Part shown: one piece after another, positions 1-54,420 of the stretch | Layout of the letters: the number at the start of each line of letters is the position of its first letter | Position numbering within the stretch: the first letter of the stretch is position 1 | From: Candidatus Liptonbacteria bacterium RIFCSPLOWO2_01_FULL_56_20 | GTDB lineage: Bacteria > Patescibacteriota > Minisyncoccia > UBA6257 > 2-01-FULL-56-20 | Length of the DNA: 54,420 nt | Direction: 5' to 3' | Assembly (NCBI GenBank): GCA_001818655.1 | Contig: MHLC01000026.1 | Location: 1-54,420, forward strand | Notes under the pieces: generated by a model | The model's input: only the letters and a program-made list of their open reading frames with translations | Told to the model about the DNA's origin: nothing | Database searches by the model: none | Program-made: the position numbers and the translations under genes

Positions 1-249
1 CGCCCCGTACGAAAAAAGCGTTTCCGGGTTTGCGAGAGGAAGGGGTGAAAGAAAGGTGACGTGCCCTAGCTGGTTGGTGGATACCGACTGGACATCTATC
101 TCGTCAAGTACGATGCCCCTGTTGCCGCTCCCTTCACACTTTTTACCGGACTCTTCTGAATCCTCTGAGTCCTTAGGCGAGGTGTGTTTAGGAATCCTTG
201 AGCTCTTGCCTTCAAACGGAAGACTACAGTGCCGACAAGCAATGCGCAT
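1..249 (-). CDS. hypothetical protein, N-terminal part only (runs off the window start); CxxC-containing N-terminus
   Basis: Hand translation of the minus strand from ATG at 249-247 gives MRIACRHCSLPFEGKSSRIPKH..., open to position 1. A GAGGAGG Shine-Dalgarno (rc of 254-260) lies 4 nt upstream. No family recognised. Confidence 0.35.
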   Translation of the reverse strand, partial: MRIACRHCSLPFEGKSSRIPKHTSPKDSEDSEESGKKCEGSGNRGIVLDEIDVQSVSTNQLGHVTFLSPLPLANPETLFSYGA

Positions 250-432
250 AGCGCCTCCTCATGGTGTAAAATTCCTGTCTTAATAGTGAGCGCTGAGAAA
301 AATAATACAACAGTTTCAATGTCAAAAAAGTTGTCAACACGGCAGGCTTAAACAACGCATCTTAAATATGAGGCGTTTTTCACGTCATAAGGATAAGTCC
401 CACAACCCCACCACGATGTTTCGAGAAAATAT

Positions 433-777
433 TTACCTCGTCAACTCTACCACCCTCCGGAAAACTTGCGGTTCGTGCTGGGCGAGGTCTGCGAGGATCT
501 TTCGGTCGAGTTTGATGTTCTTCCGTTTGAGCGCGGCAATGAGTTTGCTATAAGTCATGCCGGCTTCGCGGGAGGCGGCGTTCACGCGTACGTTCCAGAG
601 CTTCCGGAATACGCGCTTTTTCTCTTTGCGTCCCCTGAATGCGCGCGGGAGCGCATGCAGGAGCGCTTCTTTCGCGGCGCGCTCTTTTGATTTCCTGTCC
701 CAGCGGAATCCTTTTACGCGGCGAAGGAGCCGTTCGCGTTTCTTATGTGCAATTGTTCCGCGTTTTACTCGTGACAT
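433..777 (-). CDS. rplT: 50S ribosomal protein L20
   Basis: 114-aa basic ORF. MSRVKRGTIAHKKRERLL..VKGFRW is the conserved L20 N-terminus. It is last in the canonical infC-rpmI-rplT order. Confidence 0.95.
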   Translation of the reverse strand: MSRVKRGTIAHKKRERLLRRVKGFRWDRKSKERAAKEALLHALPRAFRGRKEKKRVFRKLWNVRVNAASREAGMTYSKLIAALKRKNIKLDRKILADLAQHEPQVFRRVVELTR

Positions 778-807
778 ATATAGGAGCGAGGGATAAGGGC
801 GTGAGGG

Positions 808-990
808 TTAACGGGGCGAGAACGAGTAGTTTAAAATGGCTTTTCTGGGGAAGTCCAGGGTGTGTTCGCCCCGCTTATGCATGAGGTTTTTCTGCGATTT
901 TCGGGTGCGGGAATGATTGGTCGCCATGCGGCGCCGCATAATCTTGCCTGTCTTGGTAAATCTCAAGCGTTTTGAAACACTTTTGTTCAT
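808..990 (-). CDS. rpmI: 50S ribosomal protein L35
   Basis: 60-aa very basic ORF (KRLRFTKTGKIMRRRMATNHSRTRKS), located between infC and rplT. Confidence 0.9.
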   Translation of the reverse strand: MNKSVSKRLRFTKTGKIMRRRMATNHSRTRKSQKNLMHKRGEHTLDFPRKAILNYSFSPR

Positions 991-1044
991 GGTTGGTCGT
1001 TCCTGCGATTATTGCGTTCTGGGCGGGTCGCAGCATACGAGTCA

Positions 1045-1551
1045 CTATTTTCTTGAGATGTGGACGATCATTCCTCTGCCGCCGAATCTCGGCGCGCTCA
1101 AGATCTTATACTCCCCGGTGATCATTTTCAAGAACCCGTCGAGTTTTTGCCGCGCCCAATCCTTGTTGCCTTTTTCGCGTCCACGCAGACGCATCTGAAT
1201 CTCCACCTGGTGGCCTTCGTTCAGGAATTCTTCGAGCTTGCGGAGCTTCACCAGGAGATCGTTCATCGCGGCGCGGGCGCTGATCTGGATCTGCTTGAGC
1301 CCAGCGGATTTCTTCGCGAGCCGCTCCTTCTTCTCCGCCTTTTCCTGCTCATAGCGGTACTTGTCGAAGCTCATGAGCCGCGCGACCGGCGGTTTGGCGC
1401 TGGGGGCGATCTCAATTAAATCGAGACCTTCGTCCGGTCTCGCAAGCGCAAGCGCTTTTTCGCGCGTCATCACGCCGAGATTTTCGCCCTTGCCGCTTAT
1501 CACGCGCAATTCCGGCGCGATTATTTGATTGTTGATTCTCGGCCTAAGGAT
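1045..1551 (-). CDS. infC: translation initiation factor IF-3 (non-AUG start inferred)
   Basis: The ORF product has IF-3 N- and C-domain motifs (LDLIEI..AKPPVARLMSFDKYRYEQEK..., IQMRLRGRE). The conserved RINNQIIAPELRVI segment lies upstream of the first GTG/TTG. I therefore extended the CDS to the in-frame ATC at 1551-1549 (alternative ATA at 1578-1576). An in-frame stop sits at 1590-1588. Confidence 0.85.
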   Translation of the reverse strand: MLRPRINNQIIAPELRVISGKGENLGVMTREKALALARPDEGLDLIEIAPSAKPPVARLMSFDKYRYEQEKAEKKERLAKKSAGLKQIQISARAAMNDLLVKLRKLEEFLNEGHQVEIQMRLRGREKGNKDWARQKLDGFLKMITGEYKILSAPRFGGRGMIVHISRK

Positions 1552-1589
1552 GGTGTGTGGGAGGCAGAAGGGGTTTATCCGCCCGGTTC

Positions 1590-1618
1590 ATATTAATAGA
1601 TGGGAGGCCGGATGTCAA
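1590..1618 (-). promoter_or_regulatory. sigma70-like promoter for infC-rpmI-rplT
   Basis: Minus strand reads TTGACA (rc of 1613-1618), 17 nt, TAATAT (rc of 1590-1595). The predicted TSS is near 1583. Confidence 0.4.
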
Positions 1619-1827
1619 AAACCGAGGAAAAACAGGGAAGAATTATCCACAGCGCGAGGTTGTTGATATGCCGCCGCGTTGCTAAACTGAGATCAGTAAG
1701 TATTGACAACCCACATGAACCCATTGCCGACGCATGGCGTCGGATCACATACAAGGGGTCCTCTCACGGGGACCTCTTACCATTTTAGAGGGTACAGAAC
1801 TGTTGTTAAGGAACATGTTGTAAACGC

Positions 1828-1855
1828 AAACGCCCCGCTTTGTTGCGGGGCGTTT
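1828..1855. terminator. bidirectional intrinsic-terminator hairpin
   Basis: AAACGCCCCGC-tttgtt-GCGGGGCGTTT, an 11-bp stem with U/A tracts on both sides, immediately downstream of the minus-strand CDS 1884-3422. Confidence 0.6.
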
Positions 1856-1883
1856 GTCTCTTATGGGAGGTCCAGGGTTCTTA

Positions 1884-3422
1884 TCAGAGCCCGGTCGTCG
1901 TGAACGTTTGTTCGCTTGAAGTCGCGACGTTACCCGACGCGTCTCTTGATTCAGCCGCGAAGTAGTAGGTGGTCGTGGCGGTGAGTCCCGTAAGCAAGAG
2001 CGAGTGGTCCGTGACGAGCGTCACATTCTCCATGGAGAGCGTGGAGGTCGCCGTAAGTACGAGCGGCGTCACGGTCGAGTAGTAGACCTTGGTCGTCCCT
2101 GGCTCGTTCGTGGTCCAGTTTACCGTCGCATTCATCGAGCTCGGCGTTGCGGTGAGCGCAGAGATGACCGGCGGCGTCGTGTCAGGAAGCGCGAGCGTGA
2201 CCACGATCTGATCGGATGACGTTGCGGTATTTCCTGATGCGTCCTGTGACTGAATCCGGAAGTGGTACGTGGTCGCCGGCAGGAGTCCTAAGATCATCTG
2301 TCCGTGGCTTGCGACGAGCACCGTATCAAGCGTGGTGCTTGAGCCGTACGCCGTGGTCGTGCCGTAGAACATCCGCGAATTTGCCGGTTCGTTCGTGACC
2401 CAGCTCACTGCGACCGACGAAGTGCTGGGCGATGCCGCGATGCCCGAGATGACTGGTGCCGTGACATCTGCGACCGCGAGCGTGACAAAGGTCTGGTCAG
2501 ACGAGGTGGCAAGATTGCCGGCTGCGTCGCGCGACTGAACCTGGAAGTGGTACGTGGTCACCGGCGAGAGGCCGCTTAGGGTCTGCGCGTGTCCCGTGAC
2601 GAGCGTGCCGTCAAGCACCGTGCTTGAGCCGTACGCCGTGGTCGCGCCGTAGAAGACCTGCGAACTCGCCGCTTCATTGGTAGCCCATGTTATCGCTGTC
2701 GAGGATACGCTTGGCGATGCCGCGACGCCGGAGATGGCAGGCGGAATGACGTCGGTGGTAGAAGTGGGAGAAGGCGGCAGTTTCTTTATGATGCCGGGCG
2801 GCAGGATCTGACAGACGGGGACGAGCGGTTTGTCGTGCTTCCGCAGCCACCCCGGCGCGATGAGATGTCCTGGAGGGACGATCGCGCAGAGCCGGCCAGC
2901 GGTCCCCGACGCATTTATAATGATAGCCATTTTTTTGGCATCGCTATCGTCGTCATCGTCATCATCGCGCGAAGATTCGATGCCGAGCGGATGCTCCTCA
3001 AAATACTCGTTCAGCTTCTTCAGCGTTTTCGGGCCGACGAATCCTACCTGTTCGATCCCGAACTTTTTCTGGAATCGCTTCACCGCGTTTGCGGTGAGCT
3101 GGCCGAAGTAGCCCGTGACGAGCCCCTCGGGATAGATCTCCGCGTCTGCGGCAAGGAGCGCCTGGAGCGTGCTTACCTCATCGCCCCGCATGCCCTCCCG
3201 GAGCATGGTAAGGAGCTGGGAGACCGTTTGCTGTTTCTGTATCTCGAGCTGCTGGATCTGCGCCTGGAGCGTTTTGATCTGCTGCAAGAGGGCCGCTATC
3301 TGCGCCTGAAGCGCGGCCACGCTTGAACTCGAGGTTTGCGCGAGCGCCGTTCCTCCCGGCGCGAGGTTAAGGAGGAGGACCGCCGCCAAGCCTAATGCAA
3401 TGCGTTTCATGTGTGTATGCAT
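1884..3422 (-). CDS. secreted surface protein: signal peptide, Q-rich coiled coil, peptidoglycan-binding domain, poly-Asp linker, three FN3-like repeats
   Basis: Signal peptide MKRIALGLAAVLLLNLAPGGTALAQ. PG_binding_1-like segment LQALLAADAEIYPEGLVTGYFGQLTANAVKRFQKKFG. D7 tract at aa 153-159. Three ~95-aa repeats (aa 224-318, 319-413, 414-512) share the pattern ...ISG.AASPS..S..V.W.TNE...S...YG.T.AYGS......H...L.GL...T.YHF...S.DA.GN.ATSSDQ. Confidence 0.8.
   Translation of the reverse strand: MHTHMKRIALGLAAVLLLNLAPGGTALAQTSSSSVAALQAQIAALLQQIKTLQAQIQQLEIQKQQTVSQLLTMLREGMRGDEVSTLQALLAADAEIYPEGLVTGYFGQLTANAVKRFQKKFGIEQVGFVGPKTLKKLNEYFEEHPLGIESSRDDDDDDDSDAKKMAIIINASGTAGRLCAIVPPGHLIAPGWLRKHDKPLVPVCQILPPGIIKKLPPSPTSTTDVIPPAISGVAASPSVSSTAITWATNEAASSQVFYGATTAYGSSTVLDGTLVTGHAQTLSGLSPVTTYHFQVQSRDAAGNLATSSDQTFVTLAVADVTAPVISGIAASPSTSSVAVSWVTNEPANSRMFYGTTTAYGSSTTLDTVLVASHGQMILGLLPATTYHFRIQSQDASGNTATSSDQIVVTLALPDTTPPVISALTATPSSMNATVNWTTNEPGTTKVYYSTVTPLVLTATSTLSMENVTLVTDHSLLLTGLTATTTYYFAAESRDASGNVATSSEQTFTTTGL
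1887..2753 (-). repeat. three tandem ~285-nt coding repeats (FN3-like modules)
   Basis: Repeat boundaries were derived from the protein repeats within CDS 1884-3422. The repeats are divergent at DNA level. Confidence 0.7.
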
Positions 3423-3620
3423 GATTTTTTTATGTTTTTTCGACTTTTCGACCGTTCTAAATACTCTAATACAAACGAAGCAAACAAGGAAATGTTACAT
3501 ATTTGCGTATGTGCGGGATTTTCATAAAGCGATCCGCCCGGTTCATATATGGAGAGCCGGGCGGCGAAGGGCAAAACGTGTGCTGCCCATTGCATTGCAA
3601 CGGGCAGCGTTGTGCGCGGT

Positions 3621-3959
3621 TCAGGCGTGCTGATCGGGTCGCAGCGTCTCGCCCGGCCGCTTGAGGCCTAGGCTCGCGTAGGCCTGATCAAGGTAGATAT
3701 GGTTGTCCGCGAGGTCGGGCCGGCCTCGCATCTCGGGGTCTTGCCAGTGCCAGTGTCGCATCCAGATCTCGGAGAGCACCCGGAAAGCGCCTTCGAGCTT
3801 GTCAGCTGCTTCGGCAGCGGCAAGGATGGTCGCGATGGTGATCTGCCCCGTGAAGCAGAACCGTCCCACCATCTCTTTCGCTTCGTCGAGCCGGTCCGCC
3901 GGAATCTGTTCCCGGAGAAAGTTCTCGATGCGCGAGTCAAGCGTCTGCGATTCGGTCAT
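3621..3959 (-). CDS. hypothetical protein (112 aa)
   Basis: Internal ATG at 3959-3957 (MTESQTLDSRIENFL...) is preceded by GAGAGGTGG (SD-like). The longer 160-aa ORF would run into the tmRNA promoter. No family recognised. Confidence 0.55.
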   Translation of the reverse strand: MTESQTLDSRIENFLREQIPADRLDEAKEMVGRFCFTGQITIATILAAAEAADKLEGAFRVLSEIWMRHWHWQDPEMRGRPDLADNHIYLDQAYASLGLKRPGETLRPDQHA

Positions 3960-4052
3960 GAGCCACCTCTCTGTGTTTAGGAAATATGCCAAGCGTTTCT
4001 GGCCGCAGGATAACAGAGGGGAATGCGGCGGGTCAAGCAAAGTGGCACACGC

Positions 4053-4080
4053 TTGATTTTTCCGAAAATCGGCGTATAAT
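4053..4080 (+). promoter_or_regulatory. sigma70-like promoter for ssrA
   Basis: TTGATT (4053-4058), 16 nt, TATAAT (4075-4080), about 25 nt upstream of the mature tmRNA 5' end. Confidence 0.5.
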
Positions 4081-4105
4081 ATAGACGCAATTGAAAACTG
4101 CACAC

Positions 4106-4418
4106 GGGGATGATCAGCTTCGATAAAGACAGGTCACGGACTGGCGAGCCGAGCGCTGACTCGTAAAACCGGCACCACGCATAACTGCTAACCAAAAAGT
4201 TGCAGCTCCCGCATTCGCTTACGCGTAACGCGGGGATCGCCTGACCCCTTGTCTCTTGGGGTCAGACACGGTCTTATACAAGGGGACTAAGTTCCGCCGG
4301 ATGATCCTGCGGCGGGATCGAAAACCAAGGATCAATTCGCCTGACTTCGGTTAGACTACGCTCGTAGAAGGTTCGCTGATACTGTTTTTAGACGGCGGCT
4401 CACTACCGCCCATCTCCA
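4106..4418 (+). ncRNA. ssrA: tmRNA (SsrA), about 313 nt, CCA not encoded
   Basis: The 5' end GGGGATGATCAGCTTCGATAAAGACAGG resembles the tmRNA tRNA-like 5' end. The 3' end is AGAC-GGCGG-CTCACTA-CCGCC-CATCTCC-A. The acceptor GGGGATG/CATCTCC carries the G3:U70 alanine identity pair. The P2 helix is AAAGACAG/CTGTTTTT. Tag ORF at 4187-4225 is GCT AAC CAA AAA GTT GCA GCT CCC GCA TTC GCT TAC GCG, with TAA at 4226-4228, giving ANQKVAAPAFAYA. Confidence 0.8.
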
Positions 4419-4604
4419 CTCGACTCGATTCATTACATTCCGCTCGCTCGCGGCGAGCCGCTTAGAAAATCTTTCCCGCCGCAAGGCGGGATTTAGATCG
4501 TGAAGCGCTCCGATCGCGGTATCGGAACTGCATTCTCTTGGGCCTCGCGAAGGACGCGGGCGAGCGATCAAAGGGCCCGCGCGATATGGTAGAATGATCT
4601 TATA

Positions 4605-5318
4605 ATGCTCAACGCCGGGTTTGTATTCCCTGTTGCGGCGCTTGCGTTGGGGATCCTCACGAGCGCCTATTTCTTGATCGAATGGTGGCGCGCCCACCGG
4701 CGCCCCCGATTCCTTTTGCTGTGGGCAGTAGCGCTTTTCCTTATGTATTGGTTCCAGGTGCCGACCATTTTAACGGGCCCGGGGAAGGTCATTACGGTCA
4801 CGGACTTCAACTTGTTCTTTGCCCTCACGCTTCCCATAACATTCGTGGCTCTGGTGCTGGTCTATATCGGCTCTTTGGAGGTTGTGGGATCGCGTTTGAA
4901 GGGAAGGACGAGGACGTGGTTTCTCTGCTGGTTCTTATTCGCGGTGATATTTTTCGCGTACCACTTTATCATGAGAAAAGGAGTCATTGAGACGCACACT
5001 CTCCCGTTTGTCGGGAATGTCGCGTTCTATCTGCCGATCCGCATGCTCATCCTCTTTATATTCGTGAGGTGGCTCTCCGGCCCCACACCCAAGGGCGCAT
5101 ACGGAGTTCTCGGCGCCGCAGCGGTGATAGGGGAAGGGGTCATCGGGATCTTCCGCAACTTCCTCGTCTTGAAGACGATCCTCGTCTATCCGCCGCAATT
5201 CTGGTACGTCGCCCTCACGTCTTCAAAAGCATTTTTTCTTTTGCAAACCTTAAGCATTATTCTGCTCGCGCTAGGATTTTACCTGCTCTATCGTATGCAT
5301 CAGCGGTTGAGGAGTTGA
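4605..5318 (+). CDS. multi-pass integral membrane protein, unknown function
   Basis: 237-aa ORF with about 7 hydrophobic segments. No family recognised. Confidence 0.6.
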   Translation: MLNAGFVFPVAALALGILTSAYFLIEWWRAHRRPRFLLLWAVALFLMYWFQVPTILTGPGKVITVTDFNLFFALTLPITFVALVLVYIGSLEVVGSRLKGRTRTWFLCWFLFAVIFFAYHFIMRKGVIETHTLPFVGNVAFYLPIRMLILFIFVRWLSGPTPKGAYGVLGAAAVIGEGVIGIFRNFLVLKTILVYPPQFWYVALTSSKAFFLLQTLSIILLALGFYLLYRMHQRLRS

Positions 5319-5393
5319 CGCGGATCCATCCTCGTTTCCCGACTAAACCAGACTTTACTGGACAGGCGCGGGGCGCCGGGTATTATTTTTCTT

Positions 5394-6098
5394 ATGAGCA
5401 TCGGGTCGGAAATCCATCCTGTTCAGGCGGCAATCCTGCGCGTCCTCCACTACACGCCCGAGGCGCGCTTTTCAGAGCTGAACACCGGGAACATTTCAAG
5501 CGACCACTTCACGTTCCACGTGAAAAAACTTTTAGAGCTCGGCCTCATTGAGAAGTCCGGAGAGCGGTACCGGCTCACTCCGGCGGGCAAAGAATTCACG
5601 AACCGCTTCGACACCGACACGGAGAAGATCGTGCTCGAGCGGCAGGCAAAGATCGGCGCGCTCGTGATCTGCACGCGCGAAGAGAACGGGCAGGCCCAAT
5701 ATCTTGCCCAGCAGCGTCTGAAACAGCCGTTTTACGGCTTCCACGGCTTTATCACCGGCAAAGTGAAGTGGGGCGAGCAGGTATTGGAGACCGCGGCGCG
5801 GGAACTGCGCGAAGAAGCCGGCCTTGCGGCCAAACTCACGCTCGTGGGCGTTGAGCACAAAATGGACTATTCGCCGGCGGGCGACCTCCTTGAAGACAAA
5901 TACTTTTTCCTTTTCCGCGGCGAAGAGCCCGAAGGGACGCTCACGGAGAAATTCGAAGGCGGACGCAATTTTTGGACGTCAAAAGAAGAGATCCTCAAAC
6001 TCCCCGACCTGTTTGACGACGTATCCGCAATGCTCGAGGCGGTCGGGCAGGACAAATTCGTGTTCCACGAGCGGAAGTATACGGTGGCGAAATATTGA
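5394..6098 (+). CDS. winged-helix (N-terminal) plus NUDIX hydrolase (C-terminal) fusion protein
   Basis: The N-terminus (HPVQAAILRVLHY...FTFHVKKLLELGLIEKSGERYRLTPAG) looks like a wHTH. An intact Nudix box is present: GKVKWGEQVLETAARELREEAGL (GX5EX7REUXEEXGU). Confidence 0.8.
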   Translation: MSIGSEIHPVQAAILRVLHYTPEARFSELNTGNISSDHFTFHVKKLLELGLIEKSGERYRLTPAGKEFTNRFDTDTEKIVLERQAKIGALVICTREENGQAQYLAQQRLKQPFYGFHGFITGKVKWGEQVLETAARELREEAGLAAKLTLVGVEHKMDYSPAGDLLEDKYFFLFRGEEPEGTLTEKFEGGRNFWTSKEEILKLPDLFDDVSAMLEAVGQDKFVFHERKYTVAKY

Positions 6099-6105
6099 AC
6101 GCGGG

Positions 6106-6540
6106 TCAGGGAAGTTCTGGCCGGCTTCCTCGCTTGAGCATCACAAGCGAGAGAATAAAAATGGCAAGATAAAACACGAGTCCGTACACGCAGGTCGGGA
6201 AAACAAGCCCGTAATCCGGATTTCCCGAAGAAAGCCATAGAACAAGCTCGCGCCACACGAACTGCCCGGCGAACAAGATGCCGGCGGCAGAGATCCAGGC
6301 GATCCATTGCGCGGACGCCCGGCTGGCCAAGCCCCGGTAGCGCGCGGCAAGCACGAGGAAAAACATCGCGAGGAACATTACGAAGCCGTACCAGCACGCG
6401 GGGTAGCCCAAAAAGTAGGGGCAGGATTCATTGAACGCGCACGTGCCGGTCGCGAGCTTGACCGCGCTCAAATAGCCGGAGAAGAGCACGCCTGCAAGCG
6501 TGAGCCAGAACGTAATGCGGAGATACCTAGCAGGGCTCAT
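6106..6540 (-). CDS. VKOR-like small membrane protein with a loop cysteine pair
   Basis: Internal ATG at 6540-6538 gives 144 aa. LTLAGVLFSGYLSAVKLATGTCAFNESCPYFLGYPACWYG resembles VKOR TM1 plus the C-x5-C loop. No clear CXXC in later TMs. The 240-aa version overlaps dsbB and was rejected. Confidence 0.45.
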   Translation of the reverse strand: MSPARYLRITFWLTLAGVLFSGYLSAVKLATGTCAFNESCPYFLGYPACWYGFVMFLAMFFLVLAARYRGLASRASAQWIAWISAAGILFAGQFVWRELVLWLSSGNPDYGLVFPTCVYGLVFYLAIFILSLVMLKRGSRPELP

Positions 6541-6571
6541 TACGATATAAGTATAGCGCGAGGTAGAACGT

Positions 6572-7129
6572 TCAGCCCGCGGGCTTCCTCGCCGCCGCTC
6601 CCGCGAGCAGGAAAACGATGATAAGGAGGAATGCCGTAAGCGACATCGTGGGAATGGCGACATAGCCGTATTCCATGAAGAATTGCTGGGTGCATGATGC
6701 GACGCCTGCGGGGCAGACCGTGGATTCCGATCCGGCAAAAAAAATATATGAGTGGTACGCGGCGACAAGGCTGCCCGCTGCGGAAAGAACAAGGGCATAT
6801 ATTCTCGCAGCTGCTTCTTTCCGCACAAGCGCGAGCCCCAAGATGATTACTTGCGGGTAAAGGAATATTCTCTGCCACCAGCACAAGACGCACGGCGGGA
6901 AGCCCGCGACTTCAGAATAGAACAAACTGCTTATGACGCCGGCAAGCGCGACAAGGAACGAGAAAAGGAGCGCCCGTTTTCCGAAAAAGCCGAGCGCGGA
7001 TTCAAATACGCCATGGGCAAAGCCCATTTTCCGCGCGAGAAGCGCGAGCGAGAGAAAGACGAAGAGCGCCCCTCCCAAGACCGTGAGGAGCGACAAAAGA
7101 TCGGTTACGCTCTGGACAAGCGGCGTCAT
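6572..7129 (-). CDS. dsbB: disulfide bond formation protein, DsbB/BdbC family
   Basis: 185-aa 4-TM protein with the BdbC-type motif PPCVLCWWQRIFLYP and a second Cys pair (CPAGVASC). Confidence 0.8.
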   Translation of the reverse strand: MTPLVQSVTDLLSLLTVLGGALFVFLSLALLARKMGFAHGVFESALGFFGKRALLFSFLVALAGVISSLFYSEVAGFPPCVLCWWQRIFLYPQVIILGLALVRKEAAARIYALVLSAAGSLVAAYHSYIFFAGSESTVCPAGVASCTQQFFMEYGYVAIPTMSLTAFLLIIVFLLAGAAARKPAG

Positions 7130-7515
7130 TGCGGTTCTGGCAGGACGCAGCCGGACTTATCCGCGAGCGTGCGGAGAGGCACCTCGCCGGAGAGACGGCT
7201 TCCATCCGCAAACACCCACGTGGGGTACCCTTTTATTCCGTTTTGTGCGCAGACCGGAAGCTGGCCCTGGCCGTCCGGCGTGGAGCATTCTATGTACGGG
7301 AGCTCGCCCGCCGCGCTGCCGAACAGTTTTTTCTGCGCCTGGCAGTACAGACACCAGAACGTTCCATAAAAGAGCGCGCCCTTGTCTTTGAGGCACGCGG
7401 CGAACGGCCCAAGATTCGTGGGGCCGCTCTGGAAATTCGGGTAAATAAGGAGGCCGAGGCCGACCAATACCAATACGAGGACGATCGAGAACGTTGCAGT
7501 GTGCTTGTTCTTCAT
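7126..7515 (-). CDS. membrane-anchored thioredoxin-fold protein (CxxC)
   Basis: N-terminal TM. FYGTFWCLYCQAQKKLFG...YIEC....C...GIKGYPTWVF.DG matches the thioredoxin-like domain found fused to bacterial VKOR proteins. It overlaps dsbB by 4 nt. Confidence 0.75.
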   Translation of the reverse strand: MKNKHTATFSIVLVLVLVGLGLLIYPNFQSGPTNLGPFAACLKDKGALFYGTFWCLYCQAQKKLFGSAAGELPYIECSTPDGQGQLPVCAQNGIKGYPTWVFADGSRLSGEVPLRTLADKSGCVLPEPQ

Positions 7516-7611
7516 GTGAACAAAAAATCCCTATCGGCCATGCGGCCTATCATAGCAAAAATAATTCTGCGTAGCCAGCAGGAAGATTTGCACAGCGCAT
7601 AGCCGGCCCGG

Positions 7612-8442
7612 CTATTGGAGGTTCCTTACAAAACTGATCGGATCTACGGACACGCCGTTGATCTTTATCGATAAGTGGAGATGTGGCGTCTCGGCGTAGC
7701 CCGTATTTCCCACGGTGCCGACGAGAGAGCCCTTCTTCAACGCGGCGCCTTCCTTGACCCTGATCGTGTCGAGGTGGATATAGAAAGAGAATATGCCTTG
7801 TCCGTGGTCCACGATGACCAAGTTGCCGTAGACCGCATCAACATATGCTTTACGAACCAAGCCCGCGTTTATCGCGCCCACAGCCGCGCCTTTTTTCGCG
7901 GTGAAATCCGTTCCCATGTGGCGTATCTGGGTCTCGCCGGTTTGCCGTATCTCGCCGAACACGCTTCCCACGCGCCGGTTGTCCGCGAGCGCGAGTCCGA
8001 ACTGGCTTGAGAAGAAAACATTCTCAGCTTTTTTCCCGAATATCTCATCCAGGATCACTTTTTCCGTTTGGAGCTTGTTCACCAAACCGGTAGGCGTGAG
8101 CCCAAGTTTTTCCGGAATACCCAGCACTACAAGCGGGAATTTTTTGGCGCGCACCGCGACAGTTTGCTCTTGCACGGTGCCGTCCGCGAAGTCCACGCGC
8201 AGCACATAGGCACCAGGCGGTTTTGTCGCGGAGACGCCGAACACCGCGCGGTACGCGCCCGCGTACGGGAAAACAGAGATCGCCGCGCCGTCGAACGTCG
8301 CAGATCGCGGGTTTTTAGAAAAAGAAACGACCACGGCGTCGCCCTGAAACAGCGTCTTGGGAGAGAGCGCGAGCGGCGTCTCTGCTCGCGCAGCGATAGG
8401 CAAGAGTATGACGATAAAACAGGAAAGGATTATTCTGTTCAT
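7612..8442 (-). CDS. M23 family (LytM-like) metallopeptidase, secreted
   Basis: Signal or anchor sequence, then HMGTDF (HxxxD) and PHLHLSIKINGVSVDP (HxH) motifs. Confidence 0.85.
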   Translation of the reverse strand: MNRIILSCFIVILLPIAARAETPLALSPKTLFQGDAVVVSFSKNPRSATFDGAAISVFPYAGAYRAVFGVSATKPPGAYVLRVDFADGTVQEQTVAVRAKKFPLVVLGIPEKLGLTPTGLVNKLQTEKVILDEIFGKKAENVFFSSQFGLALADNRRVGSVFGEIRQTGETQIRHMGTDFTAKKGAAVGAINAGLVRKAYVDAVYGNLVIVDHGQGIFSFYIHLDTIRVKEGAALKKGSLVGTVGNTGYAETPHLHLSIKINGVSVDPISFVRNLQ

Positions 8443-8933
8443 GATTTTTCCCGCGCGGTTCGCATCTCGCGCTCGGCCGCGCGTTTCTTGAGGACCGCGC
8501 GCTTGTCGGATTTTTTCCTGGACTTACCAAGCCCGAGCTCGATCTTTACGAAGCCGCGTTTTATATACGCGCGAAGCGGCACAAATGTTAGCCCTTTTTC
8601 GCGGACGCGGCCGGTTATGCCCTTTATTTCCTCGTGCCGGAGAAGAAGGCGGCGCGTGCGGCCGGAGTCATAATCCTTCGGCGCGTTCTTGGGCTGATAC
8701 GCAGGGATCTGCGCGTTCAAAAGCCAGACCTCGTTGTTTCGTACGACCGCGTAGCTGCCGCTCAAATTGATATGGCCGGCTTTCGCGCTTTTCACTTCTT
8801 GGCCGGTGAGCTCGATGCCGGCTTCGTAGGTTTCAATGATGTCGTAGTCGAATCGCGCCCGCCTGTTCTCGGCGAGGCAGGCCCGCCTGTTCTCGGCGAG
8901 GAATGCGCGGCGGTTTCGGACGGGTGCGTTCAT
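8439..8933 (-). CDS. smpB: SsrA-binding protein SmpB
   Basis: ENRRARFDYDIIETYEAGIELTGQEVKS...SYAVV...EVWLLN..I.PY matches the SmpB core. The N-terminus carries an in-frame 24-nt tandem duplication. Confidence 0.9.
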   Translation of the reverse strand: MNAPVRNRRAFLAENRRACLAENRRARFDYDIIETYEAGIELTGQEVKSAKAGHINLSGSYAVVRNNEVWLLNAQIPAYQPKNAPKDYDSGRTRRLLLRHEEIKGITGRVREKGLTFVPLRAYIKRGFVKIELGLGKSRKKSDKRAVLKKRAAEREMRTAREKS

Positions 8934-9014
8934 GCTTTTATTCTAACCCAGAAATTTCATTGTCAGAAGCCGTTTTTTGCGGTATTTTTAGCTTGTATTG
9001 CCGCTCAAAATCGC

Positions 9015-10613
9015 ATGCTTCAGACAAGGATAAGAATTATTGTGAGGAATGCTGTTCCCGCGAACATTGAATTCGACGTGCTCGTGCCGGAGAAAAGCGC
9101 GTTCGGCCACTATGCGACCAACGTTGCGTTGCGAATGGCGAAGCACGAGCGTAAGGATCCGATCAAGCTCGGCCATGAGCTCGCGACAAAAATCCGCGAG
9201 CGTGCGCCGCAGGGGTTTTTTGCGAGGGTCGAGGTTGCGCCGCCCGGATTCATCAATTTTTGGCTTTCGCCGCACGCGTTTGCCTTGGTCGTGGGCGAGA
9301 TCGTGAAGCAGAAATCCCGCTACGGGTCGTCCCGGCTGGGGAAAGGAAAAAAAACGCAGGTGGAATACGTTTCCGCGAACCCGACCGGCCCCCTCACGCT
9401 CGCGAACGGCAGGGGCGGGTTTTTGGGAGACGCGATCGCGAACGCGCTCAAGTTTGCGGGCTACACGGTCGAGCGCGAATACTACGTGAACGACACGGGC
9501 GGCCAGATAGAAACGTTAGGCAGGTCAATCCTGGCGTTTGCGGGCTATGTCCCCGAAGAAGACCATTTCTATAAAGGCGCATACCTCAAGGATTGGGAGA
9601 AGAAGCATCGCGCCGTAGCAAAGCGTTACGCGAAAGACCCGCTGCGGTTAGGCCAGCGCGCCGCGCGTGATTTCTTGGGCGCGATCAAGTCCGTGCTCGC
9701 CAAGGAAGCGCGCATCCGCTTTGACCGGTTTACTTCGGAAGAGGGGCACATCCACAAGAAAGGGTTCGTCAAAAAAGCGCTCGCGCTTTTTGAGCGGAAA
9801 AAACTGGCGTACGAGAAAGAAGGCGCGGTGTGGCTCCGGACCACCGCATTCGGAGACGATAAGGATCGTGTGCTCGTAACGCGCGAAGGGAGTCCGACAT
9901 ACCTCCTTGCGGACTCCGGGCACTACTTAGAGACCAAAACGCGCGGTTTCCACGGAAAGATCAATATTCTGGGGCCGGATCATTACGGGTACGTGAAGCG
10001 CATTCAGGCCGCAGCAGCGATCGTAGGTCTTGATAACTCCGAAGTGATTATCACGCAGGCCGTGCGGCTCGTGCGAAACGGGAAAGAGGCGAAGATGTCC
10101 AAGCGCAAAGGCGAGTTCGCGACGTTTAAAGAGCTTATCCGCGATGTCGGCTCTGATGCCGCGCGATTCTTTTTCCTCATGATCGCGCCCGAGACGCATA
10201 TGGATTTTGACCTCGCGCTCGCCAAAGAGCACTCCATGAAAAATCCGGTCTATTACGCGCAGTACGCGGCAGTGCGCGCCCGCGCGATCCTGAAAAAACT
10301 AGGGAAGCAGCCGGTCCTATCAAATGAGAAGCTCGCCGCGCTCCTTGTAACCGAGGACGACGCTCGCCTTATGGCGATGCTTGCGCGATTTCCCGAAGTG
10401 CTGGAGGAAGCGACGCGCACCCGGCGCATCCATGAGCTCACGCGCTATGCGTCAGACCTCGCCGCCACGTTCCATAATTTCTACGAGAAAGAGCGGGTGA
10501 TCGAAGAAGAAAAAGACGTGCGCGCCGCGCGCGGCACGCTTGTTTCTGCCGCTTCCATCGTATTTACGAACCTCTTCGGCATTTTGGGCATTGCAACGCC
10601 GAAGAAAATGTAG
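9015..10613 (+). CDS. argS: arginine--tRNA ligase
   Basis: Internal ATG at 9015 (MLQTRIRIIVRNAV...). SANPTGPLTLANGRG (HIGH-region equivalent), KMSKRKG, and a C-terminal DALR-type anticodon-binding region. The 659-aa ORF start is antisense to smpB and was rejected. Confidence 0.9.
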   Translation: MLQTRIRIIVRNAVPANIEFDVLVPEKSAFGHYATNVALRMAKHERKDPIKLGHELATKIRERAPQGFFARVEVAPPGFINFWLSPHAFALVVGEIVKQKSRYGSSRLGKGKKTQVEYVSANPTGPLTLANGRGGFLGDAIANALKFAGYTVEREYYVNDTGGQIETLGRSILAFAGYVPEEDHFYKGAYLKDWEKKHRAVAKRYAKDPLRLGQRAARDFLGAIKSVLAKEARIRFDRFTSEEGHIHKKGFVKKALALFERKKLAYEKEGAVWLRTTAFGDDKDRVLVTREGSPTYLLADSGHYLETKTRGFHGKINILGPDHYGYVKRIQAAAAIVGLDNSEVIITQAVRLVRNGKEAKMSKRKGEFATFKELIRDVGSDAARFFFLMIAPETHMDFDLALAKEHSMKNPVYYAQYAAVRARAILKKLGKQPVLSNEKLAALLVTEDDARLMAMLARFPEVLEEATRTRRIHELTRYASDLAATFHNFYEKERVIEEEKDVRAARGTLVSAASIVFTNLFGILGIATPKKM

Positions 10614-10676
10614 GCGTCGCGCGAATGGGAGCAAAAAGCCGTTTGTTATGCGTTTTGCCGGGCAAACAGCGACCCC

Positions 10677-10705
10677 TTGCGTTTCTTAATGATATATGCT
10701 ATAAT
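10677..10705 (+). promoter_or_regulatory. sigma70-like promoter upstream of the DGR target gene
   Basis: TTGCGT (10677-10682), 17 nt, TATAAT (10700-10705). It leaves a ~134-nt 5' UTR containing an imperfect 13-bp hairpin (10734-10746 / 10762-10774). Confidence 0.4.
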
Positions 10706-10845
10706 GTAAAGCGTACCTTGATAATGCTTGGCTGCGCGCTAGAAGGCTTGATATTATTGAGCCCTCTGGCGCGCAACCAATGCAATCCGTCTACCTAAAA
10801 AGCTTCGTATAGTGCGAGGTAAGGGGTAGGCAAAGGAGTGAGGTC

Positions 10846-11436
10846 ATGGAAAAGATGAGCGTAGGACAGGCTCGGGAGCTACACAGCCGCTTGGTGCGGT
10901 GCGCCCCCGACGACTTGGACACCGATCTCGCGCAGGCATTGAACGACGCCTCGCCCGAGATCATCCGCGAGTTCCTCGCTGGGCTGAAGACCCTTCAGGT
11001 CTTTTGCTCTGTCCCCGAGGACGGCGAGGAGTTCGAGCTCTCGCTCGACGGCAACGCCGTAGACCCGCTGGCGATGGTCCGTAAGGACGGCTACAGCGGG
11101 GAGTGGCAGTTTAACGGGCCGAAAGTGGAGGGAGTTCAGACCCGCCGCTTCCAGCTCGTCCGTTTGGGATACTGCCCTAACCTCGACGAGGCCAAGGCGA
11201 AAGCCCAAACCCGGGGTTACCGGCTCGCCGAGGGTGAGTGGCGGGAGGCTTTCCGCAAGAGGTTTCTTCGCCCCGCCGTTGGCGACCTTATCGCCTTCGG
11301 TGGTTCCGGGTGGACGTACCCGAATGGCGACCGCAACTTCCCGTATCTCGACGAGAGCGACGGAGCGTGGGACTCGGACTTCGACTGGGTTGGCAGCGGG
11401 TTCGACGAGGACTGGCGGTGGCTCGTGAGCAAGTAG
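10846..11436 (+). CDS. DGR target (variable) protein, 196 aa, C-terminal CLec/DUF1566-like variable region
   Basis: AAGGAG SD upstream. The C-terminal 44 aa (GSGWTYPNGDRNFPYLDESDGAWDSDFDWVGSGFDEDWRWLVSK) are encoded by the VR. No signal peptide or TM is visible. Confidence 0.85.
   Translation: MEKMSVGQARELHSRLVRCAPDDLDTDLAQALNDASPEIIREFLAGLKTLQVFCSVPEDGEEFELSLDGNAVDPLAMVRKDGYSGEWQFNGPKVEGVQTRRFQLVRLGYCPNLDEAKAKAQTRGYRLAEGEWREAFRKRFLRPAVGDLIAFGGSGWTYPNGDRNFPYLDESDGAWDSDFDWVGSGFDEDWRWLVSK
11302..11433 (+). repeat. DGR variable region (VR)
   Basis: Aligns at an offset of 529 nt with 11831-11962. In a hand alignment, 13 mismatches were found, 11 of them at positions that are A in the downstream copy. 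Confidence 0.85.
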
Positions 11437-11488
11437 CGGGACTTGGAGCCTCGGGCGCTTGGCGTTCCATTGGCCCCTCGGTTCCTTC

Positions 11489-11520
11489 GGCCTCGCACGG
11501 TCAATATGACGTGCGAGGCC
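11489..11520 (+). terminator. GC-rich hairpin downstream of VR (terminator and/or DGR target-recognition stem-loop)
   Basis: GGCCTCGCAC-ggtcaatatgac-GTGCGAGGCC, a 10-bp perfect stem followed by TTTCGTTTT. Confidence 0.5.
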
Positions 11521-11549
11521 TTTCGTTTTACAGGTAAGAGGCGACAGCC

Positions 11550-11578
11550 TTGTGTTTCAATACTAGTGGCGATAGAAT
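11550..11578 (+). promoter_or_regulatory. candidate promoter for the TR RNA
   Basis: TTGTGT (11550-11555), 17 nt, TAGAAT (11573-11578), about 250 nt upstream of the TR. Confidence 0.35.
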
Positions 11579-11830
11579 AATTTACGGAGAGTAGATTAAT
11601 AGAAGCCCGCGGCTACGGTTTCGGGCGATCAAAATCCGAGATTTGTCGTATGCGGAGTAGCATCGGGTACGCCTTGTGCTAGCGTCATCCTCAATCTCCA
11701 AAAAACAAAAGCTACTTGGTACCAGGCGCCAGCGAGTTTTTAGACTCCAAATACGATACAATCCGGAGACCGGCCCGCCAACATAGTGCGGCACTCAACG
11801 GACGGTGGCGCAGATGGCGTCTGGTATATT

Positions 11831-11962
11831 GGTTCCGAGTGGACGAACCCGAATGGCAACCGCAACTTCCCGTATCTCGACGAGAACGACGGAGCGTGGA
11901 ACTCGAACTTCAACTGGGCTGACAACGATTTCGACGAGAACTGGCGGTGGCTCGTGAGCAAC
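11831..11962 (+). repeat. DGR template region (TR)
   Basis: The adenine-rich copy of the VR, with AAC codons at most variable positions (GAAC, GCAAC, GAGAAC, TGGAACTCGAACTTCAAC, GACAACGAT, GAGAAC). Not a plausible CDS in its own right. Confidence 0.85.
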
Positions 11963-12366
11963 TACTTTTGTTCCCCGCCTCTGGCGGGGTTTATTATTGT
12001 ATTGACCTGTTTCTGCCAGCCGCCGAGCATTCTGCCAATTTCAGAGAGGTTTTCTGATAGGGCTATATATTTTTTATTGTCCAAAGCCTTGATCTCCCAG
12101 GCGATTTGCAGAAAGAATTTCAAGGAGTCCAGCTTGGCACTGGCCTCAAAAATGACCGGCAATTTTCTCTCCCCGGGTAAGCGACTCGCTGTAAAAACAA
12201 GTTCAATCATTTCCGTGAACAGGCCGTCAATTTTCCCGCCCAGCGTGTAGCGCGAGGTCTTGGGAAAATGCGGCAGGAATTCGTGCCATAGTTTGTAGGC
12301 GGCAATCAGGCGCTGGATGATGGATAAATTGTTCCTGCGGGGGGGGCTTACTGGTAAAGAATTCAT
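11962..12366 (-). CDS. avd: DGR accessory variability determinant (Avd; four-helix-bundle protein)
   Basis: MNSLPV...SIIQRLIAAYKLWHEFLPHFPKTSRYTLGGKIDGLFTEMIELVFTA...LDSLKFFLQIAWEIKAL...LSEIGRMLGGWQKQ shows a typical Avd / 23S-IVS four-helix-bundle pattern. Start chosen at the internal ATG at 12366-12364. Confidence 0.85.
   Translation of the reverse strand: MNSLPVSPPRRNNLSIIQRLIAAYKLWHEFLPHFPKTSRYTLGGKIDGLFTEMIELVFTASRLPGERKLPVIFEASAKLDSLKFFLQIAWEIKALDNKKYIALSENLSEIGRMLGGWQKQVNTIINPARGGEQK
11973..11999 (+). terminator. terminator-like hairpin immediately 3' of TR (inside the avd C-terminal codons on the other strand)
   Basis: CCCCGCC-tct-GGCGGGG (11973-11989) followed by TTTATTATTG. Confidence 0.4.
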
Positions 12367-13342
12367 GAAAAAATTTGATTGCAACTTTGAGCGGATGGTA
12401 AGCGTGGAAAATCTACTGGACGCTTGGCAGGAATTCGTCCGCGGCAAGCGGGCGAAGCCGGACGTGCAGGAATTCTCTCTGCGGCTTATGGATAACATTT
12501 TACAGCTCCATCATGAACTTGTGAACCGAACCTACCGGCACGGCGGCTACCAGTCGTTCAACATCTCCGACCCGAAGCCGCGAAACATCCATAAAGCAAA
12601 CGTCCGCGACCGACTCCTGCACCACGCCGTCCATCGCATACTCTACCCCCTCTTTGACCGGACATTTATCGCCGATTCCTATTCCTGCCGTTTAAGCAAA
12701 GGCACACACAAAGCCATTAACCGCTTTAGGGCGTTCGCCTACAAGGCGAGCCGCAACCACACCAGGACCTGCTGGGTTTTGCAATGCGATGTCAAAAAGT
12801 TTTTCGCCAGCGTTGATCACAGGGTCTCGCTGGATATCCTCAAACGCTACATATCGGATACTGACATTATCCGGCTCTTGCGAGAAGTTGTCGGCAGTTT
12901 TCACTCCGGCATTCCGGGCAAGGGTTTGCCGCTCGGCAATCTCACTTCCCAGCTTCTGGCCAATGTATATATGAATGAGCTTGATCAGTTCGTGAAGCAC
13001 AAACTCAAAATAAGGCATTACATCCGCTATGCGGACGATTTTACGATTTTATCCGAGAACAAAACCTTACTGGAGAGTTTAACCCCGCAGATAGACGGTT
13101 TCCTCCGTCAAAACCTTAAACTGGAATTGCATCCGGACAAGATTTGCATGAAAACCATCGCTTCCGGCGTGGATTTCCTGGGCTGGGTGCATTTCCTCGG
13201 CCACCGAGTTTTGCGGACGGCAACGAGGAGGCGGATGCTGAAACAGATTGCGGAACATCCTGCGCCGGAGACACTGATTTCGTACGCTGGCCTTCTGCGG
13301 CACGGGAATGCGTACAAGCTCCTCGCGTCTTTAGGATTTTAG
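12365..13342 (+). CDS. DGR reverse transcriptase
   Basis: VENLLDAW, DPKPRNIHKANVRDRLLHHAV, CDVKKFFASVDH, LPLGNLTSQLLANVYMNELD (the DGR-specific LGxxxSQ motif), YIRYADDFTIL (YxDD), GVDFLGW. Start ATG at 12365 (alternatives 12317 or 12395). Confidence 0.9.
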   Translation: MKKFDCNFERMVSVENLLDAWQEFVRGKRAKPDVQEFSLRLMDNILQLHHELVNRTYRHGGYQSFNISDPKPRNIHKANVRDRLLHHAVHRILYPLFDRTFIADSYSCRLSKGTHKAINRFRAFAYKASRNHTRTCWVLQCDVKKFFASVDHRVSLDILKRYISDTDIIRLLREVVGSFHSGIPGKGLPLGNLTSQLLANVYMNELDQFVKHKLKIRHYIRYADDFTILSENKTLLESLTPQIDGFLRQNLKLELHPDKICMKTIASGVDFLGWVHFLGHRVLRTATRRRMLKQIAEHPAPETLISYAGLLRHGNAYKLLASLGF

Positions 13343-13401
13343 TTTGCGGCTACGAAGATTCTCCGCTATTATTCAGTCATTACGAAGAGGATAATCCAAT
13401 A

Positions 13402-16400
13402 ATGTTTTTTGGAGAAAATTTCAAACTGCCCGAAGTAGAGGAAAAGGTCTTGAAGTTCTGGAAAACAAACCGGATCTTCGAGAAAAGCCTGGCGCAGACC
13501 AGAAACGGAAAACCCTTCACCTTCTATGACGGGCCGCCTTTTGCGACCGGCCTGCCGCACTATGGCCATATCCTCGCCTCGACCATCAAGGATGTGATAC
13601 CGCGCTATCAGACGATGAGGGGGCGGTTCGTCCGTCGCCGCTGGGGCTGGGATTGTCACGGCCTGCCCGTCGAGGAGATCGTGGAGCGGAAGCTTGGCAT
13701 CTCCGGCAAGAAGCAGATCGAGAAAATTGGCATTCGGAGATTCAACGAAACGTGCCGGAACACGGTGCTTGAGTTCGTGAACGAGTGGAAAAAGACGGTC
13801 GAGCGGATCGCCCGCTGGGTGGAGTTTGATAACGCATACAAGACGATGGATCCCGACTATATGGAATCGGTCTGGTGGGCGTTCAAAGAGATGCATGAGA
13901 AGAACCTGATCTACGAGGGACGGAAAGTGCTTATGTATTGCTCGCGGTGCGAGACGCCGGTTTCGAACTTCGAGGTGGCGATGGACAACTCCTACAAGGA
14001 CGTGACAGAGGAGGCGGTAACCGTAAAGTTCAAGGTGAGGCCGGGTCAAGGCGTCGGCCGCTCGAAGCTTCCCAAAGATACATATCTTCTGGCTTGGACA
14101 ACGACGCCGTGGACTCTGCCGGGGAACGTTGCGTTGGCAGTAGGGGAAAAAATCAGCTACACCGCGCTTCGTACGCGGGGATCGAAGGAGTTATATGTCG
14201 TGGCGAGCGCAGCCGTGCCGAAACTTTTTGCGAAACAGGAGATAGAGGTCGTGCACCAGGACATCGCTGGGAAAGACCTGGTGGGCTTGGCCTACGAGCC
14301 GCTCTTTGACGTACCAGCGGTGCGGTCGGCGAAGGCGTTCAGGATTTATTCCGCCGATTTTGTTGCGATGGACGAAGGAACGGGCATCGTGCACACAGCC
14401 GTGGTCTATGGCGAAGAGGACTATGTACTAGGACAGAGGGAGGGCCTCCCGGTCGTGCCGCTCCTTGACGAAAAGGGAAAGTTTAATGATAGGGCGCCGA
14501 AGTTCCTGTGCAACACATACTTTAAGGACGCGGACCCATTGATCGTTGCCAATCTCGAGAGGCGCAAGCTTCTCTTCCGTAAGGAAAAACAGACGCATTC
14601 CTATCCGCACTGCTGGCGGTGCGGTACGCCGCTCTTCTACAACGCCATTCCCGCCTGGTTTGTGAATATTCAGAAAATGAAAAAGCAGCTCATTGCCTCG
14701 AACGCGAGAGAGATGCACTGGTACCCCGCGCACTTAAAGCATGGCCGTTATGAGAACAGCGTGAGAGAGGCGCCAGATTGGAATATTTCCCGCAACCGGT
14801 ATTGGGGGAATCCGATTCCGGCGTGGAAGTGTGAGCGGTGCGGTCGGACAGAGGTCATCGGGAGCTTGGACGAGCTTTCGGAACGCACCGGTGGGGCAAA
14901 AAACCATTACTGGGTCCTCCGGCACGGATTTGCGGAGTCCAACCTCGCGCGCACCATTGATTCCGGTCAGAGGCAATTCCACCTTACCCCTACGGGAATT
15001 ATGGAGGTAGAGACGGGCATCGCTAAGTTTAAGAAGGAACTTGCCCGTCACGGAGAAAAGATTGACCTTATCGTTTCCTCAGACATCCTCCGTGCTAAGG
15101 AGAGCGAGGCGGTTGCGGCGAAGGCGCTCGGCGTCAAAAAAATCAGTTTTGACAAGCGGCTGGAGGAAATTCGTTTGGGGAAGGGACTTTCGGGGTGCCA
15201 TGACGCGCAGTACCACAAACAATATCCGACCTATGAATCAAAGTTCGAAGAGCGCCCTAAGGGAGGCGAATCCCTAAGAGATCTTCGTGCGCGGGCATGG
15301 GGGCTTCTTGGGGGGCTTGAGGAGAGGCATCGCGGCAAGAACATATTGCTCGTGAGCCATGAGTATCCGATCTGGATGCTCTTTCATACAGGCGAGGGAT
15401 GGAGCGAAGAGCGGGCGATCACGGAAAAGAAAGGGCGGGGGGCGGATTTTATTGAAACCGGGGAGGTGCGTGAGTTGCGTTTCAGGGCCGTGCCACGCAG
15501 CGAAACCGGCGAGGTGGATCTCCACCGGCCTTATATCGATGAGATTACTCTGCGATGCAGGAAATGCGGCGGGAAAGCAAAGCGAATCGCAGAGATTTTT
15601 GATTCGTGGACCGAAGCCGGTTCGATGCCCTTCGCGGAGTACCACTACCCTTTCGAGAATAAAAAGACGTTCGAGAATAGATTCCCCGCACAATTCGTGG
15701 CCGAGTACATCGCGCAGACCCGGGCGTGGTTCTATGTGATGCATGTGGTTGGCCTCGCCCTCTTCAAAAGGGCGCCTTTCGAGCACGTGGTCACGACTGG
15801 TACCATTCTTGCGGAGGACGGCTCGAAGATGTCGAAGTCAAAAGAAAATTACCCTGACCCGTGGAACGTCATCGGAAAGTACGGCGTGGATGCACTCCGT
15901 TTCTATCTGATGAGTTCAGTCGTGATGCAGGCCGACAATTTGAACTTCAACGTACGGGATCTCGAAACGGCGTACCGTAGAGTTATCGTCACTCTGTGGA
16001 ACGTGTACAACTATTTTGCCATCTATGCGGGGGCGGCGGAGCGGAGCCGCGCCGGCCGCGTGAAGAAAACAGTCTTGGATAAGTGGATTGACGGCCGCAG
16101 AGAAGAATTAGTTCGGGCGGTAACGAGCCACATGGAGTCTTATGATACCGTGCGCGCCACGAGAGCGATCGCGGAGTATATTGACGATCTTTCGCGATGG
16201 TATCTGCGGCGCAGCCGAAAGCGAACCGACGCGGCGTTTTTTATCACGCTCCGTGATGCTCTTTTCACCGCAAGTCGAGTGATTGCTCCATTCATGCCAT
16301 ATCTTGCCGAGGTGCTCTATGGGAATATTGTGGGGCATACCACAGGAAGCAAGCATCCTGTGTCGGTGCATCTCGTTTCTTGGCCGCGGGCGGACAAGCG

Positions 16401-16920
16401 ACTGATTAACAAGAGATTGTTCAGTAAAATGGTTGAGGTGCGGCGGCTTGCAAGCGTTGCGCTCGCAAAACGCGCAGAGGCCGGTATTAAAGTGCGTCAG
16501 CCGCTGTCCGTGCTCAAGATCAAAACTCAAAAGACGGGAGTGAAGCTGGATAAGGAACTGCTCGGGATTTTAAAAGAAGAAGTGAACGTGAAAGAGGTCG
16601 TGTTTGATAAAAAACTCAAAGTGGAGGTTGAACTTGACACGAACATCACGCCGGAGCTGCGTGAAGAAGGGTTGCTCCGCGAGCTCGTCCGTATGGTCCA
16701 GGACCTGCGTCAGAAAGCTGGGCTAAGGCCCAGGGACAAGATCGTGCTCCTTGCGGAATTGCCTAAGGAAATGAGAGCCGCGGCAGTAAAACAAGAGGGT
16801 GCGCTCAAACGCGAAGTGAACGCGAGAGAGGTTCAATATAAGAAGTCGGATAAGTTCATCGCAGAGGCGCAGACAAAAACCGACGAAGGAGAGGCGTGGC
16901 TCGGGGTAAGAAAGAGTTAG
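13402..16920 (+). CDS. ileS: isoleucine--tRNA ligase (type 2) with an inserted histidine-phosphatase-like domain
   Basis: Start ATG at 13402 (MFFGENFKLPEVEEKVLKFW). PPFATGLPHYGHIL (HIGH), WTTTPWTLPGN (editing domain), KMSKSKEN. 1172 aa, about 100-130 aa longer than I recall for type-2 IleRS. The extra segment at 14899-15516 carries RHG...SH motifs. Confidence 0.9.
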   Translation: MFFGENFKLPEVEEKVLKFWKTNRIFEKSLAQTRNGKPFTFYDGPPFATGLPHYGHILASTIKDVIPRYQTMRGRFVRRRWGWDCHGLPVEEIVERKLGISGKKQIEKIGIRRFNETCRNTVLEFVNEWKKTVERIARWVEFDNAYKTMDPDYMESVWWAFKEMHEKNLIYEGRKVLMYCSRCETPVSNFEVAMDNSYKDVTEEAVTVKFKVRPGQGVGRSKLPKDTYLLAWTTTPWTLPGNVALAVGEKISYTALRTRGSKELYVVASAAVPKLFAKQEIEVVHQDIAGKDLVGLAYEPLFDVPAVRSAKAFRIYSADFVAMDEGTGIVHTAVVYGEEDYVLGQREGLPVVPLLDEKGKFNDRAPKFLCNTYFKDADPLIVANLERRKLLFRKEKQTHSYPHCWRCGTPLFYNAIPAWFVNIQKMKKQLIASNAREMHWYPAHLKHGRYENSVREAPDWNISRNRYWGNPIPAWKCERCGRTEVIGSLDELSERTGGAKNHYWVLRHGFAESNLARTIDSGQRQFHLTPTGIMEVETGIAKFKKELARHGEKIDLIVSSDILRAKESEAVAAKALGVKKISFDKRLEEIRLGKGLSGCHDAQYHKQYPTYESKFEERPKGGESLRDLRARAWGLLGGLEERHRGKNILLVSHEYPIWMLFHTGEGWSEERAITEKKGRGADFIETGEVRELRFRAVPRSETGEVDLHRPYIDEITLRCRKCGGKAKRIAEIFDSWTEAGSMPFAEYHYPFENKKTFENRFPAQFVAEYIAQTRAWFYVMHVVGLALFKRAPFEHVVTTGTILAEDGSKMSKSKENYPDPWNVIGKYGVDALRFYLMSSVVMQADNLNFNVRDLETAYRRVIVTLWNVYNYFAIYAGAAERSRAGRVKKTVLDKWIDGRREELVRAVTSHMESYDTVRATRAIAEYIDDLSRWYLRRSRKRTDAAFFITLRDALFTASRVIAPFMPYLAEVLYGNIVGHTTGSKHPVSVHLVSWPRADKRLINKRLFSKMVEVRRLASVALAKRAEAGIKVRQPLSVLKIKTQKTGVKLDKELLGILKEEVNVKEVVFDKKLKVEVELDTNITPELREEGLLRELVRMVQDLRQKAGLRPRDKIVLLAELPKEMRAAAVKQEGALKREVNAREVQYKKSDKFIAEAQTKTDEGEAWLGVRKS

Positions 16921-17960
16921 GCAGTAAGCCCGAGTCGTTTTTTTACTTCCTCGATTTTTTTATTCGCTATCTCGGCGGCTTTTTTAGAGCCCTCAAGGAG
17001 TACTTGCCTTAAGAATTCACGCTTAGATACGAGTTCTTTTTTCTTCATACGAATACCGACAAACTCATTATGGATCGCCTGACATACATCTGATTTAAAT
17101 TCGACATAACTCTTTCCTTTAAAGCGTCCCTCAACCTCCGGAATATCAATGTCCTTGAGAGCCGCATAAATCGTAAGGAGATTACTTACTCCGGGCTTTT
17201 TATCGGGGTCATATTTCACATCTGAACCGGAATCGGTCACTGCGCTCATAATTTTTGGTTGAAATTCAGCATCCTCTTCGTCGATAAAAAGACATCCTGT
17301 CGGCTCTGACTTGGACATTTTCTTTTCCGGATTGCTCAAGCTCATCACGCGGGGAGTTTTGGTCAAAAGCGGCTGCGGTTCAACAAATGTTTTACCGAAT
17401 TTTGCGTTGAACTTGCGCGCAAGCGTGCGGGTGAGTTCCAGGTGCTGGAGCTGGTCTTCTCCCACTGGCACGAATTTCGCGTCGTAGAGCAGAATGTCTG
17501 CGGCCATAAGAACGGGGTAGTCAAAGAGGCCGGCGTTTTCAAACTCGCGCATATCAACCCCATCCTGGAGGATCCCTTTTTCGACGATGGCTGGGACACG
17601 AGCCAGCAGTTTTTCTTTATATTGTGTCATCCGTCGAAGTTCTCCTATTGGCGTAATCGTATTCAAAATCCATGCGAGTTCTGAGTGTGCAGGAATCCGT
17701 GACTGGAGAAAAAGCACGGATTTTTTGGGGTCAAGACCTGCGGCCAGAAAATCCGCAAGGAGATTCAAAGTCTGTTCAGGTTTTTCTTTCGGGTCGAAAT
17801 CTTCGGTCAGCGAATGCAGGTCCGCGATGAAAAAATAACAGGAATATTTGCCGGAGTTCTGGAGCTCCACGAAGTTCTTCAGGGCGCCCAGGTAGTTGCC
17901 GACATGAAGCCGGCCTGTGGGTTGGACTCCGGAAATAAGGACTGGCTTAGGCATAAGCAT
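16917..17960 (-). CDS. trpS: tryptophan--tRNA ligase
   Basis: ISGVQPTGRLHVGNYLGAL (HIGH-type) and KMSKSEP. Convergent with ileS, overlapping it by 4 nt. Confidence 0.9.
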   Translation of the reverse strand: MLMPKPVLISGVQPTGRLHVGNYLGALKNFVELQNSGKYSCYFFIADLHSLTEDFDPKEKPEQTLNLLADFLAAGLDPKKSVLFLQSRIPAHSELAWILNTITPIGELRRMTQYKEKLLARVPAIVEKGILQDGVDMREFENAGLFDYPVLMAADILLYDAKFVPVGEDQLQHLELTRTLARKFNAKFGKTFVEPQPLLTKTPRVMSLSNPEKKMSKSEPTGCLFIDEEDAEFQPKIMSAVTDSGSDVKYDPDKKPGVSNLLTIYAALKDIDIPEVEGRFKGKSYVEFKSDVCQAIHNEFVGIRMKKKELVSKREFLRQVLLEGSKKAAEIANKKIEEVKKRLGLTA

Positions 17961-17977
17961 GATGTCAAAATGACGAC

Positions 17978-18352
17978 TTAGAATCGAAAATCATTTTGTC
18001 TAACCGAGATACACCACTGCGGAGAGAATTTTAGATTCTTTAATGTCTGATTTTTGTCAAAGATGGCGAGCCTGGGTTTTTCGTTGACATTACATACAAT
18101 GTAAAGAAAAAAATTGTCTTCGCGTTGCAGAGCTTTAAAATTGTACTCGTTGAAGTTCGCGAATCCAGGGTAGTTTGCTCTGAATCCTTTTACTTCTATT
18201 TTACGCCCTCGCGATTCTACGTCGTATCCAAGGTGCTGTGAGGCAACGTTTCTTGCGGGTCCTCGACGATGCTGTTTTTCAAAAGATGCCACAAATTCTA
18301 TTGCACGTTGTTCAATCAATCTATTATTAGTTCTTTTGCCGTCGCTTTCCAT
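17978..18352 (-). CDS. small PD-(D/E)xK nuclease-like protein (DUF3883-like)
   Basis: GYDVESRGRKIEVKGF......FNEYNFKALQREDNFFLYIV matches the D...E-x-K core and the DUF3883 pattern. The gene sits in a conspicuously AT-rich islet. Confidence 0.6.
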   Translation of the reverse strand: MESDGKRTNNRLIEQRAIEFVASFEKQHRRGPARNVASQHLGYDVESRGRKIEVKGFRANYPGFANFNEYNFKALQREDNFFLYIVCNVNEKPRLAIFDKNQTLKNLKFSPQWCISVRQNDFRF

Positions 18353-18366
18353 ACGATACTTATTTT

Positions 18367-20151
18367 TTAGATCTCTATGACAACCGGCAAGATCATTGGT
18401 CTCCGCTTGGTCTTATTGTACAAGAATTGGCCGATCTGGTCGCGGATGAGCGTTTTCACGTAATCCGATTCCGTGGGCTGGTAGCGCGGGAGGCGCGCGA
18501 TGAGCCCGCGGATGCGCTTCCGGATCTCTTCGATGATCTCCTGATTTTCTTTGATGTAGATGAACCCGCGGGAGATGATGTCGGGATTTTTGAGCAGCCG
18601 GCCGTGGTTGCGGTCAATGGTCGCGATCACGACGATCATGCCCTCTTGCGCCAAGTTCCTCCGGTCGCGGAGCACGACTTCTTCCACGTCGCCCACGCCC
18701 AAGCCGTCTACCATTACATAGAACGCCGGTATGGCCTCGTCGGTCACGCGGAAGCTGTCTTTTCCCAGCTCGGCGACTTGACCGTTGTCCATAAGGAACA
18801 CGTTCTCTTTGCGGATGCCGACCTCGTGCGCCGATTGGGCGTTCGCCGCGCGCATGAAGTAATACCCGTGCACCGGCACGAGGAATTTCGGGTTGATGAG
18901 CTTCATCACGAGCTTGAGGTCGTCCTTGGGCGCGTGGCCGCTTGAATGGATATCGATGAGGTCGGAATGGAACACGATCGCGCCTTGGCGGCTCAGATTG
19001 TCCTTGATGACCTGGACACTCCGCTCGTTTCCGGGGATGACCGAGGATGAGAGCGCAACGGTATCGCCCGGCTTGATCTTTATCTGCCGGTGCTCGCCGG
19101 TGATGATCTTCATCAGGCTCGCGTTCGCTTCGCCCTGGGCGCCGGTCGAGAGGATAAGGAGCTTGTTGTCGTGGTACTTATGGATCTCTTCGAGCGTGAC
19201 GATGGTGCCCTGTTTCGCCTTGATGAAGCCGAGGTTCTGGGCGATCTGCACGTTCGCCCTCATGGAATAGCCGGAGAGCGCCACTTTGCGCCCGAGTTTT
19301 TCCGCGATCTTGATGATCTCGGCGATGCGCGTGAGCAGCGAGGCGAACGTGGCGACGATGATGCGGCCCTCCGCTTTCCGGAAGATCTCTTCGAGGTTCT
19401 TTTCCACGGTCCGCTCCGAGAGAGAATGTCCCTCTTCTTCGGCGTTCGTGCTGTCGATCATGAAGGTATGGACGCCCATTTTCCCGATGCGTTCGAACTC
19501 TTCAAGGCCGTGCGGATTGCCCGCTTCGTCGTAGTCGATCCTGAAATCCGCGAAGTGCACGATGTTTCCCACGGGCGTCCCCAGCACCACGCCGGTAGTT
19601 TCTGGAATGGTATGGGGTACGCCGAAGAAATGCGCCTCGAAATAGTTCGAGAGCTTCACGCGCTCGCCGCTCTTTACGACCTGTACGTGCAGCTTGGGGC
19701 TGTTCGGAAAATCTTCCTGTCGTTTCTCGATGATGGCTTTCGTGAGCGAAGTGGCGTAGATCGGAGGGTTGCCGAGGCGCTCGACGATGTGCGGGAGGGC
19801 GCCGATGTGGTCGTAGTGCGCATGGGTAAGGATGATGGCTTGGATGTTGGATTTGCGCGGCTCGAGGTACGAGATGTTCGGGATGATGTAGTCGATGCCG
19901 GGCGTTTCTTCTTCGGGGAATTGGAGCCCCGCGTCAATCAGCACGACCTCGTTCTTATACTCAAAGAACATGCAATTCCGGCCGACCTCTTCGAGGCCGC
20001 CTAATGGCACAAAGCGGACGGCGAGGTCGCCGCGCTCTGTTTTTTTATGCGCTGCTTGTTCGGGCCGTTCGCGCTTCCTCGCATCGCCTTCGCTCCGGCG
20101 GAACAGGTGAGGAGCGGCTGACCGCGTGCGCCCTAATGGTTTTCTCATCAT
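18367..20151 (-). CDS. rnj: ribonuclease J
   Basis: Metallo-beta-lactamase motif ILTHAHYDHIGALP, a beta-CASP region and the RNase J C-terminal domain. Start set at the ATGATG at 20151-20146. The longer GTG start at 20220 would run through the tRNA-like element. Confidence 0.85.
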   Translation of the reverse strand: MMRKPLGRTRSAAPHLFRRSEGDARKRERPEQAAHKKTERGDLAVRFVPLGGLEEVGRNCMFFEYKNEVVLIDAGLQFPEEETPGIDYIIPNISYLEPRKSNIQAIILTHAHYDHIGALPHIVERLGNPPIYATSLTKAIIEKRQEDFPNSPKLHVQVVKSGERVKLSNYFEAHFFGVPHTIPETTGVVLGTPVGNIVHFADFRIDYDEAGNPHGLEEFERIGKMGVHTFMIDSTNAEEEGHSLSERTVEKNLEEIFRKAEGRIIVATFASLLTRIAEIIKIAEKLGRKVALSGYSMRANVQIAQNLGFIKAKQGTIVTLEEIHKYHDNKLLILSTGAQGEANASLMKIITGEHRQIKIKPGDTVALSSSVIPGNERSVQVIKDNLSRQGAIVFHSDLIDIHSSGHAPKDDLKLVMKLINPKFLVPVHGYYFMRAANAQSAHEVGIRKENVFLMDNGQVAELGKDSFRVTDEAIPAFYVMVDGLGVGDVEEVVLRDRRNLAQEGMIVVIATIDRNHGRLLKNPDIISRGFIYIKENQEIIEEIRKRIRGLIARLPRYQPTESDYVKTLIRDQIGQFLYNKTKRRPMILPVVIEI

Positions 20152-20279
20152 TGCTGGTTTGATTTTCGTGCCAAAGGGAGGATACGAACCCCTGGTGATC
20201 GTGCGACCGCCACGAAGCACTTTTGTGGGCAGGGAGGGACTTGTCCGCCGGAGGCGGATCCGCCTTTGGCGGAAACCCT

Positions 20280-20366
20280 TGGTGCCCTCCAGAGGATTTG
20301 AACCTCTACGGGATTACTCCCACAAGCTCCTGAAGCTTGCGCGTCTGCCAGTTCCGCCAGGAGGGC
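20280..20366 (-). tRNA. tRNA-Leu (anticodon CAG), CCA encoded
   Basis: The reverse complement folds as GCCCTCC / D-arm / CAAGC-TTCAGGA-GCTTG / long variable arm TGGGAGTAATCCCGT / AGAGG-TTCAAAT-CCTCT / GGAGGGC-A-CCA. 87 nt. Confidence 0.85.
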
Positions 20367-20491
20367 AATATAGCTCATTTATAGTTGTAAAAGGTGGGGG
20401 CGTGTTTGCCAGTTTCACCACCTGCCCTTGTGTGTATCATAACGCGCGTGCGGGATGTGTCTGTCAACTCCCTGGTCCGACACGACCTAGC

Positions 20492-21484
20492 TTATGCGTG
20501 CTTCATCAGCCGTTTGAGTTCGTCAACTACCGCTGTTTCTCCCGGATCCCTATGATTCAATTTCGCTAGGAAGTAGGTCGCCCAGTCAGCCAAAAGAATG
20601 GTTCGCCAGGTTTTCTCAAGGCGCGTGCGGCCCTGAAGAGGGAGCGAGATGACCTGCGCCCCCCATTTCTTGAGGAGCTGTTCAGTGATGCGGGATCGTT
20701 TTTGGAGGCGTGGCGAAGTGCGGTGGTCGGTCAAAAAGATCGCCGCGCTTTTTACCCCCGCGCGCTTTAAGCTCACGATTTCGTTATGCGTCATCTCGGG
20801 CAGGGCGTTCGTGAACGCAAGCGCTTTCGCAGTTTCATTCAGTGCTATTTTCCACAGATAGCCCAGTTGTTTGTTCGTCTCGTCGGTATAGACGAGGACA
20901 AGGGGGCGGCGGATCTTCGTTGCTACATGCTTCCCTGCTGTTTGAAAAGCTCTCGGTTTGAGCGAGGTAAATTCAGGAATTGATCGGGGAATTACGTCTG
21001 CAGCGCGGAGAATTTGAGCCAGTCCATAAAACATTCTACCCGTTGCTTGGCGCGGCGTCAAGCCGGCGGCGGCAAAGGTTACGAGGGGCGTGTGGTGGCG
21101 CTCGGCGAGACGCTTGAGTTCGCCGCCGGTCGCAAGCGCGGCCATGGCCGGTCGCGGGCGCCTCCGGAGGAGCGCGCGGAATCCCGAGAGCGTTTCCTCG
21201 GTGTTCCCGGAGAACGACACAAAGGCATAGAGGGGTCGTTTCAGGTGATAGGCGGCGGCAATGTCGCCTCTCCAGTAATCTTTGAGCGACACCACGGGAA
21301 TCCGGAGGCCGATTTCCTGCGATACGGTCTTTGCGATCTCTCCTGCGAGCCCCGAGCCGCCCATCCCGCTTACAATGATGCCGTCCGGCCGAGCAGAGCT
21401 AAGGAGCTTGAGACGCGAACACGTGAGGCCGGACGCTCCCAGCTGGCGGTTGAACTCAAGAATATTTTTCTGAAATACGTCCAT
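20492..21484 (-). CDS. bifunctional phosphoglucose/phosphomannose isomerase (SIS family, archaeal type)
   Basis: 330 aa. IIVSGMGGSGLAGEI and a second SIS half. Overall pattern of PGI/PMI family proteins. Confidence 0.7.
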   Translation of the reverse strand: MDVFQKNILEFNRQLGASGLTCSRLKLLSSARPDGIIVSGMGGSGLAGEIAKTVSQEIGLRIPVVSLKDYWRGDIAAAYHLKRPLYAFVSFSGNTEETLSGFRALLRRRPRPAMAALATGGELKRLAERHHTPLVTFAAAGLTPRQATGRMFYGLAQILRAADVIPRSIPEFTSLKPRAFQTAGKHVATKIRRPLVLVYTDETNKQLGYLWKIALNETAKALAFTNALPEMTHNEIVSLKRAGVKSAAIFLTDHRTSPRLQKRSRITEQLLKKWGAQVISLPLQGRTRLEKTWRTILLADWATYFLAKLNHRDPGETAVVDELKRLMKHA

Positions 21485-21494
21485 GCTTCAAAGA

Positions 21495-23162
21495 TTATTT
21501 GAACATACGGGCCGTGCGAAGATGCCATGTCGCTGCGTCCCTGAACCGGTCTGATGGCTCCTCGATGGGTCCGGGCGTTACGCCCTTAAGTTCTTTGCTT
21601 ACCACGTGGAGGTATTCGGGGGAATACAAGAAGAGCGCGGGGTAGTCGTTCACTATGGTCGTTTGGAGTTCGCGGAGGCCCTGCGCCCTGCTCTCCAAGT
21701 CGAGCTCGGTGCGGGTCGTCTCAATAAGATCGTCAACGTCTTGATTATGATAGAGCGCGAGGTTCAAGCCCGGATAGAACCGCTCGCTCGAGTGCCAGAA
21801 TGAGTAGAGGTCTGGTCCCGGCCCCACGACGTTTCCGAAAAGAAGCGCCTGGTACTCGCGGTTTTTAATGACGCGGTTTGCAATCTCCTCCGGCGGGAGC
21901 GTGACGACCGTTACGCGTACGCCGATGTTCTGCCACGCCTCCTGGAGCATCCGCGCGGTTGCTTCAAGGAACGAGATGCGCGGCACGGTAAGGTCGAACT
22001 CCAATGGTATAGTAGCATTTTTTACGATTTTTTCCCTTGTGCCCGAGGCCGTGAGCGTCCACCCCGCGTTCTCGAGAAGTTCGGCGGCAGATGGCGGCGC
22101 AGACAAGGATGACGACGGCGCAGAAAAAGGCGCATCCTGCGGGTTAGGAGGGAAAAAGAACGGAGAAAGCGGCCCCTCGGCAACGAGCGCGTTTCCGCCG
22201 AACACCTCGCGAACGATCGCGCCCTTGGGGATCGCCGCGTCGAGCGCCTGGCGGACACCCGGTTCTTTCAAGGCAAGGTGCTGACTTTGGTTAAGGAATA
22301 CGGCGTAATAACTCGGCAGGTCAAATGGGATGAGCCTGTACGGGCGGTTGATCTTCTCGACTATCGCGGGGTCGAATGTCGCAAGGCCGTCTACTGATGC
22401 GGCGTTGAACGCCCGGAGGAGCTCGTCGGTGCTCGGGAAGAAGCGGAAGACGATGTCGTCGATAAGTGCGGCCGCGCGGAAGTAGCGCGGATTTCGCACC
22501 ACGCGATAGCTCGTGATGAATCCATTCGGCTTCTTCTCGTAGGCATCGAACTGGTACGGTCCGCTCCCGATGGGCTTCAGGTTGTATTCTGACAGGCGCC
22601 AGTTCGCCGGAGGCGTTTCCGCGAACAGATGCTTGGGGAGAACGTAAAGATCCTCCAGGTTCTCATTGAAGAATGCGTACGGCGTCGCAAGGTTGAATTG
22701 CATTTCGAGTTCGCTCACGCGGTTTACCACGACCCCCTGCCAGTTTGAGAAGAATGGGGACTGGCTTTCAGGGTTTTGTATGGTTTGCACCGTGAAGATT
22801 ACGTCATCGCTCGTGAGTTTGACGTTATTCGACCAGACGAGGTTCTCTTTGAGTCGCACATTCCACGTGCGCCCATTCCGACCGCTCTCGATCTTATCTG
22901 CAAGATCCGTGAGGCTCGAGAAGGTAAGACGCACGAGGGCCTTGTCCACTTCGCTCGCCGCGAGGACCGGATTCACGTACGCGGGCTGCCCGACCGCTCC
23001 CTCCCGGTATTCTCCGCCCGGCGCAGGGAGGATGCGGGTAGATGCGTGGATGCGGAACACGACGAGCGCCGCAGCGCTCCCTGCGACGAGGAGCCCTGCT
23101 GCGACGAAAGAGATCCGTTCGGATCTGGTGAGCGCGAAGAAAATGTTTTTAAAACGCGTCAT
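21495..23162 (-). CDS. solute-binding protein family 5 (peptide/nickel-type), membrane-anchored, orphan
   Basis: 555 aa with an N-terminal TM and SBP_bac_5-like length and motifs (GSGPY.F..Y....). No permease or ATPase genes are adjacent. Confidence 0.7.
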   Translation of the reverse strand: MTRFKNIFFALTRSERISFVAAGLLVAGSAAALVVFRIHASTRILPAPGGEYREGAVGQPAYVNPVLAASEVDKALVRLTFSSLTDLADKIESGRNGRTWNVRLKENLVWSNNVKLTSDDVIFTVQTIQNPESQSPFFSNWQGVVVNRVSELEMQFNLATPYAFFNENLEDLYVLPKHLFAETPPANWRLSEYNLKPIGSGPYQFDAYEKKPNGFITSYRVVRNPRYFRAAALIDDIVFRFFPSTDELLRAFNAASVDGLATFDPAIVEKINRPYRLIPFDLPSYYAVFLNQSQHLALKEPGVRQALDAAIPKGAIVREVFGGNALVAEGPLSPFFFPPNPQDAPFSAPSSSLSAPPSAAELLENAGWTLTASGTREKIVKNATIPLEFDLTVPRISFLEATARMLQEAWQNIGVRVTVVTLPPEEIANRVIKNREYQALLFGNVVGPGPDLYSFWHSSERFYPGLNLALYHNQDVDDLIETTRTELDLESRAQGLRELQTTIVNDYPALFLYSPEYLHVVSKELKGVTPGPIEEPSDRFRDAATWHLRTARMFK

Positions 23163-23230
23163 ATATGCTCAAAGGGTCGGATGCGACCGTAAAGGCGCCT
23201 GACGTATGAAGCACGCAGAGCCGAAGCCCG

Positions 23231-23443
23231 CTAGAGGATCAGCTGCATCACCGCGAGTCCCATGAATACAACCGCAAGCACGATCGTGCCCCAGAAGATG
23301 AGCTTTTCCATTCCACGGCGGGTCTGGTAGAATCCGCCGCTCTCGCCGCCGAAGATGCCCGAGAGCCCCGCCGAGCGTTCCTGGAGCAGGATGAGGACGA
23401 TAAGGAGAACGGAAACGACGACCTGCGTAATGGGGATGATCAT
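23231..23443 (-). CDS. secG: preprotein translocase subunit SecG
   Basis: 70 aa, two TMs, LILLQERSAGLSGIFGG motif. Confidence 0.8.
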   Translation of the reverse strand: MIIPITQVVVSVLLIVLILLQERSAGLSGIFGGESGGFYQTRRGMEKLIFWGTIVLAVVFMGLAVMQLIL

Positions 23444-23793
23444 GTTTTCGTAGCAAGATGAAAGACGAAATTAATGAAACTTATGATCAGCGACGCGAAA
23501 ATCAGCGAACTTACGCTCTCGATACTAAGGTTTTTGGATAAAACGTCAAGCAGGTACAGCACGGAGGCGTTCACCAGAATGAGCCCAAACCCCAGCGTGA
23601 TGACGATGACGGGCCCGAACACGAGCTTGAGTACGGGCTTGACCGCGAAATTCAGGATGGCGAGGAGAAGCGCGATCGTCGCGATGTCGCTCCAGCTCCC
23701 TTCGAGGCGTACGTTCGGAACCCATTGGTTTGCGGCCAAGAGGCCCAATGCGTTCGCGACGACGACCACGACGATCCTTGCGAGCCACCGCAT
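23440..23793 (-). CDS. 4-TM membrane protein, phage-holin-4_2 / YvlD-like family
   Basis: ANALGLLAANQWVP...LLLAILNFAVKPVLKLVFGPVIVITLGFGLILVNASVLYLL matches the superfamily-IV holin-like pattern. Confidence 0.6.
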   Translation of the reverse strand: MRWLARIVVVVVANALGLLAANQWVPNVRLEGSWSDIATIALLLAILNFAVKPVLKLVFGPVIVITLGFGLILVNASVLYLLDVLSKNLSIESVSSLIFASLIISFINFVFHLATKT

Positions 23794-23824
23794 ATCTATA
23801 AAGTATATACTGTTTCGCGCGTTT

Positions 23825-25357
23825 TTACCCCACCAGGTTCCGGAGCAGGCTTTTACCCGTCATTTCTCCGGGTATGGGAATGTCCATGAGCTCAAGGACG
23901 GTCGGCGCGACGTCGGAAAGGATCCCGGTGGTCTCTCTTGTAAGATCGCGAACGCCGGCGAATTTTTTACCCATAAATTCTTTGCCCACGAGATAGAGCG
24001 GGACCGGGTTCGGGTCGTGCTGTGTTTCAGCCGCCCCGGTCATCGGGTTCACCATCTCTTCGAGGTTGCCGTGGTCGGAGGTGATGACGAGGAGTCCGCC
24101 CATGTCGCCCACGGCTTTGACCACGCGGCCGATCTCGCGGTCCAGCACTTTTACGGCCTCGATCGCCGCCTGGTAGTTGCCGCTGTGGCCGATCGTGTCC
24201 GCATTCGCGTAATTCGCCACGATGAGATCGAACGCCCGGTTTTGCACGGCCTCGATGAGCCGGTCGGTGATGGCGGACGCGCGAAGTTCGGGCTGTTCAT
24301 CTGGATGCATGAGGTTCAGCGAAGGAATGAGCACGCGGTATTCGTTCTCATACGGCGGTTCGCGGTAGCCGTTCATGAAGTAGGTGATGTGCGCGTACTT
24401 GTAGGTCTCGGCAATCCGGAGCTGGACTTTTCCGGCCTGGCTCACGGCGTATCCCAGCGATTGCTGAACGGTGTCGGGGAGAAATGCGGCCGGCGCCGTA
24501 AAACTGTCTTCGTAGCGGGTGAAGGTCGCGAAGAAAACGTTCTGGAACTTCTTCGTTGGAAACGCGGAGAATGTCGGGAGCAGGAACGCCTCGCTCAATT
24601 GGCGGATGCTGTCTTCGCGGAAATTGAAGAAAATGACCGCGTCGTTCTCTTCGATGGGCGCGCCGTTCTTCATGCGGAGCGGGGGCAGGAATTCTTCGGA
24701 GAGCCCCTGAGCGTAGATGTCGCGGACGGCCTGCGAAGGGTCTTGCACGCGTTCGCCGCCTGAACCCGTGAGGCACTCATAGGCGCGTTCGGTGAGCTGC
24801 CAATGCTGGTTCCGATCCATCGCGTAGTAGCGGCCGATGAGCGTGCAGATCTTTTCCTGCGGGAGGGTCGCGAGAAATTCTTCCAGGGTGCGCGGCGGGC
24901 TGTCTTTGCCGTCCGCGAACAGATGGAGCTTTATGGGTACGCCTTCTTGTTCCGCCATGCTGATGAGTGCGTGGAGCTGGTCAAGCGATGCGTGGGTGTT
25001 CGCTTTGCTCAGGAGGCCGACCAAATTCACCGAGGAGTTGTGTTGTTTTGCATGCTGAAGCGCGCTTTTCAAAGCAGGATTCTCGAAAAACATTCCATCG
25101 CGGATCGCCATCATGATCTTGGGATAGTATTGATACACGGTTTTCCCGGCGCCGAGCGTAAGGTGGCCGACCTCGCTGTTGCCGGTTTCGCCCCACGGGA
25201 GCCCCACGCTTATGCCAGACGCCTGAAGGCTGGCGGTGGGGTATTGCTCGGCGAGCGCGCGGAAATTCTGCGGCTGCACCACGTGGATAGGATTGGATTC
25301 GTTCTCAAGCCCAATCCCCCAGCCGTCAAGAATAACGAGCACGACGGTTCGCACCAT
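23825..25357 (-). CDS. gpmI: 2,3-bisphosphoglycerate-independent phosphoglycerate mutase
   Basis: VLVILDGWG, NSEVGHLTLGAGK, ANADTIGHSG and TSDHGN motifs. Confidence 0.9.
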   Translation of the reverse strand: MVRTVVLVILDGWGIGLENESNPIHVVQPQNFRALAEQYPTASLQASGISVGLPWGETGNSEVGHLTLGAGKTVYQYYPKIMMAIRDGMFFENPALKSALQHAKQHNSSVNLVGLLSKANTHASLDQLHALISMAEQEGVPIKLHLFADGKDSPPRTLEEFLATLPQEKICTLIGRYYAMDRNQHWQLTERAYECLTGSGGERVQDPSQAVRDIYAQGLSEEFLPPLRMKNGAPIEENDAVIFFNFREDSIRQLSEAFLLPTFSAFPTKKFQNVFFATFTRYEDSFTAPAAFLPDTVQQSLGYAVSQAGKVQLRIAETYKYAHITYFMNGYREPPYENEYRVLIPSLNLMHPDEQPELRASAITDRLIEAVQNRAFDLIVANYANADTIGHSGNYQAAIEAVKVLDREIGRVVKAVGDMGGLLVITSDHGNLEEMVNPMTGAAETQHDPNPVPLYLVGKEFMGKKFAGVRDLTRETTGILSDVAPTVLELMDIPIPGEMTGKSLLRNLVG

Positions 25358-25527
25358 GCGTTTATTCTACGCGATTCCCCGTATTTCCCCAATGCGCGGT
25401 ACCGGGGGAGTTGACGGCGCGCGCGGTTCGCGGTACCATGGATGCATTAAAGAGTCATCAAACCATTTTACTTCCTAAAGAACTCTGGGATCATCACATC
25501 CAATGAAGAATTTAGGAAAGGACCTCA

Positions 25528-27051
25528 ATGTGGATCTCGTTCCCCGCGATTGTAATCGGCGGAATTGTGCTTGTCGCGTTGGGCTACTTTGGCAGGCGGA
25601 CGCTTGCGCAAAGGACGGGCGATTCGATCGAGCAGAAGAGCCGGCATAAGCTCGACGCCGCCGAGACAAAAGCAAAAGAAATAGTGCTTGAGGCGCAGGG
25701 GAAGGCTGCGTCGGTTTTGGAGAACCTCAACAATGAAGAGCGCGAGCGGAAAAGCCAGCTACATGCGATTGAGACCCGCCTTCTTCACAGGGAAGAGCTT
25801 TTAGATAAGAAGCTTGCGGGCATAAGCGACGAAGAGGCAGGCATCAAAGAAAAGCAGGCGCGTCTCGCGCGCGAAGAGGTAAAAGTGGATGAACTCAAGG
25901 CGCAAACCGCGCAAAAACTTGAGACCCTGAGCGGGCTCACCAAGACGCAGGCGCGCGAAGAGCTCTTCCGTGTTGTCCGCGAGAAGAACGAGCAGGAGCT
26001 CGCGCAGTCCCTGCAGAAGTTCGACCAGGAGCGCCGCGACGAGGTAGAGAAAAAATCCCTGGAGATCATCACCGGGTCGCTCCAGCGTTACGCGCGCTCG
26101 CACGTTTCGGAACTTACGACGACCGCGTTCCCGCTAAGCGATGAAGAGCTCAAGGGGAAGATCATCGGCCGCGAGGGCAGGAACATCCGTGCGCTTGAGC
26201 GCGCAACCGGCGTGGAGCTCGTGATAGACGAGACGCCCGACAGCATCGTGATCTCGTCGTTCGACCCGTATCGCCGGGAAGTGGCGCGGCTCGCGCTCGT
26301 GAAGCTCATCAAGGACGGCAGGATCCAGCCCGCGAAGATCGAAGAAAAAGTGGACGAGGCGAAAGCCGAACTCGCCAAGCGCGTGCTTGAAGTCGGCGAG
26401 GCCGCCGCGATGGAGGTGGGAGTGTACGATCTGCCCAAGGAGATCCTCCAGCTCCTGGGAAGGTTGCATTTCCGGACGAGCTACGGCCAGAACGTGCTTA
26501 CGCATTCGATCGAGATGGCATACCTTGCCGCGATGATGGCGGCGGAATTGGGCCTCCGGGTCGAGGTCGCGAAAAAGGGCGCCTTGCTCCACGACATCGG
26601 GAAAGCGATCGACCACGAGGTGGAAGGCACCCACGTAGAGCTCGGAAGGAAGATCCTTAAAAAGTACGGCATTGACGAGGCGGTTATTTTGGCGATGCAG
26701 TCGCATCACGAAGATTATCCCTACGCGATTCCCGAGGCATACGTGGTGTCTGCGGCAGACGTATTGTCTGCGGCGCGTCCCGGCGCCAGGCGGGATACGC
26801 TCGAGCACTACATCAAGCGGCTGGGAGACCTCGAGAAGATCGCGATGGAGTTCCCGGGCGTGAAACAGGCCTATGCGATCTCTGCGGGCCGCGAGCTTCG
26901 CGTGTTCGTGGTCCCGGAGAAGGTGGACGACTTCCGCGCCCTGGAGCTCGCGCGCGAGATTGCGAACCGGATCCAATCCGAGTTAAAATACCCGGGCGAG
27001 ATCAAGGTGAACGTCATCCGGGAAATGAGGGCGGTGGAATACGCCCGCTGA
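25528..27051 (+). CDS. rny: ribonuclease Y
   Basis: N-terminal TM, coiled coil, KH domain (IIGREGRNIRALERATGVELVID) and HD domain (HSIEMAYLAAMMA...LLHDIGKA). Confidence 0.9.
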   Translation: MWISFPAIVIGGIVLVALGYFGRRTLAQRTGDSIEQKSRHKLDAAETKAKEIVLEAQGKAASVLENLNNEERERKSQLHAIETRLLHREELLDKKLAGISDEEAGIKEKQARLAREEVKVDELKAQTAQKLETLSGLTKTQAREELFRVVREKNEQELAQSLQKFDQERRDEVEKKSLEIITGSLQRYARSHVSELTTTAFPLSDEELKGKIIGREGRNIRALERATGVELVIDETPDSIVISSFDPYRREVARLALVKLIKDGRIQPAKIEEKVDEAKAELAKRVLEVGEAAAMEVGVYDLPKEILQLLGRLHFRTSYGQNVLTHSIEMAYLAAMMAAELGLRVEVAKKGALLHDIGKAIDHEVEGTHVELGRKILKKYGIDEAVILAMQSHHEDYPYAIPEAYVVSAADVLSAARPGARRDTLEHYIKRLGDLEKIAMEFPGVKQAYAISAGRELRVFVVPEKVDDFRALELAREIANRIQSELKYPGEIKVNVIREMRAVEYAR

Positions 27052-27077
27052 AGACGGCGGCTCGAAGCCCACACCAT

Positions 27078-28481
27078 ATGCTTCTAAAACTTTCAAAAAC
27101 TTCTCTTTACACGTCGTTCTTCGCGGTCGTCGTCGTCATGGCGTCGACGTTTTTCCCTTTCATCGGCGGCAAATACTTTTTCTTCCGCTTTTTTGTCGAG
27201 CTGGCGCTCGCGTTTCTTTTGCTGTGGTGGGGATTCGAGGCGCCGCGCGGCGAAGTGGAGCGCCGCGTAATGCGCCTGTGGAAGCAGCCCCTTGTGATCG
27301 CCGTCTCGATCTTCGTGCTCGTCTACCTGCTCGCGACGGCGTTCGCCTATGACTCCAGTGCGGCGTTCTGGTCGAACTACGAGCGCGGCGAGGGCGGATT
27401 TCAGATGCTGCACTATTATTTGTTCTTCTTGTTGCTTCTCACGGTGTTTACCGAATGGTCGGACTGGCGGCGGGCGCTGCGCGTTTCGCTTGCCGCCGCC
27501 TCGCTTATGATCCTCTACGGCGTGACTGCGCAGCTCCTGCCCGGAGGGCAGGGCATTTTCTTGTTCGTAACCCCCTACCAACAGGCGAATCCGCCCACCG
27601 CCGTATGGGAGCTTTTAACCATAGCCAGATTCCAAGGATCTCTGGGGAACCCGGCGTACGTCGCTCCGTATCTGATATTCTCCATTTTTTTCACGTTCTA
27701 TCTGTGGCTTGAGCGGCGTGCGACAGCGAAGGGCTGGATTCGGGACGCGCTCTACGGGGCACTGGTGCTCGCATTCATCTTTTTCTTCTTCTTGAGTCAG
27801 ACCAGGGGCGCGTTCTTGGGGCTTGCGGCGGCGATCGTCGCAGCATTCGGGTATCTCATCGCGGCAGCGCGGTCCCGCATAAGAATGCTTGCGCTGTGGG
27901 GATTGATAGCTATTTTTCTTGTCGGTGGTGCGCTGTTCGCCCTCAAGGACAACTCGTTCGTGCAGCGTCTGCCCGGCAGTCGGATGTTTGACATCTCTTT
28001 TTCCGGCGACACCGCGCAGACGCGATTCTGGACGTGGGGGTCTGCGCTTAAGGGGTTTCGCGAGAGGCCGATCTTGGGATGGGGGCCGGAGAATTTCAGC
28101 ACCGTATTTGACAAGTATTTTGACGCGCGCCACTTCGTGCCCGGCAAGAACACTGAAACGTGGTTTGATCGGGCGCACAGCGTATTTTTCGGCTATCTCA
28201 CGGAAACAGGGATCCTCGGCCTCGCAAGCTATCTCGCTATATTCTTTGTCTTTTATCGGCAGTTTTTCAAAAAAGCTTATGCGAATCTCCGCGAGGAGAA
28301 ATCGAGACAAAAAACACACGCGACATTGCGGGATTCAATAGGAATACGAGCATTATTTTTCGCCATGCCGATCGGATATCTTGTTCAGGGCGCTGCCCTG
28401 TTCGACGTATTGCCTATCTATCTCAACCTGTTCTTCTTTTTCGCACTCTCGAGTTTTATCTTTCACGAGCACACGACATGA
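27078..28481 (+). CDS. O-antigen ligase / polymerase-like membrane protein (Wzy_C family)
   Basis: 467 aa, more than 10 TMs, LSQTRGAFLGLAAAIV motif, periplasmic loop. Confidence 0.7.
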   Translation: MLLKLSKTSLYTSFFAVVVVMASTFFPFIGGKYFFFRFFVELALAFLLLWWGFEAPRGEVERRVMRLWKQPLVIAVSIFVLVYLLATAFAYDSSAAFWSNYERGEGGFQMLHYYLFFLLLLTVFTEWSDWRRALRVSLAAASLMILYGVTAQLLPGGQGIFLFVTPYQQANPPTAVWELLTIARFQGSLGNPAYVAPYLIFSIFFTFYLWLERRATAKGWIRDALYGALVLAFIFFFFLSQTRGAFLGLAAAIVAAFGYLIAAARSRIRMLALWGLIAIFLVGGALFALKDNSFVQRLPGSRMFDISFSGDTAQTRFWTWGSALKGFRERPILGWGPENFSTVFDKYFDARHFVPGKNTETWFDRAHSVFFGYLTETGILGLASYLAIFFVFYRQFFKKAYANLREEKSRQKTHATLRDSIGIRALFFAMPIGYLVQGAALFDVLPIYLNLFFFFALSSFIFHEHTT

Positions 28482-29098
28482 CGCACCACACAAGGAAAAG
28501 CATTGCCGTCGCCGCGACGATCGCGATTCTCGCAATCGCATACTACGGGAGTTTCCTGCCGCTCCGTAAGTCCCAGCTTTTCATCCACGCGCTCCGGACA
28601 GTTGGTCAGGCACGTTCATTTCCCGAATTCGCCGAGGCCATGTCGGTGCCGCTTGATGCGCCGTCGCCGATCGGGCAAGAAGAGCTCGTACGGAACATGG
28701 GGAATTACCTCGTCAACATCATCCGCGGCAACGCGCAGAATCCAGAGCTTGTCGCTGCGGTCATGCAGTATATGGAGCGCTACTACGCGCCGATCCTCGC
28801 GCGCGGCCGCGGCATGAGCTACGAGCAGAATCTTTTCGTGCTCGGTACGGCGAGCGAATTCGCGTTCATAAAAACGAATAACCCGCAGTATCTTGCCGCG
28901 GCAAAACGATACTATCTTCAGGGCTTTTCCCTTGGCCCTAACCGCCCGCAACCCCTGTACGGGCTGCTGGACGTCTATCGCATGGAAGGGGATCTCGATC
29001 GGGCGATAGAGATGGGCGAGAAGATCGTTTCTCTGTGGCCATCGGATGAAAGGACAAAAGGAGTCCTCGAGGAGCTTAAAGGAGATAAACGGCCTTGA
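28478..29098 (+). CDS. membrane-anchored hypothetical protein with TPR-like C-terminus
   Basis: N-terminal TM and LYGLLDVYRMEGDLDRAIEMGEKIVSLWP. ATGA overlap with the upstream gene. Confidence 0.5.
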   Translation: MTHHTRKSIAVAATIAILAIAYYGSFLPLRKSQLFIHALRTVGQARSFPEFAEAMSVPLDAPSPIGQEELVRNMGNYLVNIIRGNAQNPELVAAVMQYMERYYAPILARGRGMSYEQNLFVLGTASEFAFIKTNNPQYLAAAKRYYLQGFSLGPNRPQPLYGLLDVYRMEGDLDRAIEMGEKIVSLWPSDERTKGVLEELKGDKRP

Positions 29099-29143
29099 GG
29101 TTTTCTCGGCGGCGGTGTTTAATGTGAGCGATTATTTCTGACT

Positions 29144-30127
29144 ATGCCCAATTCTAAAGTTGCTTTAGTGTGCGGCGCCGGCGGGTTTATCGGGAGCCAT
29201 TTGGTTCGCCGCTTAAAGAGCGAAGGGCACTGGGTGCGGGGAGTGGACCTGAAATATCCGGATTTCAGCGGGACGCCGGCGGATGATTTTGTGATCGGCG
29301 ACTTGCGCGAGCCGACGGTGTGGGAACGCATTCTTGACCGGCCGTTTGACGAGGTCTACCAGCTCGCGGCCGACATGGGCGGCGCCGGATATATTTTTAC
29401 CGGAGACAATGATGCCCACATTATGCATAACTCCGCGCTCATTAATCTGAACCTGCTCACGCTTGCCCGGGAGAGGAGGGTCGGCAGGATATTCTATTCT
29501 TCGTCCGCGTGCATCTACCCGAAACATAATCAGGAGGATCCGGAGAGCCCGAATTGCGCCGAGCACACGGCATACCCTGCGAACCCGGACAGCGAGTACG
29601 GCTGGGAAAAACTCTTCAGCGAACGAATGTACCTCGCGTTCAATCGCAACCACGGCCTGGATGTGAAGATCGCCCGCTTCCATAACATTTTCGGTCCGGA
29701 GGGACCGTGGACGGGTGGGCGGGAAAAGGCGCCGGCGGCTGTGTGCCGCAAAGTCGCGGAGGTGAAGAACGGCGGGACCGTGGAGATCTGGGGAGACGGT
29801 GCCCAAACCCGCTCGTTCCTCTACATTGACGAGTGCCTCGAAGGCGTTTCGCGTTTGATGAACCACCCGAACTTCCGCGGTCCGGTGAATATCGGCTCCG
29901 AGGAGATGGTGAGCATCAACCAGCTGGTTGCGTTGGTCGCCGACATCGCCGGCAAGCGCGTGCATATAAAACACGTAGAAGGCCCGCTCGGCGTTCGTGG
30001 CCGGAATTCTGACAACGAACTCTCCAAGCGTCACCTGAACTGGGCTGCTTCCAAGCCGCTCCGCTACGGCATGGAAAGAACGTATCGTTGGGTGAAAGAA
30101 CAAGTGAAAAACCCCCGAGCAAAATGA
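29144..30127 (+). CDS. NAD-dependent sugar epimerase, GDP-mannose 3,5-epimerase-like
   Basis: GAGGFIGSHL; ADMGGAGYIF; FYSSSACIYP; YGWEKL; ARFHNIFGPEGPWTGGREKAPAAVCRK. These closely follow the motifs I recall from plant/bacterial GME. Confidence 0.75.
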   Translation: MPNSKVALVCGAGGFIGSHLVRRLKSEGHWVRGVDLKYPDFSGTPADDFVIGDLREPTVWERILDRPFDEVYQLAADMGGAGYIFTGDNDAHIMHNSALINLNLLTLARERRVGRIFYSSSACIYPKHNQEDPESPNCAEHTAYPANPDSEYGWEKLFSERMYLAFNRNHGLDVKIARFHNIFGPEGPWTGGREKAPAAVCRKVAEVKNGGTVEIWGDGAQTRSFLYIDECLEGVSRLMNHPNFRGPVNIGSEEMVSINQLVALVADIAGKRVHIKHVEGPLGVRGRNSDNELSKRHLNWAASKPLRYGMERTYRWVKEQVKNPRAK

Positions 30128-31167
30128 AAATCGTCTTCACTGGCTTAGAAAACGAGCGCTACCGGCCGGAGCTCGGCAAAACGAACGAGCATAACAATTT
30201 TTACCTGCTTCTCAAGGCCGACCCGAGGAACGAAGTGTTCTATATTCCTTTCGACCGGGTGCTCGCGGTCGGGAAGAAGGGCTACAATCGCGAGATCGTG
30301 GAGACCGTACGGCGCGAAAAGCCGGATCTATTCTTCGCCTTTATGTACACCGACGAGCTTACCTACGAGACGCTTGACGAGGTGAAGAAGCTTGCCGTGA
30401 GCATCGCGTGGTTCTCCGACGACCACTGGCGGCTGGACAATTACTCGCGTTTTTACGCGCCGCACTTCACGAAAGTCATTACCACCTGGTCCAGGGCGCC
30501 GGAGCGTTACGCGAGGTACGGCATTACGAACGTTATCCGTTCGCAGTGGGGGTTTAACCCGGGCGTGTATCGTCCCGTTGTCGTCCCCGGGCAGGACATC
30601 GCCGTGTCTTTCATCGGCATGAGGACGCCTCATCGCGAGAGGATCGTGAGCGAGCTTCGCGCGGCCGGCATCGCGGTTTTCGTACGCGGCTTCGGCTGGC
30701 AGGAAGGCAGGGCGAGTTTCGAGGAAATGTTGGGGATCATATCCCGCAGTAAGATCAGCCTGAATCTGAATCCGCCGATGTCGGCTTTCGCGCTCAAGCC
30801 CCTCGCGCAGATATTTTTCCGGCGGCGGCGCAACTGGATCGTGCCTGATTTTTGGCATTTCTATGCCAACCTCCAGTCATTTCTCCGCAAGCGCATTCCG
30901 CAGATCAAGGCGCGGCCGTTTGAGATCACGGGCTGCGGCGGCTTTTGCATCTCGGGCGACGCCGACGACATGAAAGATTACCTCGTGCCGGGGAAGGAGG
31001 TCGTACTCTACCAAGACATTCCCGACCTGATAGAGAAGATCCGTTACTACCTCGAACACGAAGAGGAGCGAAAGAGCATCGCGAAAGCCGGCTGCAAGCG
31101 GTCGATCCGGGAGCATACGTACCAGGTGCGCCTGAAGGAAATTTTCAAGCAATTGCGCCTTATATAG
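30124..31167 (+). CDS. CgeB-like glycosyltransferase (DUF3880 / Glyco_trans_1_2)
   Basis: ATG at 30124 overlaps the upstream stop (ATGA). RPFEITGCGGFCIS...LVPGKEVVLY....DLIEKIRYYLEHEEER..IAKAG. Paralogous to 33103-34191. Confidence 0.65.
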   Translation: MKIVFTGLENERYRPELGKTNEHNNFYLLLKADPRNEVFYIPFDRVLAVGKKGYNREIVETVRREKPDLFFAFMYTDELTYETLDEVKKLAVSIAWFSDDHWRLDNYSRFYAPHFTKVITTWSRAPERYARYGITNVIRSQWGFNPGVYRPVVVPGQDIAVSFIGMRTPHRERIVSELRAAGIAVFVRGFGWQEGRASFEEMLGIISRSKISLNLNPPMSAFALKPLAQIFFRRRRNWIVPDFWHFYANLQSFLRKRIPQIKARPFEITGCGGFCISGDADDMKDYLVPGKEVVLYQDIPDLIEKIRYYLEHEEERKSIAKAGCKRSIREHTYQVRLKEIFKQLRLI

Positions 31168-31168
31168 C

Positions 31169-31636
31169 ATGGCCGCCCCGCCATATTTGACGGACGACGA
31201 ATACCGTTTTGTGTACAGTCGGGCTCCTCGTTTGTGTCTCGACCTTGCGGTGGCGGATGCAGACGGCTTGATCCTCAGTAAGCGGGACATCCCTCCGTTT
31301 CAGGGGCTTTGGCACCTTCCGGGAGGCAGGGTCTATTATAAAGAGAGCGTCGCCGAAGCGGCGGCGCGCATTGCCGGCGCCGAAGCCGGGATCACCATAG
31401 CCCTGGACGGCCCTGTGGGGCACATAGAAGTTCTGGAGGACGGAGAGTTTGTTCACAGCGTGAGCTTGGTATTTTTTGCCAGGCATACGGGCGGGACGGT
31501 TCGCGGCAGCGAGCAGGGAAGAGAGATAAAAAAGTGGAAAGAACTTCCTGAGGACACCCACCCCGTTCAAAAGGATTTCTTGCGGCGGCGCTGGGACGAG
31601 GTAGTAAAACATATGCGGCAAACGGAACGAGCGTAA
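31169..31636 (+). CDS. NUDIX hydrolase, GDP-mannose mannosyl hydrolase (WcaH/Gmm)-like
   Basis: F.FVYSRAPRLCLDLAV....GLILSKRDIPPFQGLWHLPGGRVYYKESVAEAAARIAGAEAGI parallels WcaH. Confidence 0.65.
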   Translation: MAAPPYLTDDEYRFVYSRAPRLCLDLAVADADGLILSKRDIPPFQGLWHLPGGRVYYKESVAEAAARIAGAEAGITIALDGPVGHIEVLEDGEFVHSVSLVFFARHTGGTVRGSEQGREIKKWKELPEDTHPVQKDFLRRRWDEVVKHMRQTERA

Positions 31637-31642
31637 TTTACC

Positions 31643-32212
31643 ATGTCACTTCGTCAGACAATAGAAGGATCGGCTCGCCTTCACGCGGAGATCCTCAAAA
31701 ACGAGGAGTTCCTCGCGCAGTGCGAGCGCGCCGGGCGCGTACTTGAAAAAGCGTTACGTAACGAGCACAAGGTTCTCGTTGCCGGCAATGGCGGCAGCGC
31801 CGCAGACGCGCAGCACTTTGCGGCGGAGTTCGTAGCCACGTTTGGCAGGGAGAAGCGAAACGGCTACCCCGTGCTGGCGCTCACGACGGACACCTCGTTC
31901 CTCACTGCCTGGGCGAACGACTTCGGATACGAGGACGTGTTCGCCAGGCAGGTGGAGACGTGGGGCAAGGAAGGAGACGTTTTCCTGGGAATTTCCACGA
32001 GCGGCAACTCTCAAAACGTGTTGCGCGCGGCGGGAGCAGCGAAGCGGCGTCGTCTCCCCGTGATCGGTCTTTTGGGCGGCTCCGGCAGCGCCCTAGAAGA
32101 ACAATGCGATGTCGCGGTCGTGGTGCCCTCCGCGGTGACCGCGCGCATTCAGGAGGTACACGCCTTGGTGCTCCACGCCTGGTGCGAAGAAATCGTGCCT
32201 CACTTGCCATGA
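31643..32212 (+). CDS. gmhA: D-sedoheptulose-7-phosphate isomerase
   Basis: VLVAGNGGSAADAQHFAAEFV, LALTTDTSFLTAWANDFGYEDVFARQV and GISTSGNSQNV motifs. Confidence 0.8.
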   Translation: MSLRQTIEGSARLHAEILKNEEFLAQCERAGRVLEKALRNEHKVLVAGNGGSAADAQHFAAEFVATFGREKRNGYPVLALTTDTSFLTAWANDFGYEDVFARQVETWGKEGDVFLGISTSGNSQNVLRAAGAAKRRRLPVIGLLGGSGSALEEQCDVAVVVPSAVTARIQEVHALVLHAWCEEIVPHLP

Positions 32213-32234
32213 TCCCATTAGAGACCTCAAGCTT

Positions 32235-32495
32235 ATGTATTACACCTATGTCATAGGCAGCAGGAAAAGCGGCTATTGGTACACCGGCAGCACGAATGAC
32301 TTACGGAAACGCCTTAAACAGCATAACGAAGGAAAATCAACCCGGACGAAAAACCGTACACCATGGGACTTGGTATACTATGAAGCGTGTCGTAACGAGG
32401 ACGATGCAAGGTCGAGAGAGAAATACCTGAAAAGTGGTTCGGGCAAACGCTATCTCAAGAGTCGTTTAAGGCGTTTCCTGTCTCTAACGGGATGA
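32235..32495 (+). CDS. GIY-YIG nuclease-family protein (UPF0213-like)
   Basis: MYYTYVIGSRKSGYWYTGSTNDLRKRLKQHNEGK...YYE......A..REKYLKS. Lower GC than its neighbours. ATGA overlap with the next gene. Confidence 0.8.
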   Translation: MYYTYVIGSRKSGYWYTGSTNDLRKRLKQHNEGKSTRTKNRTPWDLVYYEACRNEDDARSREKYLKSGSGKRYLKSRLRRFLSLTG

Positions 32496-33016
32496 TAGTC
32501 CAAGAAACGAAGCTCGCTGGAGTTTTACTCATTAAGCCCGAACCGGCCGGGGGCGGCAAGGGAGAGATTTTTGAAGATGCGAGGGGGCTGTTCCTTGAGA
32601 CGTACCACGAATCAAAGTACAAGGATCAGGGAATCGGCATCCATTTCGTGGAGGACGACATCTCCGTTTCACGGAAAGACGTCTTGCGCGGCATCCACGG
32701 CAACAATGAAACGTGGAAGCTCGTTTCGTGCACGTCCGGAAAAATATTTTTCGTGGCCGTCAATTGCGACGAGGCGTCTCCCGAGTTCGGCAAGTGGGAA
32801 TCTTTTGACCTGGACGACGTGAATCACTGGCAGGTACTCGTGCCGCCGCGGCACGGAAGCGCGTATCTCGCGCTGAGCGACACGGTTGTGTTTCAGTATA
32901 AACAGTCCACGCACTACGCGCCCAAGAGCCAGTTCAGTTTTCGATGGGACGATCCGCGTTTTAACATCAGGTGGCCCGTAGATAAGCCCATTCTTTCGGC
33001 GCGCGACGCCACGTAG
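32492..33016 (+). CDS. dTDP-4-dehydrorhamnose 3,5-epimerase-like cupin (RmlC family)
   Basis: FEDARGLFLETY, RGIHGN, KLVSCTSGKIFFVAVN, VLVPPRHGSAYLAL. Confidence 0.75.
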   Translation: MIVQETKLAGVLLIKPEPAGGGKGEIFEDARGLFLETYHESKYKDQGIGIHFVEDDISVSRKDVLRGIHGNNETWKLVSCTSGKIFFVAVNCDEASPEFGKWESFDLDDVNHWQVLVPPRHGSAYLALSDTVVFQYKQSTHYAPKSQFSFRWDDPRFNIRWPVDKPILSARDAT

Positions 33017-33102
33017 GAAATCATCATGTTTTACGTCTATGTTCTGCAAAGAGAGAAGAACAGAAAGCGCTCCGCCGGCGTTACAAACCATTCACTAACG
33101 AG

Positions 33103-34191
33103 ATGCGGATATTGCTCGTAAATTACAAGTACGGTTACGACCGCGCGTGGAATGCCCTCGGGCGGCGGGCGTTGAGCTACTATCTGGAATACCTGCCGCT
33201 CAAGGCGGTCGCCGAGCGGCACGGCCACACGGCGGACATTTTTTTCATTGATGAGGCCATTCTTGCCAAGGGCCGCGAGGGCGCGCGGGCCGCATTTTGG
33301 GAGTACATTACGACGAACAAGCCGGATGTTTGCTTTGCGGGGTTTAACGAATACGACCTGGGGAAAGAGCTCTTTTGCAGGGTGCGCAACCAAACGAAAA
33401 CGGCGCTCGTCTACATCGGCGACGACGATGCCTGGCGCTGGGCGCGGGTGGGCAAGCACTTTGCCGAGTGTTTCACCTGGATATTGACCTACGATTCCCG
33501 CGCGATACCGAAATACCAGAGTATCGGCTGCGGGAAAATCATCCATCACCAGCCCGGGGTGGACCTCGGCACCTACCGCAAGCTGGATGGCGTGGAAAAA
33601 GACATTGACGTGAGCTTTGTGGGGATTTACAACAAGCCGCGGGGGAATCTGATTAACTACCTCCGGAAGGCGGGCGTTGACGTGTTCGTGCGCGGGATCG
33701 GCTGGCCAGAAGGGCCGATAAGCCAGGAAGAATTGATACAGGTTTTGAACAGGAGCAAAATAAACCTTGCCTTGAATACGTCCTCTTTCTATATCGGCTG
33801 GCGGTCGATCGCGCGCCTCTTTTTCCGCCGGGCGCACTTTAGGGAAAGGGGCTTGCCGGTCAAACTCGACATCCATAATTTTTTTGATAATGTCCGTATG
33901 TGGTTCGGGAAGAAAAACCTTCAGGTGAAATCGCGCCACTTTGAGGTGCCTGCGTGCGGGTCGTTTGAGATGACCCAGGACGCGGACGACCTCAAGGATT
34001 ACTACAAACTCGGAGAAGAAATTGTGGTGTACGCAGATAACGAGGACCTGGTGCGCAAGATTGAATATTACCTGGCGCATCCCGAAGAGCGCGAAGCGAT
34101 CGCGCGGCGCGGCTATGCGCGCACCATCCGCGACCACTCGACCGAGCGGCGGTTCGAGGACATCTTCCGCATGATGGGCCGGCCCTTGTAG
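33103..34191 (+). CDS. CgeB-like glycosyltransferase (paralog of 30124-31167)
   Basis: VSFVG......R..L+..LR.AG+.VFVRG.GW.EG and RHFEVPACGSFEMT...DLKDYYKLGEEIVVY...DLVRKIEYYLAHPEERE.IARRG. Confidence 0.65.
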   Translation: MRILLVNYKYGYDRAWNALGRRALSYYLEYLPLKAVAERHGHTADIFFIDEAILAKGREGARAAFWEYITTNKPDVCFAGFNEYDLGKELFCRVRNQTKTALVYIGDDDAWRWARVGKHFAECFTWILTYDSRAIPKYQSIGCGKIIHHQPGVDLGTYRKLDGVEKDIDVSFVGIYNKPRGNLINYLRKAGVDVFVRGIGWPEGPISQEELIQVLNRSKINLALNTSSFYIGWRSIARLFFRRAHFRERGLPVKLDIHNFFDNVRMWFGKKNLQVKSRHFEVPACGSFEMTQDADDLKDYYKLGEEIVVYADNEDLVRKIEYYLAHPEEREAIARRGYARTIRDHSTERRFEDIFRMMGRPL

Positions 34192-34253
34192 CTTGCGCTT
34201 TAAAAACGGCTTGCATTATGATATATGCACGATGATATTCTTTAGAAAACCCC

Positions 34254-34814
34254 ATGGGAGGCATTAAAGGCAATATCGAGCAAATATTGAGAGAGATATC
34301 TTCCGTCTTTTCCGACCTGGAAGAGCGTCAGGTTGGCGTATTGGCCGATGAGATACTGAAGGCAAACAAGATTGTGGCGTGCGGGGCTGGGCGAGTAGGG
34401 ATGGCGGCGCGGGGGTTTGGTATGCGTTTAGGGCATCTAGGACTCCCCGCTTACTCTGTCGGGGATTCTACGGCGCCGCGCCTCAAGGAAGGTGATTTGT
34501 TCATTGTTGGTTCCGGATCGGGTGAGACGCAGACCATATACGATCTGGCGCAGATTGCGAAAGAGAACGGAGCAAAATTCGCTCTGATTACGGGGAATCT
34601 TGAATCAAGAATGGCGAAAATCGCCGATGCGGTTGTTCTCCTCAAGGCTCCGTCAAAAACAAAACCAGTCAAAGATTTTCGATCTGTACAGCCAATGACG
34701 ACCCTGAATGAGCAGTGCCTTGGGATATTCTTCGACGCATTAGTGCTCCGGCTGATGGAGAAAATGGGCGAGACCCACGAAACTATGTGGGAGAGGCATT
34801 CAAACCTCGAATAA
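34254..34814 (+). CDS. SIS-domain sugar-phosphate isomerase, 6-phospho-3-hexuloisomerase-like
   Basis: KIVACGAGRVGMAARGFGMRLGHLG..AY.VGD...P....GDLFIVGSGSGET. Confidence 0.7.
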   Translation: MGGIKGNIEQILREISSVFSDLEERQVGVLADEILKANKIVACGAGRVGMAARGFGMRLGHLGLPAYSVGDSTAPRLKEGDLFIVGSGSGETQTIYDLAQIAKENGAKFALITGNLESRMAKIADAVVLLKAPSKTKPVKDFRSVQPMTTLNEQCLGIFFDALVLRLMEKMGETHETMWERHSNLE

Positions 34815-34819
34815 TCTTA

Positions 34820-35488
34820 ATGAGGCCGTACCAGTTGTCCGCGTCTCTTGTGTGCGGCGACCCGCTTTCGCTCCGGTCGGAAATTCAGGCCCTGGAGAGA
34901 GGAGGGATCGATTACCTCCACTTTGACGTTATGGACGGCATTTTTGTTCCCCGCTACGGGTTGTATCCGGAGTTGTTAAAAGCGGTGCGCTCGGTCACCG
35001 ATCTGCCGATAGAGGTGCATATGATGACGGAAGAGCCGGCGCGCTACGCTGCAAAGTTTGCGGAGGCGGGGGCGACTATCATTTCCGTGCATGCAGAGGC
35101 CTGTAAGCATCTTCATTATACGCTGAAAACTATTCGTGAGTGCGGCGTGAAAGCCGGAGTGGTGTTGAACTACGCCACTCCGCTCAACGCCCTCGATTAC
35201 ATCATGGAAGATGTTGATATGGTCATGCTCATGGCCATCAACCCCGGAGTCGTGGGCCACAAGCTGATTCCCGGCACGATGAAAAAGATTGCGGACGCAA
35301 GGAAGAAGATTGATGAATCGGGCCGCGACATCCTCCTTGCGATCGACGGCGGCGTGTCTCCGGAGAGCGCCGCAAATATGGTGAAGGCGGGCGCGAATTA
35401 TTTGACGTGCGGGACATCCGCGATCTATAAGTCCAGCGCATCATTAGAGGTTACAATCAAGGAATTCAGAAAAGCAATTGAGGGGTAG
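34820..35488 (+). CDS. rpe: ribulose-phosphate 3-epimerase family protein
   Basis: Internal ATG at 34820. LSASLVCGD...L......G.DYLHFDVMDGIFVP......VH.M...P........AGA..ISVH.E......MAINPG..G. Confidence 0.75.
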   Translation: MRPYQLSASLVCGDPLSLRSEIQALERGGIDYLHFDVMDGIFVPRYGLYPELLKAVRSVTDLPIEVHMMTEEPARYAAKFAEAGATIISVHAEACKHLHYTLKTIRECGVKAGVVLNYATPLNALDYIMEDVDMVMLMAINPGVVGHKLIPGTMKKIADARKKIDESGRDILLAIDGGVSPESAANMVKAGANYLTCGTSAIYKSSASLEVTIKEFRKAIEG

Positions 35489-35490
35489 GC

Positions 35491-35889
35491 GTGGTACAAT
35501 TGAGTCATAGAGGTTCGCCGGACATGAGAAAATACCTCATCCTCTTTTTCGCCGCCCTCCCTTCGAGCGGCCAGCTCTACGTGATTGCGAGCCTGCGGAA
35601 CGGAGGGGGCTCTCACGTGACCTACCAGCTTGATTACTACAACAATGCCGGGACCAAACAGCTTCGTGTCGGACGGGTGAGAGAAGGAGTGGCAAACGAC
35701 TTTGCGAGCTACAACGTGAATCTGCATACGGGCGCCTGGTACCACCTTGTCCTCTGGTACGACGCCGCGAACCTGAAGTTGTATCAGGATACCGCAGAGC
35801 GGGCTTCGCAGGCCTTCTCCGGGAACGTGAGTGAAACTGCGGCTGGAGCGCGGGACGCACGCCGCTCGTTTCGTTTGGCGTGTGGATAA
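35491..35889 (+). CDS. short LamG/concanavalin-like fragment (possible remnant); start uncertain (GTG 35491 or ATG 35524)
   Basis: MRKYLILFFAALPSS (signal-like) and AWYHLVLWYDAANLKLYQD (LamG beta-strand motif). Too short for a full domain. Confidence 0.3.
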   Translation: MVQLSHRGSPDMRKYLILFFAALPSSGQLYVIASLRNGGGSHVTYQLDYYNNAGTKQLRVGRVREGVANDFASYNVNLHTGAWYHLVLWYDAANLKLYQDTAERASQAFSGNVSETAAGARDARRSFRLACG

Positions 35890-35955
35890 AAAACCGTCGG
35901 CAGTATCAGGGTTAGTGATGCCGCCGACGGGCGATAGATCGGGCCGCCGCGCCTT

Positions 35956-36648
35956 TCAGGGCGCCTGGCATAGCTCGATTTGTTTGAGTTCCAGCTCGTA
36001 GACCCCGGCTCTCCAGTCCGGGTAGGCCAGTTCGAGAGGGGGTGCCTTCAGACTGCGCGAGCGCCGCCGCAAGAACTGGAAAAGGAATTGGAAGTAGATG
36101 TGGTTCTTCGACCTGCCGAAGCGATCCACGAGGTTGGCCAGGGCAAACCAGCCGACCTCTTCCAGGGATCCATTTCCTACCCCGTTCTTTCTGAGGCGGG
36201 AGGCATTCACCGCGATCACGTGCGCAAGGAAAGGCGCGTCTGGTTCTGCCGGCTCGTCGTGGATCACGAGCCGCACCTTCCCAGCCGCGATCTCTAGGCT
36301 GGACCTATTAATCGCAGGGCCGAAGGTTCCGACAGGGCTCATCCGTGCCGGCACCACCGAGTAGCCCAGCTTCATGTGAATTGACCGGATTACTGCGTCG
36401 ACGGGCGTGTCGTCGGTGCCTACGAGGACGTGGTGCCCGCCCGGGTTCGAGGTCGTGCAGGCCGGAGGGTTCGCGACCGAGAGCGCCCCTTTCAGGCGTC
36501 GGCAAACGAGAATCTCCAGCTCGCCACCAGATTCTGCGTATCGGAACAGGACAGGCTCTACCACAGGATGGGCAGACGGACCCCACCCCTTCATCCCCTC
36601 GCGCTGTACCTCACCACTGAGATGATCGAATCCTCCGAATTCTTTCAC
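35956..36648 (-). CDS. hypothetical protein, degenerate NUDIX-like fold
   Basis: GTG start at 36648-36646, preceded by AAGGAGGTG. ELEILVCRR......NPGGHHVLVGTDDTPVDAVIRSIHMKLGY resembles a Nudix box that has lost its glutamates. A hairpin plus T-tract terminator lies at 35893-35929. Confidence 0.5.
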   Translation of the reverse strand: MKEFGGFDHLSGEVQREGMKGWGPSAHPVVEPVLFRYAESGGELEILVCRRLKGALSVANPPACTTSNPGGHHVLVGTDDTPVDAVIRSIHMKLGYSVVPARMSPVGTFGPAINRSSLEIAAGKVRLVIHDEPAEPDAPFLAHVIAVNASRLRKNGVGNGSLEEVGWFALANLVDRFGRSKNHIYFQFLFQFLRRRSRSLKAPPLELAYPDWRAGVYELELKQIELCQAP

Positions 36649-36785
36649 GGGCCACCTCCTTCGGTGAAAAAGTTTGTTCTAACAGCCGGAAAGGATATAT
36701 CATTCTATTCTGACGTTGTCAAGCTCGGATGGCATCTCCCGCGCCCCTTTATTTTTCGCGGATTCATAGTAGAATGGTGTAATCT

Positions 36786-38369
36786 ATGGATCCGGGTTAT
36801 AAGGTGCTCATCACGACTGCGGGAATCGGTCAGCGGTTGGGGCTCCTTACGAAATTCACCAACAAAGCCCTTGTGCGCGTCGGCAAAAAACCGGCGCTCG
36901 CGTACGTTATCGAGGCATACCCGCCGGACGTGCCGCTTGTCATAGTCACGGGACATTTTGCCGACCAGGTGAAAGATTTTGTCGCGCTTGCGTATCCCGA
37001 GCGAAAGAACATTGAATTCGTTGAGGTGGACAAATATGAGGGGGAAGGAACCAGCCTGGGCTATTCCATGCTCGCGGCCAAGGACCGCCTTCAGTGCCCG
37101 TTCATTTTCCACGCCTCGGATACGATCATCCTGCATCCGGTGCCGAAGCCAGAAAAGAATTGGATCGGGGGATATAAGGGCGACGTCGATGCTTCACAAT
37201 ACGCTTCCTGGCAGGCCGTTGACGAATCAACGCTCACTTTCTCGGATAAAGGCGCCATGGATTTTGATTATCTCCACATCGGGCTTGTGGGGGTGAACGA
37301 CCACAAAAAATTCTGGGAGATCCTGGAGCGTTCCTACCGTGAAAATCCGAACGACAGCGCGCTGAACGACTGCCGCGTCATCGTTCAGATGATCCAGCAA
37401 AAGATCCCGTTTGACATCGTGAATTTTCCGGTCTGGTACGACGTGGGGAACGTGACGGCGCTGCATCAGGCCCGCGAGAGGATGCCGGATAAATTCCACA
37501 ATCTGGACAAAGTGGAAGAATCAATATTCCTTTTCGACAGGTTCGTCGTCAAATTTTTTGCGGACGAGAAAAACGTCGCGGAACGCGTCGCACGCGGAAA
37601 GCTGTTGAACGGCTTAGTCCCCGAAATTGAAGGCGAGACCAGGAATTTCTACCGCTATAAGTTTGTCCCCGGCTCCGTCTATTCCCGCGTCGCTACCCCG
37701 CACGATTTCTTGAAGTTTCTCGCCTGGGCCAGATCCAATCTCTGGGGGAAAGAACGTGAAATTGACGACGCCGGGTTCAAGAAGGTCTGCAGGGATTTTT
37801 ACGAGAAAAAAACCAAGGAACGCGTCGCGAAGTTTTTGGAGTTTAACGAGATCTCCGACGAGGCCCACGTGATCAACGGCGAGCACGTGCCCTCCGTACA
37901 AGAGATGCTCGCGATGGTGGATTTTGACTACCTTTCCGCCGCCGAACAATATCGGTTTCACGGCGACCTGGTGCTTGATAATATTGTGAGGACTGCGAGC
38001 GGGTATTGTCTTATGGATTGGCGGCAGAATTTCGGCGGCCTATTGAGGGCGGGAGATATGTACTACGACCTTGCCAAGCTCAATCACAACCTGACCGTTA
38101 ACCACGACGTCGTGCTGGATAACGGATTCAACGTAAAGGTTGCGGGGAGCTCCATCGTGTGCGATATTTTAAGGAAAGACAACCTGGTGCGGTGCCAGGA
38201 GGTGCTTCGGGAATTCATCCGCGAGGGCGGCTTAGACCTGAAAAAAGTGGAACTGCTCACTCCCATCATCTGGCTTAACATGGCGCCCCTCCATCACCAT
38301 CCGTTCAACCTGTTCCTGTACTATTTCGGTAAACTGAACTTATGGCGCGTGCTCCAAAAAGACAAATAA
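36786..38369 (+). CDS. fused sugar-1-phosphate nucleotidyltransferase (N-terminal) and APH/choline-kinase-fold sugar kinase (C-terminal)
   Basis: The N-terminus (KVLITTAGIGQRLG..TKFTNKALVRVGKKP) is an NTP_transferase signature. The C-terminus (FHGDLVLDNIV....YCLMDWRQNFGG) is the APH/kinase catalytic loop. Confidence 0.75.
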   Translation: MDPGYKVLITTAGIGQRLGLLTKFTNKALVRVGKKPALAYVIEAYPPDVPLVIVTGHFADQVKDFVALAYPERKNIEFVEVDKYEGEGTSLGYSMLAAKDRLQCPFIFHASDTIILHPVPKPEKNWIGGYKGDVDASQYASWQAVDESTLTFSDKGAMDFDYLHIGLVGVNDHKKFWEILERSYRENPNDSALNDCRVIVQMIQQKIPFDIVNFPVWYDVGNVTALHQARERMPDKFHNLDKVEESIFLFDRFVVKFFADEKNVAERVARGKLLNGLVPEIEGETRNFYRYKFVPGSVYSRVATPHDFLKFLAWARSNLWGKEREIDDAGFKKVCRDFYEKKTKERVAKFLEFNEISDEAHVINGEHVPSVQEMLAMVDFDYLSAAEQYRFHGDLVLDNIVRTASGYCLMDWRQNFGGLLRAGDMYYDLAKLNHNLTVNHDVVLDNGFNVKVAGSSIVCDILRKDNLVRCQEVLREFIREGGLDLKKVELLTPIIWLNMAPLHHHPFNLFLYYFGKLNLWRVLQKDK

Positions 38370-38413
38370 ATCACGTTAGAAATTCCCGTGGGATATTTCA
38401 ATCCCCGCGGGGA

Positions 38414-38959
38414 TTGTCCAGTGCGGCAACTCACGTCCCCCTGCGGCGGGGTATTATTTCTAACGGGATAAAGCATTTTATTTTGGACGTTGACGGCGTG
38501 TTTACCACCGGTCAGTTTTTGTACACCGCCGACGGCAAGTTCGCGAAGGTGTTCGGGGCCCATGACGCCGACGGCATAAAGCTTATCCGGCCCTATCTGG
38601 ATATTTGCGCGATCACCGCCGACCACCGCGGGTTTGCCATCACCAAGAAGAGGGTGCAGGACGATATGGGGCTCACGCTGTATGTGGTCTCCGAGGGGGA
38701 ACGGTTGGCCTGGCTCAAAAAGAAGTTTGACCTCGGCCAGTGCGCGTATATGGGGGACGGCATTTTTGACGTGCCGGTGTTCAGCCACGCGGGGTATGGC
38801 ATTGCTCCGGCCAATGCGTTCTATCTTGCGAGGAAAGAAGCGGATTATGTGACGGAAGCGAGAAGCGGCGAGGGCGCGGTCGCGGAGGCCTGCTGGCACC
38901 TCATTGAAAAATTTTTTGAACCGCTCGATATAAAGACCTTACATGTCAAACGGCAATAA
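38414..38959 (+). CDS. KdsC/YrbI-family HAD sugar-phosphate phosphatase (start uncertain)
   Basis: IKHFILDVDGVFTTGQF.Y...G...K.F...D..GIK and YMGDGIFDVPV...AG...AP.NA. The ATG at 38342 would add an Arg-rich, non-protein-like 38-aa extension across a structured inverted repeat. TTG at 38414 is used here. Confidence 0.65.
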   Translation: MSSAATHVPLRRGIISNGIKHFILDVDGVFTTGQFLYTADGKFAKVFGAHDADGIKLIRPYLDICAITADHRGFAITKKRVQDDMGLTLYVVSEGERLAWLKKKFDLGQCAYMGDGIFDVPVFSHAGYGIAPANAFYLARKEADYVTEARSGEGAVAEACWHLIEKFFEPLDIKTLHVKRQ

Positions 38960-40091
38960 GCCGCTTACGCTCATCACGAGGGACAGAAGCGTGGTCACGG
39001 GGAAGAAGCGCCTGGAACACGTTTTGACCTACACGCACCATCCTGTTTTTATCGCGTGCACGGACGAGCCCGCGGAGCGCGACGTGTTCACGGACATGTC
39101 TTTTTCGATCTGTAAGGATTCGGGGATCATCCAGCTGGACAAGCTTATTCCGCTCGACGTTTTGTATTCCAAATATCATTCCGAGGCCCTGGGAGGCCTT
39201 TGGCTGGAGCATCACGAAAAATTCGTTGATTTTTTGGCGAAGTTTTTTCCCGATATGGTTCTGGAAATCGGAGGGTCGAATTGTTTCATGGCCGAACAGT
39301 ATCTCAAAAAGCGGACGAGCGCTTATTGGACGAACATTGAGCCCAGCCCTGTCCCGTCAGACAACCCGAGGATCAAGGTGGTATCAGGGTTTTTCGATGC
39401 CGCCTTCAAGAAAACGGGCAAGGTGGACGCCGTCGTTCATTCGCACGTCCTGGAGCACATGTATGACCCGGATGCGTTCTTGAAGAATATCTACCGCCTG
39501 CTTGACGACGGGGGGCTGCATATTTTTTCCGTTCCCAATCTGGCGAAGTACTTGGAACTCGGCTACAGCAACTGCGTGAACTTCGAGCATTCCATATTTT
39601 TAGCTGAATACTTTATAGATCACTTCTTGGCCAAAAACCGCTTTGCGGTCATAAAGAAGCACTACTTCCACGAGCACAGCATTTTTTACGCCGCAAGGAA
39701 AACGGAGAAAAAACTGGATACCCGGCTGGCGTCCAAATACCGGGAATACAAGAAGAAATTTTTGGCGTACGCAAGGAACAACAATAAAATCGTTGCCGAT
39801 ATCAACAGGAAGATTGTAAAGACCGAGGGCGCGGTATACTTGTTCGGGGCGCATGTGTTCTCCCAGATGCTCGTTACCCTTGGATTGCGTACGGAAAAGA
39901 TCAAGTTCGTACTGGACAATTCGAAGATCAAACAAGGGAAACGCCTCTACGGAACGGATCTCTTGGTGCAGCCCCCGGAGTTCATCAGAGGAGAAAAGAA
40001 ACCGACCATCATCCTGCGGGTGGGGGCTTACAAGAAAGAGATACAGGCGCAGATCCGGAGCATAAATAAGTCGACGGTCTTCATTGAGTAA
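38943..40091 (+). CDS. SAM-dependent (C-)methyltransferase with C-terminal C-methyltransferase-type domain
   Basis: VLEIGGSNCF, VVHSHVLEHMYDPDAFLKNIYRLLDDGGLHIFSVPN, and a C-terminal VYLFGAHVFSQML....KFVLDNS..KQGKRLYGT. Confidence 0.7.
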   Translation: MSNGNKPLTLITRDRSVVTGKKRLEHVLTYTHHPVFIACTDEPAERDVFTDMSFSICKDSGIIQLDKLIPLDVLYSKYHSEALGGLWLEHHEKFVDFLAKFFPDMVLEIGGSNCFMAEQYLKKRTSAYWTNIEPSPVPSDNPRIKVVSGFFDAAFKKTGKVDAVVHSHVLEHMYDPDAFLKNIYRLLDDGGLHIFSVPNLAKYLELGYSNCVNFEHSIFLAEYFIDHFLAKNRFAVIKKHYFHEHSIFYAARKTEKKLDTRLASKYREYKKKFLAYARNNNKIVADINRKIVKTEGAVYLFGAHVFSQMLVTLGLRTEKIKFVLDNSKIKQGKRLYGTDLLVQPPEFIRGEKKPTIILRVGAYKKEIQAQIRSINKSTVFIE

Positions 40092-40092
40092 C

Positions 40093-41343
40093 ATGCGGCT
40101 TTGTTTCTACAACCCCCAGGTGGCGGACATCCTTGGCCTCACCCTGTTCGCGGCCCTGTTTTTCCCCGGAGAAGTGGGGAAGCGCAAGAGGCGAATGGAT
40201 TTTTTGCTGGATGTTTTGCGGGACAAAAAGTACGAGACCGCCATTGTGGTTGACGGCACGGTGAGCTCCATTCCTCTTTCCCGCCTCGGCCCTTTTTTCA
40301 GCAGCAGCCGCTTTGTCAGGTTCTTTTCGTTTTTGGAGGCGTATGCGTGGTGCGTCGTGAACAGGATAAACCCCCTGAAGCAGGCCATAATATTTTCTTT
40401 CGGGCGGCTTGATCCGAAAAACGACTTTCTCTTCGGGTTCGCCTTTTTGGGTAAGACGTTTTTAGACGAGGAGGTGGTGGAGAGAGGTTTTTTCAAAAGA
40501 TTCCGCGGCGCAAAAGCGCTGCACGTAACCCACTTTTTCGACAACACGGGGCTGATCGCGAATAACGTGAAGAAAACCGGCGCCAAAATAGCGGTTGCCG
40601 AGGTCAATCTGAAGAACTCGGGCTACTTCAACGCCTATTTTGGTTTTATTGATTCTGTGTGCCTGCTCCGGTTCGTGCTGCGGGAAAAGTACGTCAGTAA
40701 AACAGAGTTCTTTACGAGAAAGAACAAGTGCGTGGCCCTGGGAACTCTTGCGTTCTTTCCGGAAGCCAACAAATCAACCATTGACCACTTCGCGTTTTTC
40801 AGGACAGACACCCTGCACCCGATGAGGAAAGTGATTTTTGACAACCGCTCGAAGCTGCGTATAATTGACTCGTTGATCGGCTACCAGCCGAAACCCCGGG
40901 TCAAGAAGAAGGGGATCATATCGCTGTTCTTGTCCAACTTCGGCTTTGCCGGCAAGGAGTATCACGGGTTTAACATCGTTGATGTCTTCAACGAGTACCG
41001 GATGTTTATCGCTTCGGAAGAAAACATAGGCCTGCCGTCGGTGAGCGTTATCGAGGGTATGGCGTGCGGATGTGCCTACGTCGGGTTGGACGATCCAATG
41101 TACGCCGATCTGGGCATGAAAGGCGGAGTTCATTACATTCCTTATAACGGGACCATCAAGGATCTAGTCAAAAAAATCGAATACTATCAGGCACACGAAG
41201 AAGAGCTTAGGAAAATAGCCGCGGCGGGCCGCAGGTTGGTGCGGGAGCATTTTGCGAAAGACAGAGTGATACGGGACTTTTTTGAGGCACTGGAGGTGGT
41301 ACATCGGAAGCATATCTCAAGATCTTCTACGAGCGATGCATAG
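40093..41343 (+). CDS. glycosyltransferase (GT1/GT4-like C-terminal domain)
   Basis: ATG at 40093, 1 nt after the upstream stop. ENIGLPSVSVIEGMACGCAYVG and IEYYQAHEEELRKIAAAGRRLV. Confidence 0.6.
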   Translation: MRLCFYNPQVADILGLTLFAALFFPGEVGKRKRRMDFLLDVLRDKKYETAIVVDGTVSSIPLSRLGPFFSSSRFVRFFSFLEAYAWCVVNRINPLKQAIIFSFGRLDPKNDFLFGFAFLGKTFLDEEVVERGFFKRFRGAKALHVTHFFDNTGLIANNVKKTGAKIAVAEVNLKNSGYFNAYFGFIDSVCLLRFVLREKYVSKTEFFTRKNKCVALGTLAFFPEANKSTIDHFAFFRTDTLHPMRKVIFDNRSKLRIIDSLIGYQPKPRVKKKGIISLFLSNFGFAGKEYHGFNIVDVFNEYRMFIASEENIGLPSVSVIEGMACGCAYVGLDDPMYADLGMKGGVHYIPYNGTIKDLVKKIEYYQAHEEELRKIAAAGRRLVREHFAKDRVIRDFFEALEVVHRKHISRSSTSDA

Positions 41344-42583
41344 CGGTACTCCTAAGATCATAGTTTGCGAACCCGAGCGGCTCACAAAAGAGTGTCGCGT
41401 GTGCGATTCCCGCGACTTACGGTTGGCGGTAGACCTCGGTTTCCAGCCATGGTGCAATAATTTTTTAAAGAAAGAAGAAGTGGGCAAGGAGCCGTTTTAT
41501 CCTTTGCGCGTGGTGTTCTGCATGGACTGCCGGACGTCCCAGCTTGATTACGCCGTGCCTAAGGAGATCATGTTCGGCGAGCACACGTATCTCTCCGGCA
41601 TCACCAAGACCCTAAGCGACCACTTCAAAGCCGTGGCCGAAGAGGTGGATCGCGCATTTTTCAGGGACACCCCCGGCAAATCAGTCCTTGATATCGGCTC
41701 GAATGACGGCACCCAGCTCAAGCATTTCAAGAATCTCGGTTACGACGTTATGGGCGTGGATTCGGCCGAAGTTCCTGCGAGAATGGCGAATGAAGCCGGC
41801 ATCCCCACCCTGCACGCTTTTTTCAACCTGGATTCCGCGAAGAAGATGAACAGAAAGTTCCACATCGTGAACGCCGCCGGGGTGTTTTTCCACCTGGAGG
41901 AGCTGCACTCCGCGGCCGACGGCATAAAAGAGGTCTTGGCAGACGACGGCGTCTTCGTGGTGCAGTTTTTGTATATGAAGAAAATTATGCAGAACCTTGC
42001 CTTTGACCAGATCTATCACGAGCACCTGCTTTACTACAACCTAAAGAACCTGGAGACGCTTCTTAACCGTCACGAGCTATCCTTGTTTGACGCCTATCTT
42101 TCTCCCATCCACGGCGGCTCCATTATCGGCTTCGCCGCTCATAGAAACAAAAGAAAGAAAGCACCGCGGCTCTCCGTCTTGATAGGGGAAGAGGAAAAAA
42201 GCAAGAGCAACGAGTTCGCGACGTATGTGCAGTTCGCCGGGAGGATCAAGGAAATGAAGAAGAAAAACCTTGATTATCTTGGTCAGGCCAAGAAACAGGG
42301 CAAAAAGATATTCGGTTTCGGCGCGCCGGTTAAGGGCAACACGCTCTTGAATTACTTCGGGGTCGGCACCGACTACCTGAACTGCTTGGTTGAGAAGAAC
42401 GAACTGCGGCGCGGTCTCTATTCGCCGGGCATGCACATCCCGGTCGTGATCGAGAAAGAGCTTCAAGAATTGCCCGATATGTATTACGTGCTGGCGTGGA
42501 ATTTCAAGAAGGAGATCCTAGCCAACAATCAGTCCTTGATCGATCGGGGGATCGAATTTTACTTTCCGGTAAATCCGGAATAG
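41336..42583 (+). CDS. NDP-hexose C-methyltransferase-family protein (Zn-ribbon + SAM MTase + C-MT domain)
   Basis: CRVCDSRDL....DLG.QPWCNNF (Zn-binding N-terminus), VLDIGSNDGTQL, AAGVFFHLEEL, and IFGFGAPVKGNTLLNYFG...L..LVEKNELRRG.YSPG..IPV. Confidence 0.75.
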   Translation: MHSGTPKIIVCEPERLTKECRVCDSRDLRLAVDLGFQPWCNNFLKKEEVGKEPFYPLRVVFCMDCRTSQLDYAVPKEIMFGEHTYLSGITKTLSDHFKAVAEEVDRAFFRDTPGKSVLDIGSNDGTQLKHFKNLGYDVMGVDSAEVPARMANEAGIPTLHAFFNLDSAKKMNRKFHIVNAAGVFFHLEELHSAADGIKEVLADDGVFVVQFLYMKKIMQNLAFDQIYHEHLLYYNLKNLETLLNRHELSLFDAYLSPIHGGSIIGFAAHRNKRKKAPRLSVLIGEEEKSKSNEFATYVQFAGRIKEMKKKNLDYLGQAKKQGKKIFGFGAPVKGNTLLNYFGVGTDYLNCLVEKNELRRGLYSPGMHIPVVIEKELQELPDMYYVLAWNFKKEILANNQSLIDRGIEFYFPVNPE

Positions 42584-42595
42584 AATAAGCCCACT

Positions 42596-43531
42596 ATGAA
42601 AATCCTGGTGACTGGCGGGGCCGGGTACATCGGATCGGTGCTCGTGCCGGAGCTCCTGCGTTCGGGCCACGAGGTGACGGTCATAGACAATTTTATGTAC
42701 GGTCAGACCCCGCTTTTGGATGTCTGTAATTTTCCGACCCTGACCGTGGTGCGCGGCGACGCGAGAAACGAGGAACTGGCGAAGAAACATCTGGTCGGCA
42801 AGGACGTCATAATTCCCTTGGCCGCCCTGGTAGGCGCTCCGCTTTGCGATAAAGACCCGGTCGCCGCCCGAACCGTGAACCTGGAAGCGGTGGAGATGAT
42901 CCTGCGCCTGCGCTCTCCCGGCCAAAAGATACTTTTTCCCAACAGCAATAGCGGCTACGGGCGCATGGTGGAAGGAGTCGCCGCGTGCGACGAGACCACT
43001 CCTCTGGACCCGCTCTCTCTCTACGGACGGCTCAAGGTGGAAGCGGAAAAAAAGCTTCTCGCCGCCGGCGACGTGGTCGTTTTCCGCCTGGCGACCGTTT
43101 TCGGCGTGAGCCCCCGCCCGCGCCTTGACCTGCTGGTCAACGATTTCGTTCATCGGGCGGCCTACGATCGGGCAGTCATAGTTTTTGAAGGACATTTTAA
43201 GCGGAATTATATCCATGTGCGGGACGTGGCGCGTGCGTTCACGCATGCGATGGACAACTTTGAGGCGATGAAGAACCAGGCGTACAACGTGGGCTTATCC
43301 TCTGCCAACCTGAGCAAGCTGGAGCTGTGCGCGGAGATCAAAAAACAACTGCCGCACTTCGTATTTATTGAGTCGCCGATCGGCGAGGACCCGGATAAAC
43401 GCAACTATATTGTGAGCAACGAGAAGATCGAAAAAACCGGTTTCAAGCCGCAGGTCTCACTAGAGGCAGGCATCGCTGAGCTGATCAGGGGTTACCAGAT
43501 ATTGAAGCGCAGCCACTTCGCTAATATCTAG
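42596..43531 (+). CDS. NAD-dependent epimerase/dehydratase (extended SDR)
   Basis: MKILVTGGAGYIGSVLVPELL, YGRLK (YxxxK). Confidence 0.8.
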   Translation: MKILVTGGAGYIGSVLVPELLRSGHEVTVIDNFMYGQTPLLDVCNFPTLTVVRGDARNEELAKKHLVGKDVIIPLAALVGAPLCDKDPVAARTVNLEAVEMILRLRSPGQKILFPNSNSGYGRMVEGVAACDETTPLDPLSLYGRLKVEAEKKLLAAGDVVVFRLATVFGVSPRPRLDLLVNDFVHRAAYDRAVIVFEGHFKRNYIHVRDVARAFTHAMDNFEAMKNQAYNVGLSSANLSKLELCAEIKKQLPHFVFIESPIGEDPDKRNYIVSNEKIEKTGFKPQVSLEAGIAELIRGYQILKRSHFANI

Positions 43532-43552
43532 CCCGGGGTCCGAATCCCGGGC
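43531..43552 (+). terminator. GC hairpin after the SDR gene (no U-tract)
   Basis: GCCCGGG-gtccgaat-CCCGGGC. Confidence 0.35.
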
Positions 43553-43701
43553 TGGCCAGAGCCGTCCCCGTCTTGACTTCCGGTTTGTTTTGTGCCAAGG
43601 TTTTGCAGCACAGAATCTTGATAAGTTCACACTGGCTTGGCGATTTTGACCTGTCCGGCGGCACCGGACGCATGAGCGCCGCAGGGCGCAGGGAGAGGAC
43701 C

Positions 43702-44415
43702 ATGGATCAACCAGTCTTTGGAGTTTGGGAAATCTTTCCCAAACTAACGGAAGTGATCCGGTTGGCCCACGTGGAGTACGAGATGGGCGCGACCGGCCAC
43801 GACTTCGGTCAGCACACCTTTGCGGTGGCGCAGGTCGCCCTTATCATCGCCGAGAACGAGATCGTGGGCAGGATTGCGGCGGCCGCAGGGACCTGTCACA
43901 ACGCCGACCGAATGCTCCAGAAACGGCTGGGGGTCGGCAAGAGGGACATACCTGAAAAGCATGTCATCAGCCTCATTCGGGGATGGCTTGAAGAGAGCGG
44001 CGAGATCAGCGACGCAGATGAGAAGAAGATCGTCAGAGCCGTTCTTCTGCACAGCGAGCCGAACCTGGAGGATGGCGATGAGGTTCTTGTCGCCCTCCAG
44101 GACGCCGATCGGGTGGTGTGCTCGATGGCCGAGAACGTCATGACCACTGCCCAGTTCTGGACGGAGCTGCCGGCGATTGATCCGCGGTGGCTGGGGCACG
44201 ATCCCGCCGCCCACTCGTACAAGGATCCCAGGTCGGTCCTGAAGCACCTGGAGTGCCGGTACGACTGGATAGATCCCGCTTCACGAGTCTGCGTCCGTCT
44301 GCCGAAGGCGAGAGCGCTTTTGGAGCGGCGGGTCCGCTTCTTGCAGGCGTACATCGCCGAAGTCGAGGATCAACGGGCGGAGATCGGCCTCTGGCCCTAC
44401 CCTTTGGGGTCGTAG
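43702..44415 (+). CDS. HD-domain phosphohydrolase-like protein
   Basis: ATG at 43702 preceded by GGGAGAGG. GHDFGQHTF (HD), CHNADR, LLHSE and DADRV motifs. Confidence 0.6.
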   Translation: MDQPVFGVWEIFPKLTEVIRLAHVEYEMGATGHDFGQHTFAVAQVALIIAENEIVGRIAAAAGTCHNADRMLQKRLGVGKRDIPEKHVISLIRGWLEESGEISDADEKKIVRAVLLHSEPNLEDGDEVLVALQDADRVVCSMAENVMTTAQFWTELPAIDPRWLGHDPAAHSYKDPRSVLKHLECRYDWIDPASRVCVRLPKARALLERRVRFLQAYIAEVEDQRAEIGLWPYPLGS

Positions 44416-44425
44416 GAACAGATGA

Positions 44426-44464
44426 CAGCGGGTGTTGCGCGGCAGCACCCGCTGTTTCAATTTT
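44426..44464 (+). terminator. intrinsic terminator 1 after the HD-domain gene
   Basis: CAGCGGGTG-ttgcgcggcag-CACCCGCTG followed by TTTCAATTTT. Confidence 0.7.
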
Positions 44465-44466
44465 CG

Positions 44467-44495
44467 CCCGGATAATTTGCGCATCCGGGTTTTTT
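44467..44495 (+). terminator. intrinsic terminator 2 (tandem)
   Basis: CCCGGAT-aatttgcgc-ATCCGGG followed by TTTTTT. Confidence 0.7.
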
Positions 44496-44552
44496 GGATT
44501 AATATCTATAATCGCGTTTAACCGTGTTCGGACGGGGAGGATCGGGACCGCT

Positions 44553-45371
44553 ATGCGTGACGCCCAAAAAAGAAAAAATTTGATATTGGGAGCGGGCCTG
44601 CTTGGCTCGCGCCTGGCGTCTTTCCTAAAGGGAGCCGAGGAAGACGTCGTGGTGTTAGATCGGAAAGCCGGTTACGACCTTAGGCAGTCAGAGAATTATG
44701 CAGACCAGTTCAAATGGGCGGACCGAGCGTGGTTTGTGGCGTGGGATGTGGGAGTTTGGAAGCGAGAAACCGCACCGGCATACGAAGCCGAAATTTTGGA
44801 CTCCAACCTCCGGCTTTGCCGCTCGGTGTGCCGGTCTCTGGAGGCGGCGGGCACGCCCTTCCTTTTCGTGAGCTCTCAAGCAGCCATAGCTTTAGAGGTG
44901 ACGACCCTTGGCGCGACCAAGCGCGTGGGCGAACTATGGACGCGAATCCTAAACGGATATACGGCCCGCTTTTGGAATATATACGGCTGGGAGCCGGTCG
45001 GGGAGAAGAGCCACCTTATCCCGGACTTGATCTGGCAGGGCTTGCGGGGCGGAATAACACTCGCGACGAACGGCGAAGAAACGCGCCAGTTTTTATACGT
45101 GCAGGATTGCGTGGAGGCCTTGGTACATCAGTTCAATACCGGACAGAAGGTCGCCGACATCACGAGCAGCGACTGGACTTCAGTGAGGAATGTGGCAGAA
45201 CTGATCGGCAAGAAGCTCGGGGTTGAGGTCGTTCTTGGCTCAAAACCGGGTAAGCCGTCCATGGCTGCTCCGGGGATACGTTTAGAGTCCTGGCGGCCCA
45301 GGTTCTCGCTGGAAGATGGCCTGGAAGAGACCATTAAAGAAGCAAAAGCATGGCGACAAAAAAATCCTTGA
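44553..45371 (+). CDS. NAD(P)-binding Rossmann-fold epimerase/reductase-like protein
   Basis: Internal ATG at 44553. NLILGAGLLGSRLASFL and an SDR-like length. I could not see a canonical YxxxK (LGATKRVGE). Confidence 0.6.
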   Translation: MRDAQKRKNLILGAGLLGSRLASFLKGAEEDVVVLDRKAGYDLRQSENYADQFKWADRAWFVAWDVGVWKRETAPAYEAEILDSNLRLCRSVCRSLEAAGTPFLFVSSQAAIALEVTTLGATKRVGELWTRILNGYTARFWNIYGWEPVGEKSHLIPDLIWQGLRGGITLATNGEETRQFLYVQDCVEALVHQFNTGQKVADITSSDWTSVRNVAELIGKKLGVEVVLGSKPGKPSMAAPGIRLESWRPRFSLEDGLEETIKEAKAWRQKNP

Positions 45372-46315
45372 TCTCTATTCTCTGTGCGGTTCGCAATGAC
45401 GGCCGGTTCATCCGTGAGACCATGGAGACCGTAGTCGCGCAGTCCTATCCTCACTGGGAGCTGATCGTTATGGACGGCGCTTCCACGGATGAGACCCCGG
45501 AGATAGTGAAAGAATATGCGGCTCGGCATAAGAACATAATTTTCCGTTCCGAGCCCGACGAAGGTCAGTGGCACGCCCTGGATAAGGCGCTGTCTTTGGC
45601 AAGAGGTGAGTATATACTCCTGCTCTGCGGCCAGGACGGCTATTTGCATAGAGATTGGTTTAAGCATTGCGTGCAAGCGCTTAAGAGCCACCCGGCAGTA
45701 TCTCTCGTATGGGGCATCCCGTTTAATATGAGCGAGGACGGCAAGCTCTTGGGGCCGCACTATGCCTACGCGAGTTTCTTAAAAGATGAGCAATATAATT
45801 CGGGGACGAAGCCGGTAAGCACGCTTATAGCAAAGATCGACTGGCGCCGTGCGTCGGCGCTCAAACGCTTAGGGCATCTCTTTGGTAAATTGACTTGGCC
45901 GCGGCTCAGGGTTTTACTTAGTTCGTTTAGGAAGCAGGAAATACCGCAAAAAGAGGATTGGTTTTTTTACTGGCTGCGCACCGGGCGGGTTTTCCCGGAA
46001 AGCAACATGTGTGTCCGCAAAAACGTGTACGCCAAGCTTACCACCAGATTTCCCGAAGAGAAGATGACGAACGCCGCGCTTTTGGATTTTTGTTTTGACT
46101 TCAACGCCAAGGGCTTCCTCGCTTACGGCCTGCCGCTTGCGGGGAGTTTTGGCCGTTCCCATGCAGCGGGGCAAGCGCTGCGCGAGTATGATGATGTGCT
46201 CACCGCGGGTTACTACAGAAAAGTAGCGGACTTTAAGGAGAAAACGAAGGGGCAGAAGGTGCGCTTTATAGACGCATTGGGCAAGGTCGTTTCCGAGCGC
46301 GTGATACCGGCATGA
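45350..46315 (+). CDS. family 2 glycosyltransferase
   Basis: ISILCAVRNDGRFIRETMETVVAQSYPHWELIVMDGASTDETPEI. Confidence 0.75.
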   Translation: MATKKSLISILCAVRNDGRFIRETMETVVAQSYPHWELIVMDGASTDETPEIVKEYAARHKNIIFRSEPDEGQWHALDKALSLARGEYILLLCGQDGYLHRDWFKHCVQALKSHPAVSLVWGIPFNMSEDGKLLGPHYAYASFLKDEQYNSGTKPVSTLIAKIDWRRASALKRLGHLFGKLTWPRLRVLLSSFRKQEIPQKEDWFFYWLRTGRVFPESNMCVRKNVYAKLTTRFPEEKMTNAALLDFCFDFNAKGFLAYGLPLAGSFGRSHAAGQALREYDDVLTAGYYRKVADFKEKTKGQKVRFIDALGKVVSERVIPA

Positions 46316-47304
46316 TCATCAGCAGAACGCCGTTTCGCATATCGTTTTTCGGCGGCGGCACCGACTATCCTTCTTGGTACGGAAAGAACGGCGGCGCCGT
46401 GCTTTCCACAACCATTGACAAGTATTGTTATATTACCGCCAGGTACTACCCGTCATTTCACCCGACAAAACATCGCATCGTCTGGTCAAAGATAGAGCTG
46501 GTGGACAGCGGCGACGATATCGCGCATCCATCCGTGCGGGAAACCCTGAAGCACCTCCAGATCAAAGAAGGGGTCGAAATTCATAATGCCGCAGACCTTC
46601 CCGCGCGATCCGGGCTCGGTTCAAGCTCTACTTTTACCGTCGGCCTCTTGCACGCGCTTCACGCGCTCATGGATAAGCCGGTGACGAAAATGAAACTGGC
46701 GCTTGACGCGATGCATATTGAGCAGGACCTCATCAAAGAGAACGTCGGATCCCAGGATCAGCTTGCAGCCTCGTTCGGGGGCTTGAATAAATTTACGTTT
46801 GGCGGCGCGAGCGATATCGGCGTTCAGCCGATCGTGCTGCCCGACCGCAGATTAGAAGCGCTCCAGAACGACTTGATGCTCGTGTTCACCGGTTTTTCAA
46901 GGACCGCTTCGGAAATCGCGGAGGAGCAGATTAAAAACTCGCATCGAAAAGAGCGCGAGCTGCGGACGATGCACAGTATGGTCGATAAAGCGATCGATAT
47001 CTTGCGGTCGGACGGAGATCTGAACGATTTTGGGAAGCTGCTGCACGAGACGTGGATCCTCAAGCGTGGGTTGAGCGGCAAGATCAGCAATCCCCAGATC
47101 GATGATATATATGAAGCGGCGAGGAATGCCGGCGCGATCGGCGGCAAGCTGCTTGGCGCGGGAGGAGGCGGATTTATGCTGCTTTTTGTGACGCCGGAAA
47201 AGCAAGCCAGGGTCCGGGAGGCGTTGAAAAACTACACGTTTGTGCCCGTGAAGTTCGAGACAGAAGGGAGTCAGATCATTTATCGCCAAAATGGCTCAGC
47301 GTAG
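46312..47304 (+). CDS. GHMP-family sugar kinase, D-glycero-D-manno-heptose 7-phosphate kinase (HddA)-like
   Basis: MIISRTPFRISFFGGGTDYPSWY...GAVLSTTIDKY and PARSGLGSSSTFTVGLLHAL (GHMP motif 2). Confidence 0.7.
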   Translation: MIISRTPFRISFFGGGTDYPSWYGKNGGAVLSTTIDKYCYITARYYPSFHPTKHRIVWSKIELVDSGDDIAHPSVRETLKHLQIKEGVEIHNAADLPARSGLGSSSTFTVGLLHALHALMDKPVTKMKLALDAMHIEQDLIKENVGSQDQLAASFGGLNKFTFGGASDIGVQPIVLPDRRLEALQNDLMLVFTGFSRTASEIAEEQIKNSHRKERELRTMHSMVDKAIDILRSDGDLNDFGKLLHETWILKRGLSGKISNPQIDDIYEAARNAGAIGGKLLGAGGGGFMLLFVTPEKQARVREALKNYTFVPVKFETEGSQIIYRQNGSA

Positions 47305-48646
47305 CGGCGGGCCGGACAGGTGCGTGAACGCCGCACACGCGCTTTTGGTGATCGCAACGCTCAGTTTGGTTTGGCGCGCCTGGCATACGGGGAGCATTTA
47401 CATCGCCCCCATCCTGGTCCCGGAGCTTTTTATCCTTAGCGCTGGTTTCGTGCTTGCGGTCTGTGCGTGGCGTTCGTCTCTGCCGCGCGCCGGAGAGTTT
47501 GCCGCGTCTATTATAAGACAGTACTGGTTTCTGATCATTTTACTCGCGGCGCCGCTTCTCGGTCTCTTGGGAAGCTCGCTCGCCGGACTCGCGTGGGGAA
47601 TGTACTCGTTCCGTGTCGCGATCGATTATGCCTTTCTCCTCTTCGCGCTGCTCTTTTTCGTCATCGCCGCCTACATCGCTTTTGCCCGCCCGCGCACTCT
47701 CAAGGCGGTTTTCGCCGCAATTGCGATCTCGTCCGTTCCCTTCTGGCTTGCGCTCCATCGTTCGTGGCAGCCGCTTTTTCTCGTTCAAGGCAACCGGCTC
47801 CGCGGGGCGGGAAGCGACCCCAATCAGCTTGCTACGTGGATCGCCGTGGGGCTTATCGTGTCGATCGGTTTTTTTCTTTGGGAGCGCGGGAGAGTCCGGT
47901 GGTGGTGGTTCGCGGGCGGTGTTGTGAACGCGCCGCTTCTTCTCTGGACAGCTTCCCGGGCGGGGTGGTTTACGGCGGCGGTCATCCTCCTCGCCGGGGG
48001 GGTCTTCTTCCTCGCGGAGAGGTTTTCGCGCGAGAGAGTCCGTCTTTTAGGGACGGCGTTCCTCGGCATTGCGGCCTCGCTCGTCATCGGATTTTTTCTT
48101 TTCCCCATCCCATCGCGTGTAGTCATTGCGACGCGCGCGGCGAGTCCGTTCGTCAGCGACGAACAGCTTGCCCTCATCACGCGCTGGGTCGCGGGAGGAA
48201 CAGAGGCTGTCCCTACGTTTGAGATCCCATCTGACAATCGGACGCGGCTTCTACAAGAAGGAACGACGATGCTTCTCCGTTCGCCTCTCGGTTTCGGGCC
48301 CGCGTACTACCTTTGGAATCCAGTCGCCGTTACGGGGAGTGAGTACCGGCTGGGGGTCCATAACGCATGGCTTGATATCGGGCTTACCGCGGGCTGGCTC
48401 GGACTCGGCGCGTGGGCGTTCTTCATGGTTGTGGTGGGGCGCGGGGCCGTGCGTCTTGCGCGGCGTGGGGAGCCTCAATTCCTCGCGCTCGCGGCCTCTT
48501 TTTTCGCCCTCCTGCTGTTCGGGTTTTTCCTGGGCATGTTTACCGTGCGCTGGTTTTGGCTTATTATGGGGCTAGTTGCGGCGTATTCAATGTTGGACGG
48601 TCGGGGCGAGCTTGCGCCCGCACATGAAAAGCAAAAAGAATCGTAA
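47291..48646 (+). CDS. O-antigen ligase / polymerase-like membrane protein
   Basis: 451 aa, polytopic, WTASRAGWFTAAVILLAGG (Wzy_C-like). Confidence 0.65.
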   Translation: MAQRSGGPDRCVNAAHALLVIATLSLVWRAWHTGSIYIAPILVPELFILSAGFVLAVCAWRSSLPRAGEFAASIIRQYWFLIILLAAPLLGLLGSSLAGLAWGMYSFRVAIDYAFLLFALLFFVIAAYIAFARPRTLKAVFAAIAISSVPFWLALHRSWQPLFLVQGNRLRGAGSDPNQLATWIAVGLIVSIGFFLWERGRVRWWWFAGGVVNAPLLLWTASRAGWFTAAVILLAGGVFFLAERFSRERVRLLGTAFLGIAASLVIGFFLFPIPSRVVIATRAASPFVSDEQLALITRWVAGGTEAVPTFEIPSDNRTRLLQEGTTMLLRSPLGFGPAYYLWNPVAVTGSEYRLGVHNAWLDIGLTAGWLGLGAWAFFMVVVGRGAVRLARRGEPQFLALAASFFALLLFGFFLGMFTVRWFWLIMGLVAAYSMLDGRGELAPAHEKQKES

Positions 48647-49199
48647 AGCGGTTTTTCTGGATCGCGACGGGGTCGTTATTCGGGAGGTGGACCACCTCAG
48701 CCGTCCGAGCCAGCTGCGGTTCCTGCCCGGCGCGGCGGCGGCTCTGCGCAAACTGAATCGGGCCGGCTTCGCAGTCATAGTCGTCACCAATCAAGCGGCC
48801 ATCGCCAAGGGTTTGCTGACCGAGGACAAACTTCGCCGCATACACGATTTTTTTCTTGATCGTCTGGCGAAGAAGGGCGGGCGGGTGGATGCCGTCTATT
48901 ACTGCCCCCATCACCCGGAGGGCAAAATAGCGGAATACAAAAAGAAGTGTTTTTGCAGGAAGCCGCAGCCGGGCATGCTTCTGCGCGCCGTGCGCGAACT
49001 TGGACTGAAGAGTCGCGGCAGTTTCATGATAGGAGATACAACAGGGGATATTCTGGCCGGCAGCCGAGCGGGCCTCACGACCATTCTTGTCGAAACCGGC
49101 CATAAGGGAAAAGACGGGAAATACGCTGCGCAGCCGGATATTACGGTGAAAAATTTGAGCGAGGCCGTTCGCGTCATCCGGAGCGGGCTTAAGGCCTAA
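48624..49199 (+). CDS. gmhB: D-glycero-D-manno-heptose 1,7-bisphosphate phosphatase (HAD)
   Basis: Internal ATG at 48624. AVFLDRDGVV, VVTNQ, YYCPHHPEG....CFCRKPQPGML, MIGDTTGDILAG. Confidence 0.8.
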   Translation: MKSKKNRKAVFLDRDGVVIREVDHLSRPSQLRFLPGAAAALRKLNRAGFAVIVVTNQAAIAKGLLTEDKLRRIHDFFLDRLAKKGGRVDAVYYCPHHPEGKIAEYKKKCFCRKPQPGMLLRAVRELGLKSRGSFMIGDTTGDILAGSRAGLTTILVETGHKGKDGKYAAQPDITVKNLSEAVRVIRSGLKA

Positions 49200-49204
49200 C
49201 GCAT

Positions 49205-50059
49205 ATGCGAGATCACTCTACGTATTCTCTAAAAGCGCTTGTCAAAAAAGTTCCCGGAGTTGCGGCGGCGTACCGGTATATGCGGGACTACCGGCTTCTC
49301 CGCGCCGAGCCCCGGCCCACGCCTTTCGGTTTCAAGATCGTCGGCAGCAAAGCCATGCAGGATGGCAACTACGAAGTTACGGACACGGAAGTTTTCCGCA
49401 AGTTCGCCGCAGGCAGCGATGTGGTAGTGAATGCCGGCGCGCACATCGGCTATTACTGTTTACACGCCTTGGCGCTGGGGAAGCGCGTCGTTGCTTTTGA
49501 GCCCATGCCGGCGAACAGCGCCGTGCTTTGCAAAAACGTTTTCCTGAACGGCTGGGGGAACAGGGCGGAGGTTTTTAAGCTGGCGCTCGGGGAAGCTGTC
49601 GGGATAGAGCCCATGTATGGGCGGGGAAGCGGATCGTCTCTTATCAGGGGATGGGCGGGATTTTCCTCCAAGTTGCCGACCCTTGTTCCGGTCTCCACGC
49701 TTGACGCGGTACTGGGCGACAGGTTTAAAGGGCAGAAGGTGCTCGTGCTTGTGGACGTCGAAGGAGGTGAGCACGAGCTTTTGCTGGGAGCGAAGAAACT
49801 GCTGGACGCTGACCCCAGGCCGATATGGATGGTAGAGATAGCCCTCTTTGAGCATCAGCCGAAAGAGCGCGGAAGAAACCGCAATTTTCTTCGCACCTTT
49901 GAGTTGTTTTGGGAACGCGGCTACGGGGCGTACGGAATAGTCGGCAAGGAAGTGAGATCGTTCAGCCGAAAAGAGATAACCGCGGACCCGGGCGCAGTCA
50001 AGAACAATCTTTCTTCTTCTAATTTCATTTTTATTCATGCCTCAGCGGACGCCGTGTAA
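49205..50059 (+). CDS. FkbM-family methyltransferase
   Basis: VVVNAGAHIGYYCL....GKRVVAFEPMPANSAVLCKNVFLNGW. Confidence 0.7.
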   Translation: MRDHSTYSLKALVKKVPGVAAAYRYMRDYRLLRAEPRPTPFGFKIVGSKAMQDGNYEVTDTEVFRKFAAGSDVVVNAGAHIGYYCLHALALGKRVVAFEPMPANSAVLCKNVFLNGWGNRAEVFKLALGEAVGIEPMYGRGSGSSLIRGWAGFSSKLPTLVPVSTLDAVLGDRFKGQKVLVLVDVEGGEHELLLGAKKLLDADPRPIWMVEIALFEHQPKERGRNRNFLRTFELFWERGYGAYGIVGKEVRSFSRKEITADPGAVKNNLSSSNFIFIHASADAV

Positions 50060-50867
50060 GGTCAGCATCATCCTGCCCGTCTACAATGGCGCGCGTTTTA
50101 TCGCGCGAGCCATTGAGAGCGTGCTCAAGCAGAATTTCGCACAATGGGAGCTGATCGTTGTGGACGACGGGTCGGATGACGAAACGCCGGAGATAGCCGG
50201 TTCTTTTGCGAAGCGGGATGCGAGAGTCCGTTATTTACGGAACCCGGAAAACCTCGGCATTCAACGCACGTTGAACCGCGGCCTTTGCGAGGCGCGCGGC
50301 CGGTATGTCGCGCGGCTTGACGATGACGACGTGTGGCTTGACGGGGGCAAACTCGGGTCGCAGGCGGATTTTCTTGATTCGCATCCCGATCACGTCCTCG
50401 TCGGCACGGGCGCGATCGTGGCCGATGAACAAGGGCGGGAGCTTTTCCGCTTTATGGGGCTCCTGACCGACGAGAAGATCAGGAACACTCTCCTTCGCAA
50501 GAATTGCTTCACTCACTCGACCGTGATGTTCCGGCGGGACGCCGTTTTGGCGGTCGGCGGCTACTCGGAGGATGCGCGTACCCGCCACGTGGAGGACTAC
50601 GATCTGTGGCTTCGGCTGGGCACCCGGGGCCTTCTCGCGAACCTGCCTCTGTTTGCGATCCAGAGCACCCTCCGTTCAGGCAACATAAGCTGGCGCAACA
50701 AACCGGAGCAGTTGAAGAAGGACATTGAACTCGTGAAACGGTATAGAGGGTCGTATCCTCGCTCCCGTTCCGCTCTCGTCTTTGCGTGGGTCCGGTACGC
50801 GCTGTACCGGCTGCTTCCTTTCTTCCCGTTCAGAAAAATCGCGCTCAAGCTGTATAAGACGTATTAA
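50037..50867 (+). CDS. family 2 glycosyltransferase
   Basis: VSIILPVYNGARFIARAIESVLKQNFAQWELIVVDDGSDDETPEI, DDDD.W. Confidence 0.8.
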   Translation: MPQRTPCKVSIILPVYNGARFIARAIESVLKQNFAQWELIVVDDGSDDETPEIAGSFAKRDARVRYLRNPENLGIQRTLNRGLCEARGRYVARLDDDDVWLDGGKLGSQADFLDSHPDHVLVGTGAIVADEQGRELFRFMGLLTDEKIRNTLLRKNCFTHSTVMFRRDAVLAVGGYSEDARTRHVEDYDLWLRLGTRGLLANLPLFAIQSTLRSGNISWRNKPEQLKKDIELVKRYRGSYPRSRSALVFAWVRYALYRLLPFFPFRKIALKLYKTY

Positions 50868-52327
50868 TGAAGCGGATCTTGCCGGCGGAGAATGGCGGTG
50901 AGCAGCGGTTCGCGGAGGACAAAAAGCGTGGCGAGGTATAGGGCGGCGGAGAGAGCGACGTTCACGAGCACCGGCGCCCCGGCGAATGCGACGAGAGCCG
51001 TCACGGCCGACATGAGGAGCGTCGCTGCCGCAATTCGCGGAAGATGCGGCCAAGGGGCGAGGGGGACGATGCGGCGCAGTTTTATCCAGTTCGTGCCGAC
51101 CGTTAAGAGGAGTGCGATAACAGTGGCAACAGCCGACCCGGTAATTCCGTAGGGAGGGATGAGGAGGTAGTCGAAGAGGACGTTTGCTCCCGCGCCCAAG
51201 GCGGTGGAGGCGATAAATGCTTTTTGCGCGTCGTGCGCGAAGATCGTATTCGCGATAAGCGCACCCGGGAATACGAGAAGCACGGTCGAAAGAAGTAGCT
51301 GAAAAGCCGGTGTGGCCTCGGCGTATACGGAGCCGAAAAGAAGCTCCAGAAGCGGTCGGGCTACGATTATGCCTCCTGCGGCAAGCGGCAGAGCCATAAG
51401 GAAAGCCGCGGCGAGAGATTTTTCGGTGACGAGGCGTATGCGCCAGCCGTCTTTCTCCTGAACGAGGCGGCTTATGATCGGGAAAAGGCCGGCGCTAAGG
51501 AGCGCCGGCAAGAGGTAGAAGAGCTGGATGGGACGCTGGGCCGCGCCGTAGAGCCCCAGTTCATGTGCGCTCCGGAACCAGCCGATGAAGAGAATGTCGA
51601 TGTTGATCATAAACCCTCCGAAGAGCCCCATGACGGCGAAAGGCCACGCGCTTTTTAGGATCGGCCGCACGAGCGTCCGGTCAAAGTGCGAGATGAGATT
51701 TCTGAACTGCCTGATTATGAAAAAGAATACCAGGAGAAAACCTATGCCGCTGCCCATGGTGTAGCTCATCGCGAGGGCGGCTGGTGTCGGTTTAAAGAAA
51801 AGCACCGCGAGGCTCAATCCTGTGATCGCGACGTTCGTCGCAACGCTGAACAGCGCCTCCAGATCCATCCGGTTCTGGGCATGGGTAACGGAAAAGCCGA
51901 AGTCGCGCAGGGAATCGAAAACGAGAAGGAGGGCGATGAGCGGAATGAGCGCCCGCGCTTCGGGAATCCTGGTGAAAAGCGGCGCGATCGTGACCGTGGC
52001 GAGCGTGGTAATGCTGAGGACAATGAGCTTGAGGGTGAAGGTCGTGGAAAAATACGCCTTCAGCGCCTCAGGTTTTTTAACCGCTTCCCGCGTGAACAGG
52101 GGAGAGAGGCCGATGTCGGAGAAGATGGTGAAGAACGCCGCAAGAGAAAGGGCGTAGGAGAAGATGCCGTAGCCCTCCGTGCCCAAAACCCTCGCCGCGT
52201 AAATGATAAGTACGGCGCGGATGACCTTGCTTACGAACGCGCCCGTCGTAAGCCAAAAAACATTCCTTAGCGCCGTCTCGCGGAGACCGGCGCCGCGGGG
52301 AAAAAGAGAGTTGATTTTTTTCCACAT
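50864..52327 (-). CDS. polysaccharide flippase (Wzx / MOP superfamily)
   Basis: About 487 aa, 12-14 TMs, with the N-terminal NVFWLTTGAFVSKVIRAVLIIYAARVLGTEGYG typical of Wzx. ATG at 52327 is preferred over TTG at 52345. Confidence 0.75.
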   Translation of the reverse strand: MWKKINSLFPRGAGLRETALRNVFWLTTGAFVSKVIRAVLIIYAARVLGTEGYGIFSYALSLAAFFTIFSDIGLSPLFTREAVKKPEALKAYFSTTFTLKLIVLSITTLATVTIAPLFTRIPEARALIPLIALLLVFDSLRDFGFSVTHAQNRMDLEALFSVATNVAITGLSLAVLFFKPTPAALAMSYTMGSGIGFLLVFFFIIRQFRNLISHFDRTLVRPILKSAWPFAVMGLFGGFMINIDILFIGWFRSAHELGLYGAAQRPIQLFYLLPALLSAGLFPIISRLVQEKDGWRIRLVTEKSLAAAFLMALPLAAGGIIVARPLLELLFGSVYAEATPAFQLLLSTVLLVFPGALIANTIFAHDAQKAFIASTALGAGANVLFDYLLIPPYGITGSAVATVIALLLTVGTNWIKLRRIVPLAPWPHLPRIAAATLLMSAVTALVAFAGAPVLVNVALSAALYLATLFVLREPLLTAILRRQDPLH

Positions 52328-52362
52328 CGCTATACGATGATGCAATATGAGCCTAACACACT

Positions 52363-52827
52363 ATGGCGGTTAAAAAAAAGAAGAAAGTAGTGGCGGTTTC
52401 CGGAGGATTTGACCCCATCCACGTCGGCCACATCCGAATGTTTGGAGAAGCGAAAAAACTTGGGGATGTGCTCGTCGTGATTTTAAATAACGATAACTGG
52501 CTCCGGAAGAAGAAAGGTGCGGTCTTCATGGCCGAGGGGGAGCGTAAGGAGGTGATCGAAGCTATTGGTTGCGTAGATAGGGTGGTGTTGACCCGGCACC
52601 CGCGGAATCCTGCCGACATGACCGTGAGCCGCGATTTGGCGCGCGTGAAGCCCCATATTTTCGCAAACGGCGGAGATCGGACCGCGCCCGACCGCAGAGA
52701 AGCCGCGGCGTGCGCTCGGATAAAATGTGCGATGGTCCACAACGTGGGCCGCGGCGGAAAAGTGCAATCAAGCTCGTGGCTTTTAACCAACTATTTGAGG
52801 CGGAACGGGAAGATCAAGCAGGTCTGA
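52363..52827 (+). CDS. cytidylyltransferase-fold nucleotidyltransferase (RfaE domain II / TagD-like)
   Basis: VVAVSGGFDPIHVGHIRMFGEAKKLGDVLVVILNND. Confidence 0.75.
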   Translation: MAVKKKKKVVAVSGGFDPIHVGHIRMFGEAKKLGDVLVVILNNDNWLRKKKGAVFMAEGERKEVIEAIGCVDRVVLTRHPRNPADMTVSRDLARVKPHIFANGGDRTAPDRREAAACARIKCAMVHNVGRGGKVQSSSWLLTNYLRRNGKIKQV

Positions 52828-52904
52828 ATGTTGCGTTGCGGGCGGCGGAAAGAAGCGCTGATGCAGTGCTAGTATCTGGCGCTTTGTGAACAAACAGGTG
52901 CGCG

Positions 52905-53831
52905 TCAACCCGACAGCGAGGTAATGGTCCTCTTTATCCCCTCGCGCAGCTGGATTTTGGGTTTCCAGCCGAGCACCCTTCGCGCACGCCTCGAGTCGAG
53001 CGAGATCTGATACACCTCGCCTTTGCGGTAGGGGGCGTAGCGTGGTTTTCCTCGGAAGCCCGTCTCGCGGGCGACCGCGTCAAATATCATCTGGTCGCTT
53101 ACGGGCTTACCCCATCCGATGTTCAATGTTTCGTTCCTGCCTCGCCGGAGCGCGATCTGGTTTGCTCGGACGATGTCGCTGACGTGCACATAATCGCGCT
53201 TTTTGGTCCCGTCGCCGAAAATAACGGGCCGCCTGCCTGCTTTCATGAGCCCGCCGAAGATCGCGACCACTCCTGCTTCGCCCTTGGGGTTCTGGCGTTC
53301 TCCGTAAACGTTCGGATAGCGGAGGATGAGGTGCGTGAAGCCGTATTGCCGGCTGTAGAATTTGATCGTCTCTTCTCCGAGAAATTTAGAGAGCCCGTAC
53401 GGCGAGAGCGCGATTGGCGGCGTCTCTTCTGGGGCGGGGATCTTTTTTGGTTCGCCGTAGATCGCGCCGCCGGTCGAGGAGAAAATGAATTTTTTATGTC
53501 GTCCCCGGCCGTGTTTCCCGAGCGCGAGGAGTACGTTGGCCGTGCCGATGATATTGGTCTCGTACGTGGGCGTGGGATTGCGCAGGGATTTTACCACCTC
53601 GGCGATCGCGGCGTGGTGGTTCACGACCTCCGGCCGCTCCTTCGTGAAGATCGCCTCCATGCGGCGGAGATCGCGGATGTCGGCATGGTAGAATGTTGCG
53701 CGCGGATCGACGTTTTTTCGGAAACCCGTCAGAAGATTATCTATGACAACGACTTTATGACCCGCCTTTATATAGGCGTCGGATACGTGACTGGCTATGA
53801 ACCCGGCGCCGCCGGTTACGATGATCTTCAT
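52905..53831 (-). CDS. NAD-dependent sugar epimerase (UDP-glucose 4-epimerase-like)
   Basis: MKIIVTGGAGFIASHV..., YGLSK (YxxxK). Confidence 0.8.
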   Translation of the reverse strand: MKIIVTGGAGFIASHVSDAYIKAGHKVVVIDNLLTGFRKNVDPRATFYHADIRDLRRMEAIFTKERPEVVNHHAAIAEVVKSLRNPTPTYETNIIGTANVLLALGKHGRGRHKKFIFSSTGGAIYGEPKKIPAPEETPPIALSPYGLSKFLGEETIKFYSRQYGFTHLILRYPNVYGERQNPKGEAGVVAIFGGLMKAGRRPVIFGDGTKKRDYVHVSDIVRANQIALRRGRNETLNIGWGKPVSDQMIFDAVARETGFRGKPRYAPYRKGEVYQISLDSRRARRVLGWKPKIQLREGIKRTITSLSG

Positions 53832-53833
53832 GA

Positions 53834-54420
53834 CTATCTTGGACTGACGAACAAGAGCTTTATTGTTTTGAGGAAAATGGCGACATCGAGGATCGGAGAG
53901 CGGTTCTTCAGGTAGTAGATATCATATTGGAGTTTTTGTATGACGTCGTCAATGGTCGCGTCTTTGCGGTGGTTGATCTGCGCCCATCCCGTGACGCCGG
54001 GCCGTATGAGGTAGCGGATCTCGTAATAGGGGACTTGCGGCGTGAGGCGGCGGATGATCTCCGGCCTTTCCGGCCGCGGACCGACGAATGAGAGCTCCCC
54101 TAATATGATGTTCCAGAGCTGGGGAAGTTCGTCCAGATGGGACGCCCGGAGCGCTCTGCCGATCGGCGTGGTGCGATCGTCGTGCGTGCCCGACCAGACC
54201 GCGCCGTTCGTTTCTGCGGAGCCGTCAGGGGCAAGGGCGACCATGGTGCGGAATTTATAGAGCGTGAATTCTCTTCCGCGCTCGCCGACTCGCGTCTGCC
54301 GATAGATCACCGGGCCCTCTGACGTAAGCTTGATCAAGGCGGCGATCAAGGCCACGAACGGCAGGAGCGCGACGCCGAGCGCGAGCGCCACGGAGAATTC
54401 GATGAGGTGCTTTATGCCTT
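53834..54420 (-). CDS. polyprenyl-phosphate sugar phosphotransferase (bacterial sugar transferase, PglC/WbaP C-domain type), N-terminus off window
   Basis: GPVIYRQTRVGERGREFTLYKFRTM, DELPQLWNIILGELSFVGPRP. The reading frame stays open beyond 54391 to the window end. Confidence 0.85.
   Translation of the reverse strand, partial: GIKHLIEFSVALALGVALLPFVALIAALIKLTSEGPVIYRQTRVGERGREFTLYKFRTMVALAPDGSAETNGAVWSGTHDDRTTPIGRALRASHLDELPQLWNIILGELSFVGPRPERPEIIRRLTPQVPYYEIRYLIRPGVTGWAQINHRKDATIDDVIQKLQYDIYYLKNRSPILDVAIFLKTIKLLFVSPR

Follow-up and report, generated by a model that had tools for sequence, protein, structure and literature searches.

A very probably active chromosomal diversity-generating retroelement in Candidatus Liptonbacteria with its TR inside a predicted structured RNA

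Introduction

Between argS and ileS of Candidatus Liptonbacteria RIFCSPLOWO2_01_FULL_56_20 lies a group of genes that a first-pass annotation took for a diversity-generating retroelement (DGR), raising the questions of whether this is a genuine and working element and of what occupies the space between its VR and its TR. The class of cassette is already known, CPR DGRs with the B3 layout having been catalogued since 2017, the year in which Paul et al. reportedly published a survey of CPR/DPANN DGRs in Nat Microbiol. Architecture B3 is defined by the order TR-(avd)-RT (Wu et al. 2018, Nucleic Acids Res 46:11, PMC5758913), and since this published architecture is typical of CPR bacteria the cassette itself is ordinary. 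Here we describe the locus within the 54,420-nt stretch of DNA that was analysed (the window), together with related loci and independent assemblies.

Results

Layout of the cassette

The target CDS, avd and reverse transcriptase (RT) gene of the first-pass annotation were borne out by the list of open reading frames and their translations. The elements of the cassette are as follows.

10846..11436, + strand: target gene (variable protein), ORF of 196 aa
11301..11433, + strand: VR (variable repeat), from repeat search and alignment; mutable part 11309-11410, IMH 11411-11432, stop codon TAG at 11434-11436
11830..11962, + strand: TR (template repeat), from repeat search and alignment; 34 adenines, 11 in-frame AAY codons
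11962..12366, - strand: avd (accessory variability determinant), from ORF and profile matches, 134 aa
12339..12346, + strand: poly-G tract (poly-C, avd codons 7-10), 18 nt upstream of the RT ATG
12365..13342, + strand: DGR RT, from ORF and profile and structure matches, 325 aa (YADD; LGNLTSQ)

Positions 10846-13342 constitute a complete DGR (target with VR, TR, avd and RT), and the locus is confirmed as a genuine DGR cassette, a reading supported by RT, Avd, TR/VR and haplotype evidence: a DGR-clade RT, mismatches at TR adenines, a VR at the 3' end of a gene, an Avd, whose place HRDC, MSL or CH1 may take in other DGRs, and an IMH/IMH* pair are all present. The element order is target-VR > TR > <avd RT>, with avd convergent with TR, divergent from RT and overlapping the RT start by 2 nt at its own start codon (alternative RT starts lie at 12317 and 12395). 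The view of the DGR as an island between argS and ileS also held, these genes being 2 nt apart in a more distant Liptonbacteria genome; in the two closest relatives another insert occupies the interval. In its core order, TR-(avd)-RT, and in the opposite orientation of avd the locus agrees with B3. Published B3 CPR DGRs (PMC5758913) have TR, avd and RT in this order and on these strands and a single upstream target with C-terminal VR; no difference in gene layout was seen, and the host here is likewise a groundwater Parcubacteria MAG. In nearly all of approximately 65 related loci with upstream sequence, avd diverges from RT and its 3' end is followed by an A-biased TR; the minus-strand avd is standard CPR layout and no peculiarity of the present locus.

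The RT had been described as DGR type from its YADD and LGNLTSQ motifs, and this is upheld. Its translation carries YADD and LPLGNLTSQ, in keeping with the YxDD and motif-4 [I/L/V]GxxxSQ signatures of the DGR clade. Its top PDB match, 8ub7_A (E=1e-41), outranks any group II intron or retron RT by 22 orders of magnitude, and it is 30% identical to BPP-1 Brt over 322 aa (E=3e-49), with equal length and a common [I/L]GxLTSQ motif (IGxLTSQ in BPP-1, LGNLTSQ here). A PHROG RT family was matched at 1e-104, and the protein is 45-77% identical to thousands of Patescibacteria RTs; no DGR-RT model was among the matches of an NCBIfam profile search. The Avd-like product of 11962-12366 matched Pfam bAvd at 59.5 bits (cut-off 40; 5e-16), PHROG 'Avd protein of DGR' at 1e-20 and NCBIfam DivGenRetAVD at 72 bits, just under the 80-bit cut-off.

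TR, VR and the target protein

An independent repeat search paired 11301-11435 with 11830-11964 at 90% identity, ungapped and with a spacing of 529. The computed alignment has 14 mismatches in 133 nt, 13 of them inside 11302-11432, exactly reproducing the earlier count of 13 with 11 at A. Classified base by base, 11 of the 14 (ten A>G and one A>T) coincide with TR adenines, and VR has A at none of the 14, an enrichment with hypergeometric P = 1.6e-5 given 34 A in TR, and these classes show that 11831-11961 and 11302-11432 had been assigned as TR and VR in the right direction. Three mismatches fall elsewhere: C11919>T and T11929>G of TR, and the edge base 11962. VR forms the last 44 codons of CDS 10846-11436, and its end is invariant and IMH-like as previously noted: the 22 nt at 11411-11432 equal 11940-11961 and are identical in TR and six of seven VR haplotypes, with exceptions in L008 (one C>A) and L004 (without the VR 3' end), and the four adenines inside them are substituted in no haplotype. 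By its sequence this block fits what is expected of an IMH/IMH*.

The target, identical to OGY98281.1/OGZ00823.1, comprises an N-terminal three-helix segment and a C-terminal domain of ~140 aa belonging to an unannotated family with 371 remote relatives (representatives). It is small and apparently cytoplasmic, no signal peptide or hydrophobic segment being visible by eye. The family gave no Pfam, NCBIfam, PHROG or PDB sequence match, and a 64-sequence target profile matched neither FGE-sulfatase/DUF1566 nor any other Pfam model or PDB chain. When the AF2 model (pLDDT 93) was searched with Foldseek, top matches were almost all C-type lectin-like domains (CTLDs) at weak scores (E 0.1-0.8, best 0.12; probability up to 0.82; TM <=0.48), and the modelled fold weakly resembles a C-type lectin. 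As in Mtd, TvpA and the archaeal AvpA class, the VR lies at the extreme C-terminus. Set against C-type-lectin DGR proteins, the target has the scaffold GGSxW...W.S.F.W...WRWLV, with invariant aromatics and glycines between variable AAC-derived positions, and none of its top 50 PDB fold matches is described as a DGR variable protein.

A homopolymeric tract in avd

The poly-G tract is the only G/C run of at least 8 in the 54 kb. It is G8 here, with avd intact, and G9 in six other assemblies of the same strain, where avd is frameshifted/truncated (10 assemblies cover avd); 34 of 71 relatives retain an uninterrupted G7-G11 tract, about half of them in frame. Judged from sequence, the G8/G9 tract may be a phase switch, and the element may be off in many cells because avd is frameshifted (G9) in six assemblies. 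The chances are about even that G8/G9 is instead a homopolymer sequencing or assembly artefact and that the tract is conserved for other reasons, as proline codons or as an RT 5'-UTR/Shine-Dalgarno-like element. Every assembly is short-read and long G-runs are error-prone, and in some relatives the tract lies an estimated 7-10 nt from the RT ATG, compatible with a ribosome-binding role; however, G8 and G9 were each found with every kind of assembler in otherwise identical sequence, and pure G7-G11 is retained even in AT-rich genomes, where proline would be expected to be encoded by CCA/CCT.

A structured RNA domain precedes TR

The ~390-nt gap between VR and TR is not empty. Within this 393-nt spacer lie a promoter-like box and a structured RNA domain of ~240 nt that shows strong covariation and has five to seven covarying helices, and the features of the region are listed below.

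11420..11450, + strand: weak interrupted hairpin (GGCTC..CAAGT-AGCGGG-ACTTG-GAGCC) from DNA folding, spanning the VR end and stop codon
11489..11528, + strand: predicted intrinsic terminator of the target gene, GGCCTCGCACG...CGTGCGAGGCC then TTTCGTTTT, from fold prediction
11550..11578, + strand: putative TR RNA promoter, -35 TTGTGT (11550-55), 17-nt spacer, -10 TAGAAT (11573-78)
11585..11638, + strand: helix P1, upper stem 11605-11614/11617-11626 with cUACGg tetraloop
11650..11688, + strand: helix P2, 11650-11667/11672-11688, compensatory changes in all 12 pairs
11704..11711, + strand: J strand AACAAAAG, part of the conserved A-rich junction AAAAAAnGAAGAUAC, pairing with the F strand
11719..11827, + strand: P3 domain, closed by the 12-bp long-range helix P3 (11719-11730/11816-11827)
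11965..11972, + strand: F strand CTTTTGTT, complementary to J, just 3' of TR
11973..11998, + strand: hairpin CCCCGCC-TCT-GGCGGGG and U-run (TTTATTATT), overlapping the last avd codons on the other strand

In alignment A3 the putative promoter coincides with a box conserved in related loci, TTTTTGnTATAAT, and its predicted start is at ~11585. The P1 upper stem is 95% paired with 7 of 9 pairs covarying, whereas the base helices (11585-88/11635-38 and 11594-96/11628-30), which flank a GAGUA/AAAA internal loop, are weaker at 74-79% paired. P3 encloses P3a (11734-37/11744-47), P3b (11761-65/11799-11803), which has a 33-nt insertion in the present genome, and the conserved single strands AAAUAnnAUACAG and CAGUGGnAnnGAUGG; the domain ends 2-3 nt before TR. 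Pairing of J with F scored -9.7 kcal/mol for native and -5.9 kcal/mol for cross-locus combinations (0 of 2000 permutations), with many compensatory changes.

The domain is widely conserved. With the window spacer alone, nhmmer matched 25 other loci (E down to 7e-16), and RNAalifold predicted 42 pairs, 38 of them with compensatory changes; alignment cells were 95% paired compared with 40-47% in slid controls, and none of 500 shuffles reached the observed values. Covariance model R1 matched the window at 11703-11828 (81.5 bits, E=2e-17) and gave one match per DGR in 66 loci, 41 of which lie outside its training set, always on the TR strand directly before TR. No family in Rfam 15 corresponded to the 5' domain, and in full-text literature and Rfam 15 no description was found of a structured RNA 5' of TR, of J:F pairing, of a terminator right after TR or of a poly-G tract in avd.

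From its sequence, the hairpin and U-run at 11973-11998 are proposed to form the 3' end of the TR RNA, and the hairpin is possibly an analogue of the Avd-binding stem-loop. A comparable hairpin and T-run lie 8-20 nt past TR in most of 64 related loci, with differing stem sequences. TR would then be transcribed as a stand-alone ~415-nt non-coding RNA (~11585-11998), with conceivable read-through past the predicted terminator into anti-avd and RT. At the other end of the region, comparison of VR and TR flanks showed that the 11420-11450 hairpin is unable to form at TR; it could conceivably be a target-recognition hairpin.

Comparison with the BPP-1 DGR RNA

The BPP-1 DGR RNA runs in the order primer strand, 2 nt, Stop strand, stem-loop, A80/A81, Thumb Ring and bRT-binding stem-loop (Handa et al., bioRxiv 10.1101/2023.10.23.563531, cryo-EM RNP). 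Rfam represents its Sp RNA as RF03022 (Phage_DGR, formerly RT-10 motif), which we located in BPP-1 at 2750-2882, between TR (2887-3020) and brt. The BPP-1 element (mtd-avd-TR-brt) and the present one have in common the RT family, Avd, adenine-specific TR>VR differences, an IMH and a TR of AAC codons. They differ in that all BPP-1 genes lie on one strand, whereas here avd is inverted and fills the TR-RT interval; that Sp lies 3' of TR and directly upstream of brt, whereas here the structured domain is 5' of TR; that the RNA here comes with a promoter-like box of its own and seems to stop ~35 nt past TR; and that the target here is a small cellular protein rather than a phage tail fibre.

The topology of the two RNAs is nevertheless parallel. 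Both have a duplex beside the TR 3' end and an adjoining duplex with a segment just upstream of TR, after which come a stem-loop, adenosines and another stem-loop, and they share the short motifs cUACGg (as a hairpin), a GAGUA/GAAA-type loop, AAUACA and GUGG. RF03022 scored 20.4 bits on the window (E=0.31; 11490-11646, partly on the target's terminator) with a gathering threshold of 50 bits, and gave no match in 16 relatives at that threshold and none in 7 at E<=10; R1 gave no match on BPP-1. Membership of the 5' domain in RF03022 was rejected on its score below 50 bits and its position 5' of TR. Because the covariance models fail to cross-detect Sp and the 5' domain, permutation is argued from topology and short shared motifs only, and we put at roughly one in two the chance that this RNA is the BPP-1 DGR RNA in circularly permuted form, with cis-priming.

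Under such permutation, RT-Avd would bind the structured 5' domain, and the J:F duplex would set the TR 3' edge in the active site, like the Sp:TR template:primer duplex of BPP-1, with J as analogue of the primer strand. A nucleotide of the conserved GAUAC immediately 3' of J (11712-11718) would prime cDNA synthesis in cis, and synthesis would copy TR with misincorporation opposite adenines and halt at helix P3, which would correspond to the 'cPRT Stop' duplex. This cDNA would then replace VR 11309-11410, anchored by the 22-nt IMH, and such retrohoming could change as many as ~17 codons of the putatively lectin-like C-terminal domain, giving ~10^17 proteins without ever creating a stop codon.

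It is possible, although we consider it unlikely, that the 5' domain is a real RNA structure serving as a separate regulatory leader, acting in TR RNA stability, processing, transcription or signal sensing, with priming elements elsewhere, for example in a read-through RNA antisense to avd. The lack of covariance-model-level similarity to RF03022 would agree with this, as would P1 and P2, which have no clear BPP-1 counterpart at such a position, and the fact that termination at 11990-98 is a prediction. Against it, the succession of J, 7 nt, P3 strand, short stem-loop, A-run, single strand and stem-loop mirrors the BPP-1 order, the hairpin and U-run past TR recur clade-wide, and the region antisense to avd is under coding constraint.

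The permuted arrangement also recalls retron ncRNA (msr-msd), in which structured RNA 5' of the template, long-range pairing to the template 3' end and internal 2'-OH priming are combined. The likeness is one of topology alone: the RT clades differ, and the DGR product integrates into the target gene whereas that of retrons accumulates as msDNA.

VR haplotypes and activity of the element

Polymorphism confined to A-templated sites, for which the first-pass annotation had suggested a check, was looked for between assemblies and found: at least seven VR haplotypes of one natural population, from independent assemblies and drawn from consensus sequences that are possibly chimeric, differ in DNA almost solely at partners of TR adenines. 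The target 90% cluster likewise contains 7 variants, all identical at aa 1-154. Over 10600-13420 nearly all differences between assemblies fall in VR at TR-A partners, for example six of six in L001 and 14 of 16 in L002, the other two in the latter being the window's non-A changes reverted to the TR base. TR is identical in every assembly holding it, except for an extra hybrid copy in L013. Across haplotypes 19 of 34 TR adenines are substituted compared with 2 internal non-A sites, and single VR sites carry several different bases. With 30 adenines 5' of the IMH, the variable surface is larger than the ~12 hypervariable residues first estimated. Among distinct substitution events A>G (17) outnumbers A>T (7) and A>C (2), a bias that selection or another misincorporation spectrum may explain. 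With TR and the remainder of the gene invariant and nearly all differences between VR haplotypes at TR-adenine sites, the element is considered active, and these population-level sequences fit ongoing mutagenic retrohoming.

It is highly improbable that the locus is a decayed or silent relic whose VR/TR differences are old and whose between-assembly differences are strain polymorphism or assembly noise. The frameshifted (G9) avd in 6 of 10 assemblies covering the gene would suit a relic, and the loss of the VR 3' end including the IMH in L004 (one MAG) and the 529-bp duplication in L013 could signal decay or misassembly, but variation over 2.8 kb is almost confined to VR at TR-adenine partners, with multiple bases per site, whereas neutral polymorphism would spread across the locus and all four bases, and the RT, TR and RNA domain are intact and conserved. 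It is extremely improbable that the RT is of group II intron or retron origin and that the repeat has nothing to do with it: group_II_RT_mat is its best NCBIfam model and relatives are publicly annotated as 'retron-type' or 'group II intron' RTs, but the 140 bits obtained are far under the 300-bit cut-off of that model, the PDB and BPP-1 comparisons favour a DGR RT by >20 orders of magnitude, and the protein (325 aa) is without maturase/X or endonuclease (En) domain and adjoins Avd. Assignment to these classes was rejected on models far below cut-offs, and no intron RNA or retron family (msr-msd RNA) was matched in Rfam at the locus.

Discussion

The locus is very probably a chromosomal, active DGR of CPR-typical B3 architecture with its TR inside its own structured RNA. 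What goes beyond the earlier finding of a known cassette is the structured RNA 5' of TR, the topology of J:F pairing and terminator, and the poly-G tract in avd. We tentatively propose, at a little under an even chance, that CPR-type B3 DGRs employ a circularly permuted stand-alone ~415-nt RNA with its own promoter and terminator, in which primer strand, 'cPRT Stop' duplex and RT-binding stem-loops have moved from the 3' side of TR, their place in BPP-1, to its 5' side, together with an avd poly-G/C slipped-strand switch that makes hypermutation phase-variable.

Public assemblies provide direct evidence of target diversification by the present element in a natural aquifer population, and the most abundant class of CPR DGR is found to have a well-supported structured RNA absent from Rfam. 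If the reading of its topology is true, the RT-Avd machinery would tolerate a permuted RNA, and a cis-priming and stop mechanism known from one phage could be tested in a lineage far removed from it; the locus would also offer a self-contained, compact template RNA gene that is potentially useful for engineering. The work also defines at least 371 small unannotated variable proteins as a family with a high-confidence model, and the conserved avd homopolymer suggests that cells may gate hypermutation stochastically.

The retroelement and its repeats

Open reading frames and an independent repeat search returned the three genes and the repeat pair that the first-pass annotation had described in this region as a diversity-generating retroelement (DGR), with gene features as follows.

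10846-11436, + strand: target CDS, 196 aa
11962-12366, - strand: avd ORF, 134 aa from the ATG at 12366
12365-13342, + strand: reverse transcriptase (RT) ORF, 325 aa, with YADD and LPLGNLTSQ motifs

One long direct repeat was observed, 11301-11435 against 11830-11964, ungapped with 90% identity and a spacing of 529. Per-base classification gave 14 mismatches in 133 nt: the downstream copy has A at 11 of them (10 A>G, 1 A>T), the upstream copy at none. Given 34 A in the downstream copy this corresponds to a hypergeometric P of 1.6e-5, in agreement with the adenine enrichment previously claimed. The location of mismatches at adenines of the downstream copy identifies it as the template repeat (TR, 11830-11962) and the upstream copy as the variable repeat (VR, 11301-11433), which forms the final 44 codons of the target CDS. 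The TR contains 11 in-frame AAY codons, no TR codon is turned into a stop by adenine changes, and the final 22 nt are the same in both repeats (IMH in the VR, 11411-11432, and IMH* in the TR). The avd and RT start codons share 2 nt on opposite strands (CATG, 12364-12367), so each gene must have its promoter within the other; for avd, a sigma-70-like match was present at 12525-12497 (- strand), within the RT coding region.

The RT matched RVT_1 (Pfam), its top NCBIfam model was a group II RT (140 bits, cut-off 300), and a DGR-RT model was not among its NCBIfam hits. The top solved structure was 8ub7_A (328 aa, E=1e-41), with group II and retron RTs next at 1e-19 or worse, and alignment with Brt, the RT of the reference DGR of Bordetella phage BPP-1, gave 30% identity over 322 aa (E=3e-49) at near-identical length, IGSLTSQ of Brt aligning with LGNLTSQ. 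These data indicate an RT of the DGR type rather than of the group II or retron type, as first proposed. More than 8000 relatives had E <1e-30; among those with names, the closest (65-77% identity) were overwhelmingly from Patescibacteria/CPR. The minus-strand protein was likewise borne out as Avd-like by Pfam bAvd (5e-16), the PHROG 'Avd protein of DGR' (1e-20) and NCBIfam DivGenRetAVD (72 bits, cut-off 80), and is weakly similar to BPP-1 Bbp7.

Architecture and genomic setting

Related elements were compared in 80 loci from GTDB genomes with related RTs. In nearly every locus with upstream sequence avd lay immediately upstream of the RT gene on the opposite strand, with an A-biased TR on the RT strand just past the 3' end of avd and, usually 400-550 nt further upstream, the VR. 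This layout is shared with 'Architecture B3, TR-(avd)-RT', reported in 90% of the CPR collection of Wu et al. (PMC5758913); the inverted avd is therefore standard rather than new, and the cassette counts as an ordinary representative of the CPR B3 class already known. Multiple elements or targets were also observed: within 9 kb of locus L039 there are two complete B3 DGRs (TRs at 3468-3565 and 8246-8364), both having a separate RNA domain upstream, and one TR serves several target genes in L076 (three VRs) and in L050/L052 and L078 (two VRs). In a related Patescibacteria locus a LOOT RNA (RF03000, 71.5 bits) lies directly downstream of the DGR RT (L028 5039-5152).

The ArgRS encoded beside the DGR matches its counterpart in Candidatus Liptonbacteria bacterium RIFCSPLOWO2_01_FULL_56_20 at 100% identity, and argS or ileS neighbours the DGR in none of the related loci. 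In a Liptonbacteria genome whose ArgRS is 56% identical the order is smpB<, argS>, ileS> with a 2-nt gap, and in the two closest relatives (63-64% ArgRS identity) argS and ileS are separated by a different two-gene insert. The inserts, at L098 7749-8991 and L099 2322-4081, lie on the minus strand and comprise a PaaX_M-domain gene with one or two unknown genes. The presence of a different insert at the same place marks the junction as a recurrent integration or variable site, and the island noted between argS and ileS is thus lineage-specific cargo in a variable junction. GC content over avd and RT is 0.49-0.53, slightly below the flanks (0.55-0.58). The ileS product (13403-16920, 1172 aa) has a His_Phos_1 (PF00300) domain inserted within its catalytic tRNA-synt_1 domain (precomputed Pfam); the insertion is present in L098 and L099 and absent from a distant Liptonbacteria IleRS (956 aa, L100). 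A tmRNA gene (4106-4421, + strand; Rfam 100.5 bits, ARAGORN silent) and smpB, encoding its partner (8439-8933, - strand), lie a few kb upstream of the DGR, and a tRNA-Leu(CAG) gene is at 20280-20366.

Variation within the population

A word-indexed protein search placed the target in a single 90% cluster of 7 member sequences, identical over residues 1-154 and differing in the VR only. Sixteen contigs encoding target variants, from groundwater metagenomes (Rifle and others), two NCBI MAGs, JGI and Logan, were then compared as DNA over window 10600-13420. Each contig carried 0-3 substitutions outside the VR and up to 16 inside it, at positions whose TR partner is A; the two non-A VR changes of the window (11390, 11400) are the TR base in other haplotypes. 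Seven VR haplotypes were present in total, in which 19/34 TR adenines were substituted at least once and only 2 internal non-A sites varied. The four IMH adenines were never substituted in any haplotype, and the TR was invariant across assemblies. Several contigs stop right after the VR, the usual assembly break at a hypervariable repeat. The polymorphism at TR-adenine sites predicted by the first-pass annotation is thus found at the level of consensus assemblies, and on these the element is very probably an active DGR. The 30 adenines 5' of the IMH allow a repertoire of approximately 10^18 DNA or 10^17 protein variants.

Distinct substitution events numbered 17 A>G, 7 A>T and 2 A>C (haplotypes L001-L016, window 11309-11410). 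This skew to G, which accounts for 10/11 TR-adenine substitutions in the window itself, could stem from an RT bias or from selection for Asp/Gly/Ser. Partial retrohoming, considered because the window, L001 and L008 have 3' halves in common, was dropped since consensus assemblies of mixed populations can be chimeric. Two contigs had altered repeats. L004 (GW2011_GWB1_56_8, GCA_001004965.1, LCSB01000002.1, ~4548) is without the VR 3' end, IMH and stop codon (window 11394-11435), its 214-aa target product reading into downstream sequence, and represents either a dead target or an assembly collapse. L013 (GCA_001818545.1, MHKW01000008.1, 4985-5116), a MAG of the same organism, has an extra 529-bp tandem unit, an added copy of window 11301-11829, in the order VR, spacer, hybrid copy, spacer, TR, the hybrid copy being TR-like in its 5' part and VR-like in its 3' part; this reflects either misassembly at the repeat or genuine TR/VR recombination.

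The target protein

As a single sequence the target had no match in Pfam, NCBIfam, PHROGs or PDB sequences, and the word-indexed search found no relatives beyond its own cluster. Exhaustive phmmer against 1.84 billion representatives identified 371 relatives, 230 of them below 1e-10, of 140-220 aa with the C-terminal ~140 residues in common. A Pfam match was present in 0/64 aligned family members, and the 64-sequence profile found nothing in PDB. The VR scaffold G.S.W..P.G...FP.L...G..W.S.F.W....F...WRWLV consists of non-adenine codons. An AlphaFold2 model built with the family alignment (pLDDT 93.2, pTM 0.79) gave Foldseek matches in PDB and viral models that at the top were almost all C-type lectin-like domains, all weak (best E 0.12, TM <=0.48) and with known DGR variable proteins absent. 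The modelled fold is thus CLec-like, and the target a candidate member of that fold class. No hydrophobic N-terminal segment was seen by eye, suggesting that the protein is probably cytoplasmic. In the related loci tblastn with the window target found nothing (80 loci), and the target HMM gave only four weak matches (L017 at 4e-10; L056, L040, L059) among 72 DGR loci with diverse targets, indicating that targets are swapped freely within the RT clade. The analysis defines an unannotated lectin-like target family that appears undescribed.

A structured RNA 5' of the template repeat

When the window spacer between VR and TR was used alone as an nhmmer query, a matching spacer was observed in 25 other loci (E 7e-16 to 5e-4) with unrelated targets. 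Iterated searches gave one match per locus, on the TR strand only and ending 2-18 nt before the TR. Alignment of 34 spacer sequences revealed a conserved extended -10 box (TTTTTGnTATAAT) followed by helices; the elements in the window, all read on the TR strand, are listed below.

11489-11528: target-gene terminator, followed by 300 nt to the TR
11573-78: promoter-like box TAGAAT, with TTGTGT 17 nt upstream (34-sequence alignment)
11585-88/11635-38 and 11594-96/11628-30: weaker P1 base helices, around a GAGUA/AAAA loop
11605-14/11617-26: P1, with a cUACGg tetraloop
11650-67/11672-88: P2
11704-11: J strand
11719-30/11816-27: P3, a long-range 12-bp helix enclosing P3a and P3b
11734-37/11744-47: P3a
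11761-65/11799-11803: P3b
11965-72: F strand
11973-11998: GC hairpin and U-run, 3' of F

RNAalifold predicted 42 pairs, 38 with compensatory double changes. Paired cells amounted to 95%, against 40-47% in controls with partners slid by 1-3 columns, and double-change cells to 400 against 55-97; the observed values were reached in 0/500 shuffles. A covariance model of the P3 domain (R1) gave 67 matches in 698 kb over 66 loci, 41 of them outside training, exactly one per DGR (two in the two-DGR locus) and always just before the TR, with nothing elsewhere in the 54-kb window and nothing in phage BPP-1. No Rfam 15 family reached threshold in the window spacer or 16 relatives. A small-protein gene was rejected, the spacer having no consistent long open frame and its helix substitutions being compensatory. 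In IMG/VR the pattern GATACTTGGTN{50,80}CAGTGG had >120 matches, the first 80 of which were all R1-negative, indicating chance matches, with no viral instance among those. Comparative sequence evidence strongly supports the VR-TR spacer being a structured RNA gene, the mechanism of which we infer. No description of this RNA was found in the searchable literature, a scope outside which Paul et al. 2017 falls.

Directly 3' of the TR/VR homology the related loci have a common pyrimidine-rich motif, CUCUCUUCAUUUC (F; CTTTTGTT in the window), complementary to a conserved A-rich strand just 5' of P3, AAAAAAnGAAGAUAC (J; AACAAAAG in the window). The two covary, examples of such pairs being AAAATAAAGC/GCTTTATTTT, CCAAAGAAA/TTTCTTTGG, ACAGAAGATA/TATCTTCTGT, AAATGCCA/TGGCATTT and GGATGGAG/CTCCATCC. 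Native J:F duplexes had a mean of -9.7 kcal/mol against -5.9 kcal/mol for cross-locus pairs, a difference equalled in 0/2000 permutations. A GC hairpin and U-run was present 8-20 nt past the TR in most of 64 loci, with differing stem sequences, and the RNA probably ends ~35 nt past the TR. The J:F pairing and P3 would thus form a junction at which the two TR ends come together.

Comparison with the BPP-1 RNA

Positions 2750-2882 of BPP-1, the spacer (Sp) between TR (2887-3020) and brt, are covered by Rfam family RF03022, previously called RT-10 (Weinberg et al. 2017, PMC5737381). By cryo-EM (Handa et al., bioRxiv 10.1101/2023.10.23.563531) a duplex forms between Sp47-56 and TR117-129, with Sp A56 as the primer; two nt on, Sp59-70 pairs with an avd segment just upstream of the TR ('cPRT Stop'), followed by a short UNCG stem-loop, A80/A81, a 'Thumb Ring' that is single-stranded and stem-loops that bind RT and Avd, and one stem-loop lies directly 3' of the TR. 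Similarly, in the window J pairs beside the TR 3' end and, seven nt on, a P3 strand pairs with a segment 2-3 nt upstream of the TR, followed by P3a, an A-run (AAAUA), a conserved single strand and P3b, again with a stem-loop directly 3' of the TR. The window elements precede the TR, whereas those of BPP-1 come after it. From this topology we infer that the window RNA may be a circular permutation of the BPP-1 DGR RNA, a reading held at that level because the covariance models do not cross-detect and the common motifs (cUACGg, a GAGUA-type loop, AAUACA, GUGG) are all short. The resemblance to RF03022 was not borne out, the family scoring below threshold in the window and giving no match in relatives, and R1 finding nothing in BPP-1; the topological analogy alone was kept. 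The survey of other DGRs by Handa et al. reached 40 nt upstream of the TR and 100 nt downstream of it, with Bacillota, Cyanobacteriota and Pseudomonadota illustrated (bioRxiv 10.1101/2023.10.23.563531); at that reach a J strand ~125 nt upstream would be missed.

A conserved poly-G tract in avd

The only G/C run of at least 8 in the 54-kb window is a G8 tract at 12339-12346, which is poly-C on the avd strand (codons 7-10) and sits 18 nt upstream of the RT ATG. Within the population the tract was G8 in 4 assemblies, with avd intact, and G9 in 6, where avd is frameshifted and gene callers give a 66-aa avd fragment; three G9 contigs are otherwise identical to the window. A G7-G11 run was present at the same place in 34/71 related loci, AT-rich genomes included, and about half of these have, upstream of the tract, a start codon whose frame matches that of the Avd domain. 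The corresponding sites are the avd 5' ends of L017-L059, L086 and L092. Homopolymer assembly errors are a live alternative explanation of the length variation within the population, as is a role in RT translation for a tract so placed. The tract, which is conserved, may be a contingency-locus (phase-variable) switch of Avd and hence of mutagenesis. A literature search found no publication that connects DGRs with phase variation at homopolymers. The conserved homopolymer in avd appears undescribed and concerns the whole class, and the template RNA anatomy, which likewise appears undescribed, pertains beyond this single locus to the whole CPR B3 class.

Follow-up and report, generated by a model that had tools for sequence, protein, structure and literature searches.

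DGRs are abundant in CPR/Patescibacteria, and what is known of their mechanism stems, to our knowledge, entirely from a single phage element whose layout differs. That element, the BPP-1 DGR of Bordetella phage, is ordered mtd-avd-TR-brt, and its 140-nt spacer between TR and brt is essential and contains the elements for priming and for the binding of RT and Avd (Handa et al., bioRxiv 10.1101/2023.10.23.563531). Another arrangement, TR-(avd)-RT, was named architecture B3 by Wu et al. 2018 (NAR 46:11; PMC5758913) and accounts for 90% of their CPR DGR set; the legend of their Fig. 5 defines it by a TR, avd, RT succession in which avd is encoded on the other strand.

We analyzed a cassette with this order and strand arrangement in a window of 54,420 nt (the whole stretch of DNA under study). 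Its gene order and orientation (target/VR, TR, inverted avd, RT) are those of B3 without any difference, and its host, a Candidatus Liptonbacteria MAG, likewise belongs to the CPR/Patescibacteria. A sequence-only reading of the window had called this wiring non-canonical, which is correct relative to BPP-1 but not otherwise: it is the usual layout of CPR (Patescibacteria) DGRs, in which the inverted avd has already been catalogued. The same reading had suspected that the layout is mechanistically uncharacterized, and indeed we found no mechanistic study of an inverted-avd DGR in the literature. Two features of the cassette appear to be undescribed so far, namely a G-run of variable length where avd and RT meet, which can put avd out of frame, and a structured leader RNA whose pairings clamp the template repeat. 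Promoters and non-coding elements have no occurrence in Wu et al. 2018 (PMC5758913), which also leaves the repeat tract and the leader RNA unmentioned; a literature search for DGRs with homopolymers, phase variation or covariation returned nothing relevant, although the main CPR survey (Paul et al. 2017) could mention them.

Layout and genes of the cassette

The protein-coding and repeat features of the cassette are the following:

10846-11436, plus strand: DGR target gene, an ORF of 196 aa with the VR at its 3' end, recognized by the VR/TR repeat
11301-11435, plus strand: variable repeat (VR), in direct repeat with TR and ending at the target stop codon
11489-11529, plus strand: post-VR hairpin, a GC-rich inverted repeat with arms at 11489-11499 and 11510-11520, then TTTCGTTTT, as read from the sequence
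11830-11964, plus strand: template repeat (TR), with an IMH*-like GC-rich 3' end at 11940-11961 identical to VR
11962-12366, minus strand: avd, inverted and located between TR and RT; the G8 allele encodes 134 aa; Pfam bAvd
12365-13342, plus strand: DGR reverse transcriptase (RT), 325 aa; RVT_1, with LGNLTSQ and YADD motifs
12497-12525, minus strand: promoter-like site (TTCACA, 17 nt, TAAAAT), a candidate avd promoter inside the RT coding region

VR and TR form a 135-nt direct repeat of 90% identity, and 11 of their 14 mismatches fall at TR adenines, all of these in the first or second position of a codon of the target ORF. The GC-rich segment 11940-11961 is the same in both copies and divergence begins at 11962, as described for IMH and IMH*. 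A VR-like pattern, with adenine-biased differences at the 3' end of an ORF, was also seen in 55 or more relatives. The target protein had no match in Pfam. The inverted repeat 11489-11520 starts 53 nt past the target stop, and the hairpin is likely the terminator of the target gene; relatives have an equivalent GC hairpin and T-run directly before a promoter-like box. Tandem Repeats Finder reported nothing in the post-VR region. The RT motifs, the adenine-specific TR/VR pair, Avd, and IMH/IMH* together with the post-VR inverted repeat thus place the cassette among DGRs.

The reverse transcriptase matches RVT_1 (8e-24) and has the DGR-clade motifs ([LIV]GxxxSQ and the YxDD box) in the form LGNLTSQ and YADD. 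Its best PDB match is the Bordetella phage bRT (8ub7_A, E 9.7e-42), and an NCBI protein from a Candidatus Liptonbacteria MAG has the same sequence (100% identity). Two observations support the start at 12365: the majority of 21 homologues start at the aligned MK(I/K)QL, and the NCBI protein is likewise 325 aa long. The product of avd matches Pfam bAvd PF22296 (E 5.4e-16; 59.5 bits, cut-off 40) from residue 18 onward; a PDB sequence search with Avd gave no significant match.

The avd stop codon (TAG, the reverse complement of 11962-11964) lies on the last TR-homologous bases, and the avd ATG (the reverse complement of 12364-12366) overlaps the RT ATG by 2 nt, so that the TR-to-RT interval is taken up whole by avd on the minus strand. 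The ORF coordinates and the bAvd match therefore bear out two claims of the sequence-only reading, that an inverted avd fills this interval and that its stop codon overlaps the TR end. Across loci with a confidently called VR/TR pair, the avd stop lies -38 to +12 nt from the TR end in most cases, with a mode of -7. The layout is TR-(avd)-RT in all 73 related Patescibacteria loci for which upstream DNA exists, and in 73/73 the gene directly preceding RT is avd, encoded on the minus strand; its inversion, which had been proposed from the window alone, is thus a conserved trait.

At the other end of avd, its ATG (12366-12364) and that of RT (12365-12367) interlock in GAATTCATGAA. This palindromic start, which had been put forward as a shared feature of the two genes, is present in the window but is confined to this strain and allele: in relatives, the head-to-head spacing between predicted starts varies, with overlaps at one extreme and gaps of ~80 nt at the other, and the exact overlap is not conserved. 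Since the starts overlap in the window, the promoters of avd and RT must sit within each other's coding or 5' regions, as had been anticipated. The candidate avd promoter at 12497-12525 matches 10 of 12 consensus positions, and its -10 lies opposite conserved RT 'IL' codons; TA[AG]AAT occurs at 17/44 sites opposite these codons, versus ~14% expected from codon usage, which hints weakly at an avd promoter here. On the RT side, no consistent hexamers that could mark a conserved RT promoter were seen beside the repeat tract.

A structured leader and the region after the template repeat

The region between VR and TR, and the first nucleotides after TR, contain the following elements, of which helices P1 to P5 were predicted with RNAalifold:

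11550-11578, plus strand: promoter-like site for a TR RNA (TTGTGT, 17 nt, TAGAAT; -10 at 11573-11578)
11581-11829, plus strand: structured leader RNA 5' of TR, ~230 nt, with covarying helices P1-P5
11605-11613/11618-11626, plus strand: leader helix P1
11650-11652/11686-11688 plus 11658-11667/11672-11681, plus strand: leader helix P2
11719-11730/11816-11827, plus strand: leader helix P3 (long-range)
11734-11737/11744-11747, plus strand: leader helix P4
11762-11765/11799-11802, plus strand: leader helix P5
11704-11711, plus strand: 5' strand of the P0 duplex (AACAAAAG), directly 5' of P3, pairing with 11965-11972
11965-11972, plus strand: 3' strand of the P0 duplex (CTTTTGTT), directly after TR and opposite the last avd codons (E-Q-K)
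11973-11999, plus strand: GC hairpin CCCCGCC-TCT-GGCGGGG (11973-11989) followed by TTTATTATTG, terminator-like, inside the 3' coding tail of avd

The leader is supported by extensive covariation. In a MAFFT alignment of 39 loci, RNAalifold predicted 42 pairs, 38 of them with compensatory changes, and 95.4% of the leader cells were paired, versus 67% when shuffled (0/500) and 40-48% when slid. A covariance model built from it (R1) gave one match per cassette, on the plus strand only and ending at TR; its matches cover 71 places, including more than 30 loci outside the training set, and the match in the window scores 169 bits (E 2e-45). An Rfam scan of 10800-13400 on both strands, with E up to 1, had no match in the leader, TR or spacer. 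The structure was revealed by comparative analysis only, the folding of 11586-12000 as a single sequence being uninformative (z -0.73).

The promoter-like site upstream of the leader aligns with a conserved TTTTTGnTAnAAT box of the extended -10 type, located ~230-240 nt upstream of TR in most relatives; in the window the box is a consensus match only, and its -10 is without the TG extension. The relatives have a TGnTAnAAT-type box ~235 nt upstream of TR, after the terminator-like hairpin. The promoter, the terminator and the ends of the TR RNA are predictions from consensus and conservation.

The template repeat is flanked by a second pairing, P0, which joins the leader to the nucleotides directly after TR. 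Native P0 duplexes, which we found after inspecting the alignment and narrowing the segments, have a mean of -7.2 kcal/mol versus -4.3 kcal/mol for non-native ones (Wilcoxon p 3e-10), with many compensatory variants. A pairing of CCGCC, antisense of the Avd GG codons, with a conserved GGTGG upstream of TR was also checked by eye and rejected, as it showed no covariation.

P0 is followed by a hairpin. A hairpin with a T-rich tail (at least 6 T in 9 nt) occurs 0-16 nt after TR in 47/58 loci, versus 1.1% of random windows. These hairpins comprise 44 distinct stems with varied inner pairs; the stems have 7-11 bp and the loops 3-8 nt, with tetraloops in 14/47. In the window, 11973-11999 has the form of a rho-independent terminator, a GC-rich stem-loop followed by a U-tract on the transcribed strand. 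Stem-loops have been predicted just downstream of TR in 207/278 Avd-type DGRs, CPR included (Handa et al., 10.1101/2023.10.23.563531), and the hairpin could thus be an Avd-binding stem-loop only (Sp 3-33 in BPP-1), its T-run being incidental and encoding the Lys/Asn-rich Avd tail. The position and the 7-11 bp stem fit this explanation, but the T-rich tail that follows the stem in 47/58 loci and the loops, which are not predominantly tetraloops, speak against it, and we consider it rather unlikely. The two roles, Avd-binding stem-loop and terminator, are compatible and not mutually exclusive.

These data also bear on an alternative offered by the sequence-only reading, in which either the spacer of the DGR RNA is antisense avd or the TR RNA and the RT mRNA are separate transcripts. 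The outcome is a mixture. Conservation at the RNA level extends over the first ~35 nt after TR only, antisense to the last ~9 avd codons (~12 with the T-rich tail), and this stretch of antisense avd is conserved as RNA, as a duplex strand and a hairpin. The remaining antisense avd shows no such constraint, four-fold sites of avd beyond the hairpin being essentially free (1.3-2.0 bits), and the conserved RNA scaffold is found mostly 5' of TR. It is quite unlikely, in our view, that a single plus-strand transcript carries TR, ~400 nt of antisense avd as a functional spacer (for RT-Avd binding and cDNA priming) and RT, as in BPP-1. The essential spacer of the Bordetella phage element favors such a transcript, as do the co-direction of TR and RT in the window and the fact that the hairpin could be purely protein-binding, with read-through into RT as the BPP-1 model predicts. 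Against it stand, besides the free wobble positions of avd and the large covarying scaffold found 5' of TR instead, the frequent hairpin and T-run within 0-16 nt of TR and the result of a broad duplex scan, in which 60 nt upstream of TR were combined with 140 nt downstream (antisense avd) and native and non-native combinations did not differ (p 0.29).

A repeat tract at the avd/RT junction

The avd/RT junction contains a simple-sequence repeat:

12339-12346, no strand assigned: G-run, G8 on the plus strand and C8 in avd codons 7-10 (S-P-P-R)

The run lies 18 nt inside avd, in its 5' coding region, and its last base is 19 nt upstream of the RT ATG. No other G/C run in the 54-kb window is 8 nt or longer, and 69/73 runs of at least that length in 482 kb of related loci fall at the junction site. 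Counting (GT)n and (GA)n tracts, which take the place of the G-run in 15 of the loci scanned, a tract is present at the junction in 141/158 related loci, and its end is fairly constant at 17-25 nt before the RT ATG. Proline codons within the run are CCC in 67/67 cases, versus all four bases at the wobble position of Pro codons elsewhere in avd (1.95-1.99 bits, about 2).

Tract length differs between near-identical contigs in 7/14 strains, with no variation in the other 7, as judged from consensus assemblies, which can miscall homopolymers. The polymorphic contigs are at least 99.85% identical over 1.3-2.8 kb, and in each case the one indel that separates them lies in the tract; one such polymorphism is a whole GT unit. 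The repeat number is thus polymorphic between near-identical genomes. Across assemblies of the window strain we found alleles G7, G8 and G9, the latter from two independent assemblies. The only canonical start for the full avd is the ATG at 12366, apart from an in-frame ATG at 12498, and it is in frame only with the G8 allele, as in the window assembly: G8 keeps the ATG in frame (ON), and G7 and G9 put it out of frame (OFF) without an alternative canonical start. The same ON/OFF frame pattern distinguishes locus L120 from L117, and L110 from L111. Because the window strain and L117/L120 have no canonical start downstream of the tract, length changes must frameshift avd there. Moreover, 24/112 loci lack a canonical in-frame avd start, and in 24/24 of these a canonical start in a different frame precedes the tract. 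We consider avd to be probably phase-variable.

The reading frames of the wider set of loci leave room for a different role. Among 112 non-redundant loci, upstream starts fall in frame 0 (42), +1 (51) and +2 (49) without enrichment of frame 0, and a TTG or GTG downstream of the tract, a possible avd start, is found in 75/112, so that in many loci the tract may lie in a 5' UTR or promoter. A conserved TTG downstream of the C-run was considered as a general avd start and rejected, since many loci, the window included, have TTA for this Leu codon. The (TA)n tract between hifA and hifB of Haemophilus and the poly-G tract of the Neisseria porA promoter tune expression by spacing, and the junction tract could similarly be a transcriptional or 5'-UTR element between divergent avd and RT promoters or leaders, tuning one gene or both, rather than a frame switch. 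This explanation would account for the fairly constant distance to the RT ATG, for the unenriched frame 0 and the possible TTG/GTG starts just past the tract, often after an AGGA-like motif, and for the substitution of dinucleotide tracts in some loci; it is at odds with the TTA codons at the proposed start, with the strains that have no canonical start past the tract, and with the finding of no consistent -10/-35 pair around it. We hold it to be unlikely. That the run is kept merely for a proline-rich Avd N-terminus and its length differences are assembly errors is very improbable: although the avd frame translates the run into prolines and homopolymers are error-prone in short-read assemblies, the restriction to CCC within the run, its replacement by (GT)n/(GA)n, the whole-GT-unit polymorphism, the recovery of G9 in two independent assemblies, the tract being the only indel between near-identical contigs and the start of the bAvd domain only at residue 18 all argue otherwise.

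Proposed mechanism and comparison with known systems

Taken together, the promoter-like box, the leader, the post-TR hairpin and the variable tract suggest that the TR RNA is probably its own transcript and that avd is probably phase-variable. We therefore favor, with somewhat better than even confidence, the interpretation that this is an ordinary B3 DGR of the CPR type, with, as we infer, separate transcription units instead of a single operon of the BPP-1 kind, in which the junction repeat makes the supply of Avd phase-variable. According to this interpretation, the target-gene unit would end with VR, followed by its GC hairpin and T-run. A dedicated promoter-like box would then drive a non-coding DGR RNA of ~400 nt, consisting of the 230-nt leader, TR, the 8-nt P0 strand that pairs back to the leader, and the GC hairpin with its U-tract. 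P3 and P0 would clamp both TR ends, resembling the 'cPRT Stop' duplex that joins upstream and spacer sequence in the Bordetella phage element, and the hairpin would take the place of the Avd-binding stem-loop and probably also form the transcript end, in which case only ~35 nt of 'spacer' would be antisense avd (its non-domain C-terminal tail). Most of the protein-binding scaffold would have moved 5' of TR, and this shift from 3' spacer to 5' leader would have freed the TR-RT interval for the inverted avd.

At the head-to-head junction, avd and RT would be expressed divergently. Slipped-strand gain or loss of one unit would toggle whether avd is read in frame from its single canonical start, and the 5' region of RT may change as well. 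Through this frame switching, Avd supply, and hence mutagenic retrohoming, would become phase-variable in the population; with the repeat gating Avd (perhaps also RT), only a subpopulation would diversify the target protein at any time. Of this scheme, the anatomy and its conservation, the covariation, the variable tract length and its effect on the avd frame are direct observations; transcript ends, termination, protein binding and on/off switching are predictions. More tentatively, and with slightly less than even confidence, we suggest that CPR-type DGRs at large are under stochastic on/off control via the junction repeat, and that their template RNA is an autonomous molecule of ~400 nt with its scaffold moved to the 5' leader.

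If the tract gates Avd, it would provide a sequence-readable ON/OFF marker of DGR activity in uncultured bacteria, and one mutational switch would control a second mutational system. The minimal RNA for reconstituting a CPR DGR would be defined by the leader RNA and its P3/P0 clamp. A DGR RNA scaffold that can be rearranged around the template would also matter for engineering DGRs as targeted mutagenesis tools.

Compared with the BPP-1 DGR (Handa et al., 10.1101/2023.10.23.563531), the cassette has a homologous RT, an Avd of the same family and the same adenine-specific mismatches. Both systems have a stem-loop right after TR and an upstream-downstream duplex clamping the template, P0 corresponding to the cPRT Stop. 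They differ in the position of avd, which is here inverted and downstream of TR, and in the placement of the clamp. Its upstream strand lies here ~120 nt before TR, in the 230-nt leader, whereas in BPP-1 it lies in the avd 3' end, adjacent to TR; the downstream strand is here Sp 1-8, directly after TR, and there ~Sp 59-70, with a short stem-loop and A-minor adenosines after it. The Avd-binding stem-loop of BPP-1 (Sp 3-33) has a stem of ~9-11 bp and usually a tetraloop; the stems of 7-11 bp here agree with this, tetraloops are found in 14/47, and a terminator-like U-tract follows the stem-loop. We identified here neither a 140-nt conserved spacer or RT-binding stem-loop before RT, as in BPP-1, nor a primer site equivalent to Sp A56.

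The closest parallels to the junction tract are found outside DGRs. Contingency loci of Neisseria, Haemophilus and Campylobacter contain poly-G/C tracts near the 5' ends of ORFs, and the shared traits are these: a homopolymer of 8-13 nt within the first ~10 codons, differences of +/-1 unit between near-identical genomes giving in- and out-of-frame alleles, and conservation of the nucleotide run rather than of the peptide. Those tracts act on surface or restriction-modification genes, whereas the gene affected here encodes the accessory factor of a system for targeted hypermutation, and the tract lies in addition 19 nt upstream of a divergent RT gene. In the latter respect it recalls the (TA)n tract in the overlapping divergent promoters of Haemophilus influenzae hifA/hifB. 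Here the tract is located within or next to coding sequence, and no flanking promoter hexamers were identified, but in both cases a repeat tract lies between two head-to-head genes, so that one tract could co-regulate both.

Cassette anatomy and layout among relatives

The window contains a complete DGR, whose features are the following:

10846-11436: target ORF of 196 aa, ending in VR
11301-11435: VR, at the 3' end of the 196-aa ORF
11704-11711 with 11965-11972: predicted P0 duplex, AACAAAAG with CTTTTGTT
11830-11964: TR, 135-nt direct repeat of VR (90% identity)
11973-11999: GC hairpin and T-rich tail, directly after the P0 strand
11962-12366, minus strand: avd, 134 aa (ORF and Pfam bAvd), with its stop at the reverse complement of 11962-11964 and its ATG at that of 12364-12366
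12339-12346: repeat tract G8 (plus-strand G) at the avd/RT junction
12365, plus strand: ATG of the RT, 325 aa (RVT_1, 8e-24)

Eleven of the 14 VR/TR mismatches involve an adenine in TR, and each of these 11 affects the first or second position of a codon. The avd product matches Pfam bAvd over the curated cut-off (E 5.4e-16), and the RT carries the motifs LGNLTSQ and YADD, with Bordetella phage bRT (8ub7_A, 9.7e-42) as its best solved-structure match. The sequence-only reading had proposed that avd occupies the whole TR-RT interval and that its ATG overlaps that of the RT. Both claims are borne out in the window, the first by the ORF, its Pfam match and the coordinates, and the second within GAATTCATGAA, since the RT start aligns with those of homologues and an identical 325-aa protein is annotated by NCBI in a Candidatus Liptonbacteria MAG. 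When the tract is G8, the RT frame is also open from an ATG further upstream, at 12317 or 12320, through the G-run (12317-12364, plus strand; MMDKLFLRGGLTGKEF-MKK...), so that both strands are open across the tract; an N-terminal extension of the RT from this ATG found no support from homologues. Just downstream of the RT lies an isoleucyl-tRNA synthetase gene (13402-16920, plus strand; 1172 aa), in which precomputed Pfam matches place an inserted histidine-phosphatase domain, His_Phos_1 (PF00300), between tRNA-synt_1 segments.

We compared 80 Patescibacteria loci with RTs 60-70% identical. The inversion of avd is conserved: it is on the minus strand, adjoining the RT upstream, in 73/73 loci with upstream DNA. 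The exact overlap of starts is not, as the head-to-head distance between predicted starts varies from overlaps to ~80-nt gaps, and ~22 loci have no canonical start in the avd frame. The 58 loci where both VR and TR were found share the order VR, non-coding stretch (mostly ~230-430 nt), TR and inverted avd; in most of them the avd stop falls between -38 and +12 nt from the TR end (mode -7). One related locus, L025 (CAVYJB010000001.1), has two avd and two leader-RNA matches ~1.6 kb apart (~600-1360 and 2300-3950), and may thus have either two DGR cassettes in tandem or a duplication of leader/avd.

The repeat tract at the avd/RT junction

At the junctions, 71 of 75 loci proved to have a plus-strand G-run whose end lies ~20 nt upstream of the RT ATG; in three of the four others, (GA)n or (GT)n takes its place. 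Once 80 metagenome loci had been added, upstream DNA was long enough in 158 loci, of which 141 have a tract of either kind. The window tract is the only G/C run of at least 8 in 54 kb; the related loci, 482 kb in all, contain 73 runs of at least this length, 69 of them at the tract site. Read in the avd frame, the tract encodes Pro, with CCC in 67/67 codons, whereas at four-fold codons in the remainder of avd, those for Pro included, third-position entropies are 1.3-2.0 bits. This site specificity and the uniform CCC usage point to selection on the nucleotide run rather than on the peptide. The only other G/C run of at least 7 in the window is a G7 at 47996-48002. In one related locus (L019, ~630-650), the assembly shows a stretch of N and then a very long poly-C at the tract position, and thus assemblers break at this site. 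The loci L041, L055, L109 and L183-L185, several of them unrelated to one another, carry a short palindromic insertion bounded by GAACCCCGTTAGAAA...TTTCTAACGGGGT between tract and RT ATG, which looks like a miniature inverted-repeat element targeting the junction.

Tract length varies within strains, as seen by comparing contigs with identical RT protein or near-identical flanks. For the window strain, the NCBI genome has G8, one ENA and one JGI assembly have G9, and another ENA assembly has G7; these contigs differ by 0-1 mismatches over 1.4-2.8 kb. A Sungbacteria strain has (GT)8 versus (GT)9, and five further strains differ by plus or minus 1 G. The tract is the sole indel in every variable strain, the window strain included; its length is constant in seven strains. 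In the window strain the ATG at 12366 is in frame with avd with G8 (ON) and out of frame with G7 or G9 (OFF), for which no other canonical avd start is available. The same pattern recurs in related loci (L120, G8, ON, versus L117/L119, G9, OFF; L110 versus L111), while L104 and L105 use different ATGs. These frames are consistent with phase switching of avd by tract length. That the tract is instead a promoter or 5'-UTR element, for avd or for RT, stays a serious alternative, because among 112 non-redundant loci upstream avd starts are not enriched in frame 0 (42, versus 51 and 49 in the other frames) and TTG or GTG lies downstream of the tract in 75, although the commonest codon at this downstream position is TTA in many loci. 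Assembly error is an unlikely source of the length differences behind the putative phase switching, given that one of these differences amounts to an entire GT repeat unit, G9 recurs in independent assemblies and no other indel separates the contigs.

The leader RNA and the 3' side of TR

The VR-TR spacer is conserved among relatives, where a GC hairpin and T-run of the target gene are followed by a TTTTTGnTAnAAT box ~230-240 nt upstream of TR; its window counterpart is TAGAAT (11573-11578), without TG. Immediately 3' of VR and before the GC hairpin, all loci (L001-L080, and 11437-11490 in the window, which reads GACTTGGAGCCTCGGGCGCTTGGCGTTCCATTGGCCCCTCGGTTCCTTCGG) carry loosely periodic YTTGG/CTCGG/CTTAG-like motifs spaced ~9-12 nt; Tandem Repeats Finder reported nothing in this post-VR region. 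The series could be linked to target-site recognition in retrohoming.

RNAalifold predicted 42 pairs in the leader from an unfitted MAFFT alignment of 39 loci, 38 of them with compensatory double changes. Paired cells amount to 95.4%, versus 67.1% in shuffles (0/500) and 40-48% with slid partners, and the covariation score is 0.867 versus 0.296. Helices P1-P5 all form in the window copy, where P3 is a 12-bp long-range helix whose 3' strand ends 2 nt before TR. A covariance model derived from this alignment and searched in 536 kb gave 71 matches, all on the plus strand and ending at the TR start, one per cassette and including >30 loci outside the training set (window match: 169 bits, E 2e-45). 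The leader has no match in Rfam. The conserved 12-nt loop of P5, GAGAGTATTCAA, is split in the window (11765-11799) by an extra ~22-nt hairpin, CCGGCCCGCCAACATAGTGCGG, and other insertions occur at the same point in L011, L024, L027, L043, L062 and L069, making this loop a site of variable stems.

On the other side of TR, the next 8-11 nt are predicted to form P0 with the stretch of leader that immediately precedes P3. Native P0 pairs average -7.2 kcal/mol versus -4.3 for non-native ones (Wilcoxon p 3e-10), and compensatory variants are frequent (e.g., AAAATGAAGAT/ATCTTCATTT, AAATACA/TGTATTT, CATACGA/TCGTATG). Because P3 ends so close to TR and P0 pairs the post-TR strand with the leader, TR would be clamped between the two. 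A hairpin with a T-rich tail after TR is found in 47/58 loci, where 44 different stems occur; the frequency in random windows is 1.1%. The P0 strand and hairpin lie opposite the last ~9 avd codons (~12 including the T-rich tail). These codons fall outside the Pfam domain, whose last residue is 121. Deeper in avd, the wobble positions vary freely.

The interval had been read as either an antisense-avd spacer or a boundary between separate transcripts. The former would hold for the first ~35 nt only, the rest having free wobble positions. These nucleotides most probably also mark the end of the TR RNA, as a transcript distinct from the RT mRNA. In appearance the TR RNA is a structured non-coding RNA that is autonomous, with the majority of its predicted scaffold 5' of TR. 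In that case the promoters of avd and of the RT would each be located in the 5' region of the other gene. The sole promoter hint is a candidate for avd (minus-strand TTCACA-17-TAAAAT, 12525-12497), whose -10 is opposite conserved RT 'IL' codons, in modest excess (17/44 versus ~14% expected).

Comparison with known DGRs

P0 is similar to the BPP-1 upstream:spacer 'cPRT Stop' duplex, although its placement differs (Handa et al., bioRxiv 10.1101/2023.10.23.563531). The post-TR hairpin has the position of the Avd-binding stem-loop predicted downstream of TR in 207/278 Avd-type DGRs (Handa et al.), but the form of an intrinsic terminator. We infer from conservation that it may bind protein and that transcription may terminate there, the same basis as for the putative transcript ends and switching. 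The wiring, described as non-canonical from sequence, is unusual only relative to BPP-1, since architecture B3, TR-(avd)-RT with avd on the reverse strand, was already defined (Wu et al. 2018, PMC5758913). Our literature search, of limited coverage, found no paper in which homopolymers, repeat tracts or phase variation are connected with DGRs or with avd, and no description of a leader 5' of TR. With inverted avd itself known, the locus is therefore a standard B3 DGR with two family-wide features that are apparently undescribed, the repeat tract and the leader.

Follow-up and report, generated by a model that had tools for sequence, protein, structure and literature searches.

A complete, folded branch-1 histidine-phosphatase domain is nested in the CP3 subdomain of the isoleucyl-tRNA synthetase (IleRS) encoded on a contig of Candidatus Liptonbacteria bacterium RIFCSPLOWO2_01_FULL_56_20 (MHLC01000026.1; the whole stretch of 54 420 nucleotides is referred to here as the window). 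The host enzyme is an otherwise normal, editing-competent type-2 IleRS, and the insert is passed on with ileS in much of the Patescibacteria (Paceibacteria/Minisyncoccia and relatives). Aminoacyl-tRNA synthetases are among the best-studied enzymes, and their editing, tRNA-binding and signalling accessory domains have repeatedly led to new biology. In our judgement, there is about an even chance that the insert is an active phosphomonoesterase working in functional association with IleRS, whether in cis or in trans, and that its substrate is a nucleotide-type phosphomonoester. Free-standing relatives in the gene order argS–phosphatase–ileS, fusions to TsaC and stand-alone modules with CP3 flanks are also newly described in this study. 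No description of an IleRS-nested phosphatase was found in the full-text literature, the coverage of which leaves out most subscription-journal papers.

The ileS gene occupies positions 13402–16920 of the forward strand and encodes 1172 residues, with the phosphatase inside. The open reading frame is unbroken from 13144 to 16920; the methionine at 13402 was taken as the true start because an identical 1172-residue database protein (P0195) covers 100% of the ileS product. The TIGR00392 (ileS) model gave 815.1 bits against a cut-off of 621.4, with the match split into two stretches around the insert, and the Pfam tRNA-synt_1 match is likewise divided in two. The HYGH class-I signature (residues 53–56; 13558–13569, forward strand), the KMSKS signature (residues 809–813; 15826–15840, forward strand), and the editing motifs TTTPWTLPGN and GTGIVHTA were read directly from the sequence. 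Lys809 and Lys812 are invariant, and GxHH takes the place of HYGH in about half of the insert-bearing orthologues. The assignment to type 2 follows from the HIGH/KMSKS signatures, the CP1 editing domain and a C-terminal DUF5915 region (Pfam, E = 6.6e-19) in place of the type-1 zinc-binding domain. Furthermore, type-2 and eukaryotic IleRS gave the best matches in both sequence and structure (∼700 bits versus ∼285 bits for type 1). The full-length AF2 model (pLDDT 88.5, pTM 0.81; 88–96 in blocks of the insert) gave IleRS2 8c8v, yeast 8wnd and Thermus thermophilus 1ile as its best Foldseek matches, and the intact motifs suggest that the product aminoacylates tRNA-Ile. Two more specialized classes were rejected: the acquired mupirocin-resistance enzymes (MupA NF000257 and MupB NF000258; 677 and 684 bits, respectively, with the cut-off at 1900) and IleRS with a GNAT domain (NF040702 'ileS_w_GNAT'; 288 bits against 1999, hence a non-member). 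In NCBI, the insert-bearing proteins are annotated simply as 'class I tRNA ligase family protein', a generic name that makes the feature easy to miss.

The nested domain, identified by Pfam (PF00300), AF2 and Foldseek, lies at 14893–15516 on the forward strand (residues 498–704/705) and is 207 residues in length. The initial annotation had reported an in-frame insertion of about 205 residues at 14899–15516; the reading frame is indeed continuous through both borders, which agree with the earlier ones to within 6 nt, and all of the motifs that it quoted are where it had placed them. PAWKCERCGR is found at residue 473, NHYWVLRHG at 501, LLVSHEYP at 649 and DLHRPYIDE at 706 (nucleotide 15517). 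In the alignment to solved IleRS structures, residues 6–497 correspond to residues 7–493 of yeast IleRS and residues 705–1069 to residues 498–884, and therefore ∼207 residues stand where the yeast enzyme has a four-residue linker. The linker at this site comprises 5–7 residues in insert-less CPR IleRS, in accordance with the earlier statement that other type-2 enzymes have only a short linker here. The site is in the middle of CP3, which spans residues 459–526 in yeast IleRS (PMC7955072; PMC7191050), between the two CxxC halves of its zinc ribbon. The N-terminal half (residues 463–497; 14788–14892, forward strand), delimited by alignment to yeast IleRS, contains Cys477 and Cys480, and the C-terminal half (residues 706–733; 15517–15600, forward strand), delimited by sequence and the same alignment, begins with DLHRPYIDE and contains Cys719 and Cys722. 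All four zinc cysteines are retained in ∼60 of 74 orthologues, and flanking cysteines are lost in 14. CP3 directly follows the CP2–3 linker, which lines the pocket for the tRNA CCA end; this linker contributes to the pocket bound by reveromycin A, a mimic of the CCA end (PMC7955072).

The initial annotation had recognized the insertion as a histidine phosphatase by its motifs, and the profile search bears this out: PF00300 (His_Phos_1) matched the excised segment with 90.5 bits against a cut-off of 21.7 (E = 1.4e-25) and matched residues 504–670 of the whole protein (E = 3.5e-24), and it is the sole Pfam match in the insert. The AF2 model of the insert alone (pLDDT 95.8, pTM 0.92) has the α/β phosphoglycerate mutase-like fold, and Foldseek matched this model to the phosphatases 6s2q, 4ij6, 4qih, 9mmh and 1h2e with TM scores of 0.65–0.70, the probability being 1.00 for PspA, GpgP and PhoE. 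When the insert sequence was searched against the PDB, the matches were limited to a spurious one, to a designed TIM barrel, and weak ones to PspA. None of the models for characterized subfamilies attained its cut-off, and CobC (TIGR03162; 42.8 bits against 162.9), PspA (NF045917; 32 against 350) and SixA (TIGR00249; 17.6 against 74.5) were rejected.

The full set of catalytic motifs, described earlier as intact, is present and conserved (R507, H508, R564, E589 and H653; all forward strand). The predicted nucleophile H508 lies in the RHG motif formed by R507, H508 and G509 (14920–14928), of which the first two residues do not vary among 65 database homologues or among 74 species-level sequences, and the third is Gly in 71 and Ala in three of the 74. 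R564, the second arginine of the phosphate pocket, in an SSDxxR motif (15091–15093), and H653, the second catalytic histidine, in VSHE (15358–15360), are invariant in all 74; the predicted proton donor E589, in RLxEI (15166–15168), is Glu in 69 and Asp in five. N501, S560, E623 and R631 are likewise invariant in both sets. Outside the catalytic residues, divergence is faster in the insert than in the IleRS core (pairwise identity of 41% over the insert as a whole versus 67% for the core), and the divergence of the two is correlated (r = 0.62). As read from these alignments, the catalytic residues of the insert are under purifying selection.

The orthologue comparison suggested in the initial annotation was made against yeast IleRS, as given above, for the borders, and with a search that used the full-length protein for the distribution (a 297-residue junction query gave only fragments). 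The insert was present in all 120 of the best full-length homologues, with PF00300 in each, and a genome scan placed it in at least 302 GTDB species; the 80 best of these all belong to the Patescibacteria. In all 80 of the loci retrieved, a continuous open reading frame of ∼1130–1260 residues was found wherever the gene was complete in the locus. The genome scan used four closer insert sequences as the query; an alignment of seven insert sequences held no stretch conserved enough to search.

The nearest free-standing relatives of the domain (∼190 residues) are encoded directly upstream of an insert-less ileS, in the order argS–phosphatase–ileS, in five of five informative cases. Each of these proteins (P0317, P0095, P0106, P0096 and P0107) lies between argS and an insert-less ileS of 938–984 residues, at a spacing of −10 to +18 nt, and the neighbouring IleRS has its 5–7-residue linker exactly at the site of the insert. 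In the window, the syntenic anchor argS (arginyl-tRNA synthetase; Pfam Arg_tRNA_synt_N, tRNA-synt_1d and DALR_1) lies at 8634–10613 on the forward strand. In one locus (L091), the insert-less IleRS is of a very different kind (33% identity) and the phosphatase gene is still upstream. The five loci may descend from a common ancestor, and overlapping genes are frequent in the compact genomes of the CPR, so that this adjacency could be inherited synteny. Some annotation pipelines call the free-standing relatives gpmB/PhoE. Among rarer forms, His_Phos is fused to TsaC, and these fusions adjoin the CCA-adding enzyme, TGT and TruD; others are stand-alone phosphatase modules that retain the zinc-ribbon flanks of CP3 in unrelated gene contexts, so that the module can evidently do without IleRS.

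In crude neighbour-joining trees, nested and free phosphatases interleave, and the free phosphatases are most like each other and one nested clade (L036/L050/L069/L070/L076). Three insert-less enzymes fall inside the insert-bearing diversity of the IleRS-core tree, at different places (100 of 100 neighbour-joining bootstrap replicates), and the IleRS-core and phosphatase trees disagree. In some lineages, ileS may have been replaced.

The reading to which we give an even chance, that of a phosphatase coupled to IleRS, would proceed as follows. The terminal phosphate would be held by R507, R564 and H653, together with N501; attack by H508 would give a phospho-histidine intermediate, E589 would protonate the leaving group and water would then regenerate the enzyme. 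The same subfamily would be coupled to the synthetase either in cis, built into CP3, or in trans, as the ∼190-residue protein whose gene abuts an insert-less ileS. The most speculative step is the substrate, which may be a nucleotide-type phosphomonoester encountered at the synthetic site; this is proposed because CP3 follows the CP2–3 linker at the CCA pocket and because the other fusion partner, TsaC, is an adenylate-forming enzyme of tRNA modification. As functional evidence the TsaC fusion is weak, since TsaC has many unrelated fusion partners in these bacteria: it is also joined here to MGMT DNA-binding, TruB, 2H/CPDase, Nudix, GNAT and MPG domains, and only four clusters carry His_Phos. 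The first candidate substrate would be a tRNA-Ile with a 2'- or 3'-phosphorylated 3' end, which could not be charged, and the second an adenine-nucleotide or pyrophosphate by-product of adenylation. The roles put forward in the initial annotation, namely action on a nucleotide by-product or on tRNA 2'/3' phosphates, or regulation, thereby stay foremost among the candidates. The domain would thus be a clean-up or repair activity kept at 1:1 with the synthetase. Damaged 3' ends, pyrophosphate and AMP arise with all synthetases, and the coupling has against it that, among synthetases, IleRS alone carries the domain. For at least one Parcubacterium, an H+-pyrophosphatase has been reported, together with an independent phosphoglycerate mutase (PMC5220378), and this was counted against the coupled reading. 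The H+-pyrophosphatase also bears on the idea that the insert might replace a pyrophosphatase, which was set aside. A more specific version, to which we assign a low probability, is synthetase-associated quality control, in cis or in trans, in which the 2'/3' hydroxyls of the tRNA-Ile A76 would be freed of phosphate or pyrophosphate, or a blocking phospho-ligand would be cleared from the synthetic site; such a block could come from damage or from a toxin that modifies tRNA ends.

The strongest alternative, which we consider possible although somewhat unlikely, is that the insert is a housekeeping phosphatase of small molecules that is mechanistically independent of IleRS: an ancestral neighbour in the order argS–x–ileS that was dropped into a tolerant CP3 loop by local rearrangement and kept for another need. 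Its closest solved structures are small-metabolite phosphatases (PspA, GpgP, the riboflavin-pathway phosphatase and PhoE), a more distant free homologue (P0152) is encoded away from ileS, and one of the escaped CP3-flanked copies lies within a sialic-acid-type (NeuB/CMP-sugar) cluster, in which a sugar-phosphate phosphatase would serve. CPR proteins are also prone to fusion, as the many TsaC fusions illustrate, and the homologue alignments contained no conserved insert residues beyond the generic family core. However, the linkage to ileS occurs in two physically distinct forms, nested and abutting, and it survives IleRS divergence of ∼42–67% as well as what appears to be the substitution of ileS by a type with 33% identity. 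Furthermore, the insertion is in the catalytic core of an essential enzyme and is maintained as one length (196–213 residues) in hundreds of species.

An improbable alternative is a non-catalytic module, in which the phosphate pocket would bind without turnover, its ligand being, for example, a phosphorylated regulator or, on tRNA-Ile, the 5'-phosphate or the backbone, or in which the domain would act as a lobe with a structural or regulatory function. The position of CP3 next to the tRNA CCA pocket (PMC7955072) would suit such a role, as would the basic character of the free-standing and TsaC-fused forms (median pI of 9.4 and ∼10, respectively, versus 5.6 for outgroup phosphatases), but the IleRS core, with a pI of 8.7, is basic too, which makes charge an ambiguous guide to nucleic-acid binding. 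Moreover, all 74 species keep H508, the nucleophile, and E589 (E/D), the proton donor, in addition to the phosphate-binding arginines, which argues against mere binding. It is very improbable that the insert is the cofactor-dependent phosphoglycerate mutase (dPGM) of the cell, riding on IleRS. The superfamily is the same, and the gpmB/PhoE tags given to the free-standing relatives point in this direction, but the dPGM equivalog models gave 30–51 bits against cut-offs of 225–316 (51, 34 and 32 bits for NF038349, NF002339 and NF002901 against 225, 316 and 261), the insert reads EIRLG after the catalytic Glu and HEY at the His in place of the dPGM-specific ERxYG and HGN, and a cofactor-independent mutase has been reported for a Parcubacterium (PMC5220378). 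Judged by these scores and motifs, the insert is on the phosphatase side of the superfamily. Finally, chimeric assembly, which the initial annotation had named as a concern, is excluded by identical copies of the 1172-residue protein on three independent contigs and assemblies and by conservation in hundreds of species, and an artefact of any kind, an intein or mobile-element insertion included, is hardly conceivable given these copies, the at least 302 species, the correlated divergence of insert and core, the GC content of 0.53–0.58 without a break in windows over the insert borders, the presence of His_Phos_1 alone and the lack of any PADLOC match.

A phosphatase predicted to be catalytically intact has thus been retained in the core of IleRS through the diversification of a large group of Patescibacteria, which hints at a phosphate-removing step tied to the charging of tRNA-Ile. 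Since the domain is either nested in ileS or encoded beside it, these minimal-genome episymbionts would appear to need phosphate removal in the context of isoleucine charging. Coupling of the two would make the phosphatase a type of accessory activity new to the synthetases, and repair of tRNA ends or protection from toxins that target tRNA would be candidates for what it is linked to. Under the quality-control version, it would be a third catalytic activity on an aminoacyl-tRNA synthetase across a major bacterial radiation, parallel to the nested and free-standing editing domains but working by phosphoester chemistry. If they are uncoupled, the locus would be a striking example of how a domain can nest, un-nest and escape around a single zinc-ribbon loop, and a caution for metabolic reconstructions that rely on 'PGAM/gpmB' annotations in these genomes.

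The host enzyme shares with the solved type-2 IleRS, which are eukaryote-like and mupirocin-resistant (Priestia megaterium 8c8v, T. thermophilus 1ile and yeast 8wnd), the order Rossmann, CP core, CP1 editing, CP2, CP3, anticodon-binding and DUF5915, the HYGH and KMSKS signatures and, with T. thermophilus, a similar CP3 zinc ribbon, at target-length-normalized TM scores of 0.8–0.9; the solved structures have only a short linker in mid-CP3, whereas here there is a nested 207-residue enzyme domain. With the branch-1 phosphatases PhoE/YhfR (1h2e), phosphoserine phosphatase PspA (4ij5/4ij6), glucosyl-3-phosphoglycerate phosphatase Rv2419c (4qih), a mycobacterial hydrolase (6s2q) and the riboflavin-pathway HFP (9mmh), the insert shares the fold, a length of ∼200 residues and the R-H...R...E...H set, at 21–25% identity; these proteins are free-standing and metabolic, and none belongs to a synthetase or is linked to one genetically. 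The best NCBIfam match of the insert is the Rv2228c-type RNase H/CobC-like acid phosphatase (PRK07238; E = 4e-16, model positions 175–335), in which a histidine phosphatase is likewise joined, for an unexplained role, to an enzyme acting on nucleic acids, but the match reaches only 59 of the 326 bits required and that fusion is end-to-end rather than nested and has another partner. NF040702 describes another curated IleRS with an extra enzyme domain, but this domain is an N-acetyltransferase. The nested-or-separate pattern resembles that of the ProRS INS domain and free-standing YbaK/ProXp (also ThrRS-ed and AlaX), in which an accessory hydrolase is nested in the synthetase core in some lineages and is a separate trans-acting protein in others. 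Modules of the INS/YbaK type cleave aminoacyl esters, whereas the IleRS insert is a phosphomonoesterase by family, for which action in trans is a proposal; to our knowledge, phosphomonoesterase chemistry is not known for any accessory domain of an aminoacyl-tRNA synthetase. The HD domain of the bacterial CCA-adding enzyme (Escherichia coli) has 2',3'-cyclic phosphodiesterase, 2'-nucleotidase and phosphatase activities and is thought to heal phosphorylated ends. It has an unrelated, metal-dependent HD fold and another host enzyme, but as a phosphohydrolase on an enzyme of the tRNA 3' end it is a precedent for the favoured class of substrate.

The ileS gene of the window lies in a single long open reading frame (13144–16920, forward strand), and the ATG at 13402 is taken as the biological start, since the identical public protein P0195 (1172 amino acids) matches the resulting 1172-residue product end to end. 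Pfam finds tRNA-synt_1 in two stretches of this protein and His_Phos_1 at residues 504–670 (E 3.5e-24), and the NCBIfam ileS model TIGR00392 likewise matches in two stretches, its 815 bits exceeding the cut-off of 621. On alignment to solved structures, residues 7–493 of yeast IleRS correspond to residues 6–497 and yeast residues 498–884 to residues 705–1069, so that about 207 residues (nt 14893–15516) take the place of four in the yeast reference. The initial annotation had described an in-frame histidine-phosphatase insert where other IleRS enzymes have a short linker. Its description stands: one reading frame runs through synthetase and insert, the linker is equally short in insert-less relatives (5–7 residues), and the excised segment is a significant His_Phos_1 match, whose 90.5 bits (E 1.4e-25) lie well above the gathering score of 21.7. 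The peptides on which it relied were all recovered in place, namely PAWKCERCGR at residue 473, NHYWVLRHG at 501, LLVSHEYP at 649, DLHRPYIDE at 706 (nt 15517) and KMSKS at 809.

Published maps place CP3 at residues 459–526 in yeast IleRS and 473–534 in Candida IleRS, with a zinc-binding motif in CP3 of the Thermus thermophilus enzyme (PMC7955072, PMC7191050). Transferred through the yeast alignment, CP3 of the window protein spans residues 463–733, and the insert occupies its middle, between the CxxC pairs C477/C480 and C719/C722. The segment APDWNISRNRYWG (residues 457–469), just before CP3, is the counterpart of the yeast 'CP2-3 linker', which helps to form the pocket that reveromycin A occupies as a mimic of the tRNA CCA end (PMC7955072). 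The full-length AlphaFold2 model, built from a 65-sequence alignment, reached a pLDDT of 88.5 (88–96 in blocks of the insert) and a pTM of 0.81, and its best PDB matches were type-2 or eukaryote-type IleRS (8c8v, 8wnd and 1ile). Modelled alone (pLDDT 95.8, pTM 0.92), the insert resembled small branch-1 histidine phosphatases (TM 0.65–0.70, 21–25% identity), such as a mycobacterial hydrolase (6s2q), the phosphoserine phosphatase PspA (4ij6), glucosyl-3-phosphoglycerate phosphatase (4qih), a riboflavin-pathway phosphatase (9mmh) and PhoE (1h2e).

The catalytic residues are intact, as had been claimed: N501, R507, H508, S560, R564, E623, R631 and H653 do not vary among 65 database homologues or in a separate comparison of 74 species-level sequences, and position 589 is Glu or Asp in both sets. 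The conserved residues include the family-defining nucleophile, two phosphate-pocket arginines, second histidine and proton donor. CP3 of this normal type-2 IleRS is shown to house a conserved, foldable histidine-phosphatase domain whose active site is intact. The rest of the insert outpaces the synthetase in sequence change (pairwise identity averages 41% versus 67%, with correlated divergence, r = 0.62), and the adjoining zinc-ribbon cysteines are missing in 14 of the 74 sequences. Because the catalytic residues are kept while these other positions vary, selection is, on the sequence evidence, acting on catalysis and not only on a spacer role, and the insert looks catalytically alive. Models for dPGM, CobC, PspA and SixA all scored far under their cut-offs, and an identity as phosphoglycerate mutase or as one of these characterized phosphatase subfamilies was rejected.

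The insert is neither an artefact nor rare. Chimeric assembly, the objection raised in the initial annotation itself, is excluded by an identical protein on three contigs (JGI, Logan and ENA assemblies), by GC content that is even over the insert borders without a break and by the spread of the insert, which was confirmed in at least 302 species by scanning a single genome for each GTDB species with the insert alignment as query. The best 80 of these loci were all from Patescibacteria, namely Minisyncoccia and groups of Paceibacteria/Parcubacteria such as Nomura-, Wolfe-, Jorgensen-, Taga-, Campbell-, Zambryski- and Nealsonbacteria; in every one the phosphatase lies within a continuous IleRS frame (∼1130–1260 residues where the gene is complete), with the RHG motif 195–200 residues ahead of the HRPYID motif. 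The insert measures 196–213 residues across the 74 species-level sequences, and PF00133 and PF00300 occur together in 120/120 best full-length homologues (52–66% identity). A 270 kb long-read contig (L001) has the same insert architecture and the argS…ileS/trpS/RNase J synteny of the window; gene calling broke its ileS orthologue (4470–8047) into four fragments in a row (286, 220, 296 and 399 residues), most likely through an indel error of the long-read assembly rather than a true split of the gene.

When 1.84 billion representative proteins were searched exhaustively without a profile, 1622 relatives were found (E up to 0.001), the top 147 of which comprise 97 embedded in IleRS and 50 of three other kinds. 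The first kind is free-standing, ∼190 residues long, ends in …GELREL and has no CP3 remnants. The order argS, free phosphatase, insert-less ileS (938–984 residues) was found in all five informative neighbourhoods (proteins P0317, P0095, P0106, P0096 and P0107), where the phosphatase gene lies −10 to +18 nt from the start of ileS, so that the two abut or overlap; a sixth free form, P0135, follows argS, the contig end cutting the next gene. The neighbouring insert-less IleRS enzymes keep the CP3 zinc ribbon, with their 5–7-residue linker exactly at the insertion point, and one is very divergent (33% identity), yet the phosphatase gene is still upstream. P0152, a free homologue that is more distantly related, does not lie close to ileS. 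The second kind consists of rare C-terminal fusions to TsaC/Sua5 (four clusters), whose genes neighbour those for the CCA-adding enzyme, TGT and TruD. Patescibacterial TsaC/Sua5 proteins (P0322–P0434; loci L085–L087) have many different fusion partners, most commonly the MGMT DNA-binding domain PF01035, others being TruB, 2H/cyclic phosphodiesterase (PF13563/PF07823), Nudix, GNAT, methylpurine glycosylase and this His_Phos subfamily. The third kind, stand-alone proteins of 259–289 residues (P0174, P0184 and P0185; loci L094–L097), must derive from the nested form, judging from the alignment, because both CP3 zinc-ribbon halves are kept around the phosphatase. Their genomic settings are unrelated; one copy lies in a NeuB/CMP-sugar cluster of nonulosonic (sialic acid-type) character with Epimerase_2, two NeuB, CTP_transf_3, SDR and HAD genes, a setting that suggests it was recruited to dephosphorylate sugar phosphates.

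Nested and free forms are interleaved in neighbour-joining trees. In a distance-based bootstrap of the IleRS core, three insert-less enzymes branched among the insert-bearing ones, each at a place of its own, in 100/100 replicates, and the free phosphatases are most like each other and one nested clade (loci L036, L050, L069, L070 and L076). These trees tentatively suggest few nesting or un-nesting events, together with replacement or recombination of ileS beside a resident phosphatase gene. The swapped motif GxHH (mostly GIHH) replaces the HxGH signature in 40 of 74 insert-bearing IleRS sequences, with two more reading AIHH (loci L002–L081); nested as well as free phosphatases accompany both HxGH and GxHH enzymes. 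The window enzyme has the canonical HYGH (residues 53–56, nt 13558–13569). GxHH is the altered motif reported for mupirocin-hyper-resistant type-2 IleRS.

Directly upstream of ileS is a diversity-generating retroelement (10846–13342, forward strand), which is missing at the equivalent position in L001. Its target ORF (10846–11436) ends in a 135 nt variable repeat (11301–11435) that is 90% identical to the template repeat (11830–11964), 11 of the 14 mismatches falling at template adenines. The reverse transcriptase of the element lies at 12317–13342 (RVT_1 E 9e-24, PADLOC generic RT E 2.5e-50). A tmRNA gene (4106–4421, forward; Rfam RF00023, 100.5 bits) was not reported by ARAGORN, which listed only tRNA-Leu(CAG) at 20280–20366 in the window. 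The trpS and RNase J genes flank a gene for a 124-residue NOV_C-domain protein (17978–18352, reverse; E 2e-9). An 87 nt direct repeat (45420–45506 and 50110–50196, 71% identity) lies in two ORFs ∼4.7 kb apart, which we guess to be paralogous genes with a common conserved motif.

From family chemistry, the insert would hydrolyze phosphomonoesters via phospho-H508, and the genomic association points to an activity linked with that of IleRS, whether in cis or through a partner encoded in the same operon. We favour, speculatively, a phosphomonoester of nucleotide type that the domain would encounter at the synthetic site, the first candidate being tRNA-Ile with a 2'/3'-phosphorylated A76 end and the second an adenylation by-product (AMP or PPi). 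Counted against such a substrate are that the domain is borne only by IleRS, that the nearest structures are metabolite phosphatases, that escaped copies appear to work without IleRS and that the argS–phosphatase–ileS synteny may just be inherited. The main rival reading, which seems to us less likely, is that a housekeeping phosphatase hitch-hikes on IleRS after moving into a permissive loop of the gene next to it. The nucleotide-type substrate is favoured because CP3 adjoins the CCA pocket, because IleRS and TsaC, the two fusion partners, each use ATP to form an adenylate in tRNA biology and because the TsaC fusion sits among genes that concern the tRNA 3' end and tRNA modification.

We are aware of no other synthetase whose catalytic core contains a histidine phosphatase, and a full-text literature search, of incomplete coverage, returned no description of one. 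The insert-bearing sequences are public, and the Pfam pair is logged automatically by pipelines. The insert seems to degrade automatic naming: NCBI uses 'class I tRNA ligase family protein' where JGI uses isoleucyl-tRNA synthetase, although the window protein passes the TIGR00392 cut-off. Both component families are well known, and nested accessory hydrolases with free-standing homologues are familiar from aminoacyl-tRNA synthetase editing. An NCBIfam model exists for IleRS with a GNAT domain, another IleRS bearing an extra enzyme domain, and the INS domain of ProRS and free-standing YbaK follow the cis-or-trans pattern that is proposed for the IleRS phosphatase.
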